From: an uncultured Fusobacterium sp.
GTDB lineage: Bacteria > Fusobacteriota > Fusobacteriia > Fusobacteriales > Fusobacteriaceae
Length of the DNA: 64,000 bases
Direction: 5' to 3'
NCBI GenBank assembly: GCA_900542625.1
Contig: UQOH01000001.1
Span: 43,255 to 107,254 of the forward strand
Numbering within the stretch: the stretch's first letter is position 1; each line of letters begins with the position of its first letter. Shown here one piece after another: positions 1-64,000 of the stretch. A program made the position numbers and the translations under genes. Below the pieces are notes generated by a model. The model ran no database searches. It was not told the DNA's origin and worked only from the letters and a program-made list of their open reading frames with translations.

Positions 1-92
1 GAGAAAAAAGCACTTGATAAAGAGCTTGAGGCTAAAATTACAGAGGCAATAAACGCATTCAAAAAGAATTTTAATTAAAAAGAGGTGAGAAC

Positions 93-944
93 ATGGCTGG
101 TTCTGGAGAAATAAAAACTAGAATAAAAAGCGTCCAGTCTACTCATCAGATTACAAAGGCTATGGAAATCATTTCCACAACAAAGTTTAAAAAATTTGCA
201 GGAATAGTTGCAAAATCAAGACCTTACTCTGAAAGCATACATGAAATATTAAGAAATATTGCAGCAGGAGTAAAGGCTGAAAAACATCCTCTTTTTGACG
301 GTAAAGATGAAGTTAAAAAAATAGGGGTTATTGTGATGACATCAGACAGAGGTCTTTGCGGAAGTTTTAACAGTAACACTCTTAAAAAGTTAAAAGAGTT
401 TGAAAATGAGCATGTTGGAAAAGAAGTCTCTGTAATAGCAATAGGTAAAAAAGGAAGAGATTACTGCGTAAAAAGAAATTACGACCTTAAAGCAGAATAT
501 GTACAGCTTATTCCTGAAACAATGTTTGAAAAAGCAAAAGAGATAAGTGAAAATATAGTAGAATATTACTATGCAGACATATTTGATGAGGTTTATGTAA
601 TTTACAATAAGTTTGTATCAGCTTTAAGATGCGATCTTACAGTAAAAAAACTTATCCCTATTGAAAGAGTAGAAACAGACACTAACACACCATATATATT
701 TGAACCTGATGCAGAAACAATTCTGTCAAGCTTACTTCCAAAGTACTTGAACATAGAGCTATATCAGGCAATACTAGACAACACAGCTAGTGAGCACTCA
801 TCTAGAAAAAATTCGATGAAGAATGCCACTGAAAACGCTGAAGAGATGATGAAAGAATTAAATCTTCAATACAACAGAGAAAGACAGGCTGCAATCACTC
901 AGGAAATCACTGAGATTGTCGGAGGAGCAGCTGCATTAAAATAA
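93..944 (+). CDS. atpG: F0F1 ATP synthase gamma subunit
   Basis: 283 aa. Gamma-subunit-like N-terminus ([25 protein letters not shown]). Immediately followed by beta and epsilon subunits. Confidence 0.9.
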
Positions 945-947
945 TAA

Positions 948-2363
<1,416 letters not shown>

Positions 2364-2365
2364 TT

Positions 2366-2773
2366 ATGGCGAACTTTAGACTTGAAATAGTTGGACCAGC
2401 AGGAAAAATTTATTCTAAAGATGTTGAGTTTGTTCTTGTAAGAACAACAGAAGGAGATATGGGAATACTTCCTAACCACTCACCTTTCGTTGCAGCTCTT
2501 GCAATAGGTGAGATGATGGTAAGAGAGGAAAAAGGAAAAGAGATTTCTTACTATGTTTCTGAAGGATTTTTAGAAATAAATAATAATAAGGTTATAATTT
2601 TGGCAGACGAGGCAATGCTTTCAACAGATATTGATATTGAGGCTGCCAGAAAAGAGGCTGCTCTTGCTGAAGAAAAACTGAAAAAACTGAGTGAGGATAA
2701 AACTATTCTTATGACACAAAAATCTTTACACGAAGCACTTGTAAAGATAAATATAGCAGAAAAATTGTTATAA
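2366..2773 (+). CDS. atpC: F0F1 ATP synthase epsilon subunit
   Basis: 135 aa, directly after atpD. Epsilon-like beta-sandwich N-terminus plus helical C-terminus. Confidence 0.85.
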   Translation: MANFRLEIVGPAGKIYSKDVEFVLVRTTEGDMGILPNHSPFVAALAIGEMMVREEKGKEISYYVSEGFLEINNNKVIILADEAMLSTDIDIEAARKEAALAEEKLKKLSEDKTILMTQKSLHEALVKINIAEKLL

Positions 2774-2783
2774 TAAAAAATAT

Positions 2784-2824
2784 AAACAGGATTGAGATTA
2801 TATAATTTCAGTCCTGTTTTTACT
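2784..2824. terminator. bidirectional rho-independent terminator (atp operon / tolC convergent)
   Basis: Stem aacagga...tcctgtt with T-runs on both strands, between the convergent atpC and the OMF gene. Confidence 0.6.
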
Positions 2825-2871
2825 TAATTAGGAAAGCATAGGTTTTTAAATTATATAAAAAATAAGAGATT

Positions 2872-4248
2872 TTATTTTTTATATAATTTTCCGCCCATAC
2901 TTTGGTAGATTTTATTTTCAGTTTGGATAAGCTGATATTTTGAATTTATAAGAGAAAGTTTTGAGTAAGCTTCATTGTTCAGAGAGGTAATCCAGTCTTT
3001 CAGTTCAACTTTTCCATAATTATATTTGTTTTCATAATTTTGGGCTATGATTTTGTCATACTCATAAACTTTTGTCAAATTATCAAAGTTGTCTTTTTCT
3101 TTTGTGTAAAGAAAATAGTTATAGTCAATCTCATTTAAAGCTGTTGTTATTCCTTGTTCAAAATTTTCTTTTGCTTCTTCGTATTGGGCTCTGCTTATTT
3201 TAACATTCCATTTTATTTCATTCCAGTTAAGAAACGGCAGATTTATGCTGATAGAACCAAATCCAAGAGGAGTATTAAAAGTATCTTTTATTTTTTCATC
3301 CTGTGAACTTATACTGGAGCTTAAAGTAATGTTTGGGTATAACTGTTTTTCATCGGCTTCTGCATCTTTAAAAGAACTTTTCAGTCTGTATTCGTAGGCT
3401 TTTATATCAGGACGGTTTCCTATAACACTTACAGGAATGTTCATATCAACACCGATATTTTTAACATCAAGAATATTTTTTGAGCTGATTTCAAGTTTCT
3501 CATCAGGTTTTAAATTTAAAAGATTTCTTAAAAGAATTTCCTGTTCTTTTTTCTGTTTTTCATAATTAATCAAATCATTTCTGCTTTTTATAACTTCTCT
3601 TTCAGCTTCATTTTTTTCAAGAATATCAGCAGTACCGTATTTTAATTTGCTTGAAACAATTTCATCTATTTTTATATAAGAGTTTACAACTTTTTTACTT
3701 ATGTCAATATAATTGTCAAGATACATAACAGCAAAATATGTATTTATAATATTATTTATAAGAGTAAGTTTTGCAGTTTCATAATCTTCAACAGTTGCTT
3801 TATACTCCCATTCTTTTGCAGTTTTAGCATCAGTCATTCTCTGCCAAAGGTCAATTTCATAGCTGATATTAAAATTACCGCTGTGATTTACAGTGGAAGT
3901 TCCTCCTGTTTTAATATTTTTTGAAGCAGAAGAATCGAAACTGCTGCTGAACTGAGGAAGCAGATCAGCTCCAATCAGATTAGCTTGATACAAAGCCTGG
4001 TTAATATTTATTGCAGATTTAATAAGGTCTTTATTGTTGGCAAGACCTCTCTCAATCAGAGCATTAAGTGTTTTATCATTATATTCAAACCACCACTGAT
4101 TTTCAATCAGATAGTTTTGTGAAACAGTTTTATACACTGTTGTTTCATTTGAAATTTTATTATAGTCTTTTTCAAGACTGCTGCATCCGGTTATTAAAAT
4201 AGTTGTTAAAATTAAAAATATTGTTTTTGATTTCATATTTTCCCTCAC
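2872..4248 (-). CDS. efflux outer membrane factor lipoprotein, TolC family
   Basis: 458 aa with a lipoprotein signal (…ILITGCSS). OEP/TolC-like coiled repeats. Last gene of the macAB-like operon. Confidence 0.8.
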   Translation of the reverse strand: MRENMKSKTIFLILTTILITGCSSLEKDYNKISNETTVYKTVSQNYLIENQWWFEYNDKTLNALIERGLANNKDLIKSAININQALYQANLIGADLLPQFSSSFDSSASKNIKTGGTSTVNHSGNFNISYEIDLWQRMTDAKTAKEWEYKATVEDYETAKLTLINNIINTYFAVMYLDNYIDISKKVVNSYIKIDEIVSSKLKYGTADILEKNEAEREVIKSRNDLINYEKQKKEQEILLRNLLNLKPDEKLEISSKNILDVKNIGVDMNIPVSVIGNRPDIKAYEYRLKSSFKDAEADEKQLYPNITLSSSISSQDEKIKDTFNTPLGFGSISINLPFLNWNEIKWNVKISRAQYEEAKENFEQGITTALNEIDYNYFLYTKEKDNFDNLTKVYEYDKIIAQNYENKYNYGKVELKDWITSLNNEAYSKLSLINSKYQLIQTENKIYQSMGGKLYKK

Positions 4249-4260
4249 TAAATATATGAA

Positions 4261-6207
4261 TTATTCTCTTGAAAGAGCATTTATTGGATCAAGCTCAGAA
4301 GCGTTTCTTGCAGGTATATAGCCGAATATAATTCCTATTATCGTAGAACACAGAACTGCTGCGGTAATAGAAAAAGTTGAAAATATCATTGAAAAATTAC
4401 TTGTAAGAGTATTAAATAAAAGTCCCAGGGATACAGAGATAAACACTCCGAGAACTCCTCCAATAAGACATATTAAAACAGCTTCGATTAAAAACTGTTG
4501 AAGAATATTTATCTGTCTTGCACCTATCGCCATTCTTATTCCAATCTCTTTTGTTCTTTCTGTAACTGATACCAGCATAATATTCATAACTCCGATACCT
4601 CCTACAACAAGAGATATACATGCAATACATGAGATAAGCAGTTTCATTGTATTTGTTGTGCTTTCAATAGTTTTCTTCAGTGTGTCAGTATTCATAATAA
4701 AGAAATCTTTTTCTCCGTGTCTGACTGTAAGAATATTTGTAACATTTTTTTCAGCCAATTGCATATCAGTATCATTTTTTATTCTTAAAGTAATGGAATT
4801 TATATGAGCATCACCTGTTATTTTATACATGGCTGTTGTATATGGAGAATAAAGAACAAGGTCGCTGCTGTTCATAGACATATTATTTTTTGTAACAACA
4901 GTTCCAATAATTTTTAGAGGTCTTCTATTGTATATAATAATTTGTCCTATGGGATTTTCTTCATTGAAAAGCTGTTCTTTTGTATTTTCATCTATAAGCA
5001 CAACCTGGTTGTTAGTTTCAATGTCATCTTTTGAAAGTCCTCTTCCTGAATCAATAGTCAGTCCTTTTACATCAAAATATTCCTCTCCCACACCTCTCAG
5101 GCTTGCTGTAAGAGAGTTGCTTTTATAGATAAGAGTACCGCTGCTGCTTATATTTGGAGTGGCACTTTCAATATAAAACTGTTTTTTTAGAAAATCTACA
5201 TCATTTATTGTAAGATTTTTCTGTTTGTCGGCATTTCTGTCTCCTCTTCCTTTACCATTATAAATATCAAGGGTATTCGTTCCAAGAGAACTTATATTTT
5301 CGAGTATTTTCTGCTGAGAACCATTTCCCAGAGCTACAACACATATAATAGATGCTATTCCGATTATAATTCCAAGCATAGTAAGCAGTGAACGAAGCTT
5401 ATGAGTTATAATTGCATTTATAGACATTTTTAATGATTCTGTTATCTGAGCTTTATAAAATTTAAATTTTCCAGCTTTATGCACCTCTTTGGATTTTATT
5501 TGAGAACCTGAAGATATATGAATATTTTTGACAGTATCATTAAAAATTTCTCCATCTTTTATTTCAATAATTCTGTCAGCATATTCAGCTATATACTTGT
5601 CATGAGTGACAAGAATAATAGTATGGCCCTCTTTGTGAAGATTTGTAAGAATTTCCATTACCATATTTCCGCTTTTTGAGTCCAAAGCTCCTGTAGGTTC
5701 ATCTGCGAGGATGATTTCTCCTCCATTCATAAGGGCTCTTGCTATTGAAACTCTCTGCTGCTGTCCTCCTGAAAGCTGGTTAGGTTTATTTTTTGTTCTG
5801 TCGTTCAATCCAAGTTTATTAAGAAGTTCAAGGGCCCTTTTGTTTCTGTCTTCTTCGCTGATTCCTGCGTATATAGCGGGGAGAGCTGTGTTTTCCTGAG
5901 CAGTAAGAGTAGAAATAAGATTATATCTCTGAAAAATAAAACCAAATTTCTGCTGTCTCAGTTTTGAAAGCTCATCTTTTGTAAAATTACTTATCTCTTT
6001 TCCGCTTGTTTTATATGAACCGTCTGTGGCTCTGTCAAGACATCCTATAATATTCATAAGAGTTGATTTTCCTGAACCGGATTGTCCTATAATTGCAACA
6101 AATTCTCCCTTTTTTATTTCAAGAGAGATATTTTTAAGGATGTGTACTCTATTTTCTCCTTCACCGAAGTATTTATTAATATTGTTAATTTCTATAATTT
6201 TATTCAT
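4261..6207 (-). CDS. macB: MacB-type ABC transporter, fused ATPase and FtsX permease
   Basis: 648 aa. N-terminal ABC ATPase ([28 protein letters not shown]) and C-terminal FtsX-type 4-TM permease. Confidence 0.85.
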
Positions 6208-6217
6208 TTTTTCCTCC

Positions 6218-7393
6218 TTAAAATCTTGGAGGTCTTGAAGAACTGTTTACTTCACCGTTTTTTATATTATTGATGATAACTTTTTCTCCTTCCTGAAGTC
6301 CTTTTATAACTTCAGTATTAAAGTTATCACTGATTCCAACCTCTATAATTTTTTCAGTGCTTGTATTTTTGCTGTCCAATACATTTACATAATATCTGTC
6401 TCCCTTTTTATGAAGAGCAAGAGTGGGAATAACAAGAACATCATGGGCTTCTGCTACTTTAATAGTGCTTGTAGCAGTCATTCCTATTCTTAAAAGTCCG
6501 TCATCATTATCGACTATAACATTTGCATAGTAGTAAACAGCATCAGTGCTGCTTGCAGACTCTTCATATTCATTATCAGTAAGAGTTGTTGTAGCAGGAT
6601 CAATTGAATTTATTTTTGCTTTGTATATTTTTTCAGGTGCAGATAAAATAGTAAACTCAACATTCTGTCCCTCTTTCAGTTTTGTAATATCTCCTTCAGA
6701 AATTTCAGGTTTAATAAGCATTTTTTTTAGATCGGCAACCTGAACAATAGTAGGTGCTGTCTGGGCACTGTTTACTGTTTGTCCTTCAGATACGGGAACA
6801 GAGATAATTACTCCATCGATAGGAGATGTAATTGTAGTGTATGAAAGATTTGTCTCAGCGGTTTTCACATCTATTTCAGCCTGTTTTATAAGCTCCTCAG
6901 TTTCTTTTACGCTGCTTTGGGCAGAATAATATTCCTGCTTTGCAGTTTCATAATCATCCTGTGAAATAGATTTTACTTTAAAAAGATTTTCTGCTCTTTT
7001 AAATTTGGAAAGGCTTACTTCTAAGTCTATTTTTCTGCTTTCAAGCTGTGTTTCATAAGATGAAAGCTGTGATTTGGCTTTTTCAAGATTATCTTCCTGA
7101 GTTTTGGAATCAATATTTGCAATAAGATCTCCCTTTCTAACTTCCTGTCCAAGAACAACATTGATATTTATAATTTTTCCACTTACCTGTGCCCCGACTT
7201 CAACACGGTTATTGCTTCTTACAGTTCCTGTTGCTATAACAGTCTGCTCAATACTTCCCTTTCTTACATCCTCTGTAAGATATATAATATTATCTTTTTT
7301 TCCGGCTGCTCTGGCAAAAAGAAGAAAAACAGTTCCAATAATAACAATCAGGATTATAATTTTCTTTTTATTGATTTTTAATGTCATACTCAT
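6218..7393 (-). CDS. macA: efflux RND/HlyD-family periplasmic adaptor (MacA-like)
   Basis: 391 aa. N-terminal TM anchor, coiled-coil hairpin and beta-barrel adaptor architecture. Located upstream of macB. Confidence 0.8.
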   Translation of the reverse strand: MSMTLKINKKKIIILIVIIGTVFLLFARAAGKKDNIIYLTEDVRKGSIEQTVIATGTVRSNNRVEVGAQVSGKIININVVLGQEVRKGDLIANIDSKTQEDNLEKAKSQLSSYETQLESRKIDLEVSLSKFKRAENLFKVKSISQDDYETAKQEYYSAQSSVKETEELIKQAEIDVKTAETNLSYTTITSPIDGVIISVPVSEGQTVNSAQTAPTIVQVADLKKMLIKPEISEGDITKLKEGQNVEFTILSAPEKIYKAKINSIDPATTTLTDNEYEESASSTDAVYYYANVIVDNDDGLLRIGMTATSTIKVAEAHDVLVIPTLALHKKGDRYYVNVLDSKNTSTEKIIEVGISDNFNTEVIKGLQEGEKVIINNIKNGEVNSSSRPPRF

Positions 7394-7704
7394 GCTCTCC
7401 TCATATAGTATTTGTACTTATAACTATAAATAAATTTGTTGTCAGTTTTATGTCAAAATTTTATAAAATAATTTTCCTTATAAAATATTTTGATAATATA
7501 AATATACAACTTATATTTTACTTATTTTTTTTAAAATATCAAGGTTTTATTAAAAAATTGTCAAAAAAATTTCTTGGTACAGCTTATAAAACTGATGATT
7601 TCTGTAGTTTTAGCATCATAGGAATTATCAGTTTTTTTCGTTGTAGATTATTCTTTGGTGTGGTATCATAAATATGAAGCCTGTAATATATGGAGGTAAT
7701 ATTA

Positions 7705-9561
7705 ATGAAAAAAAAGATTGCTATAAACAGAACAGCAGCTTTAATTATACTGTTTGTTTCAGTATTTTTCAGTGTATTTTCTGCACCGTCATATAAGATT
7801 GATGACTTAAAAATTTTGGCAGAAATACAGAAAAACGGTAGTGTGAACATAACGGAAATAGTCCTTTATGATGCTTCCAGTATTAATGGAATTTTGTATA
7901 ATATTGACAGCAAAGGATATGGAGAACTTGAAAATCTTCAGGTTTTTTATGAGAAAAACGGAGAATTTTACCCTGCTGTAAAACAGCGTGGAACAGAAAC
8001 AGGAAACTATACAGTAACAGAAGATGATGAGTTGTACAAAGTAAAACTTTATTATCCTTTGAGAAATACAGAGAAATATTTTGCTTTCAGATACACACTT
8101 CCTCAGGGAGTTTCGGTTTACAAAGATACGGCTCAGTTTAACAGAAAGATGGTTGGAAGAAACTGGCAGAACAGTATCAGGAATGTAGAAGTGACAGTAC
8201 AGCTTCCAAAAGAAACAGACAAGGAAAATATTTATGCTTTCGGGCATGGACCTCTTACAGGGAATATAGAGATATTAAACGGAAGAGAGATAAAATATAC
8301 TTTAAAAAATTATTATCCTGGAGAGTTTGTAGAAACGAATATTCTTTTTCCAAAAGAGATGGTATCAGGAATAAATAAAAAGTATATAAAGAACTATAAA
8401 GCTTTTGATGATATTATGGCTATGGAAAAAAATCTTGCTGATGAGGCTAATGCTGAAAGAGACAGAGCAGCAAGAATAATGGCAGCCAAAGGATTTGTAT
8501 TTGCTGCTTTAGCAGGATGGATAATTTTTGTAGCAGGTTTTGTATATGTAAAAAATGGAAAAAAATATAAAGTAAAAGCTCCTTATGGAGAATATTTCAG
8601 AGAACTTCCTGATAATTATACTCCTGCAGCAGCGGGAGCTGCGGTATTCAGAAACACAATAAAACCAGAGCATCTTCTGGCAACAGTTATGGATTTGGTA
8701 AGAAGAGATTTCTTGGAAATGTCAGAGGAAGAAACAACAAATTCAAGAGGAAAAGCAGTTATGCAGACTGTTCTTAGAAAGACAGATATGGATATTTCTG
8801 AGCTTAAAGATTATGAAAAATTTGTATTGAAGTGGTATATAGATGAACTTGGAGATGGAACAGAAGTTGTTATGGAAGATGTGGAGAGATATATCTCAAC
8901 CAAAAAAGATGCAAAGAGGTTCTATTCTAAATATCAGACTTGGTATAAACAGGTAAGCAGAGAATTAAAAGTTTTGGGAATAGAAAATGATAAAAAGAAA
9001 AAGTTTCCGGTATTCTTAGGGATAGCAACAGGTTTTCTTTCATTTATATCAGGACCTGCTCTTCTGGGATATTTTAATGACGGCAGATTTATAATTTTTA
9101 CTTTTCTGGCTATGCCTTTAATAATTTTTACTGTTACAAGAAAAAGACTTTCTCTTGCAGCAGAAGAGGCTTATGCAAGATGGAATGCTTTTAAAAAGTT
9201 TCTTGTAGATTACAGTAATCTTGAAGAAGCGAAACTTGCGTCGATTCATCTTTGGGAGCATTATTTTGTATATGCAATAGCTTTGGGAGTAGCGGAAAAA
9301 GTAGCTAAAGGATATAAAAAAATAAGAGGAATGTCAGAGAATGATGAACTTGTTGGAAGATATAACAGACATTCTTTGATGAATGCTTACATGTACAGCA
9401 CAGCTTTCCGTTCTATTGAAAGATCAACAGTAGATGTTGTAAACCGTTCTATGAGAGAAGTGGCAAAATCTAACAGATCTTCTTCAAGCGGAAGAGGCGG
9501 AGGATTCAGCGGAGGTTCTTCCGGCGGCGGCGGAGGCCGTGGAGGCGGAGGTGCCTTTTAA
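7705..9561 (+). CDS. DUF2207-family membrane protein with C-terminal Gly-rich tail
   Basis: The ORF track starts at 7690. GGAGG is at 7692-7696, so the ATG at 7705 is preferred. Signal peptide, a large ectodomain, TM helices, and a C-terminal SSSSGRGGGFSGGSSGGGGGRGGGGAF tail. Located upstream of LemA. Confidence 0.7.
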   Translation: MKKKIAINRTAALIILFVSVFFSVFSAPSYKIDDLKILAEIQKNGSVNITEIVLYDASSINGILYNIDSKGYGELENLQVFYEKNGEFYPAVKQRGTETGNYTVTEDDELYKVKLYYPLRNTEKYFAFRYTLPQGVSVYKDTAQFNRKMVGRNWQNSIRNVEVTVQLPKETDKENIYAFGHGPLTGNIEILNGREIKYTLKNYYPGEFVETNILFPKEMVSGINKKYIKNYKAFDDIMAMEKNLADEANAERDRAARIMAAKGFVFAALAGWIIFVAGFVYVKNGKKYKVKAPYGEYFRELPDNYTPAAAGAAVFRNTIKPEHLLATVMDLVRRDFLEMSEEETTNSRGKAVMQTVLRKTDMDISELKDYEKFVLKWYIDELGDGTEVVMEDVERYISTKKDAKRFYSKYQTWYKQVSRELKVLGIENDKKKKFPVFLGIATGFLSFISGPALLGYFNDGRFIIFTFLAMPLIIFTVTRKRLSLAAEEAYARWNAFKKFLVDYSNLEEAKLASIHLWEHYFVYAIALGVAEKVAKGYKKIRGMSENDELVGRYNRHSLMNAYMYSTAFRSIERSTVDVVNRSMREVAKSNRSSSSGRGGGFSGGSSGGGGGRGGGGAF

Positions 9562-9585
9562 GAGTATAAAATAAAAAATAAGGAG

Positions 9586-10146
9586 ATGAGGAATGTGATA
9601 AGTATAATGATATTAGGTGGTGTAATTGTTTTTATAATAGCAGTCACTATTGTTTATCAAAATAAATTTGTTACACTTCATGAAAGAGTAAAAAATTCAT
9701 GGAGTCAGATAGATGTTCAATTACAAAAGAGAATAGATTTAATTCCAAATCTGGTTGAAACTGTAAAAGGATATGCAGCTCATGAAAAAGAAACACTTGA
9801 CGCTGTTATTTCAGCAAGAAACCGTTATATAAAAACATCTGATATTGATGAAAAAATGAAAATAAATGGAGAAGTAAGCGGACTTTTAGGAAGACTTATG
9901 GCAGTTTCAGAAAGTTATCCTGATTTAAAAGCAAATGTAAATTTTCTTGATTTACAGAAACAGCTGAAAGATATAGAGGATAAAATAGGATATGCACGTC
10001 AGTTTTATAACGATACTGTTACAGCATATAATCAGGCTATAAAAATGATTCCGGGAAATATTTTTGCAGGAATATTCCGTTTTACAGAGGAAAAATTATT
10101 TGTTGCTGATGAGGGAGCAAAAGAGGCTCCTAAGGTGAAATTTTAA
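9586..10146 (+). CDS. lemA: LemA family protein
   Basis: 186 aa with an N-terminal TM helix and the conserved LemA core (…WSQIDVQLQKRIDLIPNLVETVKGYAAHEKETL…). Confidence 0.85.
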   Translation: MRNVISIMILGGVIVFIIAVTIVYQNKFVTLHERVKNSWSQIDVQLQKRIDLIPNLVETVKGYAAHEKETLDAVISARNRYIKTSDIDEKMKINGEVSGLLGRLMAVSESYPDLKANVNFLDLQKQLKDIEDKIGYARQFYNDTVTAYNQAIKMIPGNIFAGIFRFTEEKLFVADEGAKEAPKVKF

Positions 10147-10238
10147 GTACTGATTAGAAATACAAATAAAAAAAATTAACATAAACTTAAATATGTGCTA
10201 CAATAAGACTTAAAATTAATTAAAAAAGAGGTGTACCA

Positions 10239-10958
10239 GTGGAAGAAGTAAAAAAATCTGGTAAATTGTTAACAAGGACAGTTGAAAAGAAAATTATAAA
10301 AATAATTAAGGACAATCATATGCAGCCTGGAGATAAACTTAAAAATGAGTACGACTTAGCAAAATTATTAGATGTCAGCCGTGGAACAGTAAGAGAGGCT
10401 ATTAAAAGTTTAGTTTCAAGAAATATTTTAGAAGTACGTCAAGGTTCAGGGACTTTTGTATCTAATAAAAATGGAATTCCTGAAGATCCTTTAGGTTTAA
10501 CTTTTATAGCAGATATTAAAGAGGATAAAGATGTTGCTCTGGATTTACTTGACATTCGTCTTATGCTTGAGCCTGAAATAGCAGCTATGGCAGCGGTAAA
10601 AGGAACGGCTAAGCAAATAAAAACAATGCTGGCACAATGTAAAATAGTTGAAGAACTTATAGAAAGAGGAGAAGACTACAGAGAGGCAGATATATTGTTT
10701 CATAAAAGAATAGCTCAGTGCAGTGGAAACAGAGTGATGGAAAATCTCATCCCTATAATAAACTCATCTGTTTCATTAACAATAAATTTAACAGAAGATG
10801 TTTTTAGACAAAATACATATATGGAACATAGAGCAGTAGCAGAAGCAATAGCTTCTGGAGATAGCTTGGGAGCCAAATGCGCAATGATAGTTCATTTAAA
10901 TACAAATAGAAGAGGAATTGAGAAGAATTTTTCTGAGAAATATAAAAAAGATGTATAG
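10239..10958 (+). CDS. GntR-family (FadR/FCD-type) transcriptional regulator
   Basis: 239 aa, GTG start with RBS AAGAGGTG. N-terminal GntR wHTH (…LAKLLDVSRGTVREAIKSL…) and a C-terminal all-helical FCD-like domain. Divergent or adjacent to the TRAP sugar-acid locus. Confidence 0.8.
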   Translation: MEEVKKSGKLLTRTVEKKIIKIIKDNHMQPGDKLKNEYDLAKLLDVSRGTVREAIKSLVSRNILEVRQGSGTFVSNKNGIPEDPLGLTFIADIKEDKDVALDLLDIRLMLEPEIAAMAAVKGTAKQIKTMLAQCKIVEELIERGEDYREADILFHKRIAQCSGNRVMENLIPIINSSVSLTINLTEDVFRQNTYMEHRAVAEAIASGDSLGAKCAMIVHLNTNRRGIEKNFSEKYKKDV

Positions 10959-10987
10959 GCAGCTGTATCAGCTGCCTATATTTTTTA
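10957..10987. terminator. terminator hairpin shared by convergent GntR and HIT genes
   Basis: aggcagctg-tat-cagctgcct followed by a T-run. Overlaps the HIT gene stop. Confidence 0.5.
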
Positions 10988-11402
10988 GTCTTTCATAAAT
11001 TAAAGTTATGTATTTTTCATAATCAATATCAGATAGAAATTTTTTATTAATATCATCTGTAAACGGTTTTCCCCATTGAAGTTCATCTTTTTTCTTTGGA
11101 ACTAAATGTACATGAAAGTGAGGAACCAGATCTCCGTAAACAGCATAATTTATTTTGTCAGCTTTGAATAACTCGCTTATAATACTACTTACTTTTGAAA
11201 CAATTTTCATAAATCTATTTAACTTTTCTTCCGGTATTTGAAACATTTCAGTATAGTGTTCATCTAAAGTAACTACACATCTTCCAAGATGTTTTTGATC
11301 TTTGAAAAAATAGATATCAGCACAGTCAATAGAACATATCTTTATCATAAGTTTATCAATCTTAACAGCTTTAGTACAATAAAAACAATCTTTTGATTTC
11401 AT
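10968..11402 (-). CDS. HIT (histidine triad) family protein
   Basis: 144 aa with the HIT motif HFHVHLVP and N-terminal Cys pairs. Confidence 0.8.
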   Translation of the reverse strand: MKSKDCFYCTKAVKIDKLMIKICSIDCADIYFFKDQKHLGRCVVTLDEHYTEMFQIPEEKLNRFMKIVSKVSSIISELFKADKINYAVYGDLVPHFHVHLVPKKKDELQWGKPFTDDINKKFLSDIDYEKYITLIYERLKNIGS

Positions 11403-11554
11403 AAAATCATCTCTTTTTAAAATTTGTCATACCTCTATTTTAATTGTATGATGAATTTGTGTCAATGATAATATATTTTCCAGTCCTTTAAACACTGAAT
11501 TAAGGCTATTTATAAACTTAAAAAACTTTTTTAAAACATATTATAAAAAAATTG

Positions 11555-11583
11555 TTGACATAAACGAGTTAAAGTTGTATGAT
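11555..11583 (+). promoter_or_regulatory. sigma70-like promoter for the TRAP operon (TTGACA-17-TATGAT)
   Basis: Near-consensus -35 and -10 hexamers with a 17-nt spacer, ~95 nt upstream of the dctP ATG. Confidence 0.45.
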
Positions 11584-11676
11584 CATTATATAAAACATCG
11601 GACAACTTTAAAAAGCGATTATAAAAAGATTATATTGATACAAAGTATAATCTTTGAAATTATAAGGAGGAGAGGT

Positions 11677-12684
11677 ATGAATTTAAAGAAAATTTTATTA
11701 TCAGCGGCAATAATAACTAGTATGGTAGCTTTTACAGGGTGCGGGGGAAAAGAACAAGCAAAAACAGAAGGACCAGTAACATTTAAGTTATCTTTAGTAG
11801 ACCCTGAATCTTCAAACTTTGCTAAAGGAGCAAACAAAATAGCAGAAGAAGTAGAAGCAGCAACTAATGGAAAAATAAAAATAGATGTATATGCAGGAGG
11901 TTCTCTTGGAGGAGAACGTGACACAGTAGAATTAGCTATGGGAAATAACCTTGATATAGCCACAGCAGCTAACTCAGTTTTAACAAACTTCATTCCTGAA
12001 ATGGGAATTTTAGATCAGCCTTATCTTTGGGCTAATTCTGATGAAGCACATGCAGCAGTAGACGGACCAGTTGGAGATTTAGTAAAAAGAGAAGCTTTAA
12101 AACATGGATTACATGTAATTGGATTTATGGAATCTGGATACAGAAATACATTCTCAACTAAACCTATAAAAACTATGGAAGATTTTAAAGGTGTAACTAT
12201 TCGTACTATGGAAAATAAATATCACCAAGCAGCTTTTGAAGCATTTGGTGCTATGCCGATAGCAATGTCATATAATGATGTATTTACAGCTCTTCAACAA
12301 AAAACTATAGATGCAGCAGAAAATGCAACTGCTAACTGTTTAGCATCAGGATATTATGAAGTTACTAAATTTATAACTAACAGTCAACATGCTTATGTGT
12401 ATATTGTTCTTTGTATGTCTGACGCAGCTTGGAAAAAAATTCCTGAAGATTTACAAAAACCATTCTTAGAAGCAGTTCAAAGAGGAGTAGAAGCTCAAAG
12501 ACAATATTTAGTAGATGCTAATAATCAAGCAACTGAAGAATTAAAAGCTAAAGGTGTAACATTCTTTGATATAGATATAGCTCCATTACAAGCAGTATAC
12601 AAAGCAAAAGCAATTGAAAAAGGATTCACATTTGACAAAGAATGGGAAGAAGCAGTTCAACAAGCAATTCAAAGTGTAAAATAA
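11677..12684 (+). CDS. dctP: TRAP transporter substrate-binding protein (DctP family), lipoprotein
   Basis: The ORF track starts at 11575. The internal ATG at 11677 follows AGGAGG and begins the lipoprotein signal MNLKKILLSAAIITSMVAFTGCGG. DctP-fold SBP of about 335 aa. Confidence 0.85.
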   Translation: MNLKKILLSAAIITSMVAFTGCGGKEQAKTEGPVTFKLSLVDPESSNFAKGANKIAEEVEAATNGKIKIDVYAGGSLGGERDTVELAMGNNLDIATAANSVLTNFIPEMGILDQPYLWANSDEAHAAVDGPVGDLVKREALKHGLHVIGFMESGYRNTFSTKPIKTMEDFKGVTIRTMENKYHQAAFEAFGAMPIAMSYNDVFTALQQKTIDAAENATANCLASGYYEVTKFITNSQHAYVYIVLCMSDAAWKKIPEDLQKPFLEAVQRGVEAQRQYLVDANNQATEELKAKGVTFFDIDIAPLQAVYKAKAIEKGFTFDKEWEEAVQQAIQSVK

Positions 12685-12693
12685 AAAAAATTA

Positions 12694-12725
12694 AGAAGAC
12701 CTGGCTATAAATAGACAGGTCTTCT
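12694..12725 (+). promoter_or_regulatory. intercistronic stem-loop between dctP and dctQ
   Basis: 10-bp stem agaagacctg/caggtcttct. There is no T-run after it on the plus strand, so it may be an mRNA-stabilising or partial-termination hairpin that raises SBP stoichiometry. Confidence 0.4.
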
Positions 12726-12755
12726 CTAAAAAATAGGATATTTAGGGGGTAGAAA

Positions 12756-13268
12756 GTGAAAATATCAGAAAAATTTCAAAAAGTTGAAGACATGATAATG
12801 GTAGTAACATTTATTATAATGGTTGTTTCATGTTTTGCTCAAGTTGTAAATAGAAATATTTTTCAGATTCCAGTTTCAGGTTTCGAAGAAGCTGCAAAAT
12901 ATTCAATGGTATACATGGTGCTTCTTGGAACAGAAATGGGACTTAGAGATGGAACTCAAATATCAGTTACAGCAGTAGTAGATATGCTAAAAGGAACAAC
13001 TAAAAAGATAGTTATGATTATTTCTAAAGGAATTGTAGTTTTAGTTTCAGCAGCTCTTTTCTATCATTCTATAGGACTTGTACAAAGACAGATAATTTCA
13101 GGACAGACTTCACCAGGATTACAGATTCCTATGTCTATTCCTTATTTTGCTTTAGTATTAAGCTTTGGAATAATTACTCTTGTTCAGGGAGTAACTTTAA
13201 TAATGATGATAACAGGTAAAATAAAAATGGATAGCAATGAAGAACAAAGTGAAGGAGGAAAAGAATAA
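12756..13268 (+). CDS. dctQ: TRAP transporter small permease (DctQ)
   Basis: 170 aa, 4 predicted TM helices. Sits between dctP and dctM. Its stop overlaps the dctM start. Confidence 0.8.
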   Translation: MKISEKFQKVEDMIMVVTFIIMVVSCFAQVVNRNIFQIPVSGFEEAAKYSMVYMVLLGTEMGLRDGTQISVTAVVDMLKGTTKKIVMIISKGIVVLVSAALFYHSIGLVQRQIISGQTSPGLQIPMSIPYFALVLSFGIITLVQGVTLIMMITGKIKMDSNEEQSEGGKE

Positions 13269-14545
13269 TGACAGGATTAATTTTATTTGGATCATTTGCA
13301 GTTCTTTTAATATTAGGTGTGCCGATAGCAATGTCTCTTGGTGCAGCAGGTATGGCAACAATTCTTTTCAGTCCTGATGTTCATCTTTCAATAAATGTTA
13401 TTGCTCAAAGAATATTTGGTGGACTTGATTCTACATCAATAATGGCTATTGCATTTTTCGTTCTTGCTGGAAACATAATGACTAAAGGTGGAATATCAAG
13501 AAGACTTGTAGAATTTGCCAATGCGATAGTAGGAGGATTCAGAGGAGGACTTGGATTAGCTCTGGTTCTTGCTTGTGCTTTCTTTGCTGCTTTATCAGGA
13601 TCAGCACCAGCAACAGTTGTTGCTATTGGTGTAATGCTTTATCCTGATATGGTTAAACTTGGTTATCCAAAAGAGAGAGTTGCAGGGCTGTTAGTGGTTT
13701 CTGGAGGATTAGGACCAATCATTCCTCCAAGTATCATAATGGTTGTTTATGCAACAATTACAGGTGCTTCAGTTGGCGATATGTTTAAATCAGGAATGGC
13801 AATAGGATTAATGATAATGGCTGTTCTAATGATAGTTGTTGTATTCTATGCTTATAAAGAAAAATGGCCTCAGACAAGAGTGAAAATGTCGCTTAATGAA
13901 TTTTTAACAACTTTTGTTAAAGCAATACCAGCTCTTCTTCTTCCAATTATAATTCTTGGAGGAATTTACTCAGGTGTTTTAACTCCGACAGAATCATCAG
14001 CGGTTGCAGTTGTATGGTCATTAATAACAGGAATGTTTATCTATAAAGAAGTTTCATTAAAAGATCTGTATGAAATCTTCCTTGATTCAGCCAAAGGTTC
14101 AGCAATGATTTTATTTATCATTGCTACATCAACAGCATTTGCATGGTTATTTGCCTTTGTTGGAATTTCAGCTCAGCTTGTAAACTTTGTAGTAGGATTA
14201 AATTTAACTCCTACACTATTCTGTTTTGTTGTAGCAGTAATTCTTCTAATATTTGGAGTATTCCTTGAAGGAATAGCGACTTGTGTATTAATGGTTCCAG
14301 TTTTATGGCCGATAGCAAAAGCTCTTGGAATAGATGCAGTTCACTTTGGTATGATTGTTTCTATTTCAAATGTAATAGGAACAATGACTCCGCCAGTGGC
14401 AGTAAATATATTCTCTGCAGCAAGTGTAACAAAATTAAAAATGGGAGATATTGCAAAAGGACAGCTTCCATTCTTCGTTGGATATGTAGTGGTATTCTTC
14501 CTTGTGGTGCTAGTACCAGCGTTTAGTACATTTTTATTAAAATAA
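13268..14545 (+). CDS. dctM: TRAP transporter large permease (DctM)
   Basis: 425 aa polytopic membrane protein with DctM-family sequence character. Confidence 0.9.
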   Translation: MTGLILFGSFAVLLILGVPIAMSLGAAGMATILFSPDVHLSINVIAQRIFGGLDSTSIMAIAFFVLAGNIMTKGGISRRLVEFANAIVGGFRGGLGLALVLACAFFAALSGSAPATVVAIGVMLYPDMVKLGYPKERVAGLLVVSGGLGPIIPPSIIMVVYATITGASVGDMFKSGMAIGLMIMAVLMIVVVFYAYKEKWPQTRVKMSLNEFLTTFVKAIPALLLPIIILGGIYSGVLTPTESSAVAVVWSLITGMFIYKEVSLKDLYEIFLDSAKGSAMILFIIATSTAFAWLFAFVGISAQLVNFVVGLNLTPTLFCFVVAVILLIFGVFLEGIATCVLMVPVLWPIAKALGIDAVHFGMIVSISNVIGTMTPPVAVNIFSAASVTKLKMGDIAKGQLPFFVGYVVVFFLVVLVPAFSTFLLK

Positions 14546-14580
14546 TTTTCAATTTTTATAAAATTTTAGGAGGTTTTTAA

Positions 14581-15381
14581 ATGTGTAGCAAAGAGAATAA
14601 AGAAAGAATGGAAAAATGGAGTGTACAGTCTTCAGATGAATTAGGTTTTCATGAAGTAATAACTCCTTCTAACAGTGATTGTGTAGCAGCTCAAATATTT
14701 AGATTAAATATGACAGCTGGACAGTCATACATACTTGAATCAAAAGATTTAGAACTTCATCCAGTTTTAATAAAAGGAAAAGCTGAAATAAGTGAACACC
14801 CTATTTTAAATGAAAAAATGGACAAATTTGATTCTTTTTACATTCCTGCTAACAACACTATAAAAATAACAGCAGTAGAAGATTGTATATTCTATATAGC
14901 AGGAGCAAAATGTGAAGGATTAGGAAAACCTTCATTCAGAAAATTTGATATAACTCTTCCAATAGGAGGCATTCATCAAATTCATGGAGAGGGAGTAGGG
15001 CAAAGAGAAGTTATGTTTACTTTAGCTCCGCAAGATAGAGCTTCAAGATTAATCTGCGGAATAACTTGGGGAGGAGAGGGAGCTTGGACAAGCTGGCCGC
15101 CTCATCAGCATGAAAAAGATTTAGAAGAAGTTTATTGTTATTTTGATATGGATCTTCCTAAATTTGGTTTCCATGTAAGTTACTTAAAAAGCGGAGAAGT
15201 AGAAGATATTGTAACGCACATTGTAAAATCAGGAACAATGGTTCAGGCTCCATGTGGATATCATCCAACAGTAGCAAGCCCTGGAACAAAAAATACATAT
15301 TTATGGGTTCTTTCAGCTTTCGCTCCAAAGAGCAGAAGCTATGATCTTGCAATATTAGACCCAGCATATTCAAAAAAATAA
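14581..15381 (+). CDS. KduI/IolB-family sugar isomerase (5-deoxy-glucuronate isomerase-like; candidate DKI isomerase)
   Basis: 266 aa cupin with IolB-like motifs (WPPHQHE…EEVYCYFDMD…GYHP…YLWVLSA). Adjacent to a KduD-like SDR. Confidence 0.7.
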   Translation: MCSKENKERMEKWSVQSSDELGFHEVITPSNSDCVAAQIFRLNMTAGQSYILESKDLELHPVLIKGKAEISEHPILNEKMDKFDSFYIPANNTIKITAVEDCIFYIAGAKCEGLGKPSFRKFDITLPIGGIHQIHGEGVGQREVMFTLAPQDRASRLICGITWGGEGAWTSWPPHQHEKDLEEVYCYFDMDLPKFGFHVSYLKSGEVEDIVTHIVKSGTMVQAPCGYHPTVASPGTKNTYLWVLSAFAPKSRSYDLAILDPAYSKK

Positions 15382-15425
15382 AAATCATATTATATAAAAA
15401 TTGAAACTATTAAGGAGGTTTTAAA

Positions 15426-16190
15426 ATGAGTTTTTTAGATTTAACAGGTAAAAAAGCAATAGTAACAGGAGCTGCCCAAGGTTTAAGTTTTGGAATGGCA
15501 GAAGGACTTATGGAAGCAGGAGCAGAAGTATGTATTTTAGATATAAATCCTAAGGTTATAGAAGTGGCAGAAGATTTTAACAAAAGAGGATTCAAATGTC
15601 ATGGAATTATGGCTAATATTGCAAAAGAGGGAGAAAGAGAAGAAGCTTTCGCAAATGCAGTATCAAAATTAGGAGATCACTTAGATATCTTAGTAAACAG
15701 TGCAGGAGTTCAAAGACGTCATAAAAGTGAAGAATTTCCATTAAGCGACTGGAAATTTGTTTTAGATGTAAACTTAACAGCTGTATTTGTTTTATCACAA
15801 CTTGCTGCAAAACAATTTATGAAACAGGAATCTAAAGGAAAAATTATAAATATAGCATCCATGCTTTCATTCTTTGGAGGATATACAATTCCAGCTTATG
15901 CAGCATCAAAAGGTGGAGTAGCACAGCTTACAAAAGCTTTTTGTAATGAATGGGCTGAAAAAGGAATAAATATTAATGCTCTGGCACCAGGATATATGGA
16001 TACAGAAATGAATGTGGCTCTTACAGATCCATCTAATCCAAGATATTTAGAGATTACTAACCGTATTCCAGCTAAGAGATGGGGAACACCAGCTGATATG
16101 AAAGGTCCAGTTGTATTCTTAGCATCAGAAGCATCAGATTATTTAAACGGAGCAATAATACCAGTAGATGGAGGATATTTAGTTAAGTAA
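15426..16190 (+). CDS. kduD: SDR oxidoreductase, 2-dehydro-3-deoxy-D-gluconate 5-dehydrogenase-like
   Basis: 254 aa with the TGAAQGLS Rossmann motif and a Y-x3-K catalytic pair. Typical partner of KduI. Confidence 0.75.
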   Translation: MSFLDLTGKKAIVTGAAQGLSFGMAEGLMEAGAEVCILDINPKVIEVAEDFNKRGFKCHGIMANIAKEGEREEAFANAVSKLGDHLDILVNSAGVQRRHKSEEFPLSDWKFVLDVNLTAVFVLSQLAAKQFMKQESKGKIINIASMLSFFGGYTIPAYAASKGGVAQLTKAFCNEWAEKGININALAPGYMDTEMNVALTDPSNPRYLEITNRIPAKRWGTPADMKGPVVFLASEASDYLNGAIIPVDGGYLVK

Positions 16191-16220
16191 TTTTAATTAA
16201 GTTATTTTTGGGAGGAATAA

Positions 16221-17171
16221 ATGAAAGTTATAATTACAGATTGCGATCACGCAAATATTGATATAGAAACAGGAATATTAAATAAAGCAGGTTTAGAATT
16301 TGAATTAAAACAATGTAAAACAGAAGAAGATTTAATAGAACAATGTAAAGACGGAAATATATTTATAAATCAATACGCTCCAATAACAAGAAAAGTAATG
16401 GAAGCATTGCCAAATTTAAAAATGGTAGTTCGCTATGGAGTTGGAGTTAACAATGTTGATGTAAAAGCAGCTACAGATTTAGGTGTTCAAGTATGTAATG
16501 TTCCTGACTACGGAATGAACGAAGTTGCAGATCAAGCTATAGCTATGATGATGGCTCTTGTAAGAAAAGTAGTAACAATGAATAAATATACTAAAGAAAC
16601 TAAATGGGATTATATTCATTCTATGCCTATAAGACGTAACAGTACAATGACTGTAGGAGTTGTAGGTTTAGGACGTATAGGACGTAACTTTGCTGAAAAA
16701 GCTCATTATTTAGGATTTAATGTAATGGGATATGATCCTTACTTTAAGCCAACAGAAGAAACAAAATTTATAGTTCCATCTACAATAAATGAAATAGTTG
16801 AAAAATCAGATATTGTATCTATTCATTGTCCGCTTGATGGAAATAGAGATTTATTTAATGCTGAAACATTTAAACGTATGAAAAATACAGCATACATTAT
16901 CAATGTTTCTCGTGGAGGAATTATAAATGAAAAAGCATTAGATGAAGCATTAACAAATGGAGAAATTGCAGGAGCAGCTCTTGACTGTGTTGAGTTTGAG
17001 CCAATGATGCCGGGATCACCATTATTTAAACATGAAAACTTAATAGTATCTCCTCATATGGGATGGTATTCAGAAGAAGCAGCAGCAGAACTAAAACGTA
17101 AAGTTGCAGAAGAATCTGTAAGATTTGCAGGTGGAGAAGCAGTTCACTATCCTGTAAATAAATTAAAATAA
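16221..17171 (+). CDS. D-isomer-specific 2-hydroxyacid dehydrogenase
   Basis: 316 aa with the [16 protein letters not shown]-binding motif and catalytic R/E/H spacing. Confidence 0.8.
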   Translation: MKVIITDCDHANIDIETGILNKAGLEFELKQCKTEEDLIEQCKDGNIFINQYAPITRKVMEALPNLKMVVRYGVGVNNVDVKAATDLGVQVCNVPDYGMNEVADQAIAMMMALVRKVVTMNKYTKETKWDYIHSMPIRRNSTMTVGVVGLGRIGRNFAEKAHYLGFNVMGYDPYFKPTEETKFIVPSTINEIVEKSDIVSIHCPLDGNRDLFNAETFKRMKNTAYIINVSRGGIINEKALDEALTNGEIAGAALDCVEFEPMMPGSPLFKHENLIVSPHMGWYSEEAAAELKRKVAEESVRFAGGEAVHYPVNKLK

Positions 17172-17186
17172 TCAGAGGAGATAACT

Positions 17187-18155
17187 ATGAAAGATATATT
17201 AAAAAAAATAGAAGAAATAGGAATAGTTCCAGTTGTAAAACTAGAAAAAATAGAAGATGCTCTTCCATTAGCTAAAGCACTTTGTGAAGGAGGACTTCCA
17301 TGTGCAGAAGTAACGTTCAGAACAGAGATATGTGCTGATGTAATAAAAGTAATGAAAGAAAATTATCCAGAAATGGTAGTTGGAGCAGGAACAGTATTAA
17401 CTATAAAACAAGTAGATGAGGCTATGGAAGCAGGAGCAGAATTTATAGTAAGTCCTGGTCTTAATCCGGAAATAGTTGATTATTGTAACAAAAAAGGAAT
17501 AGTTATTACTCCAGGATGTGCAAATCCAAGTGATGTGGAACAAGCAATAAAATATGGTCTTAAAACAGTTAAATTTTTCCCGGCAGAAAGTGCTGGAGGA
17601 TTAAAAATGATAAAAGCTATGAGTGCTCCTTATATAAATATTAAGTTTATGCCTACAGGCGGAATCAATGCAGAAAATTTAAATACTTATTTAGACTTTG
17701 AAAAAATAATTGCTTGTGGTGGAACATGGATGGTACCGTCAGATCTTATAGCTAAAAAAGATTTTGACAGTATTAAAAATTTAACAAAAACAGCTGTGGA
17801 AAATATGCTTGGATTCTCTCTTGCTCATATAGGATTAAATACAGCAGATTCAGAAGAAGCGGAAAATGCAGCTGACACATTTGAAAAGATTTTTGGATTT
17901 AAAAAAGCTGCAAATCCAAACTCAATTTTCGCAGGAAGTTATATTGAAGCAATGCGTTCACCATATTTAGGAAAAAATGGTCATATAGCTATTTTTACAA
18001 ACTATATTGAACGTGCAATAGCATATCTTGAAAGAAATGGAGTTAAATTTAATAAAGAAAGTGCTAAATATAATCCAGCAGGAAAATTGGGCGCTATATA
18101 TTTAGAACAGGAAATAGGTGGTTTTGCAGTACATTTAGTACAAAAAGCTAAATAA
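17187..18155 (+). CDS. eda: KDPG/KHG aldolase (Eda) with ~110-aa C-terminal extension
   Basis: The N-terminal ~210 aa is Eda-like (GIVPVVKLEKIEDALPLAKAL, active-site K region). Residues ~215-322 form an extra domain (GFSLAHIGLNTADSEEAENAADTFEKIFGF…). Confidence 0.8.
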   Translation: MKDILKKIEEIGIVPVVKLEKIEDALPLAKALCEGGLPCAEVTFRTEICADVIKVMKENYPEMVVGAGTVLTIKQVDEAMEAGAEFIVSPGLNPEIVDYCNKKGIVITPGCANPSDVEQAIKYGLKTVKFFPAESAGGLKMIKAMSAPYINIKFMPTGGINAENLNTYLDFEKIIACGGTWMVPSDLIAKKDFDSIKNLTKTAVENMLGFSLAHIGLNTADSEEAENAADTFEKIFGFKKAANPNSIFAGSYIEAMRSPYLGKNGHIAIFTNYIERAIAYLERNGVKFNKESAKYNPAGKLGAIYLEQEIGGFAVHLVQKAK

Positions 18156-18170
18156 GGAGGGGTAATATAA

Positions 18171-19199
18171 ATGGCTGAAATAGTAACAATGGGAGAAATA
18201 ATGTTAAGATTATCTCCGCCAGGATGTCAAAGATTTGTTCAGGCAACAACCTTTGATGTAAATTATGGTGGAAGTGAAGGAAATATAGCAGTATGTTTAG
18301 CTAATTATGGACATAACACAGCATATATTACAAAACTTCCTAAAAATGCTATAGGAGATTGTGTCGTAGCAACTCTTCGTAAATATAATGTAGATTGTTC
18401 TGCTATTGCAAGAGGCGGAAACAGACTTGGTATATATTTCTTAGAAAACGGTTCATCAGTAAGACCAGCAAGTGTTGTTTATGACAGAGCAGGTTCATCT
18501 ATGGCACATGCTGTTCCAGAAGATTTTGATTTTGATAATATTTTAAAAGGAGTTAAATGGTTTCATACATCAGGAATTACTCCCGTGTTAAATAAAGAAG
18601 TGGCAGAAGCAACTAAAAAAGCAATGGCAGCAGCGAAAAAAAATGGAGCAATCGTTTCTTTTGACTTAAACTATAGAGCTAAATTATGGACAGAAGGTGT
18701 AGAAGAAAAACAAAAATTAATAGCTGATATGATGCAGTATGTTGATGTGTGCTTTGGAAATGCGAGAGATGCTGCTATGGTTTTAGGATATAAAGATGGA
18801 GATACAGATTTCATTAATGGTGAATACAGCATTTGTGTAAATGAAGAAAATATGCAGAAAGTTATAAAAAAATATGGATTTAAATATTTAGTAAGTTCTT
18901 TAAGAGAGAGTATTTCTGCTTCAGATAACGGATATAGTGCTGTTGTGGCTACAGAAGATAATATCTATGTTGGAAAGAAATTTTTAGTACATATTACAGA
19001 CAGAGTTGGAAGCGGCGATGCTTTTGCTTCAGGATTTATCCATGGTTTAATAATAGGAAAGTCAAAAGAAGAAGCTCTTAATTTTGCAATTGCTTCATCT
19101 GCAATAAAACATACAATACCTGGAGATTTTAATTTTGCAAGTGTTGAAGAAGTTGAAAAACTTGCAAATAGTAATGGAGAAGGAAGAGTTGTAAGATAA
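18171..19199 (+). CDS. kdgK: 2-dehydro-3-deoxygluconokinase (PfkB family)
   Basis: 342 aa ribokinase-fold protein with the C-terminal DRVGSGDAFASGF motif. Confidence 0.8.
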   Translation: MAEIVTMGEIMLRLSPPGCQRFVQATTFDVNYGGSEGNIAVCLANYGHNTAYITKLPKNAIGDCVVATLRKYNVDCSAIARGGNRLGIYFLENGSSVRPASVVYDRAGSSMAHAVPEDFDFDNILKGVKWFHTSGITPVLNKEVAEATKKAMAAAKKNGAIVSFDLNYRAKLWTEGVEEKQKLIADMMQYVDVCFGNARDAAMVLGYKDGDTDFINGEYSICVNEENMQKVIKKYGFKYLVSSLRESISASDNGYSAVVATEDNIYVGKKFLVHITDRVGSGDAFASGFIHGLIIGKSKEEALNFAIASSAIKHTIPGDFNFASVEEVEKLANSNGEGRVVR

Positions 19200-19210
19200 T
19201 TTATTTAAAA

Positions 19211-19241
19211 AAAGAGATATATTTAATGTATCTCTTTTTTA
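19211..19241 (+). terminator. rho-independent terminator after kdgK
   Basis: aagagata…tatctctt followed by tttttt. Confidence 0.6.
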
Positions 19242-19263
19242 TATAAAACATGGAGGAATAGTT

Positions 19264-20988
19264 ATGTTAAAAAGTCAAAAATTAAGAGAAGTAGCTCCAG
19301 AGGTTGATCCTCTTAGAATAGGAATGGGATGGAAAACAGAAGATTTAGATAAACCTCAAATTATGATAGAAAGCACATACGGGGACAGTCATCCGGGAAG
19401 TGCTCATCTAAATAAACTAATATCAGAAGTAGAAAAAGCAATAAAAGAAACTAATGGAAAAGCGGCAAAATATTTTGTTACAGATATATGTGACGGGCAG
19501 GCTCAAGGACATGATGGAATGAATTATTCTCTTGTATCAAGAGAGATGATAGCAGATATGATAGAGATACAAGCTATGGCAACTCCTTTTGATGCTGGAG
19601 TCTTTATAGCAAGTTGTGATAAAGGTCTTCCCGGAAATCTTTGTGCTTTAGCAAGATTAAATATGCCGTCAATAGTAATGACAGGAGGAATAATGGCAGC
19701 TGGACCTGATATGCTCACTTTAGAGCAGCTTGGAGCGTATAGTGCTAGATATGAAAGAGGAGAGATAACAGAAAAAGAATTAATTTTTGCGAAGGAAAAT
19801 GCCTGTCCTTCGTGTGGAGCATGTTCTTTTATGGGGACCGCTTCCACAATGCAGGTAACAGCGGAAGCATTAGGATTAGCTCTTCCTGGTTCAGCTTTAC
19901 TTCCTGCAAATTCAGAAGAAATTAAAATTAAAAGTTTTGAAACAGGAAAAAGAGCAGTTGAAATTGCAGTTGAAGGAATACTGCCTTCAGATATTCTTAC
20001 AGAAAAAGCATTTGAAAATGCAATCATGGTTCATGCTGCGATAGCAGGTTCTTCTAACTCGCTTCTTCATATTCCGGCAATAGCACATGAAGTAGGAATA
20101 GAGCTTGATGCAGAAAAATTTGATAAAATTCATAGAAGAATACCATATATCTTGAATATAAGACCAAGTGGATTTTATCCTGGAGAATATTTTTATTACG
20201 CTGGAGGAGTTCCTGCAATAATGGAAGAGATAAAAGAATTTTTACATCTTGATGTAATGACAGCAACAGGAAAAACTCTTGGTGAAAATCTTGAAGAATT
20301 AAAGAAAAATGGATATTACGAAAAATGTCAGGCTGAATTGGAAAAACGTAATATTAAGAAAGAAGATATAATAAAAACAATAGATAATCCTATTCAAAAA
20401 CAAGGAGCAATAGCAGTTTTAAAAGGAAATCTTGCACCGGAAGGAGCAGTTATAAAACACTCTGCTGTACCAAAAGAAATGCAGAATATAATATTAAAAG
20501 CAAAACCTTTTAACAGTGAAGAGGAAGCAATAAAAGCAGTTCTTACAGGTATTATAAATCCAGGAGATGCTGTTATAATAAGATATGAAGGACCAAAAGG
20601 AAGCGGAATGCCGGAAATGTTTTATACAACAGAAGCGATAGCTTCAGATCCTAGAATATCAGCCTCAACAGCACTTATTACAGATGGAAGATTTTCTGGT
20701 GCTACTCGTGGACCTGCCATAGGACATGTATCTCCAGAGGCAGCAGAAGGAGGACCTATTGCATTTATAGAAGAGGGAGATTTAATTAAAATAAATGTGG
20801 AAAACAGGGAATTAAGTATAGTAGGTATAAATGGAAAAGAACTTTCTTCTGAAGAAATAGAAAAAATTCTTTCAGAAAGAAAATTAAAATGGACAGCACC
20901 AAAACCTAAGTTTACAAAAGGAGCACTTGCAATTTATACAAGATTTGCGGTTTCTCCAATGAAAGGCGGGTATATAGAAATTAAATAA
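19264..20988 (+). CDS. IlvD/EDD-family dehydratase (sugar-acid dehydratase-like)
   Basis: 574 aa. The N-terminal region is IlvD/EDD-like, with a Cys-containing segment (CDKGLPG) and a C-terminal SGATRGPAIGHVSPEA-type motif. Confidence 0.85.
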   Translation: MLKSQKLREVAPEVDPLRIGMGWKTEDLDKPQIMIESTYGDSHPGSAHLNKLISEVEKAIKETNGKAAKYFVTDICDGQAQGHDGMNYSLVSREMIADMIEIQAMATPFDAGVFIASCDKGLPGNLCALARLNMPSIVMTGGIMAAGPDMLTLEQLGAYSARYERGEITEKELIFAKENACPSCGACSFMGTASTMQVTAEALGLALPGSALLPANSEEIKIKSFETGKRAVEIAVEGILPSDILTEKAFENAIMVHAAIAGSSNSLLHIPAIAHEVGIELDAEKFDKIHRRIPYILNIRPSGFYPGEYFYYAGGVPAIMEEIKEFLHLDVMTATGKTLGENLEELKKNGYYEKCQAELEKRNIKKEDIIKTIDNPIQKQGAIAVLKGNLAPEGAVIKHSAVPKEMQNIILKAKPFNSEEEAIKAVLTGIINPGDAVIIRYEGPKGSGMPEMFYTTEAIASDPRISASTALITDGRFSGATRGPAIGHVSPEAAEGGPIAFIEEGDLIKINVENRELSIVGINGKELSSEEIEKILSERKLKWTAPKPKFTKGALAIYTRFAVSPMKGGYIEIK

Positions 20989-21000
20989 ATTTTTCTTTCT

Positions 21001-21019
21001 TATGTGACTTTGTCACATA
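21001..21019. promoter_or_regulatory. perfect palindrome TATGTGAC-TTT-GTCACATA upstream of trxA
   Basis: 8-bp arms resembling a TGTGA/TCACA Crp-family half-site pair. Centred about 41 nt upstream of the predicted TSS (-10 TATAAT at 21039-21044). Confidence 0.35.
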
Positions 21020-21088
21020 CAAAATTTTGAAAAGAGGATATAATAATGTCGTAAAGATGATTAAGACGAATTTAAGGAGGAATAGAAA

Positions 21089-21400
21089 ATGGCAGTTCTA
21101 CATATAACAAAAGATAGTTTTGAAAAAGAGGTTTTAAAATCAGATGTACCTGTATTAGTTGATTTCTGGGCAACTTGGTGTGGACCTTGTAAAGCACTTG
21201 GACCAATACTTGAGGATGTTGACAAAGAGATTACAGGAGCAAAAATAGTGAAGGTAAATGTTGACGAAGAGCCTGAATTATCTTCTATGTTTAGAATTAT
21301 GTCAATTCCAACAATGATTCTATTCAAAGATGGTAAAGCAGTTGATAAAGCAGTTGGTCTGCTTCCAAAAAATGAAGTTCTTAATTTCATAAAAAAATAA
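21089..21400 (+). CDS. trxA: thioredoxin
   Basis: 103 aa with the WCGPC active site. Confidence 0.9.
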   Translation: MAVLHITKDSFEKEVLKSDVPVLVDFWATWCGPCKALGPILEDVDKEITGAKIVKVNVDEEPELSSMFRIMSIPTMILFKDGKAVDKAVGLLPKNEVLNFIKK

Positions 21401-21440
21401 TCCTAAAAACCAAATAAATTTTACAAACTCCCAAAAAAAT

Positions 21441-21476
21441 AACAGAGAGCCCCCCTCTCTGTTATTTGTATTTTTT
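21441..21476. terminator. bidirectional terminator between trxA and the Crp/Fnr gene
   Basis: aacagagag-ccccc-ctctctgtt with T-runs on both strands. Confidence 0.7.
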
Positions 21477-21479
21477 GGA

Positions 21480-22145
21480 TTAAAGCAAAGCTCTAAGTTT
21501 TGCTTTATCAATTAGAGATATTGTTCCACGAGAAACAGAAACCATTTTCTCTGCCTGAAAATATTTCAGCATCCTGGAAACAACTTCTCTTGCAGTTCCC
21601 ATATTTTTGGCAATATAGTCATGCGTCAGATTAAGAATATCTTTTCCGGCTGATTCAGACTGCTCAAGCAGAAATATAGCCAGACGTTTGTCAAAACTCA
21701 TAAATACAATCTGCTCCATCATCCACATAGCTTCAGAAAAACTTTCGTTGATAACACTGTTGGTAAAACTTTCAACAATTATATTTTTATCTTTAAGCTC
21801 TTTATATTTGTGAGGATTTATAAGGTAAACTTCACTGTCTTTTTCAGCATCAACCATAACTTCAAATCTTATATTATTAAGTATACATGCAGCAGAAAGC
21901 ATACATATTTCATATGGATCAAGTCTGTAAAGGGTAATCTCTTTTCCTTCAGCAGAAAGCATGTATACTCTAAGCTGCCCTGATTTTACAACAAGAACAC
22001 CGGTACATTCAGTTGAATCATGGATATTCTGTCCTTGAGAAAATTTAACAAGGGAGCTGTTATTTAAAATTAACTGCTGCTCATCTTTTGTGATTTCATT
22101 CCAAAAAGGAAAAGCTTTTTCAAAAAAAATCCTGCTGTCTGTCAT
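21480..22145 (-). CDS. Crp/Fnr-family transcriptional regulator
   Basis: 221 aa with an N-terminal cNMP-binding-like beta-roll and a C-terminal HTH (…TAREVVSRMLKYFQAEKMV…). Confidence 0.8.
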   Translation of the reverse strand: MTDSRIFFEKAFPFWNEITKDEQQLILNNSSLVKFSQGQNIHDSTECTGVLVVKSGQLRVYMLSAEGKEITLYRLDPYEICMLSAACILNNIRFEVMVDAEKDSEVYLINPHKYKELKDKNIIVESFTNSVINESFSEAMWMMEQIVFMSFDKRLAIFLLEQSESAGKDILNLTHDYIAKNMGTAREVVSRMLKYFQAEKMVSVSRGTISLIDKAKLRALL

Positions 22146-22168
22146 GAATAATCTCTCCTTTTACTTTA

Positions 22169-22195
22169 TAAAAAAGAACGGTTTAAACCGTTCTT
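22169..22195 (-). terminator. terminator downstream of gltX
   Basis: Perfect palindrome aagaacggtttaaaccgttctt followed by a T-run on the minus strand. Confidence 0.65.
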
Positions 22196-22205
22196 TATAT
22201 TTTAA

Positions 22206-23717
22206 TTAGATATTGTAATGTGCTATCATTCTCTTTAATCTTGCAAGAGTTCTTTCTTTTCCTATTATAGAGATAAGATTGTATAAATCAGCACCTTTAG
22301 GAAGTCCTGTAAGAACAGCTCTTAAAGGCATATAAACTTTTCCTGGTCCCTCTCCGATTTCCTCAAGAGTATCAGTAAGAAGTTTTTTAGCATCTTCTAA
22401 GTTAATATCTTCATTTGGATATGCTTCGATTTTGCTTAGGAATAATTTGATAGATGCTTTTCCAGTTTCATCTTGGATTCCGTTGTATAATCTTTCGATT
22501 CCTTTTCTGTCTTTTTTATCCATATCTTCTGTAATTTCAGGTAATAGATATTCATCTTTAAAGTAAACTTCTGACTCATCAGCTATTTCTTTTAAAGTGT
22601 GAGCATGTTCTCTTAAAATTTCAACTATTCTTTCAAGAGCGTTTCTTTCTTTATCAGAAACAGTTTCTCCAACATATCCTTTAGCTTGGAAGAAAGGAAT
22701 TGTAAGCTCAGTAAGCTCTTTAAGATCTTTTAATCTCATGTGTTGATTATTTATCCATCCAAGTTTTACAAGGTCAAATACAGGTCCTCCAAGTGATACG
22801 TTGTCAATGTTGAAAGTATCTTTAAATTCTTGTAAGCTGAATATTTCTTTTCCATCTTTGAATGAGTAAGCCATAAGTCCAAGGAAGTTTAATAATCCTT
22901 CTTTTAAATATCCGTTATCTCTGTACCAGTTTAATGAAACAGGATTTTTTCTTTTAGAAATCTTAGTTCTGTCGCTGTTTCTTAAAAGAGGCATGTGGAT
23001 AAATTCTGGCTGTTCCCAACCAAAAGCTTTGTATAATTGAATATGTTTTGGAGTAGAAGAAATCCATTCCTCAGCTCTGATAACGTGAGTAACTCCCATT
23101 AAGTGGTCGTCAACAACGTTTGCAAGGTGATAAGTAGGGAATCCGTCAGCTTTTAATAAAACTTGGTCGTCTATTTTGCTGTTTTCAAAAACGATATCTC
23201 CTCTTAATCTGTCATGGATAACAGTTTCTCCTTCATAAGGCATTTTTAATCTGATAACATATGGTTCTCCTGCTGCAAGTTTAGCTTCAATTTCTTCTTT
23301 AGAAAGGCTTCTGCAGTGCCCGTCATATCCAGGAGCTTTTTTCATTGCTTTTTGTCTTTCTCTTAAGTTGTCAAGTCTTTCAGGAGTACAGAAACAATAG
23401 TAAGCTTCACCTTTTTCAACTAATTCTTTTGCATAGTCACCGTACATTCCAAATCTTTCAGATTGTCTGTATGGCCCGTATGGTCCGCCAATATCAGGAC
23501 CTTCTGCCCAGTTTAGTCCAAGCCAACCTAAAGCATCAAAAATCATTTGTTCAGATCCCTCAGTATATCTGTTCTGGTCAGTATCCTCTATTCTTAAAAT
23601 AAATTCTCCATTATTAACATGAGCAAATGCTATATTGAACATTGCAATATAGGCTGTTCCAACGTGCGGATCTCCAGTAGGAGATGGAGCTACCCTAGTT
23701 CTTACTTTTCTTTCCAT
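22206..23717 (-). CDS. gltX: glutamate--tRNA ligase
   Basis: 503 aa with class I HIGH ([12 protein letters not shown]) and KISKR (KMSKS-type) motifs. Confidence 0.95.
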
Positions 23718-23789
23718 AGTATATTAACCCCCAATTTTATTTATTATATAATCTAAATTTTATCACATTTCATCTTATTTTTAAAGTGA

Positions 23790-24890
23790 CTATTTGTTTT
23801 TTGTCCATCTCAGGTAAGCATTAACAAAGTCATCAATATCTCCGTCCATAACAGCTCTGATATTTCCAGATTCGCATGATGTTCTGTGGTCTTTTACCAT
23901 AGTATAAGGCTGGAACACATATGATCTTATCTGGTTTCCCCAGCCTATGTCTGTCTGTTCTCCCTGAATTTTTTTCATCTCTTCTTCTTTCTTTTTAATC
24001 TCCAGATCAAGAAGTTTTGCCTGTAATACTTTCATTGCTTTCTCTCTGTTTAAAAGCTGAGAACGTTCCTGCTGACATGTAGTAACAATTCCTGTTGGAA
24101 TATGAGTAATTCTTACAGCTGAGTCAGTCATGTTAACGTGCTGTCCTCCAGCTCCTCCTGCTCTGTATGTATCAATTCTCAAGTCACTTGGATTTATCTC
24201 TATTTCAACAGCCTCATCAACTTCCGGAAGTACGTCAACAGAGGCAAAGGAAGTATGTCTTTTTTTGTTTGCATCAAAAGGAGAGATTCTCACAAGTCTG
24301 TGAACTCCTTTTTCTGCTTTTAGATATCCGTAAGCATAAACTCCTTCCACAAGAAGTGTAATAGATTTTATTCCTACAGAATCTCCCGGCATAAAATCAA
24401 GCTGACTCACTTTATATCCCTTTTCAGAAAACCATCTGCTGTACATTCTGTAAAGCATATCAACCCAGTCGCATGCCTCTGTTCCTCCTGCACCAGAGTG
24501 AATTGTGATGATAGCATTGTTTCCATCATATTTTCCGTCAAGAAGAAGTTTTACATCAAGAGAATCAAGTTCATGTGCAAGTTTTTTATGTTTTTCTTCC
24601 AGTTCAGGAATAAAATCTTCCTCTCCCATGTCCACAAATTCAATTAAAACCTCTTCATCATGATACATTGTTTCAACAGTCTTATACTCATTAATAAGAT
24701 CTTTGTTTTCATTTATTTTTTTTATAACAGCCTGACTTTCTTTTTTATCGTTCCAGAACCCTTCTTGTGTTGTTTTCTGTTCAAGCTCTTTTACTGTATT
24801 TTCTCTCATTTCAAGTTTTACAGTCTGTTTTATTCCGGCAAGTTTATCTTTGTATCCCTGAAATTCTCTTTTTAATTCTAAAATATCCAT
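23790..24890 (-). CDS. prfB: peptide chain release factor 2
   Basis: The ORF track extends to 25031. The RBS-supported ATG is at 24890 (MDILELKREF…). SPF and GGQ motifs are present (RISPFD, YRAGGAGGQHVN). It is a continuous ORF with no +1 frameshift site. Confidence 0.85.
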   Translation of the reverse strand: MDILELKREFQGYKDKLAGIKQTVKLEMRENTVKELEQKTTQEGFWNDKKESQAVIKKINENKDLINEYKTVETMYHDEEVLIEFVDMGEEDFIPELEEKHKKLAHELDSLDVKLLLDGKYDGNNAIITIHSGAGGTEACDWVDMLYRMYSRWFSEKGYKVSQLDFMPGDSVGIKSITLLVEGVYAYGYLKAEKGVHRLVRISPFDANKKRHTSFASVDVLPEVDEAVEIEINPSDLRIDTYRAGGAGGQHVNMTDSAVRITHIPTGIVTTCQQERSQLLNREKAMKVLQAKLLDLEIKKKEEEMKKIQGEQTDIGWGNQIRSYVFQPYTMVKDHRTSCESGNIRAVMDGDIDDFVNAYLRWTKNK

Positions 24891-24906
24891 AATTTTCTCC
24901 CAAAAA

Positions 24907-25272
24907 TCATTTTTTAAATATAACAGCCACAGCTGCAGCGTATTCTTTGCAGTGTGAAATAGAGATGTCACACTGATAAATATCGTTAAATTCTTCAATG
25001 CTGTTTCTGAAAACAACGTAAGGTTTTCCAAGAGTATCGTTTAAAATCTCAATATCAGTAGGAGAAAAGTTTCTTACTCCTGTTCCCAGAGCTTTTGATA
25101 CAGCCTCTTTGGCAGAAAATTTTCCTGCATATGTTTCAGCTCTGTTTCCTTTGGATTTTATGTATTCAATCTCTTTTTCAGTGTAAATTTTTTTTATAAA
25201 AATTTCTTTTGAAACAGCTTTTTCTATTCTGCTTATTTCTATAATATCGTTTCCTATTCCTAAAAATTTCAT
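24907..25272 (-). CDS. acpS: holo-ACP synthase (4'-phosphopantetheinyl transferase)
   Basis: 121 aa. AcpS-like N-terminus (MKFLGIGNDIIEISRI) and a conserved C-terminal core. Confidence 0.85.
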   Translation of the reverse strand: MKFLGIGNDIIEISRIEKAVSKEIFIKKIYTEKEIEYIKSKGNRAETYAGKFSAKEAVSKALGTGVRNFSPTDIEILNDTLGKPYVVFRNSIEEFNDIYQCDISISHCKEYAAAVAVIFKK

Positions 25273-25292
25273 AAGAGAACTCCTGTAAATTT

Positions 25293-26051
25293 TTATTTTA
25301 TTCCATAAATTCTTTTTGTGTTTTCAGTAGTAATTCTTATAACCTCTTCCACAGGAATATTTTTAATTTCAGCTATTTTTTCAGCAACATATTTTACATA
25401 TACAGGTTCATTTCTTTTTCCTCTAAAAGGAGACGGCGTAAGATATGGAGAATCTGTTTCAATTACTATTCTTGAAAGGTCTATTTTTTGTATGAACTCA
25501 ACAGTTTTTCTTGCATTTTTAAATGTAAGAACACCTCCAATACCAAAAACATATCCCTCAGGAACATTCATTGCACTTTCAAAAGATCCGGGATAACAGT
25601 GGAAAACTCCTTTAACATTTGGAAACTCATTAAGAATATTTATTGTATCCTCCATAGCATCTCTTGAGTGGATAACAACAGGTTTTCCAAGTCTTTCAGC
25701 AAGTTTCATCTGTTTTCTGAATCCCTCTTTCTGTACCTCTTTTTCATCTTCCATCCAGTAATAATCAAGTCCTATTTCTCCTATTGCCACAGCTTTTTTA
25801 TGGTGAGAAAGCTCCTCTATTCTTTTTTCAACTTCATCATTGTATGTAGAAATATCAGTAGGGTGCACTCCCACAACAGCATAAACAAAAGGATATTTTT
25901 CACTGTACTCAATACTTTTTTCAGATGTAGGAAGATCATTTCCTATGTTAACTATAAATTCAAGCTCTTCCTCAGCACGTTTAAATATTACTTCTCTATC
26001 TTCATCAAATTTACTGTCATTAACATGGCAGTGTGAATCTGCTAATTTCAT
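25293..26051 (-). CDS. tatD: TatD-family metal-dependent hydrolase
   Basis: 252 aa with a TIM-barrel signature: SHCHVN start and histidine/aspartate metal ligands. Confidence 0.85.
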   Translation of the reverse strand: MKLADSHCHVNDSKFDEDREVIFKRAEEELEFIVNIGNDLPTSEKSIEYSEKYPFVYAVVGVHPTDISTYNDEVEKRIEELSHHKKAVAIGEIGLDYYWMEDEKEVQKEGFRKQMKLAERLGKPVVIHSRDAMEDTINILNEFPNVKGVFHCYPGSFESAMNVPEGYVFGIGGVLTFKNARKTVEFIQKIDLSRIVIETDSPYLTPSPFRGKRNEPVYVKYVAEKIAEIKNIPVEEVIRITTENTKRIYGIK

Positions 26052-26294
26052 AATCTGTTCACCTCATATAATAATTCTTATTTATTATATCATAACTTTT
26101 AGACTTTTATTATTGCTTTTCTTTTTATTAAAAATAAAAAATAATATTTTAAAAAATAGGCAATATATTATACATTATTGAATTTTTTGATATTTTAGAT
26201 ATTTTAGATAATATGTTGTATAAAATTTATTGTGTTTACAAAAGTTAATTGATATGTTAAAATTTAGAGTAAAATAAAATTCAGGAGGCATATA

Positions 26295-27389
26295 ATGATC
26301 GGAATAGGAATAGTTGGACTTCCTAATGTTGGAAAATCAACTCTTTTTAATGCAATAACTAAGGCAGGAGCAGCAGAGGCTGCAAACTATCCTTTTTGTA
26401 CAATAGAACCAAATGTGGGAATGGTAACAGTGCCAGATAAAAGAATGGAAGAGCTTGCAAAAATAATCAATCCTCAAAGAGTAGTTAATGCTACTGTAGA
26501 GTTTGTGGATATAGCAGGGCTTGTTGCAGGGGCATCAAAAGGTGAGGGACTTGGAAACAAATTCCTTTCAAATATAAGAGGAACAGCAGCAATTTGTCAG
26601 GTTGTAAGATGTTTTGATGATGAAAACGTAGTTCATGTAAGCGGAGGAGTAGACCCTATAAGAGATATAAATGTAATCAATGGGGAGCTTATTTTAGCTG
26701 ATATGGAAACAATAGACAAAGCACTGGAGAAAAACAAAAAACTTCTTGTTACAAAAAATAAAGACGTAGTGAAACTTGTTCCTATACTTGAAAAATGTCA
26801 GGCACACTTAAATGAAGAAAAACTTTTAAAAACTCTTGATTTAACAGATGAAGAAAAAGATATTATAAAAGTGTATCAGCTGCTTACAATAAAACCTATG
26901 ATATTTGTAACTAATGTTTCAGAAGACGATCTGGCAGAGGGAAATGAATATGTGGAAAAAGTAAGAGAATATGCAGCAGAGCTTTGTTCAGAAGTTGTAA
27001 TCGTTTCTGCAAAAGTTGAAGAAGAACTGCAGGAAATGAGCGAAGAAGATAAAGCGGAATTTTTAGAAAGTCTTGGTGTAGAAGAGGCAGGGCTTAACAG
27101 ATTAATAAGAGCAGGATTTAAACTTCTTGGGCTTCAAACATATTTCACAGCAGGAGTAAAAGAAGTAAGAGCATGGACAATTAATATTGGTGATACAGCT
27201 CCAAAAGCAGCAGGAGTTATTCATACAGATTTTGAAAGAGGATTCATCAGAGCAAAAGTTGCATCTTATGAAGATTTTGTAAAATATTCTGGATGGAAAG
27301 GAACTCAAGAGGCAGGAGTAATGAGAGTCGAAGGAAAGGACTACGTAGTTCAGGACGGAGATTTAATGGAATTTTTATTTAATGTATAA
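26295..27389 (+). CDS. ychF: ribosome-binding ATPase YchF
   Basis: 364 aa with the [16 protein letters not shown]-loop and a C-terminal TGS domain. Confidence 0.95.
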
Positions 27390-27469
27390 AATATATCAAG
27401 AAAATATACTTGACAAGAAACGAGAAACCGTGTAAAATATCTTGGTATTATAACATGAGGGGGCTATCT

Positions 27470-27961
27470 ATGAAAATTAAATTGATAGATATCGACAGAG
27501 ATTCTAAAATAAAATTTAATTTTTCAGTTTCCAGCTTAGAAGGTGTCGATTTAGACGGAGAACTTCAAGTGAGCGGTTCAGTTCACAAAATAAATAATGA
27601 ATACTTTATAGAAGGAAAATATTCAGCTAGAATAAAGACACAGTGTGTAAGATGTTTAGAAGATATCATAGTTGATATGGGCGAAAAAGAGTTTCAAGGA
27701 AAATTCTTAAATGCACAGGACTATGAAAGATACTTGGAAACTCTTTCTAAAACTGCTGAAATGACAGAAGAAGAATATTTTGAGGCTGTCAGCGGTGAAA
27801 TAGACGTAACAGAGTTTGTAAGAGAAGAGATGTTTTTAGAGATGCCACAGTATCCTGCCTGCGTTCCAGAATGTAAAGATGATTCTTATTTACAGAAATA
27901 CAGTAACGATGGCATGGACAGCAGATGGGCACAGTTGTTAGATATAAAAATAAAAAATTAA
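27470..27961 (+). CDS. yceD: YceD/DUF177 family protein
   Basis: The ORF track starts at 27410. The ATG at 27470 follows GAGGGGG. Cys pairs are conserved (CVRC…, C…C). In the classic position upstream of rpmF. Confidence 0.75.
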   Translation: MKIKLIDIDRDSKIKFNFSVSSLEGVDLDGELQVSGSVHKINNEYFIEGKYSARIKTQCVRCLEDIIVDMGEKEFQGKFLNAQDYERYLETLSKTAEMTEEEYFEAVSGEIDVTEFVREEMFLEMPQYPACVPECKDDSYLQKYSNDGMDSRWAQLLDIKIKN

Positions 27962-27991
27962 AATAAGAATTTGTGAGGAGGGGAAACTAAA

Positions 27992-28177
27992 ATGGCAGTA
28001 CCTAAGAAAAAGACTTCAAAAGCTAAAAAAAATATGAGAAGATCTCACCATGGATTAGCAGCTTCAACATTAATCACTTGTGAAAAATGCGGAGCTACAA
28101 AAAGACCTCATAGAGTTTGTTTAGAGTGTGGAGATTACAACGGAAAACAAGTACTAAAAACAGCTGATGCTGAATAA
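27992..28177 (+). CDS. rpmF: 50S ribosomal protein L32
   Basis: 61 aa starting [20 protein letters not shown], with a CxxC…CxxC zinc ribbon. Confidence 0.9.
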
Positions 28178-28192
28178 TTTAGTAGAAATAAA

Positions 28193-28230
28193 AAAAGCAA
28201 GTTTATATATGTTAATCTTGCTTTTTTTAT
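28193..28230 (+). terminator. rho-independent terminator after rpmF
   Basis: aaagcaag…cttgcttt followed by a T-run. Confidence 0.65.
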
Positions 28231-28354
28231 TTTTTGTGTTATTCTTTGTTTATTGCTTTTTACTGAAAATAATGCTACTATATGAGTGGAAAAGTATTTT
28301 TTTATTTTTTCAAAAATCAGGCAGACAGAAAATAGCAGAAGGAGGAACACATTT

Positions 28355-28795
28355 ATGAAAAAAATATCGATTTTTATTTTAGCAGTTATGACAGCAGGTA
28401 TAATGGCAGGATGCGGTGCAGATAAAGGTACTGATAAAAAAAGAGATATAAAAGCTGAAACAGCTCAAAAGATTGATGCAGCAAAAGAAAATGTAACAGA
28501 AGAAAGTGCAGAAATGAAAGAGAAAGCATCAGATGTGATGAGTGATATGAAAGCTGGAGCAAGCGAAGCAATGGAAAACGTTAAAGATAATGTTAATGAA
28601 AAAATGGTTGATATGAAAGAAACAGCAAAAGATATGACAGATAAAACAGTTGAAAAAGCTAAAGAAGTAAAAACAGAAGCAGGAAAAAAAGCACAAGAAG
28701 TAAAGAAAACAGCAGACAAACAAATGGATAAAGCTAAAGACAGTGCTGTTGACGGACTTGATAAATTAAAAAGTAAGATAGAAGAAAGTAAATAA
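28355..28795 (+). CDS. KE-rich repetitive lipoprotein, function unknown
   Basis: The ORF track starts at 28286. The ATG at 28355 follows GGAGG and begins the lipoprotein signal MKKISIFILAVMTAGIMAGCG. The mature part is a low-complexity K/E/D/M-rich helical repeat. Confidence 0.65.
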   Translation: MKKISIFILAVMTAGIMAGCGADKGTDKKRDIKAETAQKIDAAKENVTEESAEMKEKASDVMSDMKAGASEAMENVKDNVNEKMVDMKETAKDMTDKTVEKAKEVKTEAGKKAQEVKKTADKQMDKAKDSAVDGLDKLKSKIEESK

Positions 28796-28866
28796 AAACT
28801 GATTTCAGAAAAAGAAAGTTAAAAATTTGACTCTCTTTTTGTGAAAGAGTAAATGTAGTAAAGATT

Positions 28867-28910
28867 AAACTGTATGAAAGAAAAAATTCATACAGTTTTT
28901 TATTTTTTTC
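28867..28910 (+). terminator. rho-independent terminator
   Basis: aaactgtatgaa…ttcatacagttt followed by a T-run. Confidence 0.6.
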
Positions 28911-28979
28911 TTAAATTTAAGATTAAAAAAAGCTATAATATTCATTATAAGTAATATTGAACTGGTTTGTGGAGGAAAA

Positions 28980-30197
28980 ATGAAATTGGAAAATGCAGAT
29001 ATAGAAAAAATAAAAGACTGGTTTAAAAGACTTTATTCAATAGGAATTGATAAAACCGGAGGGGTAACAAGACTTGGATATACAAGAAACGAAGATGTTA
29101 TGCACGGAGCTGTAAGAAACTTTGCAAGAGAGCTTGGTCTTAAATATTCAAGTGATGAAGTGGGGAATACATATATATTTCAGGAAAATTATGATGAGTA
29201 TTATTTAATAGGTTCACATCTTGACTCTGTTATAAACGGAGGAAGATATGACGGAGTTGCAGGAGTATTGGCAGGACTTTTAATTTTAAAATGGATAAAA
29301 GAAAATAATCTGAATATTCCTGTTAAAGTGGCAGCTTTCAGATGCGAAGAATCAAGTGCTTTTGGAATGGCAACTGTTGGAAGTTCTCTGATTACTCATA
29401 AACTTGATATTGAAAAGACGAAACAGGCAAAAAATCACGAAGGAATTTCCCTTTACGATGTTCTTATTCACAGAGGACACAATCCTCATTGTAAAAAAAT
29501 AGAGGGACTTCTTGGATATTTTGAACTTCATATAGAGCAGGGAAGAGTTTTAGAAGTGTGTGAAAATAAAATAGGTATAGTTGAGGCGATAGCAGCAGCA
29601 ACAAGATACTGGCTTACAATAGAAGGAAGACAGGATCACTCAGGAGCAACTCCAATGGGTATGAGAAAAGATGCTCTTTGTGCAACAGCAGAAATAGTGA
29701 CAGAGCTTGAAAAAGCAGCAAATGAAGAGGCTGAACATCACACAGTTGGTACAGTGGGATATATTGTAAATGCTCCAAATGCTTTTAACGTTGTTTCAGG
29801 AAAAGTAAAAATGGGAATAGATATCAGAGGTATTGATTGGGAAAGCATAAAAAGAGTAGATAAAAAAATAACAGAGTATGTTAAAGAAGTGTGTGAAAAA
29901 AGGGAACTTGAGTATAAGCTTGTTTCAATATCAAAAGATATTCCTATACAGCTTAGTGAAAAAATGAAAGATCAGCTGAAAGAAACAGCAGACTCTCTTG
30001 GAATAAAAGCAATGGTTATGAACAGCGGAGCAGGGCATGATGCAATGAAATTTGCTGATATAACACCTACAGGAATGGTGTTTATTCCATGTAAAGAGGG
30101 AGTGAGCCACAATAAAGAAGAAAGTATAGAATTTAGTGATGTTGTACTTGGCAGTATGGTTATATTTAAACAGTTAAAAAAGTTGGTGGAAATATGA
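28980..30197 (+). CDS. M20-family Zn-dependent amidohydrolase (allantoate amidohydrolase / N-carbamoyl-L-amino-acid hydrolase-like)
   Basis: 405 aa with metal-ligand motifs (GSHLDSV, …GAGHDAM) and a dimerisation insert typical of the M20 AmaB/AllC group. Confidence 0.8.
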   Translation: MKLENADIEKIKDWFKRLYSIGIDKTGGVTRLGYTRNEDVMHGAVRNFARELGLKYSSDEVGNTYIFQENYDEYYLIGSHLDSVINGGRYDGVAGVLAGLLILKWIKENNLNIPVKVAAFRCEESSAFGMATVGSSLITHKLDIEKTKQAKNHEGISLYDVLIHRGHNPHCKKIEGLLGYFELHIEQGRVLEVCENKIGIVEAIAAATRYWLTIEGRQDHSGATPMGMRKDALCATAEIVTELEKAANEEAEHHTVGTVGYIVNAPNAFNVVSGKVKMGIDIRGIDWESIKRVDKKITEYVKEVCEKRELEYKLVSISKDIPIQLSEKMKDQLKETADSLGIKAMVMNSGAGHDAMKFADITPTGMVFIPCKEGVSHNKEESIEFSDVVLGSMVIFKQLKKLVEI

Positions 30198-31159
30198 AAA
30201 AAATATTAGTGACAATTCCAATGGAAGAAAAACATAAGGAACAAATAAAAAGTATAGCTTTTGATGCAGAGATAATATATATATCAGCAAAAGAGGCAGA
30301 TAAAGAAACAGTTCACAGTGCAGATATAATTTTGGGAAATGTTCCTGCGGGGATATTAAAAGGGAATACAAAATTAAAATGGCTGCAGCTTAACAGTGCA
30401 GGAGCAAACAATTATACAGCAGAGGGGATATTAAATGAGGGAACAATACTGACAAATGCAACAGGTGCTTACGGTCTTGCAATAGCAGAACATATGCTTG
30501 GAATGCTTCTGGCAGTACAGAAAAAAATACATCTTTATAATGCGAATCAGAAAGAATGTTTGTGGAAAGATGAAGGACCGGTAACTTCAATTTACGGCTC
30601 TAAAACCCTTGTAGTAGGATTGGGAGATATCGGCGGAGAATTTGCAAAAAGAATGAATGCTTTAGGAAGTGAAGTTTATGGAATAAGAAGAAACAAAACA
30701 GATATTCCTCCTTATCTTAAGGATGTTTATCAGCTTGATATGCTTGAAAAAATTCTTCCTGAATTTGATATAGTAGCTCTTTCTCTTCCGGAAACAAAGG
30801 AAACAACAAATCTTTTTAATAAAGAAAAATTTGATAAAATGAAAAAAGGAGCAATTTTGTTAAATGTAGGAAGAGGATCTTCTGTAAATGCTGAAGATTT
30901 ATGTGAGGCTTTAAACAGCGGAAAACTTGCAGGAGCAGGAATTGATGTAACTGAGCCCGAACCCCTTCCAAAAGAAAGTCCATTATGGAAAGCTGAGAAT
31001 CTTGTGCTTACTCCCCATGTGGCAGGTGGATATCATCTTAAAGAAACTTTGGAAAGAATAAGAAAAATAACAATAAATAATCTTAAGGCATATTATAAAA
31101 ATGAGCCTATGAAAAATCTTGTGGATTTTAAAACAGGATATAGAAAATTTGTGAAGTAA
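30194..31159 (+). CDS. D-isomer-specific 2-hydroxyacid dehydrogenase family protein
   Basis: 321 aa with the NAD-binding VGLGDIGGEFA motif and the catalytic triad region. Its start overlaps the M20 stop (ATGA). Confidence 0.8.
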   Translation: MKKILVTIPMEEKHKEQIKSIAFDAEIIYISAKEADKETVHSADIILGNVPAGILKGNTKLKWLQLNSAGANNYTAEGILNEGTILTNATGAYGLAIAEHMLGMLLAVQKKIHLYNANQKECLWKDEGPVTSIYGSKTLVVGLGDIGGEFAKRMNALGSEVYGIRRNKTDIPPYLKDVYQLDMLEKILPEFDIVALSLPETKETTNLFNKEKFDKMKKGAILLNVGRGSSVNAEDLCEALNSGKLAGAGIDVTEPEPLPKESPLWKAENLVLTPHVAGGYHLKETLERIRKITINNLKAYYKNEPMKNLVDFKTGYRKFVK

Positions 31160-31185
31160 GAAATACAAATCCATAGGAGGATATA

Positions 31186-34017
31186 GTGGAAACACTTTTA
31201 ACAGAAAGTATAAAAACAAGTTTAATAAATAAAGAGTTAGAATCATCTTCAGCTTATCAGCACAGGCTTCTTTCAAATAATGAAGAAAAAATAATTTCTG
31301 TTATAAGAAAAGAACTAGAAGAGTGCGATGAGTTTATAATCTCTGTAGCCTTTATAACAGAGGGAGGAGTTGCTCTTATTCTGGAACAGCTTAGAGTATT
31401 GGAAGAGAGAGGAATAAAAGGAAAAATTCTTACAGGAGATTATCTTAACTTTACACAGCCAAAAGTATTAAAAAGACTTTTAAAATATAAAAATATAGAG
31501 CTTAAAATATTATCAAATGAGAAATTCCATGCTAAAGGATATTTTTTCAGAAAAAATAATTTATGGACAATGATAGTGGGGAGCAGCAACCTTACTCAGA
31601 CAGCCCTTACAGTAAATTTTGAATGGAACTTAAAAATAAATTCTTTTAAAGATGGAAAAATAGCAGAAGAAATTTTAAATAATTTTTATAGTGTTTTTAA
31701 CAAACTTCCTGAAACAGATATGGAAGCAATAGAAAATTATGAAAAAATTTATAAACTGGCAAAAGAATATGAAAAAATTCAAAGAAAAAAACAGAAAGTT
31801 TTTGAAGAAAGAGAAATAACTCCAAATATAATGCAGGAACAGGCATTGAAAAATCTGGAAGAATTAAGAAAAAGCACAGACAGAGGACTTTTGATAAGTG
31901 CAACAGGTACGGGAAAAACATATTTAAGTGCTTTTGATGTGAAAAGAGTAAATCCTAAAAAAATGCTTTTTATAGCACACAGAAAAACGATTCTGCAGAA
32001 AGCCAGAGAAACTTTTGAAAGTATAATACGAGATAAGAAAATGGCAGTTTATGGAGAGGATGATATTTCAAATACTGATTATATTTTTGCAATGGTGCAG
32101 ACTTTAAGCAGAGAGATACATCTTAAAAATTTTCCTGAAAACTATTTTGATTATATAATAATAGATGAAGTACATCACGGAGGAGCAAAAACATATCAGA
32201 CAGTTATAAATTATTTTAAGCCGAAGTTTCTTCTTGGAATGACAGCAACTCCGGAAAGAACAGATGATTTTGATATTTATGGATTGTTTAATCATAATAT
32301 TGCATATGAAATAAGGCTGTATGACGCATTGAGAGAAAATCTTCTTTGTCCTTTCCATTATTTTGGAATATCAGATATTGTAATTGACGGAGAAAGTATA
32401 GATGAAAAAACTTCTATAAAGAAACTTGTGATAGACCAAAGAGTAGATCATATAATCGAGAAAAGCAGATACTATGGTTACAGCGGCGATAAACTTCATG
32501 GGCTTATATTTGTTTCAAGAAAAGAAGAGGCTGAAATTTTATGTGAAAAATTTAATGAAAGAGGAATAAAAACAGCAGCTCTTTTGGGAGATGATACAGA
32601 CAATACAAGAGAAAAAGTAATAGAAGCTCTTGAAAAGGGAGAGCTTGAATATATAATTACAGTGGATATTTTTAATGAGGGTGTTGATATTCCATGTGTA
32701 AATCAGGTTATTCTTTTAAGACCAACAGAATCATCTATTGTGTATATTCAGCAGCTTGGAAGAGGGCTGAGAAAAAATAGTGGAAAAGAATTTGTAGTTG
32801 TATTAGATTTTATAGGAAACTATGAGAAAAACTTTTTAATTCCAACGGCAATTTCACAAAACAGCAGTTATGATAAAGATTTTATGAAAAGATTTATTAT
32901 GAATGGAACAAATATGATTCCGGGAGAAAGTTCTGTTATATTTGAGGAAATAGTAAAAGAAAGAATTTTTGAAAATATAGGGAAAACTAATTTCTCTACT
33001 AAAAAGAATATTGAGCATGATTTCAAACTTCTTGAAAAACAGTTAGGAAGAATCCCAATGCTTTATGATTTCTTTATAAGGGATATGATAGAGCCAAGTG
33101 TGATACTTAAATTCAGAAAGAATTATGATGAAGTTTTAAGAATATTAAAACCTAAAGAAAATTTTGAAACTCTTTCAAAATTGGAAAATAATTTTTTAAC
33201 ATTTCTTTCAAGTTTCTTTACTCCTGCAAAAAGAGTACATGAAATGATAATTTTAAAAGAGTGTATAAAAAAAGAGAGAGTTTCTTTTGAAGAAATAGAA
33301 AATATTTTGGAAAGGGATTACAAACTTAAAAATCAGAAAGAGGCAGTTAAAAATGGATTTAAACACTTAGCTAAAGAGATTTTTACCAGTCTTTCAACAA
33401 TGAAAGAGTTTGAGCCTGTTCTAATAAAAGAGGGAAAAGAATATAGACTTCATGACTTATTCAGAAAAGGTTATGAAAACAATAATCATTTTAAAAATCT
33501 TATTGATGATTTGATAAACTACAATTTTGCATACACAGAAAAAAATTATAAGCAGACAGGAGAGGAAACAATCTTAAAATATAAGGAGTATACAAAACAG
33601 GAAGGTTTCTGGCATTTGAATTTAGACTTTAATAACGGATATCAAGTGAGCGGATATACTGTTTTTGAGGAACTGAAAAAAGTAATGCTTTTTATAACTC
33701 TTGAGGACAGAGGTCCCTTTTCAAACTATCATAATAACTTTATAGACAGGCAGAGGTTTCCATGGTTTTCAAAAAGCAAAAGATGCCTTTCAAGAAACGG
33801 AGTTCTTACAATAGAGGGAAAAATTGCAGAAAATTATTATACTCTTGAGGCTTTTGCCAAAAAGAAAACAGGAGAAAATTTTTATTATCTGGGGCAGGTG
33901 GAAAAAGTAATCAGCGCCAAAGAGATAACAGGAAACAGAGGAGATGCTCTTGTTGAATATGAATTGAAATTAAAGTGTGAAGTTGAAAAAGAATTGCTTG
34001 ATTATCTGGAAAGCTGA
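31186..34017 (+). CDS. PLD-like nuclease / SF2 (DEAD/DEAH-box, ResIII-type) helicase / uncharacterised C-terminal domain fusion protein
   Basis: 943 aa, GTG start with RBS AGGAGGA. Single HKD motif (FHAKGYFF…IVGSSNLT). Helicase motifs I (SATGTGKT), II (IIDEVHH), III (TATP) and VI (QQLGRGLR). Then ~380 aa with no recognised motif; by architecture this may be a DUF3427-like domain. Confidence 0.8.
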   Translation: METLLTESIKTSLINKELESSSAYQHRLLSNNEEKIISVIRKELEECDEFIISVAFITEGGVALILEQLRVLEERGIKGKILTGDYLNFTQPKVLKRLLKYKNIELKILSNEKFHAKGYFFRKNNLWTMIVGSSNLTQTALTVNFEWNLKINSFKDGKIAEEILNNFYSVFNKLPETDMEAIENYEKIYKLAKEYEKIQRKKQKVFEEREITPNIMQEQALKNLEELRKSTDRGLLISATGTGKTYLSAFDVKRVNPKKMLFIAHRKTILQKARETFESIIRDKKMAVYGEDDISNTDYIFAMVQTLSREIHLKNFPENYFDYIIIDEVHHGGAKTYQTVINYFKPKFLLGMTATPERTDDFDIYGLFNHNIAYEIRLYDALRENLLCPFHYFGISDIVIDGESIDEKTSIKKLVIDQRVDHIIEKSRYYGYSGDKLHGLIFVSRKEEAEILCEKFNERGIKTAALLGDDTDNTREKVIEALEKGELEYIITVDIFNEGVDIPCVNQVILLRPTESSIVYIQQLGRGLRKNSGKEFVVVLDFIGNYEKNFLIPTAISQNSSYDKDFMKRFIMNGTNMIPGESSVIFEEIVKERIFENIGKTNFSTKKNIEHDFKLLEKQLGRIPMLYDFFIRDMIEPSVILKFRKNYDEVLRILKPKENFETLSKLENNFLTFLSSFFTPAKRVHEMIILKECIKKERVSFEEIENILERDYKLKNQKEAVKNGFKHLAKEIFTSLSTMKEFEPVLIKEGKEYRLHDLFRKGYENNNHFKNLIDDLINYNFAYTEKNYKQTGEETILKYKEYTKQEGFWHLNLDFNNGYQVSGYTVFEELKKVMLFITLEDRGPFSNYHNNFIDRQRFPWFSKSKRCLSRNGVLTIEGKIAENYYTLEAFAKKKTGENFYYLGQVEKVISAKEITGNRGDALVEYELKLKCEVEKELLDYLES

Positions 34018-34139
34018 AAATAAAATAACTCTTGAATGAACTTCTACAAGTATGGTAAAATAAGGTATGATTGTAAAAAAATAATACTTTTATAATAAGA
34101 ATGGTACATTTAAATTTATATGAGGGAGTGATGCACAAA

Positions 34140-35471
34140 ATGACAAATTTTGAAAAGGAATATCAAAGTAAATTAGTTTCTGCTGAGCAGGCAGCAGCAA
34201 TAGTTAAATCAGGAGATTTTGTTGATTATGGTTGGTGCGTGGCAACAACAGACGCATTTGATGCTGCATTAGCTAAAAGAATGCCTGAACTTACAGATGT
34301 AAAATTAAGAGGAGGAATTCTTTTAAAAGAACCTGAAGTATTTAAAATTGATAATCCAGGTGCACATTTTACATGGAACTCTTGGCATATGACAGGAATA
34401 GAAAGAAAAGCTGCAAGCAAAGGATTTGCTTTCTATGGTCCAATAAGATATTCAGAGCTTCCAAGATACTATAGAGATGGTGGAGCAAAAGTTGATATAG
34501 CTGTATTCCAAGCTACTCCAATGGACGAAAAAGGATTCTTTAACTTCAGTATAAGCCCTTCTCACATGATGGCTGTTTGCGAAATGGCAAAAACTGTAAT
34601 AGTTGAAGTTAATAAAAATATGCCGGTATGTCAAGGTGGAATGGAACATTGTATTCATATTTCTAAAGTAGATATGGTTATAGAAGGAAACAACCCTCCA
34701 TTAGGAATTTTACCAGCACCAACTCCGTCAGAAGTTGACATGAAAGTTGCGGAATTAATAGTTGAGGAATTATCAGACGGATGCTGTATCCAATTAGGAA
34801 TAGGAGCTATGCCTACTGCTGTTGGTTCTCTTATAGCTAAATCAAACTTAAAAGATCTAAGCGTTCACTCAGAAATGTATGTTGACTCTTTCGTTGAAAT
34901 GGCTAAAGCAGGAAAAGTTACAGGTTCTAAAAAGAATATAGACAGATTCAGACAAACATTTACATTCGCTGCAGGTGGAGCAGAAATGTATGAATATTTA
35001 AATAATAACCCAGAAGTTATGGCAGCACCAGTTGATTATGTAAACGATGTAAGAGTTATCTCTTCTATCGATAAATTTATATCAATCAACAACGCAGTTG
35101 ACATTGACCTGTTTGGACAAGTTAATGCTGAAAGTGCAGGATACAAACACATAAGTGGTGCAGGAGGACAGCTTGACTTCGTTCTTGGTGCTTATTTATC
35201 AAAAGGCGGAAAAACTTTCATCTGCTTATCATCAACTTACAAAACAAAAGACGGACAATTAAAATCAAGAATTAGACCTATGCTTGAAACAGGTTCTATC
35301 GTAACAGACACAAGAGCAAACGTTCAATATGTTGTTACTGAATATGGAAAAGTAAACTTAAAAGGTAAAACAGGTTGGGAAAGAGCAGAAGCTTTAATCA
35401 GCATAGCTCATCCTCAATTCAGAGAAGAACTTATTGAAGAAGCTAAAAAATTAGGAATTTGGAAAAAATAA
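34140..35471 (+). CDS. acetyl-CoA hydrolase/transferase family protein (butyryl-CoA:acetate or 4-hydroxybutyrate CoA-transferase-like)
   Basis: The ORF track starts at 34101. The ATG at 34140 has better RBS spacing. ~443 aa with the family-typical N-terminus (…[15 protein letters not shown]…) and a conserved C-terminal core. Confidence 0.8.
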
Positions 35472-35487
35472 TATAATTTAAATTATT

Positions 35488-35522
35488 AAGAGCTGCTTAT
35501 TTTAACAGGCAGCTCTTTTTAT
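35488..35522. terminator. terminator hairpin between convergent genes
   Basis: aagagctgc…gcagctctt followed by a T-run on the plus strand. Confidence 0.55.
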
Positions 35523-35534
35523 ATTGAATAAATA

Positions 35535-36092
35535 TTATTTATTTTTATTTGATAAATCTAAGTATTTTTCATTTTTAAATTTATTGATTTTAGTAAAAAA
35601 ATCTAAAATATTTTTAAGTTCATCATCGGTAAAATTTTCTAAAAGGAACATATCAAATTCATTTCTCTCTTTAATGAGATGCTTATAGATATCTATATAT
35701 ATATTTGAGCCTGTTTTGGAAAGAGAAAGGTAAATCTCTTTTTTATTTGACGCTGTTTGAGAAGTGTTTACATATCCCTCTTCTATAAGTTTTTTTACAA
35801 CCTTGCTTGTATAACCTTTGCTTGATTTTGTTATTTTTGAAAGAAAAGTAACGTTCAAAGTATCTTTTAGGCCAATATAATATAGGAAAGAATATTCTGT
35901 AGGAGAAAGTTTGTAAGGAAGAGTTATATTGGCAAACTCATTACATTTTTCATTGATATAAATAAGTTCTTTTATGGAAAGATAAATTTCTGGAATATAA
36001 ATATTTTTTGGATCTCTTAAAAGAAAATCTTTATAAAATTCTTTACTGTTTTCAACTAAATTAAAAAATTTTTTTACAACTTTATTTGACAT
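35535..36092 (-). CDS. MarR-like winged-helix transcriptional regulator
   Basis: 185 aa. The central region resembles a MarR wHTH (LSPTEYSFLYYIG…VTFLSKITKSSKGYTSKVVKKLIEEGYV…). Confidence 0.5.
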   Translation of the reverse strand: MSNKVVKKFFNLVENSKEFYKDFLLRDPKNIYIPEIYLSIKELIYINEKCNEFANITLPYKLSPTEYSFLYYIGLKDTLNVTFLSKITKSSKGYTSKVVKKLIEEGYVNTSQTASNKKEIYLSLSKTGSNIYIDIYKHLIKERNEFDMFLLENFTDDELKNILDFFTKINKFKNEKYLDLSNKNK

Positions 36093-36265
36093 ATTAAAAC
36101 CTGCCTTTCCAAAAAAGATAGTTTTCTTGGAAACATTATACTAAAAAGCGAATACTTATTCAAGAAAAAATAAGCAGAAAAAATGTGTGCACGGAAACAG
36201 TAATGTTTCTTATGAAACAAAAAATAAAGAGTACTAATAAGGAAAGTGCATTCAAAATCAGTATA

Positions 36266-36294
36266 TTGACAGTACACGGAGAGCAAAGTATACT
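36266..36294 (+). promoter_or_regulatory. sigma70-like promoter upstream of PTS gene (TTGACA-17-TATACT)
   Basis: Consensus-like hexamers with a 17-nt spacer, ~45 nt upstream of the ATG. Confidence 0.4.
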
Positions 36295-36339
36295 CTAGGC
36301 AGATTCAAGAAAAAACATATTTTAGACAGGAGGATTTTT

Positions 36340-37953
36340 ATGAAAAGTGGATTTTCTTTATTACAAAGAGTAGGAAGAGCATTCATGCTTCCAATAGCCG
36401 TTCTCCCGATGGCAGGTATTCTTCTTGGTGTTGGAGGAGCATTTACAAGCAGTGCCATAATTGATACATATCATTTGACATTTTTAGCTCCAGGAACGGT
36501 AATGAACAGTATATTGGTATTATTATTGAATGCAGGTTTATTTATTTTTGCTAATTTGTCAGTAATTTTTGCAGTAGGTGTTGCAATAGGGCTTGCTAAC
36601 AAAAATAAAGAAACAGCAGCTCTTTCGGCTTTGCTTGGCTTTCTTTTGTTTCACACAGTAATTGGAACAATATTAGGATTCATGGGACAGACAGCAGATA
36701 CAACAACTGTACAGGCTCTTATGGAAAATGGAATGAGTTATGAAGCAGCAGTAGGAAAAGCAGCATTATACACTAAAGAATTGGGAATATTTACTTTACA
36801 GACAGGAGTTCTTGGAGGAATAATCTGTGGATGTCTTTCAGCTTTTATTACAAATAAATTCTCAGAAAAAACACTTCCAGATTATCTGGCGTTTTTCAGT
36901 GGAAACAGACTTGTTCCTGTATTAACAATGTTGTTTTTCATACCTCTTGGAGCAGTAGTTCCATTCATATGGCCTGCAGTTTTTGGTGGAGTTGTAAAAG
37001 CTGGTGAAACATTTACAGCTATGGGGCCCGTTGGAACATTTCTTTATGGATTAACAGGAAGACTTTTAAATGTATTTGGACTTCATCATGCTGTTTATCC
37101 ATTGTTCTGGTATACAGAACTGGGAGGAACAATGGAGGTTGCAGGAAAGATTGTAGCCGGAGGACAGAAAATATTCTTTGCTCAGCTTGCAGATCCAACA
37201 ACAATTCATTATTCAGCAGATGCAACAAGAACTATGACAGGTGGATTTCTTCCGATGATGTTTGGATTACCGGCAGCAGCTCTTGCAATGTATAAATGTG
37301 CAGACGCAGATAACAAAGCTAAAGTAAAAGGGATACTTGTTTCAGCAGCTCTTACATCATTTTTAACAGGTATTACTGAGCCTATTGAATTTACATTCCT
37401 GTTTGTTGCTCCTCCTTTATATGCAATTCATGCTCTTTTAGAAGGTATAGCTTACGGACTTATGCATTTTTTAAATGTTGCAGTGGGAATTACATTTTCA
37501 AGAGGAATAATAGATTTTACTTTCTTTGGTCTTTTACAGGGAATGGCAAAAACTTCGTATCAATGGATTTTAATAATAGGTCCTTTCTATTCAATTCTGT
37601 ATTATTTCATATTTAAATTTATGATAGAGAAATTTAATTATATGACTCCAGGAAGAAAGGATGCAGAAGCTAAACTTTATACAAGAAGCGATTATAATGC
37701 AAAAAATAATGATGAAGATTTTATAGATGATATTGTAAATGCTCTTGGAGGAATAAAAAATATAGAGGGAATAGATGCTTGTATAACAAGACTTAGAGTA
37801 ACAGTGAAAGATGAGAAATTAGTGGCAGATGACGAAAAATGGAAAGAACTTAAAGCTCGTGGAGTGATAAGAGCAGGAAAAGGTGTTCAGATAATTTATG
37901 GAACACAAGCAGAGATATACAAAAATAAAATTATAAAAAAATATAACTTATAA
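36340..37953 (+). CDS. PTS glucose/GlcNAc-family EIICB component
   Basis: 537 aa. N-terminal EIIC (LLQRVGRAFMLPIAVLPMAGILLG…) and C-terminal EIIB with the phospho-Cys motif ACITRLR. Confidence 0.85.
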   Translation: MKSGFSLLQRVGRAFMLPIAVLPMAGILLGVGGAFTSSAIIDTYHLTFLAPGTVMNSILVLLLNAGLFIFANLSVIFAVGVAIGLANKNKETAALSALLGFLLFHTVIGTILGFMGQTADTTTVQALMENGMSYEAAVGKAALYTKELGIFTLQTGVLGGIICGCLSAFITNKFSEKTLPDYLAFFSGNRLVPVLTMLFFIPLGAVVPFIWPAVFGGVVKAGETFTAMGPVGTFLYGLTGRLLNVFGLHHAVYPLFWYTELGGTMEVAGKIVAGGQKIFFAQLADPTTIHYSADATRTMTGGFLPMMFGLPAAALAMYKCADADNKAKVKGILVSAALTSFLTGITEPIEFTFLFVAPPLYAIHALLEGIAYGLMHFLNVAVGITFSRGIIDFTFFGLLQGMAKTSYQWILIIGPFYSILYYFIFKFMIEKFNYMTPGRKDAEAKLYTRSDYNAKNNDEDFIDDIVNALGGIKNIEGIDACITRLRVTVKDEKLVADDEKWKELKARGVIRAGKGVQIIYGTQAEIYKNKIIKKYNL

Positions 37954-37965
37954 AGGAGGATAGTC

Positions 37966-38829
37966 GTGAAAAAAATACTTTTAATGTTTATTTTGATTTC
38001 AACTATTGTTTTAGGACGAGGAAGAGTTGAAGAGAAGACAATGTATTCTAATACTTTAGGCAGAGAGATAAAATATAAAGTATACCTTCCAAAAGAGTAT
38101 GATAACGGTAAAGATTTTCAGGTATTTTTTCTTCTTCATGGATTATATGGAAGTGAACAGGACTGGACAGACCCACAGCAGGGGAGTGCAGCAGTTATAT
38201 TCGATGAATTGATTTATGAAACACAGGCAGTAAAACCTATGGTTGTAATTATGCCTGACGGAGGAAATACTTGGTACATAGACAGTAATGAAAAAATTCA
38301 GACTGCTTATGAAAAAGATTTATTTCCATATGTTTTTCAAAATTATAAGATATCTAATGATAGAAAGAATGTTATTATTGGTGGACTTTCAATGGGAGGA
38401 AGCGGGTCTTTAAACTTCTTTTTAAGAAATCCTGAAAAATTTGGAAAAGTTATTTTACTGAGTCCTGCTGTTTATGATAAATTAACAGAAGAATTTTTAA
38501 GTGTTTCTCCAGTAACTCAGAAAGATATAAAAAAATCGTATTGGACTAACAATCTTGATAATTACAAAAAGAAAAGTGTAGCAGATTTAAAAACAGAAAT
38601 GTATATTGTGATTGGTGATGATGACAGTTTAGTAAACTCAGTAGGAAAAGAAGACTTTCAAGAGAGAACAGTAGCTATATACAGAGAAATGAAAAATACA
38701 GGAAATAATGTTGAACTTAGAATTGTTAATGGAGGTCATATTTGGAAAGTATGGAGAGATGGTTTGAGAGAGGGACTTATTATGGTAAATAAAGGTCCTG
38801 ATAATAAAAATGGTTTTTCAGCAGTTTAA
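37966..38829 (+). CDS. secreted alpha/beta-hydrolase esterase (esterase D / enterochelin-esterase-like)
   Basis: 287 aa, GTG start, signal peptide, GLSMGG nucleophile elbow and a C-terminal His. Confidence 0.75.
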   Translation: MKKILLMFILISTIVLGRGRVEEKTMYSNTLGREIKYKVYLPKEYDNGKDFQVFFLLHGLYGSEQDWTDPQQGSAAVIFDELIYETQAVKPMVVIMPDGGNTWYIDSNEKIQTAYEKDLFPYVFQNYKISNDRKNVIIGGLSMGGSGSLNFFLRNPEKFGKVILLSPAVYDKLTEEFLSVSPVTQKDIKKSYWTNNLDNYKKKSVADLKTEMYIVIGDDDSLVNSVGKEDFQERTVAIYREMKNTGNNVELRIVNGGHIWKVWRDGLREGLIMVNKGPDNKNGFSAV

Positions 38830-38847
38830 TAGTTAATATTTGAAATA

Positions 38848-38890
38848 AAGGATTGATGTATTTATTTTACAGCAATCCTTTGCTTTTTAT
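38848..38890 (+). terminator. rho-independent terminator after esterase
   Basis: aaaggattg…caatccttt followed by gcttttt. Confidence 0.6.
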
Positions 38891-39033
38891 AAAGAATAAA
38901 TTTTTATAATAGAACAATAAATATTTCACAAACAGCATTAAATATTATAAAATATTTAAAAGCTATATTAGAAATGAAAGACAAATTAAAAGATTTAGAA
39001 ATTTAAAAATTATTAATTTACAGGAGGTCAATT

Positions 39034-39351
39034 ATGCCGTATATAAAAGTATCAGGTGTAGAAAAAGAAGAACTTTGCAGAATGAGTAAAGATTTAATTG
39101 ATATTGTAGAAAAAGATATAGGAGTACCTAGAGAAAGAATAAGATTATTTTATTCTCCGGATATAGAAATAAGAGACGGAAAAGAGGAAGAGGGAAAAGT
39201 TATAGTAAATGTTGACTGGATGCCGAGACCTCAGGAACTTTGTGATAAAATGGCAGAGCTTTACAGAGAATATTTCTTCAAAGCAGAATATAAAAGTCTT
39301 AAAATGTATTTCACAGAATTCGTAAAAGAAAAGTATTATTTATATGAATAA
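39034..39351 (+). CDS. small conserved hypothetical protein (possibly DUF1904-like)
   Basis: 105 aa with a strong RBS AGGAGG. No recognisable catalytic motif. Family assignment is tentative. Confidence 0.55.
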   Translation: MPYIKVSGVEKEELCRMSKDLIDIVEKDIGVPRERIRLFYSPDIEIRDGKEEEGKVIVNVDWMPRPQELCDKMAELYREYFFKAEYKSLKMYFTEFVKEKYYLYE

Positions 39352-39356
39352 AAAAT

Positions 39357-39394
39357 AAACTGCTGCATATTTGAGTGCAGCAGTTTGCTTTTAT
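39357..39394. terminator. bidirectional terminator (hypothetical / trkH convergent)
   Basis: aaactgctgca…tgcagcagttt followed by a T-run. Overlaps the trkH stop. Confidence 0.65.
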
Positions 39395-40842
39395 TTCATT
39401 TTTTTATAAATTCTCGGTGAAAACAGAATAAGCACAGGGAAAATTTCAAGTCTTCCTAAAAGCATGCTGAAAGAAAGAACAATTTTGTTTAATGGTGTAA
39501 GTGAGGCATAATTTGATGTAGGTCCAAAAATATTAAGTCCCGGACCAATATTGTTAAATGTGGCAGCCACAGCACTGAAAGCGGAATCAAGATCTGGCAC
39601 AGAGAATGAAATTATTAAAAGTATAACAACAAAAACACCTATATAAACAATCAGATAGCTTGAAATACTTTCCATCAAATCCTTTGTAACAGGTTTTCCT
39701 TCCATTTTTAAACTTACAATCCTGTTTATATTTCCCAGCTTTTTAAATTCCCTTATAGAGGCTTTTATAAAAATAACAACTCTTGATACTTTTAAACCTC
39801 CGGCAGTAGAACCTGCACATCCTCCCATAAACATCAGAAACAGCAGAATAATTTTTGAAAACAGCGGCCATTTATCAAAGTCTGCTGTTGAATATCCTGT
39901 TGTAGATACAATAGAGGATACTGTAAAGAAAACATCTCTTATCATTCTGCTGATACTGTTATATGAAGGATAAATATTAATGCATATAAGAGTTATAGAA
40001 ATAAAAACTATTCCTAAAAACCATCTCATCTCTTCACTTTTGAAAAACTGTTTTATATTTCCTATAATTAAAATATAGAAAAGGTTAAAGTTCAAGCTGA
40101 ATAAAAGCATTCCTATTCCGATAGTATAATCTATAGCAGCATTGTTATAGAAAGCAACACTAGTGTTTTTTATACCAAAGCCTCCCGTTCCCGCTGTTCC
40201 GAAAGCATGAAGAAGAGAATCAAAAAACGGCATTCCTTCAATCATAAGAATAACAGTAAGCAGAGCGGTCATAGCAAGATAGATAATATACAATATTCTT
40301 GAATTATAGCTCATTTTTGCAACAAGTTTTCCAAAAGTTGGTCCCGGAACCTCAGCCTTCATAAGATGAAGAGCCTGATTGCTGTTTTTTGGAAGAATAG
40401 CCAGAGCCAGAACCAGAACTCCCATTCCTCCCACAAGGTGGGTAAAACTTCTCCAGAAAAGAAGAGAATCTGGAAGAGCTTCTACATTAGTAAGAATACT
40501 CGCTCCTGTAGTAGTAAATCCGCTTACAGTTTCAAAAAAAGCATCAATTATTGATGGGATATATCCTGAAATAACAAAAGGCAGAGCCCCGAAAAAAGAA
40601 AGAAATATCCATGAAAGAGAGACAATAATAAGTCCTTCTTTAGCATATATTTTTTGATTAACAGGAAGTTTTCTTGAAAGAAAAAATCCTATAACTAAAA
40701 GCGTAACAATTACTGAAAAATAAGATTTATGCATTAAAGCACTTTCGTGAAAATAAAAACTTATGAAAAGCGGCAGAACCAAAAAGCATGCCTCTAATTT
40801 TAAGATATAACCTGTAACATATCTTATCATTTTTGTATTCAT
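39391..40842 (-). CDS. trkH: TrkH/KtrB-family K+ uptake membrane protein
   Basis: 483 aa with multiple M1PM2 repeats and glycine selectivity-filter-like motifs (TGYST, TTGAS). Confidence 0.85.
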
Positions 40843-42224
40843 ATATTTTCTCCGTTAAAAAAGTCAAAATTTATAATTTTATCTATATCATCAAGATATT
40901 GCTGTGCAGTGATTATAATTACTTTATCATTAGCCTGAATAGTATCGGCTCCTCCTGGAATTATAAGCTCATTTTTTCTTACAATATATGGAATAATAGT
41001 ATTTTTCTTAATATGAAGATCTTTTAATGGTATGCCTATAACCTGACTGAATTCCTTTACTAAAAACTCTATTGCCTCAACTCTGTTGTCTGCAAGTCTG
41101 TAAAGGTTTTGAATATTATTTTCTCCCTGAGAACTTACACGAGATCTTACAATTTTAATAATATAGTCAGCTATAATTTTTTTAGGAGTAAGAATAGATT
41201 GTAAACCAACAAAACCAAGTACATTTAAAAGAGATGTACTGTTGATTTTTGTAATAGTTTTCTTAATTCCTATTTTATCAGCAAACATTGAAATTATAAT
41301 ATTCTCTTCATCTATACCTGTAAGAGAGATACAGGCATCATAATGTTTGAAATCTTCCTCTTCCAGAAGTTCCATATCCATACCATTTCCGTTTATAATT
41401 TCTGCTTGTTCATATATTTCACTCAACTCTCTTGCTTTTTCTTCCTGAGTTTCAACTATTTTCAGTTTCATTTTTTTCTTCAGAAGCTTATCTATAAGAT
41501 AGTGTGTGATACGTCCTCCTCCAATAATAAATGCAGATTTAATACGTTCATCACATTGCCCCAAAGATTTGTAAAACTCTCCAAGGTCTGTATGCTTACC
41601 TGTTACATATATTCTATCGCCGCTTTTAAGAATAAATTTTCCTGTTGGAACAAAAACTTCCTGTCCTCTCTGAACTATACATACCAAAAGATTTTTAAAA
41701 TATTTCTGCTTAAATTCAATAAGTGTCAGCTCATTAAGAAAAGAGTCGTTTTCTATTGATATTTCAACAAGGTTTACCTTATTTTCAGCAAATGATTCTA
41801 CATTTAAAGCATTTGGGTATTCAAGATTTTTACAGATAAATTCTGCTGCCTCTGCTTCAGGGTTAAGCATAACATCTATTCCAAGAGATTCTCTCATAAA
41901 TTCTATCTGCTCGGAATATTCAGGGTTTCTTACTCTGGCGATTGTATATTTTGCTCCCATTTTTTTCGCCATAACAGAAGAAATCAGGTTTATTTCATCG
42001 TTTGTAGTTACAGCTATAAATATATCAGCTTCGTGAGCTCCTGCATCTCTAAGGACTTCACGGTTTGCTCCATTTCCAACGATTCCCATAATATCAGAAA
42101 TTGAAAGAACTTTATCAAGAATTTTTGCATCTTGCTCTATAAGGGTAATATCACTTCCTTCAGTAGAAAGATCTCTGCATAGAAGTTCACCGATTTTACC
42201 AGCTCCCACAATTATAATCTTCAT
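40839..42224 (-). CDS. trkA: Trk system K+ uptake NAD-binding protein TrkA
   Basis: 461 aa with two Rossmann (GAGKIG… / GGGRITHYL…) and RCK_C/TrkA-C tandem halves. Its stop overlaps the trkH start. Confidence 0.9.
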   Translation of the reverse strand: MKIIIVGAGKIGELLCRDLSTEGSDITLIEQDAKILDKVLSISDIMGIVGNGANREVLRDAGAHEADIFIAVTTNDEINLISSVMAKKMGAKYTIARVRNPEYSEQIEFMRESLGIDVMLNPEAEAAEFICKNLEYPNALNVESFAENKVNLVEISIENDSFLNELTLIEFKQKYFKNLLVCIVQRGQEVFVPTGKFILKSGDRIYVTGKHTDLGEFYKSLGQCDERIKSAFIIGGGRITHYLIDKLLKKKMKLKIVETQEEKARELSEIYEQAEIINGNGMDMELLEEEDFKHYDACISLTGIDEENIIISMFADKIGIKKTITKINSTSLLNVLGFVGLQSILTPKKIIADYIIKIVRSRVSSQGENNIQNLYRLADNRVEAIEFLVKEFSQVIGIPLKDLHIKKNTIIPYIVRKNELIIPGGADTIQANDKVIIITAQQYLDDIDKIINFDFFNGENI

Positions 42225-42465
42225 AATAAATAACTCCTATCCTAAGTTTTAAAAACATTATAACAAAAATACACTATTAACTCAAATATTTAAAATATAA
42301 AGTTGTCAGAATAAAAATATATATATTTTATTTTGCTTCTATAATTATTATACCGAACTGTATTAAGACAGTTTTAAAACAGTCAAATCACAAAAAATTT
42401 TTTTATAAAATTTTTAAAAATCAAGATATAAAAAAATAAAATTATCTGTTATAGAACAGTGAGAT

Positions 42466-42494
42466 TTGACAAAAATAGAAAATAATATTATAAA
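42466..42494 (+). promoter_or_regulatory. sigma70-like promoter for mgl (TTGACA-17-TATAAA)
   Basis: Hexamers with a 17-nt spacer in the trkA/mgl divergent region. Confidence 0.4.
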
Positions 42495-42628
42495 TATATT
42501 AAAGAGGCAGTTAATATTCTAAAAAAATATTAAATGTTTTTTATTTAAAAATTTAAATCATATTAAGAACATAAATATATAATGGTTATGGTATTTGATT
42601 AAGATGATATTTGAAGGAGGAAGATTTT

Positions 42629-43819
42629 ATGCACGATTTAAAAAACAAAGGAATAGGAACACAAGCTATACATGGCGGACATGCTAAAAACCCATTTGGA
42701 GCTTTAGCTACACCAATATATCAAACATCTACTTTCATATTTGATTCTGCTGAACAGGGTGGAAGAAGATTTGCTCTTGAGGAAGAGGGATATATTTACA
42801 GCAGACTCGGAAACCCAACAACTACAGTTGTAGAAGATAAAATTGCACTTCTTGAGCATGGAGAAATGGCAGTAGCTACTTCTTCAGGAATGGGAGCAAT
42901 CTCATCAACATTATGGACTTTATTAAAAGCAGGAGACCATGTAATAGCAGATACAACTCTTTATGGATGTACATTTGCATTACTAAGCCATGGATTAACA
43001 AAATTTGGAATAGAAGTTGAATTTTTAAATACAGGAGATCTTGAAGCTGTAAGAAAAGCTATGAGACCTAATACAAGAGTAGTTTATCTTGAAACACCTG
43101 CTAACCCTAACTTAAAAATAACAGATATAGAAGAAATAGCTAAAATAGCTCATACAAATGAATATACAAAAGTTGTTGTAGACAATACATTTGCAACTCC
43201 ATTCAACCAAACTCCATTAACTCTTGGAGCAGATATAGTCGTTCACTCAGCAACTAAATATCTAAATGGACATGGAGACGTAATAGCAGGTTTCGCAGTT
43301 GGATCTAAAGAACTTGTAACTCAAATCAAATTAGTAGGAATAAAAGATATGACAGGATCAGTTTTAGGACCTCAGGAAGCTTACTACATAACAAGAGGAA
43401 TGAAAACTTTTGAAATCAGAATGGAAAGACACTGTTCTAATGCTATGAAAGTAGCAAAATGGTTAGCAAATCATCCAAAAATTGAAAAAGTATATTATCC
43501 AGGATTAGAAACTCATGAAGGGCATGATATAGCTAAAAAGCAAATGAAAAACTTTGGTGCAATAATATCATTTGAACTTAAAGATGGATTTGAAGCAGGT
43601 AAAACACTTCTTAACAGCTTAGAGTTATGTTCACTAGCAGTAAGCTTAGGAGATACAGAAACATTAATTCAACATCCAGCATCAATGACTCACTCTCCAT
43701 ATTCAAGAGAAGAAAGATTAGCAGCAGGAATTACTGATGGATTAGTAAGATTATCAGTAGGACTTGAAAATGTTGAAGATATAATTGCTGATTTAGAGCA
43801 AGGATTAGCAAAAGCATAA
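42629..43819 (+). CDS. mgl: methionine gamma-lyase (PLP-dependent Cys/Met-metabolism family)
   Basis: The ORF track starts at 42611 (TTG). The ATG at 42629 follows GAAGGAGG. PLP-lysine region (SATKYLNGHGD). ~396 aa, typical of Fusobacterium Mgl. Confidence 0.8.
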   Translation: MHDLKNKGIGTQAIHGGHAKNPFGALATPIYQTSTFIFDSAEQGGRRFALEEEGYIYSRLGNPTTTVVEDKIALLEHGEMAVATSSGMGAISSTLWTLLKAGDHVIADTTLYGCTFALLSHGLTKFGIEVEFLNTGDLEAVRKAMRPNTRVVYLETPANPNLKITDIEEIAKIAHTNEYTKVVVDNTFATPFNQTPLTLGADIVVHSATKYLNGHGDVIAGFAVGSKELVTQIKLVGIKDMTGSVLGPQEAYYITRGMKTFEIRMERHCSNAMKVAKWLANHPKIEKVYYPGLETHEGHDIAKKQMKNFGAIISFELKDGFEAGKTLLNSLELCSLAVSLGDTETLIQHPASMTHSPYSREERLAAGITDGLVRLSVGLENVEDIIADLEQGLAKA

Positions 43820-43854
43820 TAACCGCCTACAAAACATGAATGTATATATTATAA

Positions 43855-43890
43855 AAGAAACGGGGGCTTTCAGCTCCTGTTTCTTTTTGC
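43855..43890 (+). terminator. rho-independent terminator after mgl
   Basis: gaaacgggggc…gctcctgtttc followed by tttttg. Confidence 0.55.
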
Positions 43891-43911
43891 TTTATAAAAT
43901 TAGTGATTAGT

Positions 43912-43942
43912 GAAATAAAAAGGCACTCCAAATGGAGTGCCT
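43912..43942 (-). terminator. terminator downstream of gdh (minus strand)
   Basis: aggcactcc-aaat-ggagtgcct with a T-run on the minus strand. Confidence 0.6.
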
Positions 43943-43987
43943 TAATTTGTTTATCTACGATTAACTGTTAAGCTTTCGTATTAAGGA

Positions 43988-45253
43988 TTAGTACCATCCT
44001 CTAACTTTCATAGCTTCAGCAATTCTCTTAATAGATTTCATGTAAGTAGCTTGTCTGAAAGATACGTTCATTTCTTCTTTTAAAGCCCAGATAGGTTTGA
44101 ATGCATCAACCATAGCTCTTTCTTCTTTTTCTTCAACTTCTTTTTCTGTCCAGTAGTATCCGTATAGGTTTTGTACCCATTCGAAGTAAGATACTGTAAC
44201 TCCTCCAGCGTTTGTTAAGATATCAGGAGTAATTACAACACCTTTTTTGTAAAGGATTTCGTCAGCTTCTGGAGTAGTTGGTCCGTTAGCTCCTTCACAT
44301 ATTAATTTAGCTTTTATTAATTCAGCTTCGTGGTTTTTGATTGCGTTTTCAAGAGCACATGGAGCGATAGCGAATACGTCTAAAGCCCAGAATTCGTCCA
44401 TAGAAATTTTTGTTGCTCCTGGAACAGAGAATAAAGTTCCGTCTTTTGCTTTTGCTTCTTCTAATTCAGCAAAAGTAAATCCTTCAGGTTTGTACATAGC
44501 GTAAGCTCCTTCGCTCTTAGCAAATTCAGCAACTGCTACAACTTTTCCACCTAATTTCATTATGTTTTTAACAGTATATTTTCCAACGTTTCCGAATCCT
44601 TGAACTGCTACAGTTTCTTTAGATAAGTCTGTTCCCATAGCTGTACAAGCTTCTCTCATAGTTACAGCAACACCGAATCCAGTTGCTTCGTTTCTTCCTT
44701 GAGATCCTCCATAAGTTAATGGTTTACCAGTGAATACTCCAATTGTTTGTTCTCCAGTTAATTTGTTGTACTCATCTTGCATCCATGCCATGATTTGTCC
44801 GTTTGTGTTTACGTCTGGAGCAGGAACGTCTACTTTTTCACCTAAGTATTTGTACATTCCTCTTACCCAACCTCTTGAAAGTTGCTCTAATTCTCTTTGA
44901 GATAATTCTGAAGGATCTACAGTGATTCCTCCTTTACCTCCACCATAAGGGATTCCAGTTACTTGACATTTGATACTCATCCAAATAGAAAGAGCTTTAA
45001 CTTCATCAGCGTTAACGTTTTGGTGGAAACGAATTCCTCCTTTGAAAGGTCCTACAGCGTCATTGTGAGCTGATCTGTATCCTTTGAAAGTTTTTATTGA
45101 ACCGTCATCCATTTTAACTGGAATAGAAATTTCGATAATTCTTTGAGGTTCTTTTAATAATTCATAAACTGCTGGGTCTGCTCCTAAAGCATCACATGCT
45201 TTTTTAACTTGAGCTTGTGCACTTAATAGTGGGTTTAAAGTTTCTTTTGACAT
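43988..45253 (-). CDS. gdhA: NAD(P)-glutamate dehydrogenase
   Basis: The ORF track extends to 45292. The ATG at 45253 follows AAGGAGGA. GDH motifs present (…KGGIRFH…, GFGNVG dinucleotide fold). Confidence 0.9.
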   Translation of the reverse strand: MSKETLNPLLSAQAQVKKACDALGADPAVYELLKEPQRIIEISIPVKMDDGSIKTFKGYRSAHNDAVGPFKGGIRFHQNVNADEVKALSIWMSIKCQVTGIPYGGGKGGITVDPSELSQRELEQLSRGWVRGMYKYLGEKVDVPAPDVNTNGQIMAWMQDEYNKLTGEQTIGVFTGKPLTYGGSQGRNEATGFGVAVTMREACTAMGTDLSKETVAVQGFGNVGKYTVKNIMKLGGKVVAVAEFAKSEGAYAMYKPEGFTFAELEEAKAKDGTLFSVPGATKISMDEFWALDVFAIAPCALENAIKNHEAELIKAKLICEGANGPTTPEADEILYKKGVVITPDILTNAGGVTVSYFEWVQNLYGYYWTEKEVEEKEERAMVDAFKPIWALKEEMNVSFRQATYMKSIKRIAEAMKVRGWY

Positions 45254-45654
45254 GATAAAATCCTCCTTAAATATTGTACCAAATAAAAACAAAATATGTT
45301 ATTGTAATGATACTGTGTAAAAATTAAAACTACATTTTATATTTGAATTATATATTTTTTGCTCTTAGTAGTCAATTACATTAAATCAATTTTTCATATA
45401 AAAAAAATATATAAAATATATGGAAGAATTGTATAGAAAAAGTATGATTAGATAAGAAAGATGTCAAAAAATGCCAAAATATAAAATAAAAATAAAAAAA
45501 TAATATTTCTTTATTATGGTATAGTAAGTGAGCGAAATAAAAAATTACTGTATAATATATTGACACAATAAACAATTATGTGATATAAATTGATTGAATA
45601 CATAATAAATTTTTTTATTTAATATTTTTTAATATAATTTAGGAGGTCTTATTA

Positions 45655-46650
45655 ATGAAAGTAATATTTTATGGAGTTCGTGACGTTGAGGTACCTATTT
45701 TTGAGGCAGTAAACAAAAAATTTGGTTATGACATGACTTTAATTCCAGAATATTTAACAAACGAAGAAACAACAAGAAAAGCAGAAGGAAATGAAGTAGT
45801 AGTATTAAGAGGAAACTGCTTTGCTACAAAAGAAAGATTAGATATCTATAAAGAAATGGGAGTTAAATATGTAATGACAAGAACAGTTGGCGTTAACCAT
45901 ATTGACGTTCCATATGCAAAAGAATTAGGATTCAAAACAGCTTTTGTTCCTTTCTATTCTCCAAACGCAATAGCAGAGTTAGCTCTTTCTTTAGCAATGA
46001 CTTTATTAAGAAACGTAGCATACACTGCTAATAAAACTAAATCTAGAAACTTTATTGTTGACAAACAAATGTTCTCTAGAGAAGTAAGAAACTGTACAGT
46101 TGGAGTTGTTGGATTAGGAAGAATCGGAATGACAGCTGCTAGATTATTCAAAGGTTTAGGAGCAAACGTAATCGGATACGATTTATTCCCTAAAACAGGA
46201 GTAGAAGACATAGTTACTCAAGTTTCTATGGATGAATTATTTGCTCAAGCTGATATCATTACTTTACACGCACCATACATTAAAGAAAATGGAAAAGTAA
46301 TAACTAAAGAAGCTTTTGCTAAAATGAAAGATGGAGTTATCTTAATCAATACAGGAAGAGGAGAACTTGTTGATACAGAAGCTCTAGTTGAAGCTTTAGA
46401 AAGCGGAAAAGTTTACGGAGCAGGAATAGATACTTTAGATAATGAAGTTTCTATATTCTTCAAAGACTTCGGAGATAAAGCTTTAGAAGATCCAGCATTT
46501 GAAAAATTAGTTCAAATGTATCCAAAAGTATTAATCACTCCACACGTAGGATCTTATACAGATGAAGCTGCTTTAAACATGATTGAAACTACTTTTGAAA
46601 ACATTAAGGAATATGTTGAAACTGGGGACTGTAAAAATAAAATAAAATAA
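45655..46650 (+). CDS. hgdH: (R)-2-hydroxyglutarate dehydrogenase
   Basis: 331 aa 2-hydroxyacid dehydrogenase, closely matching HgdH in length and sequence character ([18 protein letters not shown]… …TGDCKNKIK). Clustered with gct/gcd/hgd genes. Confidence 0.85.
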
Positions 46651-46693
46651 TAAAGTTTAAGTAAAAAACAAATTATATTGAGGGGGTTTTATT

Positions 46694-47884
46694 ATGAGTT
46701 TTTCATTTAACATGTATCAAACTTTAGGATTAGCTATTGTCCTTTTACTATTAGGTAACTGGATAAAAACAAAAGTTGGAGTATTAAGAAAATACTTCAT
46801 TCCTGCACCAGTTGTTGGAGGATTATTATTCTCTATATTAGCAACAATCGGTCACATGAACGGAATGTTTACTTTTGAATTTGACAACATTTTACAAGGA
46901 TTCTTCATGGTTGTATTCTTTACAAGTGTTGGATTCCTAGCAAGCTTTGCTCTTCTTAAAAAAGGTGGAGTTGCAGTTGGATTATTCTTAGTATGTGCAG
47001 TTGTATTAGTTATCATTCAAGACGCTGTTGGAGTTACTTTAGCTAAAATGCTTGGATTAAACCCAGGAATCGGATTAGCAGCAGGATCAATACCATTAAC
47101 AGGTGGACACGGAACAGCTGGAGCATTCGGACCATTCTTAGAAGAAAGAGGAGTTCAAGGAGCTACAGTAGTTGCTATCGCAGCAGCAACTTACGGACTT
47201 GTTGCAGGATGTATAATCGGTGGACCAATCGCTAAAAAATTAACTGACAGATTTAATTTAAAATGTACTGAAGGAACTAAAGAAGAAGCTAAAGCAGAAA
47301 CAACAGAAGCTGTTGAACCAGTTACAGAAAAATCTATGTTCCAAGCAGTATGTATGATCGGTATAGCTATGGGAATTGGAACTACTATAACTCCAATCAT
47401 TAAAAGTTTAGCAGGAATTACTTTACCAGCATACTTAATGCCAATGTTCGTTGCAGCTATAATGAGAAACGTAGTTGACGGAAGAGGAAAAACTCCAGTT
47501 GATGAAATTTCAATAGTTGGAAATATTTGTCTATCTCTATTCTTAGCAATGGCTATGATGACAATGAAGTTATGGCAGTTAGCTGACCTTGCTCTACCAT
47601 TAATGACTATCCTATTAGTTCAAACAGTAATCATGGGATTATATGCTTACTTCGTAACATTCAACGTTATGGGAAGAGATTACGACGCAGCTGTTATGGC
47701 AACAGGACACTGCGGATTCGGAATGGGAGCTACTCCAAACGCAATTGCAAACATGGAAGCTTTCACATCTGTAAACGGATTCTCAACAAAAGCATTCTTT
47801 GTTGTTCCATTAGTAGGATCTCTATTTATAGACTTCTTCAATGCGACAATAATTCAAACATTTGCTAGTATCTTTGTTGGATAA
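46694..47884 (+). CDS. gltS: sodium/glutamate symporter
   Basis: 396 aa GltS-family membrane protein with a conserved N-terminus (…KYFIPAPVVGGLLFSIL…). Confidence 0.9.
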   Translation: MSFSFNMYQTLGLAIVLLLLGNWIKTKVGVLRKYFIPAPVVGGLLFSILATIGHMNGMFTFEFDNILQGFFMVVFFTSVGFLASFALLKKGGVAVGLFLVCAVVLVIIQDAVGVTLAKMLGLNPGIGLAAGSIPLTGGHGTAGAFGPFLEERGVQGATVVAIAAATYGLVAGCIIGGPIAKKLTDRFNLKCTEGTKEEAKAETTEAVEPVTEKSMFQAVCMIGIAMGIGTTITPIIKSLAGITLPAYLMPMFVAAIMRNVVDGRGKTPVDEISIVGNICLSLFLAMAMMTMKLWQLADLALPLMTILLVQTVIMGLYAYFVTFNVMGRDYDAAVMATGHCGFGMGATPNAIANMEAFTSVNGFSTKAFFVVPLVGSLFIDFFNATIIQTFASIFVG

Positions 47885-47920
47885 TTTAGTAATTGAAAAA
47901 AGTTAAATAATTAATACTGA

Positions 47921-47958
47921 AGGTGTTCTGCTGAATAAAGTAGAACACCTTTTTGTTT
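47921..47958 (+). terminator. rho-independent terminator after gltS
   Basis: aggtgttct…agaacacct followed by ttttgttt. Confidence 0.65.
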
Positions 47959-48006
47959 ATGAAAATAATATTATCTGTATGTATTTTAAATAAAGTGAAA
48001 GAATAG

Positions 48007-48035
48007 TTGACGAAAATCTTTTTCTGTAATACAAT
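48007..48035 (+). promoter_or_regulatory. sigma70-like promoter (TTGACG-17-TACAAT), copy 1 of duplicated module
   Basis: Consensus-like hexamers. Aligns base-for-base with the promoter at 49853-49881. Confidence 0.5.
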
Positions 48036-48045
48036 TTAAATATAA

Positions 48046-48074
48046 ATGGAATGCGTTCCATTATATGGAATTTA
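48046..48074 (+). promoter_or_regulatory. operator-like motif ATGGAATGCGTTCCAT + ATGGAAT (copy 1)
   Basis: 16-bp palindrome with 6-bp arms and a 4-nt centre, followed by a direct repeat of the half-site. Located just downstream of the -10. Conserved in copy 2. Confidence 0.45.
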
Positions 48075-48101
48075 TAAAATGAAGTTTAAGGGGGAAATAA
48101 A

Positions 48102-48920
48102 ATGAAAAAAGTTCATAGTATGTATTTCAGTGGAACTGAAACTACTAAAAGAATGGTAAACTACATTGCTGATAAATTATCAGAACTGTTGAAAACAGAA
48201 AAAGAAGAATTTGATTTCAGCATTCTGGAAAATAGAAAATCAGAAAAGGTTTTTACAAGTGATGATATAGTTGTTTTTGGTGTTCCTGTAATAGCAGGAA
48301 GAGTTCCTAATGTATTATTAAAATATCTGGATACAATAAAAGGAAATGGAGCATTAGCAGTTCCTGTTGTACTTTATGGAAACAGAAATTATGATGATGC
48401 TCTAATAGAATTGAGAGATATTCTTGCAAAAGACGGGTTAAAACCTATTGCAGCCGGAGCATTTATAGGAGAACACTCATTTTCTAAAATTCTTGCTCAA
48501 GGAAGACCAGATAAAGACGACTTTGAAATAGCAGCAGATTTTGCAGAAAAAATTTATAAGAAGATAACAGATAAAGATTTTGATGCAGATAAATTAATAG
48601 AAGTTAAAGGGGAAACACCTTATCGTTACTATTACAAACCTAGAGATTCAAAAGGAGTTTTTGTAGATATACGTAAAGTAGTTCCAAAAACTAAAAAAGA
48701 ATTATGTGATGACTGCAAATTATGTGCAGAGATATGTCCAATGGGGTCAATAGATCATGAGGATCCATCAAAAATAATAGGAATTTGTATAAAATGCTGT
48801 GCATGTGTAAAGAGATGTCCTAAACAGGCTAAATATTATGATGATGAAGGATATTTATATCATCAGCATGAATTGGAAGATCAATTTAAACGCAGAGCAG
48901 TGCCAGAAATATTTTATTAA
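48102..48920 (+). CDS. EFR1-family ferredoxin (flavodoxin-like domain plus 2x[4Fe-4S])
   Basis: 272 aa with an N-terminal flavodoxin-like fold. Two CxxCxxCxxxCP motifs (CDDCKLCAEICP, CIKCCACVKRCP). Confidence 0.75.
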   Translation: MKKVHSMYFSGTETTKRMVNYIADKLSELLKTEKEEFDFSILENRKSEKVFTSDDIVVFGVPVIAGRVPNVLLKYLDTIKGNGALAVPVVLYGNRNYDDALIELRDILAKDGLKPIAAGAFIGEHSFSKILAQGRPDKDDFEIAADFAEKIYKKITDKDFDADKLIEVKGETPYRYYYKPRDSKGVFVDIRKVVPKTKKELCDDCKLCAEICPMGSIDHEDPSKIIGICIKCCACVKRCPKQAKYYDDEGYLYHQHELEDQFKRRAVPEIFY

Positions 48921-48955
48921 AAACTTTTTTGCAAAATAATAATAACGGAGGAAAA

Positions 48956-49702
48956 ATGGTTCAGAGCATACTAAGAGCTATAGAATTATTAGAAGTTTTA
49001 AACGGTACAGAAGAAAGTTACTCAATAGCTCAATTATCAGAAAAATTGAACTTGCCGCCAAGCACAATACATAGAATTCTGCAGACTTTATGCCATGCAA
49101 AATATGTTATACAAGACGAGAAATCTCATGATTATCAGTTAGGACCGGCTTTAATACCATTGGGATTAGGAGCTTCTAAAAGGCTTCATTTAAGAAATAT
49201 AGCTTATTCTGTAATAAAGAAGATAGCTGCAGAAACAGAGGAAGACAGCTTCTTAATTGTACCGATAGGAAATAAAGGAGTCGTGCTTGACAGAGTTGAC
49301 GGACCTAGTACTTTGAAAATAGTAGAAGAATTTGGATATGAAATGTATCTTCACAGTGGTGCAGTAAGAAAGGCTTTACTTGCTTTTCAAAGTCAGGAGT
49401 TTATAGATAATTATATAGAAGAGGTATTATCATCACCTAAGTGTTTTCCTAAAATTTCAAAAGAAGAACTTCTTGAATCTTTAAGAAAAACAAGAGAAGA
49501 GGGAGTTGCTTTATCTTCTGGAGATTATTTGAAAGGAACAATAGGAATAGGTGCTCCTGTATTTGATGCTTCAGGAAAAGCTGTTGCATCAGTAGGAATA
49601 GTTGTTCCAACTGTGAAGGTTGATGATGAAAAATTTGAAAATCTGAAAAATATCATAAAAAAACGTGCAAGAGAGTTATCTAACTCTTTAGGATATTTTT
49701 AG
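48956..49702 (+). CDS. IclR-family transcriptional regulator
   Basis: The ORF track starts at 48929 (TTG). The ATG (MVQSILRAIELLEVL) follows ACGGAGGA. IclR wHTH plus a C-terminal effector-binding domain. Confidence 0.8.
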   Translation: MVQSILRAIELLEVLNGTEESYSIAQLSEKLNLPPSTIHRILQTLCHAKYVIQDEKSHDYQLGPALIPLGLGASKRLHLRNIAYSVIKKIAAETEEDSFLIVPIGNKGVVLDRVDGPSTLKIVEEFGYEMYLHSGAVRKALLAFQSQEFIDNYIEEVLSSPKCFPKISKEELLESLRKTREEGVALSSGDYLKGTIGIGAPVFDASGKAVASVGIVVPTVKVDDEKFENLKNIIKKRARELSNSLGYF

Positions 49703-49852
49703 GTCGATAAAATAAAAAGTGAAATATATAAAAAAAGCATAATATGAATTTATAAAAAAGATAGTATATAAAGCTAATATATATATTTTAAATATTGTTT
49801 ATTAATAGTGCAGTATGAGTAAAAAAAGTCTATAAAGAAAGAAAAAAATATG

Positions 49853-49881
49853 TTGACTAAAAGGAACTTCCGTAATATAAT
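49853..49881 (+). promoter_or_regulatory. sigma70-like promoter (TTGACT-17-TATAAT), copy 2 of duplicated module
   Basis: Perfect -10 and a good -35. Drives gcdD-gcdC-gcdB-gctA-gctB. Confidence 0.5.
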
Positions 49882-49893
49882 TCAAATATAAAA

Positions 49894-49922
49894 ACGGAAT
49901 GCGTTCCACAATATGGAATTTA
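49894..49922 (+). promoter_or_regulatory. operator-like motif (A)CGGAATGCGTTCCA(C) + ATGGAAT (copy 2)
   Basis: Core GGAATGCGTTCC is identical to copy 1. Same spacing relative to the -10 and the same downstream ATGGAATTTA repeat. Confidence 0.45.
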
Positions 49923-49942
49923 AATTCAAGGGGGTGTTAGAA

Positions 49943-50227
49943 ATGTTTACTAGTAATGTTATGAGTATCGGAGAATCAATAATTATATCTGGTCTGGGAC
50001 TTACAATTGTTTTTATGGCCTTAGTTATACTTGCAGTTTTAATTTTGATATTCTCAAGAGTTTTTGAAGCAATAATTCCAAAAGAAGTACCTGTTAAAAC
50101 TGAAGTTAAAAAGGCAGCAGAACCTAATAACGACGAAGAATACGCAGTTTTAGTTTCAGCTATCCACGAAGAAATGAGATCTTTAAAAGGTAAGTTTAGA
50201 ATTACTTCAATAAAAGAAGTTAAATAG
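49943..50227 (+). CDS. gcdD: glutaconyl-CoA decarboxylase delta subunit (OadG-like membrane anchor)
   Basis: The ORF track starts at 49913. The ATG at 49943 follows AAGGGGG. Single TM helix in OadG style, first gene of the gcd operon. Confidence 0.7.
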   Translation: MFTSNVMSIGESIIISGLGLTIVFMALVILAVLILIFSRVFEAIIPKEVPVKTEVKKAAEPNNDEEYAVLVSAIHEEMRSLKGKFRITSIKEVK

Positions 50228-50278
50228 TTTGTAAAAAAATTAAAAAATAAAATTTAAAAAAGGAAGGGATTATAAATT

Positions 50279-50725
50279 ATGAAATATGTAGCAACTTTAA
50301 ACGGAAAAAGATATGAAGTGGAAATTGAAAGAGTTGATGAGTACAGACCATTAACAGCAGCAGAAATCGCATCAGGAGTTTCAGCTCCAGTTAAACCAGT
50401 AGTAGCAGCTCCAGTAGAAAAAGCAGCACCTGCACCAGCTCCAGTAGCAGCAGCACCTGCAGCTCCTGCTCCAACACCTGCACCAGCAGCAGCTCCTGCA
50501 GCAAGCGGAAGCGGAGAAACTGTAGTAAGTCCATTACCTGGAACAGTATTAGACGTTAAAGTAAACGTTGGAGATTCAGTTAAACTTGGACAAGTTGTTG
50601 TTATACTAGAAGCAATGAAAATGGAAACTGAAGTAGTTGCAGGTTGTGACGGAGTAGTAGAATCAATTTTAATCAAAAAAGGCGATGCAGTAGACACAGA
50701 TGCGGCTTTAGTTGTCCTTAAATAG
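50279..50725 (+). CDS. gcdC: glutaconyl-CoA decarboxylase gamma subunit (biotin carrier)
   Basis: 148 aa with an Ala/Pro-rich linker and a biotinyl domain carrying EAMKME. Confidence 0.85.
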
Positions 50726-50736
50726 GGAGGGAGAAA

Positions 50737-51876
50737 ATGAATTTCTTTTCAGTATTAAAAGGATTACTGCTTGAATCTGGGTTTATAGCAATGACTTGGC
50801 AGGAAGCAGTAATGATATTAGTATCATGTATCCTAGTTTATTTAGCAATAGTTAAAAAGTTTGAACCGTTATTACTTTTACCAATAGCTTTTGGAATGTT
50901 CTTAGCTAACTTACCTATGGCTGGTTTAATGAAAGAGGCTGAGCCTTGGTATTCATCTGGAATATTACAAATTATATACAAGGGAGTTAAGAGTAGCTTA
51001 TTCCCATGTTTAATATTCATGTGTGTTGGAGCAATGACAGACTTCGGTCCATTAATTGCAAACCCAATCAGTTTATTATTAGGAGCAGCAGCTCAATTTG
51101 GAATTTACATTGCGTTTATGCTTGCTAATGCTACTGGATTATTTACTCCAGGAGAAGCAGCAGCAATCGGTATCATCGGTGGAGCAGACGGACCAACAGC
51201 TATTTATATAGCTAACAACCTTGCACCACAATTAGTTGCACCAATTGCCGTAGCAGCTTATTCATATATGGCTCTTATTCCATTAATTCAGCCTCCAATT
51301 ATGAGACTGTTAACAACAGAAAAAGAAAGAAAAATTAAAATGGGACAACTTAGAAAAATAAGTAAAGCTGAAAAAATAGCTTTCCCAATAATAGTAACTT
51401 TATTCTGTTCTTTATTACTTCCATCAGTAGCTCCATTAATCGGTATGTTAATGTATGGAAACATAATGAGAGAATCAGGAGTTGTAGCACGTCTTTCTGA
51501 TACAGCTCAAAACGCTTTATGTAACATAGTTACAATTCTTTTAGGACTATCAGTTGGAGCAACTGCAAATGGAACAATATTCCTACGTACTCAAACATTA
51601 GCAATAGTTGCTATGGGACTTACAGCATTTGCTTTCTCAACAGCTGGAGGAGTTCTTTTAGGAAAATTATTATGTTTAATAACTGGTGGAAAAATAAATC
51701 CATTAATCGGATCAGCTGGAGTATCAGCAGTTCCAATGGCAGCTCGTGTTGCTCAAGTAGAAGGAGCAAAAGCTAACCCAACTAACTTCTTATTAATGCA
51801 TGCTATGGGACCAAACGTAGCAGGAGTTATCGGATCAGCAGTTGCAGCCGGATTCTTTATGATAATATTTAAATAA
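50737..51876 (+). CDS. gcdB: glutaconyl-CoA decarboxylase beta subunit (Na+-translocating, OadB family)
   Basis: 379 aa polytopic OadB/GcdB-like protein. Confidence 0.9.
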
Positions 51877-51929
51877 AAATTAAGTTTAAGTAAAATAAAA
51901 ACAATAATAGACAGGGGAGGTTTTTAACT

Positions 51930-52886
51930 GTGAGTAAAGTATGTTCATTATCAGAAGCAGTTTCAAAATTTGTAAAAAGTGGTGACCATATAGTAATCGG
52001 AGGTTTTACAACAAATAGAAAACCTTATGCATTAGTATATGAAATCTTAAGACAAGGACTTAAAGACTTTGTTGGTGAAGGTGGTCCTGCTGGTGGAGAT
52101 TGGGATATGCTGATAGGAGCCGACAGAGTAAAAGCTTATATTAACTGTTACACTGCCAACTCTGGAGTAACAAACGTTTCTAGACGTTTCAGAGAATACT
52201 ATGAAAAAGGTAAACTTCATATGGAAGATTACTCTCAAGACGTTATTATGCTTATGCTTCACGCAGCATCTTTAGGATTACCTTATTTACCAGTTCGTTT
52301 AATGATGGGAACTGACTTAGTAAACAAATGGGGAATCAGCAAAGAAGTACGTCAAACAATAGATAAATTACCAAACGATAAATTTGTATATGTAGATAAT
52401 CCATTTAACCCAGGAGAAAAAGTAGTAGCTGTACCAGTTCCAAAAATTGACGTAGCAGTTATCCACGTTCAAAAAGCATCTCCAGATGGAACTTGTTCTA
52501 TCATAGGTGACGAATTCCACGACGTTGACATCGCTATTGCAGCAAAACACTGTATAGTTACTTGTGAAGAGTTAGTAAGCAACGAAGAAATTCGTTTAGA
52601 TCCTACTAAAAACTCTATTCCATGTTTCTGCGTAGACGCTGTTGTTCATGCACCATATGGAGCACACCCTAGCCAATGTTATGGATACTATGACTATGAC
52701 AACGCATTCTTCAAAATGTATGACGTAGTAAGTAAAACTCAAGAAGACTTCGATAAATTCTTAGACGAATGGGTTTACGGTGTAGAAAATCATGAGGCAT
52801 ACCTAAATAAATTAGGTGCAACTCGTTTATTAGATTTAAGAGTAGTTCCTGGATTAGGATACGCTTCTAAAAAAGTTGGAAAATAA
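51930..52886 (+). CDS. gctA: glutaconate CoA-transferase subunit A
   Basis: 318 aa, GTG start with RBS GGGGAGG. GctA-like (…SGDHIVIGGFTTNRKPYALVYEIL…). Confidence 0.9.
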   Translation: MSKVCSLSEAVSKFVKSGDHIVIGGFTTNRKPYALVYEILRQGLKDFVGEGGPAGGDWDMLIGADRVKAYINCYTANSGVTNVSRRFREYYEKGKLHMEDYSQDVIMLMLHAASLGLPYLPVRLMMGTDLVNKWGISKEVRQTIDKLPNDKFVYVDNPFNPGEKVVAVPVPKIDVAVIHVQKASPDGTCSIIGDEFHDVDIAIAAKHCIVTCEELVSNEEIRLDPTKNSIPCFCVDAVVHAPYGAHPSQCYGYYDYDNAFFKMYDVVSKTQEDFDKFLDEWVYGVENHEAYLNKLGATRLLDLRVVPGLGYASKKVGK

Positions 52887-52914
52887 AAAACACGGAAAAG
52901 GAGTGAAATAAAGA

Positions 52915-53715
52915 ATGGCTGATTACACTAAATATACAAATAAAGAAATGCAAGCAGTTACAATTGCAAAACAAATTAAAAACGGGCAAGTAGTTATCGT
53001 TGGAACAGGTCTTCCTCTAATCGGAGCATCTGTTGCAAAAAGAGTATTTGCACCTGAATGTAATATAATAGTAGAAAGCGGACTTATGGATTGTAATCCA
53101 ATAGAAGTTCCACGTAGTGTTGGAGACAACCGTTTCATGGCTCACTGTGGAGTACAATGGCCAAACGTTCGTTTCATAGGATTCGAAGCTAATGAATGGT
53201 TACACGATTCTGAAAGATTAGTTGCTTTCATAGGAGGAGCTCAAATAGACCCTTATGGAAACGTTAACTCAACTTCAATTGGAGATTACCATCATCCAAA
53301 AACTCGTTTCACTGGTAGTGGAGGAGCAAACGGAATTGCAACTTACTCTAATACAATAATAATGATGCAGCACGAAAAACGTCGTTTCATAGACAAAGTT
53401 GACTATATAACAAGTCCAGGATGGATGGATGGACCAGGAGGAAGAGAAAGAGTTGGACTTCCTGGAAACAGAGGACCAATAATGGTTGTTACAGATAGAG
53501 GAATCTTAAAATTCGACGAAGAAACTAAACGTATGTATCTAGCTGGGTACTATCCAACTTCATCTCCAGAAGATGTATTAGAGAACACAGGATTTGATAT
53601 AGATGTATCAAGAGCTGTATTATTAGAAGCTCCAGATCCAGAAGTTATTCGTATGATTCGTGAAGAGATCGACCCTGGACAAGCATTTATAAAAGTTCCA
53701 GTAGAAGAAAAATAA
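52915..53715 (+). CDS. gctB: glutaconate CoA-transferase subunit B
   Basis: 266 aa GctB-like protein with a catalytic Glu region. Matches the A. fermentans GctB length. Confidence 0.9.
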   Translation: MADYTKYTNKEMQAVTIAKQIKNGQVVIVGTGLPLIGASVAKRVFAPECNIIVESGLMDCNPIEVPRSVGDNRFMAHCGVQWPNVRFIGFEANEWLHDSERLVAFIGGAQIDPYGNVNSTSIGDYHHPKTRFTGSGGANGIATYSNTIIMMQHEKRRFIDKVDYITSPGWMDGPGGRERVGLPGNRGPIMVVTDRGILKFDEETKRMYLAGYYPTSSPEDVLENTGFDIDVSRAVLLEAPDPEVIRMIREEIDPGQAFIKVPVEEK

Positions 53716-53737
53716 TTAAAATTTAATAAAAAGAATA

Positions 53738-53781
53738 AACAAGCACAAAAAACGGAGGTAGAAGTCCGTTTGTGCTTGTTT
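53738..53781 (+). promoter_or_regulatory. two-tier stem-loop between gctB and gcdA
   Basis: Outer stem aaacaagcacaaa/tttgtgcttgttt (13 bp) enclosing inner stem acgga/tccgt. There is no T-run after it, so it is a possible attenuator or processing hairpin. Confidence 0.45.
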
Positions 53782-53827
53782 ATATAGACATAAGCTTTGT
53801 AAATATAAAAATTTCAGGAGGAAAAAA

Positions 53828-55585
53828 ATGGGTCAATATTCAATGCCTAAATATTTTCAAAATATGCCAACAGTAGGAAAAGGACTTGCTGCAAAGAATG
53901 CAGATAACGAAGCTAGCTTAAGAGCAGTTGAAGAGGAATTAACAAAGTTAATAAAAGAAATTCAAGCAGAAGGTCGTCCTGACGAATCAATGAACAAAGT
54001 AGGACAAATGACAGCTTTACAACGTGTAAACGCTTTAGTTGACAAAGGAACTTGGTGTCCTTTAAACAGCTTATTCAACCCTGAAGGAAACTCTAACGGA
54101 TCAACTAGTATAGTTAAAGGTCTTGGACGTATCAATGGAAAATGGGCTGTTGTAGTTGCTTCAGACAACAAAAAGAAAGCAGGAGCATGGGTTGCTGGAC
54201 AAGCTGAAAACCTATTAAGAGCTTCTGATACAGCTAAATGCTTAAATATACCTTTAGTATATGTATTACAATGTAGTGGAGTAGATTTCCCTGAACAGGA
54301 AAAAGTTTATCCTAACCGTCGTGGTGGAGGAACTCCATTCTTCAGAAATGCTGAACTTCAACAATTAGGAATTCCAGTAATCGTAGGAATCTACGGAACT
54401 AACCCAGCTGGTGGAGGATACCACAGTATCAGTCCTACTATCCTTGTAGCTCACCAAAAAGCTAATATGGCAGTTGGAGGAGCAGGAATCCTTGGAGGAA
54501 TGAATCCTAAAGGATTTATAGATATGGAAGGTGCAGAACAAATAGCTGAAATGGTTGAAAAATCAGGAAAACAAACTCCTCCAGGATCAGTATCAGTTCA
54601 CTTTGGTGAAACTGGATTCTTCAGAGAAGTTTATGCAGAAGAAATGGGTGTTATAGAAGGAATTAAAAAATACATTGATATGCTTCCAGCTTACAACGTT
54701 GATTTCTTCCGTGTTGCTGATGCTGTTCAACCTGCATTACCAGCAGATGATTTATATTCAATCATCCCTATGAACCAAAAGAAAACTTATGACATTTACG
54801 AAGTAATCGGACGTTTATTTGACGGAAGTGAATTTGCTGAATACAGAAAAGGTTACGGTCCAGAAATCGTAGCTGGTATAGCTAAAGTAAACGGATTATT
54901 AGTAGGAGTTATAGGAAACGTTCAAGGATTCTTAATGAAATATCCTGAATATAAAGAAAATTCTATCGGAATTGGTGGAAAATTATACCGTCAAGGTCTA
55001 ATAAAAATGAACGAATTTGTAACTATGTGTGGAAGAGATAAACTTCCTATCGTTTGGTTACAAGATACAACAGGTATCGACGTAGGAGACGACGCAGAAA
55101 AGGCAGAATTACTAGGATTAGGACAATCTCTAATCTACTCTATTGAAAACTCTAAAGTTCCTCAATTAGAAGTAATTTTAAGAAAAGGATCTGCAGCTGC
55201 TCACTATGTATTAGGAGGACCACAAGGAAACAACACTAACGCATTCTCTATTGGAACTGCAGCAACTGAAATCTATGTAATGCCTGGAGAAACTGCTGCT
55301 TCAGCAATGTACTCTAGAACTCTTGCAAAAGATAAGAAAGCAGGAAAAGATTTACAGCCTACAATAGACAAAATGAACCAAATGATCGAAGACTTCACAA
55401 CTAAGTCTAGACCTAAGTTCTGTGCTGAAAAAGGAATGGTAGATGAAATAGTAGACTTAACAAGCATCCGTGCTTATATGGAAGCATTCGTTGAATCAGC
55501 TTACCAAAATCCAAAATCTATCTGTGCATTCCATCAAATGCTAACACCTAGAGCAATCAGAGAATTTGAAAGTTTAAAAAAATAA
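53828..55585 (+). CDS. gcdA: glutaconyl-CoA decarboxylase alpha subunit (carboxyltransferase)
   Basis: 585 aa with carboxyltransferase N- and C-domains. Matches GcdA length and character. Confidence 0.9.
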   Translation: MGQYSMPKYFQNMPTVGKGLAAKNADNEASLRAVEEELTKLIKEIQAEGRPDESMNKVGQMTALQRVNALVDKGTWCPLNSLFNPEGNSNGSTSIVKGLGRINGKWAVVVASDNKKKAGAWVAGQAENLLRASDTAKCLNIPLVYVLQCSGVDFPEQEKVYPNRRGGGTPFFRNAELQQLGIPVIVGIYGTNPAGGGYHSISPTILVAHQKANMAVGGAGILGGMNPKGFIDMEGAEQIAEMVEKSGKQTPPGSVSVHFGETGFFREVYAEEMGVIEGIKKYIDMLPAYNVDFFRVADAVQPALPADDLYSIIPMNQKKTYDIYEVIGRLFDGSEFAEYRKGYGPEIVAGIAKVNGLLVGVIGNVQGFLMKYPEYKENSIGIGGKLYRQGLIKMNEFVTMCGRDKLPIVWLQDTTGIDVGDDAEKAELLGLGQSLIYSIENSKVPQLEVILRKGSAAAHYVLGGPQGNNTNAFSIGTAATEIYVMPGETAASAMYSRTLAKDKKAGKDLQPTIDKMNQMIEDFTTKSRPKFCAEKGMVDEIVDLTSIRAYMEAFVESAYQNPKSICAFHQMLTPRAIREFESLKK

Positions 55586-55710
55586 TAAATAACATAAAAA
55601 TTTGAAAAATCTAAAATAGGGAAAAGATGTAGTTATTATTTAAAGAATAATTTTTTATTGGTTGGGGTTATTTTATCCCAACCAATAGTACATCATATTG
55701 GGGGGACTAA

Positions 55711-56913
55711 ATGCTTATTTTAAAATTAGATATATTTCAATCACTACTAATAACAGTTTTATTAATATACTTTGGAAAATACGTTAGAAATCTATTTCCA
55801 ATACTAAAAAAATATTGTATTCCATCAGCAGTTGTTGGAGGGTTATCATTTGCTATTTTAACTTGTATTCTATACAAAATGGGAATAGCTGAAGTTAAAT
55901 TTGATATAAAAGTAACTAACCAGTTATTCTATTGTGTATTCTTTGCAGCAAGCGGAACATCAGCAGGTCTTGCATTGTTGAAAAAAGGTGGAAAATTAGT
56001 TGCTATCTTTACTGTGTTGGCAGCAGTTCTGGCTTTCTTACAAAATGCAGTGGCAGTTTCATTAGGAAAAGTATTAGGTGTTGCTCCGTTAATAGCTTTA
56101 ATGACAGGTTCTATACCAATGACAGGAGGACATGGAAATGCAGCATCTTTTGCTCCTGTAGCTGAATCTTTCGGTGCAGTGGGAGCTATGGAAGTTGCAG
56201 TTGCAGCAGCAACATTCGGACTAATTTCCGGAAGTATTATTGGAGGACCAATAGGAAACAGATTAGTACAAAAATATAATCTAAAATATGATAATTTAGA
56301 TGCAGGGGATTTAGGTGTTGAAGCAGCACAGAAATTCTTTGTAGACAAAGAAAGATCACTTAATGCAGTTTGTCTTATGTTCGTAGCAACTGGAATAGGG
56401 TCAATTTTATTTGCAATATTAAAAGTTGTTCTTCCAGGGGTAACTCTTCCAATCCATGTATTATGTATGTTTGGTGGATTAATGATAAGACTTGGATTTG
56501 ACGCAACAGGACATGAAGATGAAGCACTTTATGAATCTATGGATATAGTTGGAGAAATTTCTCTTGCAATGTTCGTAACAATGTCAATTATGAGTATGAA
56601 ATTATGGCAGTTAGCAGATCTTGCTATTCCAATGGTAATACTTCTATTGGCACAAGTTCTTCTTGCATACTTATTCTGTACTCAATTAACATTCAGACTG
56701 TTAGGTAAAAATTATGATGCAGCTGTAATGGCAGTAGGACATACAGGATTTGGTCTTGGAGCAGTTCCAGTATCAATGGCAACAATGAAGAGTGTGTGTG
56801 ACAAATATGCTTATTCAAAATTAGCTTTCTTTGTAGTGCCCGTAATAGGTGGATTAATAAGTAACTTTACAAATGCAGCAATAATAACTATGTTCTTGAA
56901 TATGTGCAAATAA
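55711..56913 (+). CDS. gltS: sodium/glutamate symporter paralog
   Basis: 400 aa GltS-family protein, roughly 40-50% identical by eye to the copy at 46694. Confidence 0.85.
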   Translation: MLILKLDIFQSLLITVLLIYFGKYVRNLFPILKKYCIPSAVVGGLSFAILTCILYKMGIAEVKFDIKVTNQLFYCVFFAASGTSAGLALLKKGGKLVAIFTVLAAVLAFLQNAVAVSLGKVLGVAPLIALMTGSIPMTGGHGNAASFAPVAESFGAVGAMEVAVAAATFGLISGSIIGGPIGNRLVQKYNLKYDNLDAGDLGVEAAQKFFVDKERSLNAVCLMFVATGIGSILFAILKVVLPGVTLPIHVLCMFGGLMIRLGFDATGHEDEALYESMDIVGEISLAMFVTMSIMSMKLWQLADLAIPMVILLLAQVLLAYLFCTQLTFRLLGKNYDAAVMAVGHTGFGLGAVPVSMATMKSVCDKYAYSKLAFFVVPVIGGLISNFTNAAIITMFLNMCK

Positions 56914-56957
56914 ATTTAAATTGATTAGATAAGAGAAATAAAATTTCGGAGGTAAGA

Positions 56958-57743
56958 ATGAGCGTTTATACAATGGGAATCGACATAGGATCTACAGCAT
57001 CAAAAAGTGTAATTATGAAAGATGGAAAAGAAATCGTTTGTAAAGCATTAATTGATGTAGGGGCAGGAACAAGCGGACCTGGTAGAGTAATTGAAGAAAT
57101 CCTTGAAAAAAGCGGAATGAAAAAAGAAGACATGGCATGTGTTCTGGCAACAGGATACGGACGTAACTCTTTATTAGATCTCGCTGATTATCAAATGAGT
57201 GAGCTAAGCTGTCATGCTAAAGGTGCTCATTATTTATTTCCAAATGTCCGTACAGTAATTGATATTGGCGGACAGGATGTAAAAATATTAAAAATAGGTG
57301 CAAACGGAATTTTAATGAACTTTGTAATGAACGATAAATGTGCAGCTGGAACAGGAAGATTCTTAGATGTAATGGCAAAAGTTCTTGAGGTTAAAGTAAG
57401 TGACCTTGAAAAATTGTCAGCAGAATCAACTAAAACAGTAAACATTAGTTCTACTTGTACTGTATTTGCTGAGTCTGAAGTTATTTCTCAGCTTGCAAAA
57501 GCAACAGATAAAAGAGATATAATAAAAGGAATTCACAGATCAGTAGCAGGAAGAGTTGGAGGGCTTGCTAAAAGAATAGGATTAGAAAATGATCTTGTTA
57601 TGACAGGTGGAGTTGCCCTTAACCATGGTGTTGTATCAGCTCTTGAGGAAGAGTTAAAGTTTAAAATATTAACTTCTCCATTAACTCAATATACAGGAGC
57701 AATTGGAGCAGCATTATTTGCTTATCAAAAAGCAACAAAATAG
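56958..57743 (+). CDS. hgdC: 2-hydroxyglutaryl-CoA dehydratase activator (component A)
   Basis: 261 aa BadF/BadG/BcrA/BcrD-type ATPase (MSVYTMGIDIGSTASK…). HgdC length and cluster context. Confidence 0.9.
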   Translation: MSVYTMGIDIGSTASKSVIMKDGKEIVCKALIDVGAGTSGPGRVIEEILEKSGMKKEDMACVLATGYGRNSLLDLADYQMSELSCHAKGAHYLFPNVRTVIDIGGQDVKILKIGANGILMNFVMNDKCAAGTGRFLDVMAKVLEVKVSDLEKLSAESTKTVNISSTCTVFAESEVISQLAKATDKRDIIKGIHRSVAGRVGGLAKRIGLENDLVMTGGVALNHGVVSALEEELKFKILTSPLTQYTGAIGAALFAYQKATK

Positions 57744-57777
57744 AAGCAGTAAAAATAAAAAAGGAGTGGAATAAAAC

Positions 57778-59022
57778 ATGAGCGAAGTAAATAAGCCAGT
57801 AGAAGAAAAAAAACCAGCTAAGGTTGTGCTTAGAGAATTAGTAGAAAGAGAAGTATATCAAGCAGCATGGGAAGCTAAAAAAAATGGAGAGCCAGTAGGT
57901 TGGTCATCATCTAAATTCCCTTCTGAAATATGCGAAGCTTTAGGATTAAAACTAGTTTATCCTGAAAACCAAGCAGCAGCTATCGGAGCAAAACATGGTG
58001 GAGAAAGAATGTGTGAACATGCAGAAGCTATGGGATTTGACAACGATATCTGTGCTTATGCAAGAATCAACTTAGCATATGCAGCTGGATTCGAAGCAGA
58101 AGAAAAACCAATGCCTCAACCAGATTTCGTATTATGTTGTAACAACATCTGTAACTGTATGACAAAATGGTATGAAAACCTTGCTAGAATGCATAACATT
58201 CCATTAATCATGATAGACGTTCCATACAGCAATACAAAAGAAGTAAGCCAAGCTCAAGTAGATTACTTAAGAGGACAATTTGATGACGCTATAGTACAAT
58301 TAGAGAAAATAGCTGGTCGTAAAATGGATATGAAAAAATTTGAAGAAGCTTGTGAAAACGCTAACCGTTCAGCAAAAGCATGGTTAAAAGTATGTTCTTA
58401 CTTACAATATAAACCATCTCCATTTGCTGGATTTGACTTATTCAACCACATGGCTGATATAGTAACAGCTCGTGCTAAAAAATCAACAGCTGAAGCTTTT
58501 GAGGCATTAGCAGAAGAATTAGAAGCAAACGTAAAAGCAAACAAATCAACTTGGAAATATGATGAAAACTACAGAATCATGTTTGAAGGAATCCCTTGTT
58601 GGCCACAATTACAAAAATTATTTGCACCATTAAAAGAAAAAGGAATCAACACAACAGCAGTTGTTTATGCACCTGCATTCGGATTCGTTTACAACAACAT
58701 GGACGAATTAATGAGAGCTTACTGTGTTGCACCTAACTCAGTTTGTCTTGAAAAAGGTGTTGAGTGGAGAGAAACTCTATGTAAAGAAAACCACGTAGAC
58801 GGAATATTAGTTCACTACAACAGAAGCTGTAAACCATGGAGCGGATACATGCCTGAAATGGAAAGAAGATTCCGTAAAGATTTAGGAGTAGCAGTTGCAG
58901 GATTTGATGGTGACCAAGCTGACCCTAGAAACTTCTCTGACGAGCAATACAGAACTCGTGTTGAGGGATTATTCGAAGTAATGGAAGCAAACAGAGCTAA
59001 AAAAGAGGGAGGAGACAAATAA
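57778..59022 (+). CDS. hgdA: 2-hydroxyglutaryl-CoA dehydratase alpha subunit
   Basis: 414 aa HgdA/FldB-family protein with Cys ligands. Followed by hgdB with an overlapping stop/start. Confidence 0.85.
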   Translation: MSEVNKPVEEKKPAKVVLRELVEREVYQAAWEAKKNGEPVGWSSSKFPSEICEALGLKLVYPENQAAAIGAKHGGERMCEHAEAMGFDNDICAYARINLAYAAGFEAEEKPMPQPDFVLCCNNICNCMTKWYENLARMHNIPLIMIDVPYSNTKEVSQAQVDYLRGQFDDAIVQLEKIAGRKMDMKKFEEACENANRSAKAWLKVCSYLQYKPSPFAGFDLFNHMADIVTARAKKSTAEAFEALAEELEANVKANKSTWKYDENYRIMFEGIPCWPQLQKLFAPLKEKGINTTAVVYAPAFGFVYNNMDELMRAYCVAPNSVCLEKGVEWRETLCKENHVDGILVHYNRSCKPWSGYMPEMERRFRKDLGVAVAGFDGDQADPRNFSDEQYRTRVEGLFEVMEANRAKKEGGDK

Positions 59023-60152
59023 TGACTAGAATTGAGGAGTTATTAAATAATTTTAGAGAAATAGCATATAATCCAGAAAAGCAATTAGCTAAATATAAAG
59101 CTGAAGGGAAAAAAGTAATCGGATGTTTCCCTTACTATGTTCCTGAAGAAATAGTATACGCTGCAGGAATGGTTCCATTTGGAGTTTGGGGAACTCACGG
59201 AACAATCAGCAGAGCAAAAGAATATTTTGCATCTTTCTATTGTACAATAGCTCAAATGAACTTAGAAATGGCATTAGAAGGAAAATTTGATGGATTATCA
59301 GGAGTTATCTTATCATCTATGTGTGATACTTTACGTCCATTAACTCAAAACTTTAAAGTGGCAATACCTCAATTACCATTTATGTTCTTAGCACATCCAC
59401 AAAACAGAAAACCTGAATATGGAATTAAATTCACTATGCATGAATTTGGTAGAGTAAAAGGACAATTAGAAGAAATAGCTGGGCATAAAATTGAAGATGA
59501 AAAAATGTTTGAAGCTTTCAAAGTTTATAACGAAAGCAGAGCTACAAGAAAAGAGTTCGTTAAACTTGCTGGACAACATCCAGAAGCAGTTTCTGCAGTA
59601 AACAGATCAGCTGTTCTAAAAAGTGCTTTCTTTATGTTAAAAGATGAGCATACAGCTATGTTAAAAGAATTAAACGCAGAATTAGCTAAATTACCAGAAA
59701 CAAAATGGGACGGAGTTAAAGTTCTTGTTTCAGGAATTATAAATGACAACCCTACATTATTAGGATTATTCGATGAGTACAAAATAGCTATCGTAGCTGA
59801 TGACGTTGCTCACGAATCAAGAGCATTCACAACAGATGTTCCTATGGATATAGAAGATCCTATCAGAGCATTAGCAGTTCAATTTGCTAACCAAGATAAC
59901 GATACAATTCTATATGATCCATTAATCGAAGAGCGTCCAAAATATGTTGCTAACAAAGCAAAAGAAGCTGGAGCAGACGGTGTTGTAGTAGTTATGATGC
60001 AGTTCTGTGACCCAGAAGAAATGGAATATCCATCATTAAGAAAAGCTCTTGATGAAGCTGGATTACCTCATATCAAATTTGGATTTGATCAACAAATGGT
60101 AGACTTCGGTCAAGCAAGAACATCATTACAAGCTTTCGCAGAAAGCCTATAA
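59022..60152 (+). CDS. hgdB: 2-hydroxyglutaryl-CoA dehydratase beta subunit
   Basis: 376 aa HgdB/FldC-family protein. Confidence 0.85.
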   Translation: MTRIEELLNNFREIAYNPEKQLAKYKAEGKKVIGCFPYYVPEEIVYAAGMVPFGVWGTHGTISRAKEYFASFYCTIAQMNLEMALEGKFDGLSGVILSSMCDTLRPLTQNFKVAIPQLPFMFLAHPQNRKPEYGIKFTMHEFGRVKGQLEEIAGHKIEDEKMFEAFKVYNESRATRKEFVKLAGQHPEAVSAVNRSAVLKSAFFMLKDEHTAMLKELNAELAKLPETKWDGVKVLVSGIINDNPTLLGLFDEYKIAIVADDVAHESRAFTTDVPMDIEDPIRALAVQFANQDNDTILYDPLIEERPKYVANKAKEAGADGVVVVMMQFCDPEEMEYPSLRKALDEAGLPHIKFGFDQQMVDFGQARTSLQAFAESL

Positions 60153-60190
60153 TTTTAAGCTCCCAAACTTAACTTAAATAAAAAATTAAA

Positions 60191-60220
60191 AAGCAACAGG
60201 AAACTGTTGCTTTTTAAGAT
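60191..60220 (+). terminator. rho-independent terminator after hgdB
   Basis: aaagcaacag-gaaa-ctgttgcttt followed by tt. Confidence 0.6.
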
Positions 60221-60252
60221 TTTTAGATTTTTTTATTATAAGGAGGAGAAAA

Positions 60253-61143
60253 ATGAAGTTTGTATCTTTTAAAGATTTATGGACAATGAATGATTATCTG
60301 GGAATACTTGATGAAGAAAGAAAAGAAATTTATAAACTAAATGGTTTTAGATTATCAAGAGAGTATACTTCCATGCAGGATTTAATAGAAAATTTTAATC
60401 AAGAAGATTATGACAGAATACAGGAAGTGCTGGCAACAGAAGAGAGAAGAGTAAGAACTTTTACGACAGGTAATGTAAAAATACTTCCTCCTCTTGAAAG
60501 AACGGTACATGATATAATATGTGCAGGTTTTAACTATATGGACCATTTGAAAGAGATAAAAAAAGATACAACAAGCAAGCCTTTAAATAGTGTATATTTT
60601 ACAAAAAGAGCAAGTGTAATAATAGGTCCTAATGATGAGATAGACGGACATCTTGATATAGACGAAGCTCTTGATTATGAAGTTGAACTTGCTGTTATTA
60701 TAGGAAAAAAAGGATATAAAATCTCTGCAGAAGAGGCAGAAGATTATATTTTTGGATATACTATAATGAATGATATATCTGCAAGAGGACTTCAGGGAAA
60801 ATACAGACAGTGGTTTATAGGAAAGAGTTTAGATACTTTTACTTCAATGGGACCTGCTATTGTGTATAAAGATGAATTGAAAATGCCTTTTAACTTAGAA
60901 ATTTCAAGTTATTTAAACGGAGAATTAAGACAATCATCTAATACTGACTTGATGATAACAAATATAAAAGATATGATAGCAGAACTTTCTCAGGGAATTA
61001 CATTAGAACCGGGAGATATTATATCAACAGGAACATGTTCCGGAGTAGGAGTAGGATTTAAACCTCCTAAATATATGAAATCAAAAGATGTTATTGAATG
61101 TAAAATAGAAAGAATAGGAACTTTAAGAAATGTAGTAAAATAA
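60253..61143 (+). CDS. fumarylacetoacetate hydrolase (FAH) family protein
   Basis: 296 aa. C-terminal FAH fold with metal-binding E/D residues (…DYEVELAVIIGK…) and an N-terminal ~80-aa extension. Confidence 0.75.
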   Translation: MKFVSFKDLWTMNDYLGILDEERKEIYKLNGFRLSREYTSMQDLIENFNQEDYDRIQEVLATEERRVRTFTTGNVKILPPLERTVHDIICAGFNYMDHLKEIKKDTTSKPLNSVYFTKRASVIIGPNDEIDGHLDIDEALDYEVELAVIIGKKGYKISAEEAEDYIFGYTIMNDISARGLQGKYRQWFIGKSLDTFTSMGPAIVYKDELKMPFNLEISSYLNGELRQSSNTDLMITNIKDMIAELSQGITLEPGDIISTGTCSGVGVGFKPPKYMKSKDVIECKIERIGTLRNVVK

Positions 61144-61162
61144 AAATTGTGAGAGTGATTAA

Positions 61163-62548
61163 ATGCAGTTAAGTATATATCATTTATTGGGAATAGGATT
61201 AGTAGTTGTGCTTATGTGTATTATAGGTATTTTTTCCGGGAAGAATACCAAAAACGCCAAAGATTTTAATACTGGAAATTCAGGACTGACAACAGCAGTA
61301 ATAGTGGGAACTATAACAGGAACACTTGTAGGAGGAGCATCAACAATAGCAACTACACAGCTGGCTTTTGAATATGGTTATTCTGCTTTGTGGTTTAATT
61401 TAGGTTCGGGGCTTGGCTGTCTGTGTCTTGGTTTATTTTTTATAGATAAATTAAGAAAAAATGATACACTGACTATTCAAGAGATGCTGGAAAAAAGATA
61501 TGGAACAAAAGTTAGAATAATATCAGCTCTTTTCAGTTCTCTGGGAATATTTTTGAGTATTATAGCTCAGCTTTTTTCAGCTATAACCATTCTGGTAACA
61601 GTATTTCCTATAAGTATTACTACAGCGGGGATTATAGCCTGTCTTGTAATGGGGTCCTATGTTGTTTTTGGAGGAATAAAGGGAACAGGAATAATAGGAG
61701 TAATAAAATTATTTTTATTATACTGTGCTTTAATATTTATGGTATATACAGCATTGAGTTCAATAGATAATTTTAAAAATTTTGCTGCATATTTTCCACA
61801 GGAAAAATATTTTAATGTTTTTGCAAGAGGAATGTGGAAAGATATAAGTGGTGGTTTATCACTGATGCTTGGGGTAATATGTACGCAGACATATGTTCAG
61901 GTAGTAATAGCAGGAAAAGATAAGAAAGCTGCTTTTCAAGGAACAATATTAAGTGCTGTGCTTATTCCTCCTATAAGTCTTGCAGGGATAGTTGTGGGAA
62001 TGTTTATGAAATATCATTTTCCAGAAATGAACTCTGCTCTTGCTTTTCCAATGTTTGTAATAAATTATATTCCTGACTTTATCGGCGGACTTATTTTGGG
62101 AACCCTGTTTGTTGTTATAACAGGTTCAGGAGCAGGTCTTGTTCTTGGAATATGCAGTATTTTTTCAAATAATATTTATCCTAAAATTATGCCTAATCTA
62201 AAAGAAAGCAGAAAACTATTTATGATAAGGGCAACTATTGTTGCAGTTCTTATTTTAACATTCTCTACAACTCTTGGAGACGGACAGGACTTAATATTGG
62301 AATGGAGTTTTATGGCAATGGGATTAAGGGCAATGACAGTGCTTTTCCCAATGTGTAGTATTCTGTTTTTAAGCAGACAGATTGAAAGCAGGTATGTTCT
62401 TGCCAGTATCACTTTAAGCCCGATACTTGTGGCAGCAGGAAGAGGGATATTTAACCTAAATATTGATGCTTTATATGCAGGACTGGCAATATCTTTTATA
62501 ATAATGCTGGGAGGATATATATTCTCTAAACAGCCAAGTAATATATAA
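61163..62548 (+). CDS. sodium:solute symporter (SSS) family transporter
   Basis: 461 aa with 13-14 TM segments. 4 nt... about 20 nt downstream of the FAH gene, so probably co-transcribed. Confidence 0.8.
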   Translation: MQLSIYHLLGIGLVVVLMCIIGIFSGKNTKNAKDFNTGNSGLTTAVIVGTITGTLVGGASTIATTQLAFEYGYSALWFNLGSGLGCLCLGLFFIDKLRKNDTLTIQEMLEKRYGTKVRIISALFSSLGIFLSIIAQLFSAITILVTVFPISITTAGIIACLVMGSYVVFGGIKGTGIIGVIKLFLLYCALIFMVYTALSSIDNFKNFAAYFPQEKYFNVFARGMWKDISGGLSLMLGVICTQTYVQVVIAGKDKKAAFQGTILSAVLIPPISLAGIVVGMFMKYHFPEMNSALAFPMFVINYIPDFIGGLILGTLFVVITGSGAGLVLGICSIFSNNIYPKIMPNLKESRKLFMIRATIVAVLILTFSTTLGDGQDLILEWSFMAMGLRAMTVLFPMCSILFLSRQIESRYVLASITLSPILVAAGRGIFNLNIDALYAGLAISFIIMLGGYIFSKQPSNI

Positions 62549-62658
62549 GTTAGAAAATTAATAATCCGAGAATAAAATTCTTTTCGTAAAAATATCTGCT
62601 ATTTATATTGCTTGCTAAGAAAGAGGAACAAATTAAAAATTTAATAAATAAAATTTTT

Positions 62659-62723
62659 AATTCGTCGGCTCTGCTAGTCGTTGAGAACCTTATCAGGTTC
62701 TCAGCCTCCTGCATCGACGAACT
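62659..62723. other. GC-rich two-tier hairpin between convergent genes (probable metNIQ terminator on minus strand)
   Basis: Outer stem TTCGTCG/CGACGAA enclosing inner stem GAGAACC-ttatca-GGTTCTC. A T-rich tract follows on the minus strand. The element is markedly GC-rich relative to the flanks. Confidence 0.4.
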
Positions 62724-62849
62724 CGTCTTCCTCAAACATATCGTTTTTTACGATGAACTCGCTGCATAAATTACGCAGATATTTTTAATCTCAATAATTT
62801 TAATCTCGGATTTTTAAATACAATTTTTTAATATTTAAAGCAATACTGT

Positions 62850-63650
62850 TTAGAATGCTGGAACTACTCCGCCTTTATAAGTGTTGTTGATGAAATCAGC
62901 AGTTTCCTGGCTGTTTAAAGCCTCTATTAATTTAACAATGTCAGCTCTTTTTTCGTCTCCTTCTCTTACAGCAACGATATTAGTATAAGGAGATTCTTTT
63001 CCTTCTAATAGTAAAGCATCTTCAGTAGGAGAAAGTCCTGCTTCTAAAGCATAGTTTCCATTGATAACAGCAAAATCAACATCTTTTAAAACTCTTGGTA
63101 ATTGAGCAGCCTCAAGTGTTTTGAATTTTAATTTTTTAGGGTTTTTAGCAACATCAAATTCAGTAGAATATAAATCAGCAGGGTCAGCTAAAGTAATAAG
63201 TCCTGCATTGTGAAGAAGAATAAGTGCTCTTCCTCCGTTAGACGGGTCGTTAGGTATAGCAACAGTTGCTTTGTCAGGAATATCATTAATTGATTTTATT
63301 TTTTCAGAAAAAACTCCGATAGGTTCAACATGAACTCCTCCTGCAACAGCAAGTTTTAATCCTTTTTCTTCACAGAATTTATCTAAATAAGGTTTGTGCT
63401 GGAAGTAGTTAGCGTCCAGTTCTCCATCTGCAAGAGCAAGGTTTGGAGTAACATAATCTGTAAAATCTACAACCTGCAGATCAATTCCTTCTTTAGCCAG
63501 CTTGTCTTTTACTGCATTAAGAACTTCAGCGTGAGGTACAGGAGTAGCTCCTACTTTTAGAACTGTGTTAGCCAAAGCAGTAGTTCCTAAAACTAAAAGT
63601 GCAGCTGTTGAAAGTAAAACTCTTTTAAATGTGTTTGTCATAATAACCAT
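62850..63650 (-). CDS. metQ: methionine ABC transporter substrate-binding lipoprotein (MetQ/NlpA family)
   Basis: 266 aa with a signal peptide and a NlpA-family core. Confidence 0.85.
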   Translation of the reverse strand: MVIMTNTFKRVLLSTAALLVLGTTALANTVLKVGATPVPHAEVLNAVKDKLAKEGIDLQVVDFTDYVTPNLALADGELDANYFQHKPYLDKFCEEKGLKLAVAGGVHVEPIGVFSEKIKSINDIPDKATVAIPNDPSNGGRALILLHNAGLITLADPADLYSTEFDVAKNPKKLKFKTLEAAQLPRVLKDVDFAVINGNYALEAGLSPTEDALLLEGKESPYTNIVAVREGDEKRADIVKLIEALNSQETADFINNTYKGGVVPAF

Positions 63651-63698
63651 CTCCTTAAAAATATAATATTGTATTAATAAAAAAATTAAAAAACTGAT

Positions 63699-64000
63699 TT
63701 ATTTTTGAAGCAAATAAGTTCCTATTGCTGTAATTATAACAGCAGCAGAATAAAGCATAAGTTTTCTTTTAGTCATAGTCAAACATTTTACTGAAAGATA
63801 ATTTCCAAAAGATTGTAAAACCTGAACCAGAATTATAATAACAATAACAGAATAAGCCATTATATCTGTTTTAAATCTCTGGTAACCAAATCTTATTGCC
63901 AAATCTCCAAGTCCTCCAGCTCCAATACTTCCTGCCATTGCAGAAAAACCAATAAGGCTGATAACTGTAACAGTAATTCCATGAATAAGATGTGGAAGTG
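63699..64000 (-). CDS. metI: methionine ABC transporter permease (partial, 5' end beyond window)
   Basis: The reading frame continues to the window edge. The C-terminal MAGSIGAGGLGDLAIRFGYQRF motif is typical of MetI. Confidence 0.8.
   Translation of the reverse strand, partial: LPHLIHGITVTVISLIGFSAMAGSIGAGGLGDLAIRFGYQRFKTDIMAYSVIVIIILVQVLQSFGNYLSVKCLTMTKRKLMLYSAAVIITAIGTYLLQK

Follow-up and report, generated by a model that had tools for sequence, protein, structure and literature searches.

Fusobacteria and butyrate-forming gut Clostridia gain energy by fermenting glutamate via 2-hydroxyglutarate, a classic pathway whose biochemistry is well studied. No description of its transcriptional control was found in the literature searched. 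The window analyzed in this study, a stretch of 64,000 nucleotides from an uncultured Fusobacterium sp., harbors two transcription units that begin with almost the same promoter and leader. One encodes an EFR1-family ferredoxin and an IclR-family transcription factor, and the other encodes the enzymes of this pathway. The locus raises the question of which factor recognizes the element shared by the two leaders and in which direction that factor acts. The element is probably an operator of the IclR protein encoded at 48956-49702, through which both units would be repressed; the binder was predicted, and the transcription start sites and the mode of regulation were inferred, from sequence comparisons.

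Two promoter-operator modules in the window

The first-pass annotation had described near-identical modules upstream of the ferredoxin gene and of gcdD, and pairwise alignment bore this out. The segments 47987-48101 and 49833-49942 were 82% identical over about 130 columns, with all of the described features in place (Table 1). The promoters, which had been called consensus promoters, were the two best sigma-70-like matches within 47800-50300; in alignments, loci L001 and L002 retained P1, and P2 was conserved in every Fusobacterium gcd promoter compared. In both modules, a 16-nt element was followed after 3 nt by ATGGAAT, and the two operators together spanned about +5 to +32, with +1 predicted from the -10 hexamer alone. 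The site had been read as a palindrome plus a ATGGAATTTA repeat. The palindrome in copy 1 and the extra repeat were recovered, and the second copy (P2), as that annotation had already implied, was not a full 16-bp palindrome. The composition is better described as an alternating series of three RYGGAAT half-sites (-> <- ->; GGAA-N4-TTCC-N7-GGAA) with the consensus RYGGAAT-NN-ATTCCRY-WAT-RYGGAAT.

Table 1. Features of the two transcription units and their control regions (window coordinates).
Feature	Position	Strand	Description
Terminator-like hairpin	47919-47952	+	14-bp stem then T run; ends the upstream hgdH-gltS unit and delimits the P1 module on its 5' side
Promoter P1	48007-48035	+	-35 TTGACG 48007-48012, 17-nt spacer, -10 TACAAT 48030-48035; 10/12 match
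Operator at P1, half-sites 1 and 2	48046-48061	+	ATGGAATGCGTTCCAT = ATGGAAT-GC-GTTCCAT; predicted about +5 to +20
Operator at P1, half-site 3	48065-48071	+	ATGGAAT; same sense as half-site 1, 19 nt apart
P1 RBS and start	AAGGGGG 48088-48094; ATG 48102	+	
EFR1-family ferredoxin	48102-48920	+	Flavodoxin-like N-terminal part and 2x[4Fe-4S] motif; opens the P1 unit; NF038196, 81.9 bits vs cutoff 75
IclR-family transcription factor, proposed binder	48956-49702	+	HTH_IclR and IclR_C
Promoter P2	49853-49881	+	-35 TTGACT 49853-49858, 17-nt spacer, -10 TATAAT 49876-49881; 11/12 match
Operator at P2, half-sites 1 and 2	49894-49909	+	ACGGAATGCGTTCCAC = ACGGAAT-GC-GTTCCAC; predicted about +7 to +22
Operator at P2, half-site 3	49913-49919	+	ATGGAAT
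P2 RBS and start	AAGGGGG 49928-49934; ATG 49943	+	
Target operon gcdD-gcdC-gcdB-gctA-gctB-gcdA-gltS-hgdC-hgdA-hgdB	49943-60152	+	Supported by Pfam families of syntenic loci
Hairpin terminator closing the P2 operon	60186-60217	+	14-bp stem

Neither a promoter nor a terminator was detected in the 35-nt gap between the ferredoxin stop and iclR. The iclR start was assigned to ATG 48956, which gives 248 aa as in homologs, and not to TTG 48929; the gcdD start was assigned to ATG 49943, and not to an in-frame ATG at 49913, which falls within half-site 3. The products of the target operon are glutaconyl-CoA decarboxylase, glutaconate CoA-transferase, a glutamate symporter, and 2-hydroxyglutaryl-CoA dehydratase with its activator.

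The shared core had been held unlikely to arise by chance, which agreed with its rarity in the window. Exact matches to GGAATGCGTTCC occurred twice in the 64 kb, at P1 and P2 only; with up to two mismatches, 7 matches were observed against 1.44 expected, a number reached in none of 100 shuffles. Moreover, a 26-nt weight matrix, for which 24 related sites were aligned, scored 39.1 and 42.6 bits at the two sites and at most 8 bits in the rest of the window, so that no further site above 8 bits was found at the hgdH-gltS promoter (45293-45654) or in the intra-operon gaps. A near-match at 45026-45037 was rejected as an extra operator, as it sits inside the ORF 43988-45292. A repeat or mobile element was also rejected, given that only two copies exist in the window and both occupy orthologous promoter positions in other species.

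The site in Fusobacterium and in Firmicutes

Comparison of orthologous promoters, which the first-pass annotation had proposed as a way of separating a protein site from an RNA structure, placed the site at the matching position in other Fusobacterium lineages, with its sequence conserved and its pairing not covarying. The orthologous sites lay 7-12 nt 3' of the -10 hexamer, and the IclR proteins of those loci were 56-88% identical to that of the window; the nearest loci were from uncultured Fusobacterium MAGs (IclR 85-87% identical). The site was present at both promoters in L001 and L002, took the form ATGAAATGCATTCCATAATATGGAAT in F. perfoetens and relatives, and read ATGAAATACATTCCATAATGTGGAAT in L032-L036. 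In L030 and L031, where the DNA examined stopped short of the gcd promoters, the palindrome alone was found 3' of the -10 hexamer of iclR itself. In F. russii, a single negative genome in which the gcd operon has no adjacent iclR, the site was absent from the 15-kb locus.

No site was found 5' of iclR in F. perfoetens-like genomes, in L032-like genomes or in the Lachnospiraceae locus L161, and autoregulation is therefore not universal. The proposed autoregulation of IclR is likely in the window, given the site at P1, but would be specific to certain lineages. The P2 promoter-operator seems to have been duplicated, in a clade-specific manner, to give P1 in front of the ferredoxin and iclR genes.

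A blind scan of metagenomes with a degenerate 24-mer pattern returned 120 matches. These matches contain the motif by construction, and independent evidence comes only from their genomic context and from the positions that the pattern left unconstrained. A gcd or gct gene started downstream of 102 of the 120 matches, at a median distance of 72 nt; one further match, L076, belonged to class B, whose members precede gcdD, and its contig stops before the gene. The matches fell into at least 10 sequence classes, for the most part from Firmicutes in which an IclR ortholog is encoded as well. The unconstrained positions were still conserved in the gcd-linked sites (RY before GGAAT, GC in most cases at the centre, and a run of A on the 5' side), and this conservation was missing from intragenic chance matches. 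Furthermore, each of the 24 distinct gcd-linked sites had its same-sense GGAAT copies at a spacing of 19 nt.

The position of iclR varied among these loci. A divergent iclR adjoined the site in L105 and L128. The commonest metagenome class came from the same species as L161 (98-99% nucleotide identity), in which the IclR ortholog is encoded at the far end of the operon. In the Lachnospiraceae, some 10 kb separate iclR from the site, and iclR is therefore linked to the operon and not to the promoter. The same type of motif also adjoined distant IclR paralogs with other neighbour genes (L049 and L109). A ferredoxin homolog with 59% identity to that of the window was encoded within the gct-gcd operon of L105, which is predicted to be operator-controlled.

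The surroundings of the Firmicute sites were of several kinds. In classes A, C and D, a conserved TATAAT/CATAAT and TTTTCACAAAG lay about 22 nt downstream of the site, with a likely -35 just after the site; half-site 1 shared sequence with the -10 TATAAT in two other cases, L128 and the second site of L105. Upstream genes encoded a reductase-like protein, GlnRS or a MocR-like protein at variable distances. A divergent 311-aa gene beside some Firmicute sites was considered as a rival LysR-type regulator and set aside, since its sequence, read by eye, looks like a ketopantoate-reductase-type oxidoreductase. Taken on these genomic contexts, the predicted regulon is not confined to Fusobacterium, as the site also precedes the hydroxyglutarate operon in many gut Clostridia.

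The IclR protein and the operators of its family

The proposed binder contained both family domains (PF09339, 1.1e-12; PF01614, 6e-27). Its recognition helix, LPPSTIHRIL, resembled the LPNSTTHRLL of E. coli IclR, and the helix pattern LP(P/S)STxHR(I/L)L was kept in all site-linked IclRs, including paralogs of 30-38% identity. The closest solved structure of the family is Thermotoga maritima TM0065 (PDB 1MKM), which aligned over its full length (E = 1.4e-28) and has the two-domain layout in common; it serves as a structural template only, with neither operator nor regulon shown to be common. E. coli IclR belongs to the same family (E = 2e-21 at 23% identity). The NCBIfam scores of the window protein were far under the cutoffs of IclR (66.5 vs 380) and AllR (71.3 vs 406), which indicated that it is not their ortholog, and it scored 94.4 vs 284.75 for TIGR02431 (PcaR/PcaU/PobR).

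The E. coli IclR (aceBAK, iclR) and AllR operators are given as TGGAAATNATTTCCA and TTGGAAWAWTWTTCCAA in PMC8222616. The inverted GGAA/TTCC core and a similar recognition helix are common to these systems and the window. In addition, E. coli IclR and AllR are repressors that overlap the promoter, and the window site is likewise placed at the predicted promoters; E. coli iclR is autoregulated, and its upstream region contains ATGAAAATGATTTCCAC. The differences are that GGAA and TTCC are separated by 4 nt in the window but by 5 nt in the 7-1-7 GGAA-N5-TTCC box of IclR/AllR, that the window site has a third half-site, and that the regulon here concerns anaerobic glutamate fermentation instead of glyoxylate or allantoin metabolism.

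A closer counterpart was found among the predicted IclR motifs of Suvorova and Gelfand 2021 (PMC8222616), which include aTTCCACAATGCGGAAt, the TTCC-N7-GGAA class and tandem sites 19-21 nt apart. Half-sites 2 and 3 of the window, ATTCCAYAATRYGGAAT, are essentially the published aTTCCACAATGCGGAAt. The groups listed there with TTCC-N7-GGAA are actinobacterial and that of B. cereus BC2979/BC2980; in the latter, the sites abut to give GGAA-N4-TTCC with a 19-nt period, and both alternation and spacing are as in the window. The TTCC-N7-GGAA regulons described there comprise other genes in other taxa, and three half-sites are recognisable here vs four in the full tandem. No group for Fusobacterium or for the hydroxyglutarate pathway was found in the part of the tables of PMC8222616 examined, which leaves a prior description possible. 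The inverted half-sites match the 14-19 bp range of the family, and the 19-nt period lies within the 18-22 nt expected for tetramer binding.

According to the review text, the operators of PcaU, PobR and HmgR consist of a palindrome and an external direct half-site, and PcaU requires the direct repeat in order to bind. Three repeats, two inverted and one direct, are common to these operators and the window site. However, the former have a GTNCG-type half-site with other spacing, and lie upstream of the -35 to activate aromatic-acid catabolism, whereas the window site is downstream of the -10.

Binder, direction of control and biological meaning

Conservation at orthologous promoters, linkage across phyla, the F. 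russii case, the recognition helix and the motif architecture all argue for the earlier proposal that the site is an operator for the neighbouring IclR, which would co-control both units. IclR would bind the three half-sites as a dimer of dimers and, when bound at +5 to +32, would block RNA polymerase on both transcripts; from this coverage, repression is the likely mode, autorepression via P1 included. The repressed units would be EFR1-ferredoxin-iclR, which amounts to autoregulation, and the 10-kb gcdDCB-gctAB-gcdA-gltS-hgdCAB operon for glutamate fermentation via 2-hydroxyglutarate. By analogy, a small acid of the pathway would release the repressor.

The same position in Fusobacterium would suit an RNA element, as all the Fusobacterium promoters examined carry the site between the -10 and the RBS, so that it should be transcribed there. 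The first-pass annotation had offered a 5'-terminal stem-loop on both transcripts as an alternative, which might act on stability, translation or attenuation. Copy 1 is able to form a 7-bp hairpin (-5.7 kcal/mol), and the TTCC to TTTC changes in L001 and L002 would preserve G-U pairs. This reading nevertheless found little to sustain it and is considered very improbable. At a permissive E-value, the best Rfam matches (E about 0.4; 0.43) were to unrelated eukaryotic families; the leaders were not more stably folded than their shuffled versions (z = -0.41 and -0.25; 32-nt cores, -1.5 and -1.1), and the minimum-energy folds differed between the two copies. Over the 24 distinct sites, covariation for the two possible helices was 0.107 and 0.116 vs shuffled means of 0.113 and 0.132, and 319 and 485 of 500 shuffles covaried equally well. 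Moreover, the GGAA to GAAA change in F. perfoetens and L032 would put an uncompensated A-C mismatch in the middle of the stem. What is conserved is the sequence (invariant G-AAT, TT-CA and GGAAT) together with a third copy in the same sense, which would be dispensable for a hairpin, and in Firmicute classes A, C and D the element precedes the inferred -10-like hexamer.

That same downstream hexamer bears on the direction of control. In these classes, the likely -35 follows directly on the site, which puts the site in an activator-like position, so activation fits too, and the mode may vary by lineage or be dual; IclR proteins of the PcaU/PobR type, whose sites combine a palindrome with a direct repeat, are activators. 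It is nonetheless unlikely that activation is the main role of IclR at this site, or that IclR combines repression with activation as PcaU does. In the window and in every Fusobacterium promoter, the site is downstream of a near-consensus -35/-10 pair, which should not need activation, and the RBS is only 17-23 nt from the site, too short a distance for a second promoter between them. A further point against this reading is the overlap of half-site 1 with the -10 both in L128 and at the second site of L105, and the GGAA-box paradigms, E. coli IclR and AllR, are repressors.

It is also improbable, on the present comparison, that the site is a genuine protein operator for another factor, such as a global amino-acid regulator, with the proximity of IclR being coincidental or serving another target. 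The distance of iclR from the site in the Lachnospiraceae would be in keeping with this, as would three IclR-bearing Fusobacterium loci (L023, L025 and L029) without a site in the DNA examined, which excluded their gcd promoters. Inverted GAAT/ATTC repeats do serve other regulator families, as in ARG boxes (TGAAT-W4-ATTCA, with 18-bp boxes 21 nt apart). ArgR was set aside as an unlikely candidate, since the ARG box consensus is at odds with the GGAAT core, with GC as the 2-nt centre and with the period of 19 nt. No other regulator gene was consistently near the site, whereas IclR co-occurred with it in at least six gene arrangements in two phyla; the motif type beside the distant paralogs, the conservation of the recognition helix together with the motif and the fit of the architecture to published IclR motifs likewise point to IclR.

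An IclR operator with repression as its likely mode thus remains the preferred reading. No published description of this operator for the glutamate-to-butyrate (hydroxyglutarate) pathway was found. The mechanism is a standard IclR-type switch, which extends a known class rather than founding one. As a tentative and rather doubtful extension, this IclR clade may be a dedicated hydroxyglutarate-pathway sensor in Fusobacteriota and gut Lachnospiraceae/Clostridia that senses (R)-2-hydroxyglutarate or glutaconate through one operator used in two modes, in which the promoter would be blocked just 3' of the -10 in Fusobacterium and the site would abut the -35 in Clostridia, and the EFR1-type ferredoxin might be the electron donor for the dehydratase activator.

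In conclusion, these analyses suggest a candidate regulator-operator pair whose conservation extends from Fusobacterium to an abundant Clostridium species of the human gut, and they provide an operator consensus that is usable for genome-wide regulon scans. The predicted shared control suggests a candidate functional tie between the EFR1-family ferredoxin and the pathway, and the IclR protein may be a natural sensor for an acid of glutamate fermentation.

The duplicated module and its predicted target genes

P1 and P2, the two modules upstream of the ferredoxin-iclR unit and the gcdD operon, were 82% identical by pairwise alignment, with the likeness reaching into the A-rich stretch 5' of the promoter as well as the spacer and RBS region. 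They were also the top two sigma-70-like matches in a promoter scan of 47800-50300. The 12-mer GGAATGCGTTCC had exact copies at P1 and P2 only in the 64-kb window, and its near-match count there was equalled by no shuffle. A weight matrix built from 24 related sites scored 39.1 and 42.6 bits at the two modules, and the host scan with this matrix, which covered the 64-kb window, detected no other site above 8 bits. These results bear out the duplicated promoter and operator described in the first-pass annotation.

The invariant columns of the element were G-AAT, TT-CA and GGAAT, and its simplest description is three RYGGAAT half-sites in forward, reverse and forward orientation (GGAA-N4-TTCC-N7-GGAA), with same-sense copies 19 nt apart. 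The 16-bp palindrome noticed earlier stood as half-sites 1 and 2 but not as the unit, with half-sites 2 and 3 also forming a 17-bp palindrome (ATTCCAYA-A-TRYGGAAT). A small palindrome, GGAACTTCC, lies in the P2 spacer (49863-49871); it was not kept in the related loci L001 or L002 (AGAAATTTCC; AGAAAAATCC) and is therefore probably no part of the operator.

Features of the two modules and surrounding genes (window positions)
Feature	Sequence or detail	Position	Basis or remark
D-2-hydroxyacid dehydrogenase		45655-46650	upstream of P1
Na+/glutamate symporter		46694-47884	after the dehydrogenase, upstream of P1
Hairpin closing dehydrogenase-symporter unit		47919-47952	terminator scan
P1 -35	TTGACG	48007-48012	window sequence
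P1 spacer	17 nt	between -35 and -10	window sequence
P1 -10	TACAAT	48030-48035	window sequence
P1 half-sites 1+2	ATGGAATGCGTTCCAT	48046-48061	window sequence
P1 half-site 3	ATGGAAT	48065-48071	window sequence
P1 RBS	AAGGGGG	48088-48094	window sequence
P1 start codon		48102	window sequence
EFR1-family ferredoxin	NF038196	48102-48920	score above cutoff
IclR-family regulator		48956-49702	starts 35 nt 3' of ferredoxin
P2 -35	TTGACT	49853-49858	window sequence
P2 spacer	17 nt	between -35 and -10	window sequence
P2 -10	TATAAT	49876-49881	window sequence
P2 half-sites 1+2	ACGGAATGCGTTCCAC	49894-49909	window sequence
P2 half-site 3	ATGGAAT	49913-49919	window sequence
P2 RBS	AAGGGGG	49928-49934	window sequence
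P2 start codon		49943	window sequence
P2 operon	gcdD, gcdC, gcdB, gctA, gctB, gcdA, second gltS, hgdC, hgdA, hgdB	ends 60152	
P2 operon terminator	14-bp hairpin	60186-60217	

Gene order was established from Pfam and NCBIfam, ORF listing and terminator scans. The scans detected neither promoter nor terminator in the ferredoxin-iclR gap, and P1 is predicted to head a ferredoxin-iclR unit; from the genes downstream, P2 heads a complete hydroxyglutarate-pathway operon. The start of iclR was corrected to ATG 48956, giving 248 aa and matching homologs in length, and for gcdD the ATG within the third half-site was discarded as the start in favour of ATG 49943. The two paralogous Na+/glutamate symporter genes (46694-47884 and 55711-56913) are about 41% identical as proteins, and their DNA matches at 72-74% in stretches of about 100 nt; only the copy inside the P2 operon is under the operator. 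Within gcdC (50360-50503), short GCA/CCA-rich repeats coding for Ala/Pro, with a period of 9-12 nt, presumably form the biotin carrier's flexible linker.

Conservation of the proposed operator

Fusobacteriaceae loci were recovered by scanning genomes with the IclR protein sequence and by exact-protein look-ups; for four loci that encode an IclR, the DNA compared stops short of the gcd promoter. The motif proved to be present in orthologous promoters of relatives. In L001 and L002, which are syntenic and encode an IclR 85-87% identical, the element was kept at both promoters with TTCC changed to TTTC and other single changes. In F. perfoetens and relatives (L026-L028, L037, L038) and in a second group (L032-L036, L040, L108), iclR lies directly upstream of gcdD without a ferredoxin gene, and the gcd promoter consists of TTGAC(G/T)-17-TATAAT, 12 nt and then ATGAAATGCATTCCATAATATGGAAT or ATGAAATACATTCCATAATGTGGAAT. 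Two Fusobacteriaceae MAG loci, L030 and L031 (IclR 56-57% identical), carry a lone palindrome (ATGGAATCTGTTCCAT; ACGGAATCGATTCCGC) after the TACAAT -10 of iclR itself. No site was present where iclR is served by an unrelated promoter of its own; P1 therefore looks to be a duplicated copy of the P2 promoter-operator specific to this clade. In the one negative genome, F. russii (L039), the gcd operon has no adjacent iclR and no site was found across the 15-kb locus, so that pathway control must, judging by this locus, be different from that of the operator-bearing genomes. In place of iclR, its gcd operon is preceded by genes for a glutamate dehydrogenase and, in divergent orientation, a 2-hydroxyacid dehydrogenase (L039 3254-5908).

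A metagenome scan with the pattern GRAATNNRTTYCAYWATRYGGAAT recovered at least 120 loci. A gcd or gct gene starts downstream in 102 of the 120 listed matches, at a median distance of 72 nt to GcdD; a further match, L076, belongs to flank-sequence class B, which precedes gcdD, and its contig ends before the gene. The gcd/gct-linked matches comprise at least 10 flank classes, mostly of 46-52% GC and from Firmicutes. The largest class, probably Clostridium fessum, overlaps the genome locus L161 at 98-99% nucleotide identity over 3.7 kb; the hgd operon of L161 has at its far end a gene for an IclR ortholog (52% identical), an arrangement agreeing with Lachnospiraceae loci L004-L020. An ORF of about 150 aa directly precedes the Lachnospiraceae iclR (L161 9524-9982 and equivalents in L003-L020) and is apparently co-transcribed with it; its product has a hydrophobic N-terminus and an acidic Glu/Asp-rich tail, and had no Pfam match.

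At positions left free by the pattern, all 24 distinct gcd-linked variants had R-Y before the first GGAAT, with mostly GC in the middle and a run of A 5' to the site. These features were missing from chance matches, such as about 11 intragenic ones among those listed look to be, and the free positions behave as in a real site. A divergent iclR adjoins the site in L105 and L128 (38% and 47% identical, respectively). Upstream of gctA, L105 carries a pair of operators at 7134-7145 and 7312-7323 on the minus strand of the locus, at an interval of 178 nt, and its operator-controlled gct-gcd operon includes an EFR1 ferredoxin 59% identical to that at window 48102-48920. In L128, a wide inverted repeat, GGAAT-N20-ATTCC (1901-1930), occupies the gap between the divergent iclR and the main operator, 50 nt upstream of the latter, and may be an auxiliary site.

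The site also adjoins distant IclR paralogs (30-32% identical) in L049 and L109 and, in L116, lies upstream of a KduI-like gene (kduI; site at 1624, in the orientation of the site alignment). The three-half-site motif type therefore appears, from these sequences, to be common to several IclR clades with different regulons. Judged from sequence, the paralog in L049 (site at 1742, same orientation convention) has an amino-acid permease gene and a peptidase-like gene for neighbours, and that in L109 (site 1206-1231) a GcvT-like gene.

Probable recognition and mode of action

In a comparative study of the IclR family (PMC8222616), the sequence bound by E. coli IclR is given as TGGAAATNATTTCCA and that bound by AllR as TTGGAAWAWTWTTCCAA, predicted family motifs include aTTCCACAATGCGGAAt, an extra direct half-site occurs in PcaU, PobR and HmgR, and tandem sites with a spacing of 19-21 nt, read as a sign of tetramer binding, occur in many groups. 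The abutting sites of the B. cereus group in the same study show the N7/N4 alternation and 19-nt period of the window operator. The architecture of the element thus matches published IclR-family sites. The protein comparison likewise agrees with this reading: the helix LP(P/S)STxHR(I/L)L was conserved in every site-linked IclR, including paralogs only 30-38% identical, and it differs in the Lentisphaerae homolog L022, in whose fetched locus no such site was found. The corresponding helix of E. coli IclR is LPNSTTHRLL, and its own upstream region contains ATGAAAATGATTTCCAC. The window protein scored under every NCBIfam equivalog cutoff and is therefore an unnamed member of the family.

The first-pass annotation had alternatively proposed a 5' RNA stem-loop, a reading that now seems highly improbable and was rejected because the element had no Rfam match, the P1 and P2 leaders differed in fold and showed no gain over shuffles (z = -0.41 and -0.25), and covariation among relatives was absent for either possible helix, with a G to A change in F. 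perfoetens-type sites leaving an uncompensated A-C mismatch. For a protein operator, position is informative. Assuming a start about 7 nt after each -10, the operator would occupy about +5 to +30 at P1 and +7 to +32 at P2. Among Fusobacterium promoters, 7-12 nt lie between the -10 and the site; the -10 of L128, like that of the second L105 site (TATAAT), overlaps the first half-site. Both window promoters are near-consensus, with 17-23 nt between site and RBS. Protein bound here would exclude or trap RNA polymerase, from which we infer repression at both promoters and autorepression at P1. By analogy, induction would come from a pathway-related acid bound at the C-terminal IclR_C domain.

Flank classes A, C and D have a conserved TATAAT/CATAAT with TTTTCACAAAG about 22 nt 3' of the site, which would thereby abut the -35. 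This placement fits repression as at E. coli aceB but also activation; that IclR is an activator or dual regulator is considered unlikely. In the same classes (L041-L159), a block (T/C)ATAATTTTTCACAAAG(A/G)AA, about 22-40 nt 3' of the operator, is kept between otherwise diverged Firmicute gcd leaders and probably represents the -10 together with the start region of the operon's promoter.

Full-text literature searches returned no paper that connects an IclR regulator with Fusobacterium regulation or with the gcd, gct or hgd genes, nor any in which the motif string appears; portions of the tables of the comparative study (PMC8222616) contained no such regulon group. The operator and regulon are of the well-known IclR type, and their case in this pathway is new in the literature searched. 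The occurrence of the EFR1 ferredoxin under the same operator in the window and in L105 suggests a role for it as low-potential electron donor to HgdC, the dehydratase activator, because the dehydratase requires reduced ferredoxin or flavodoxin.
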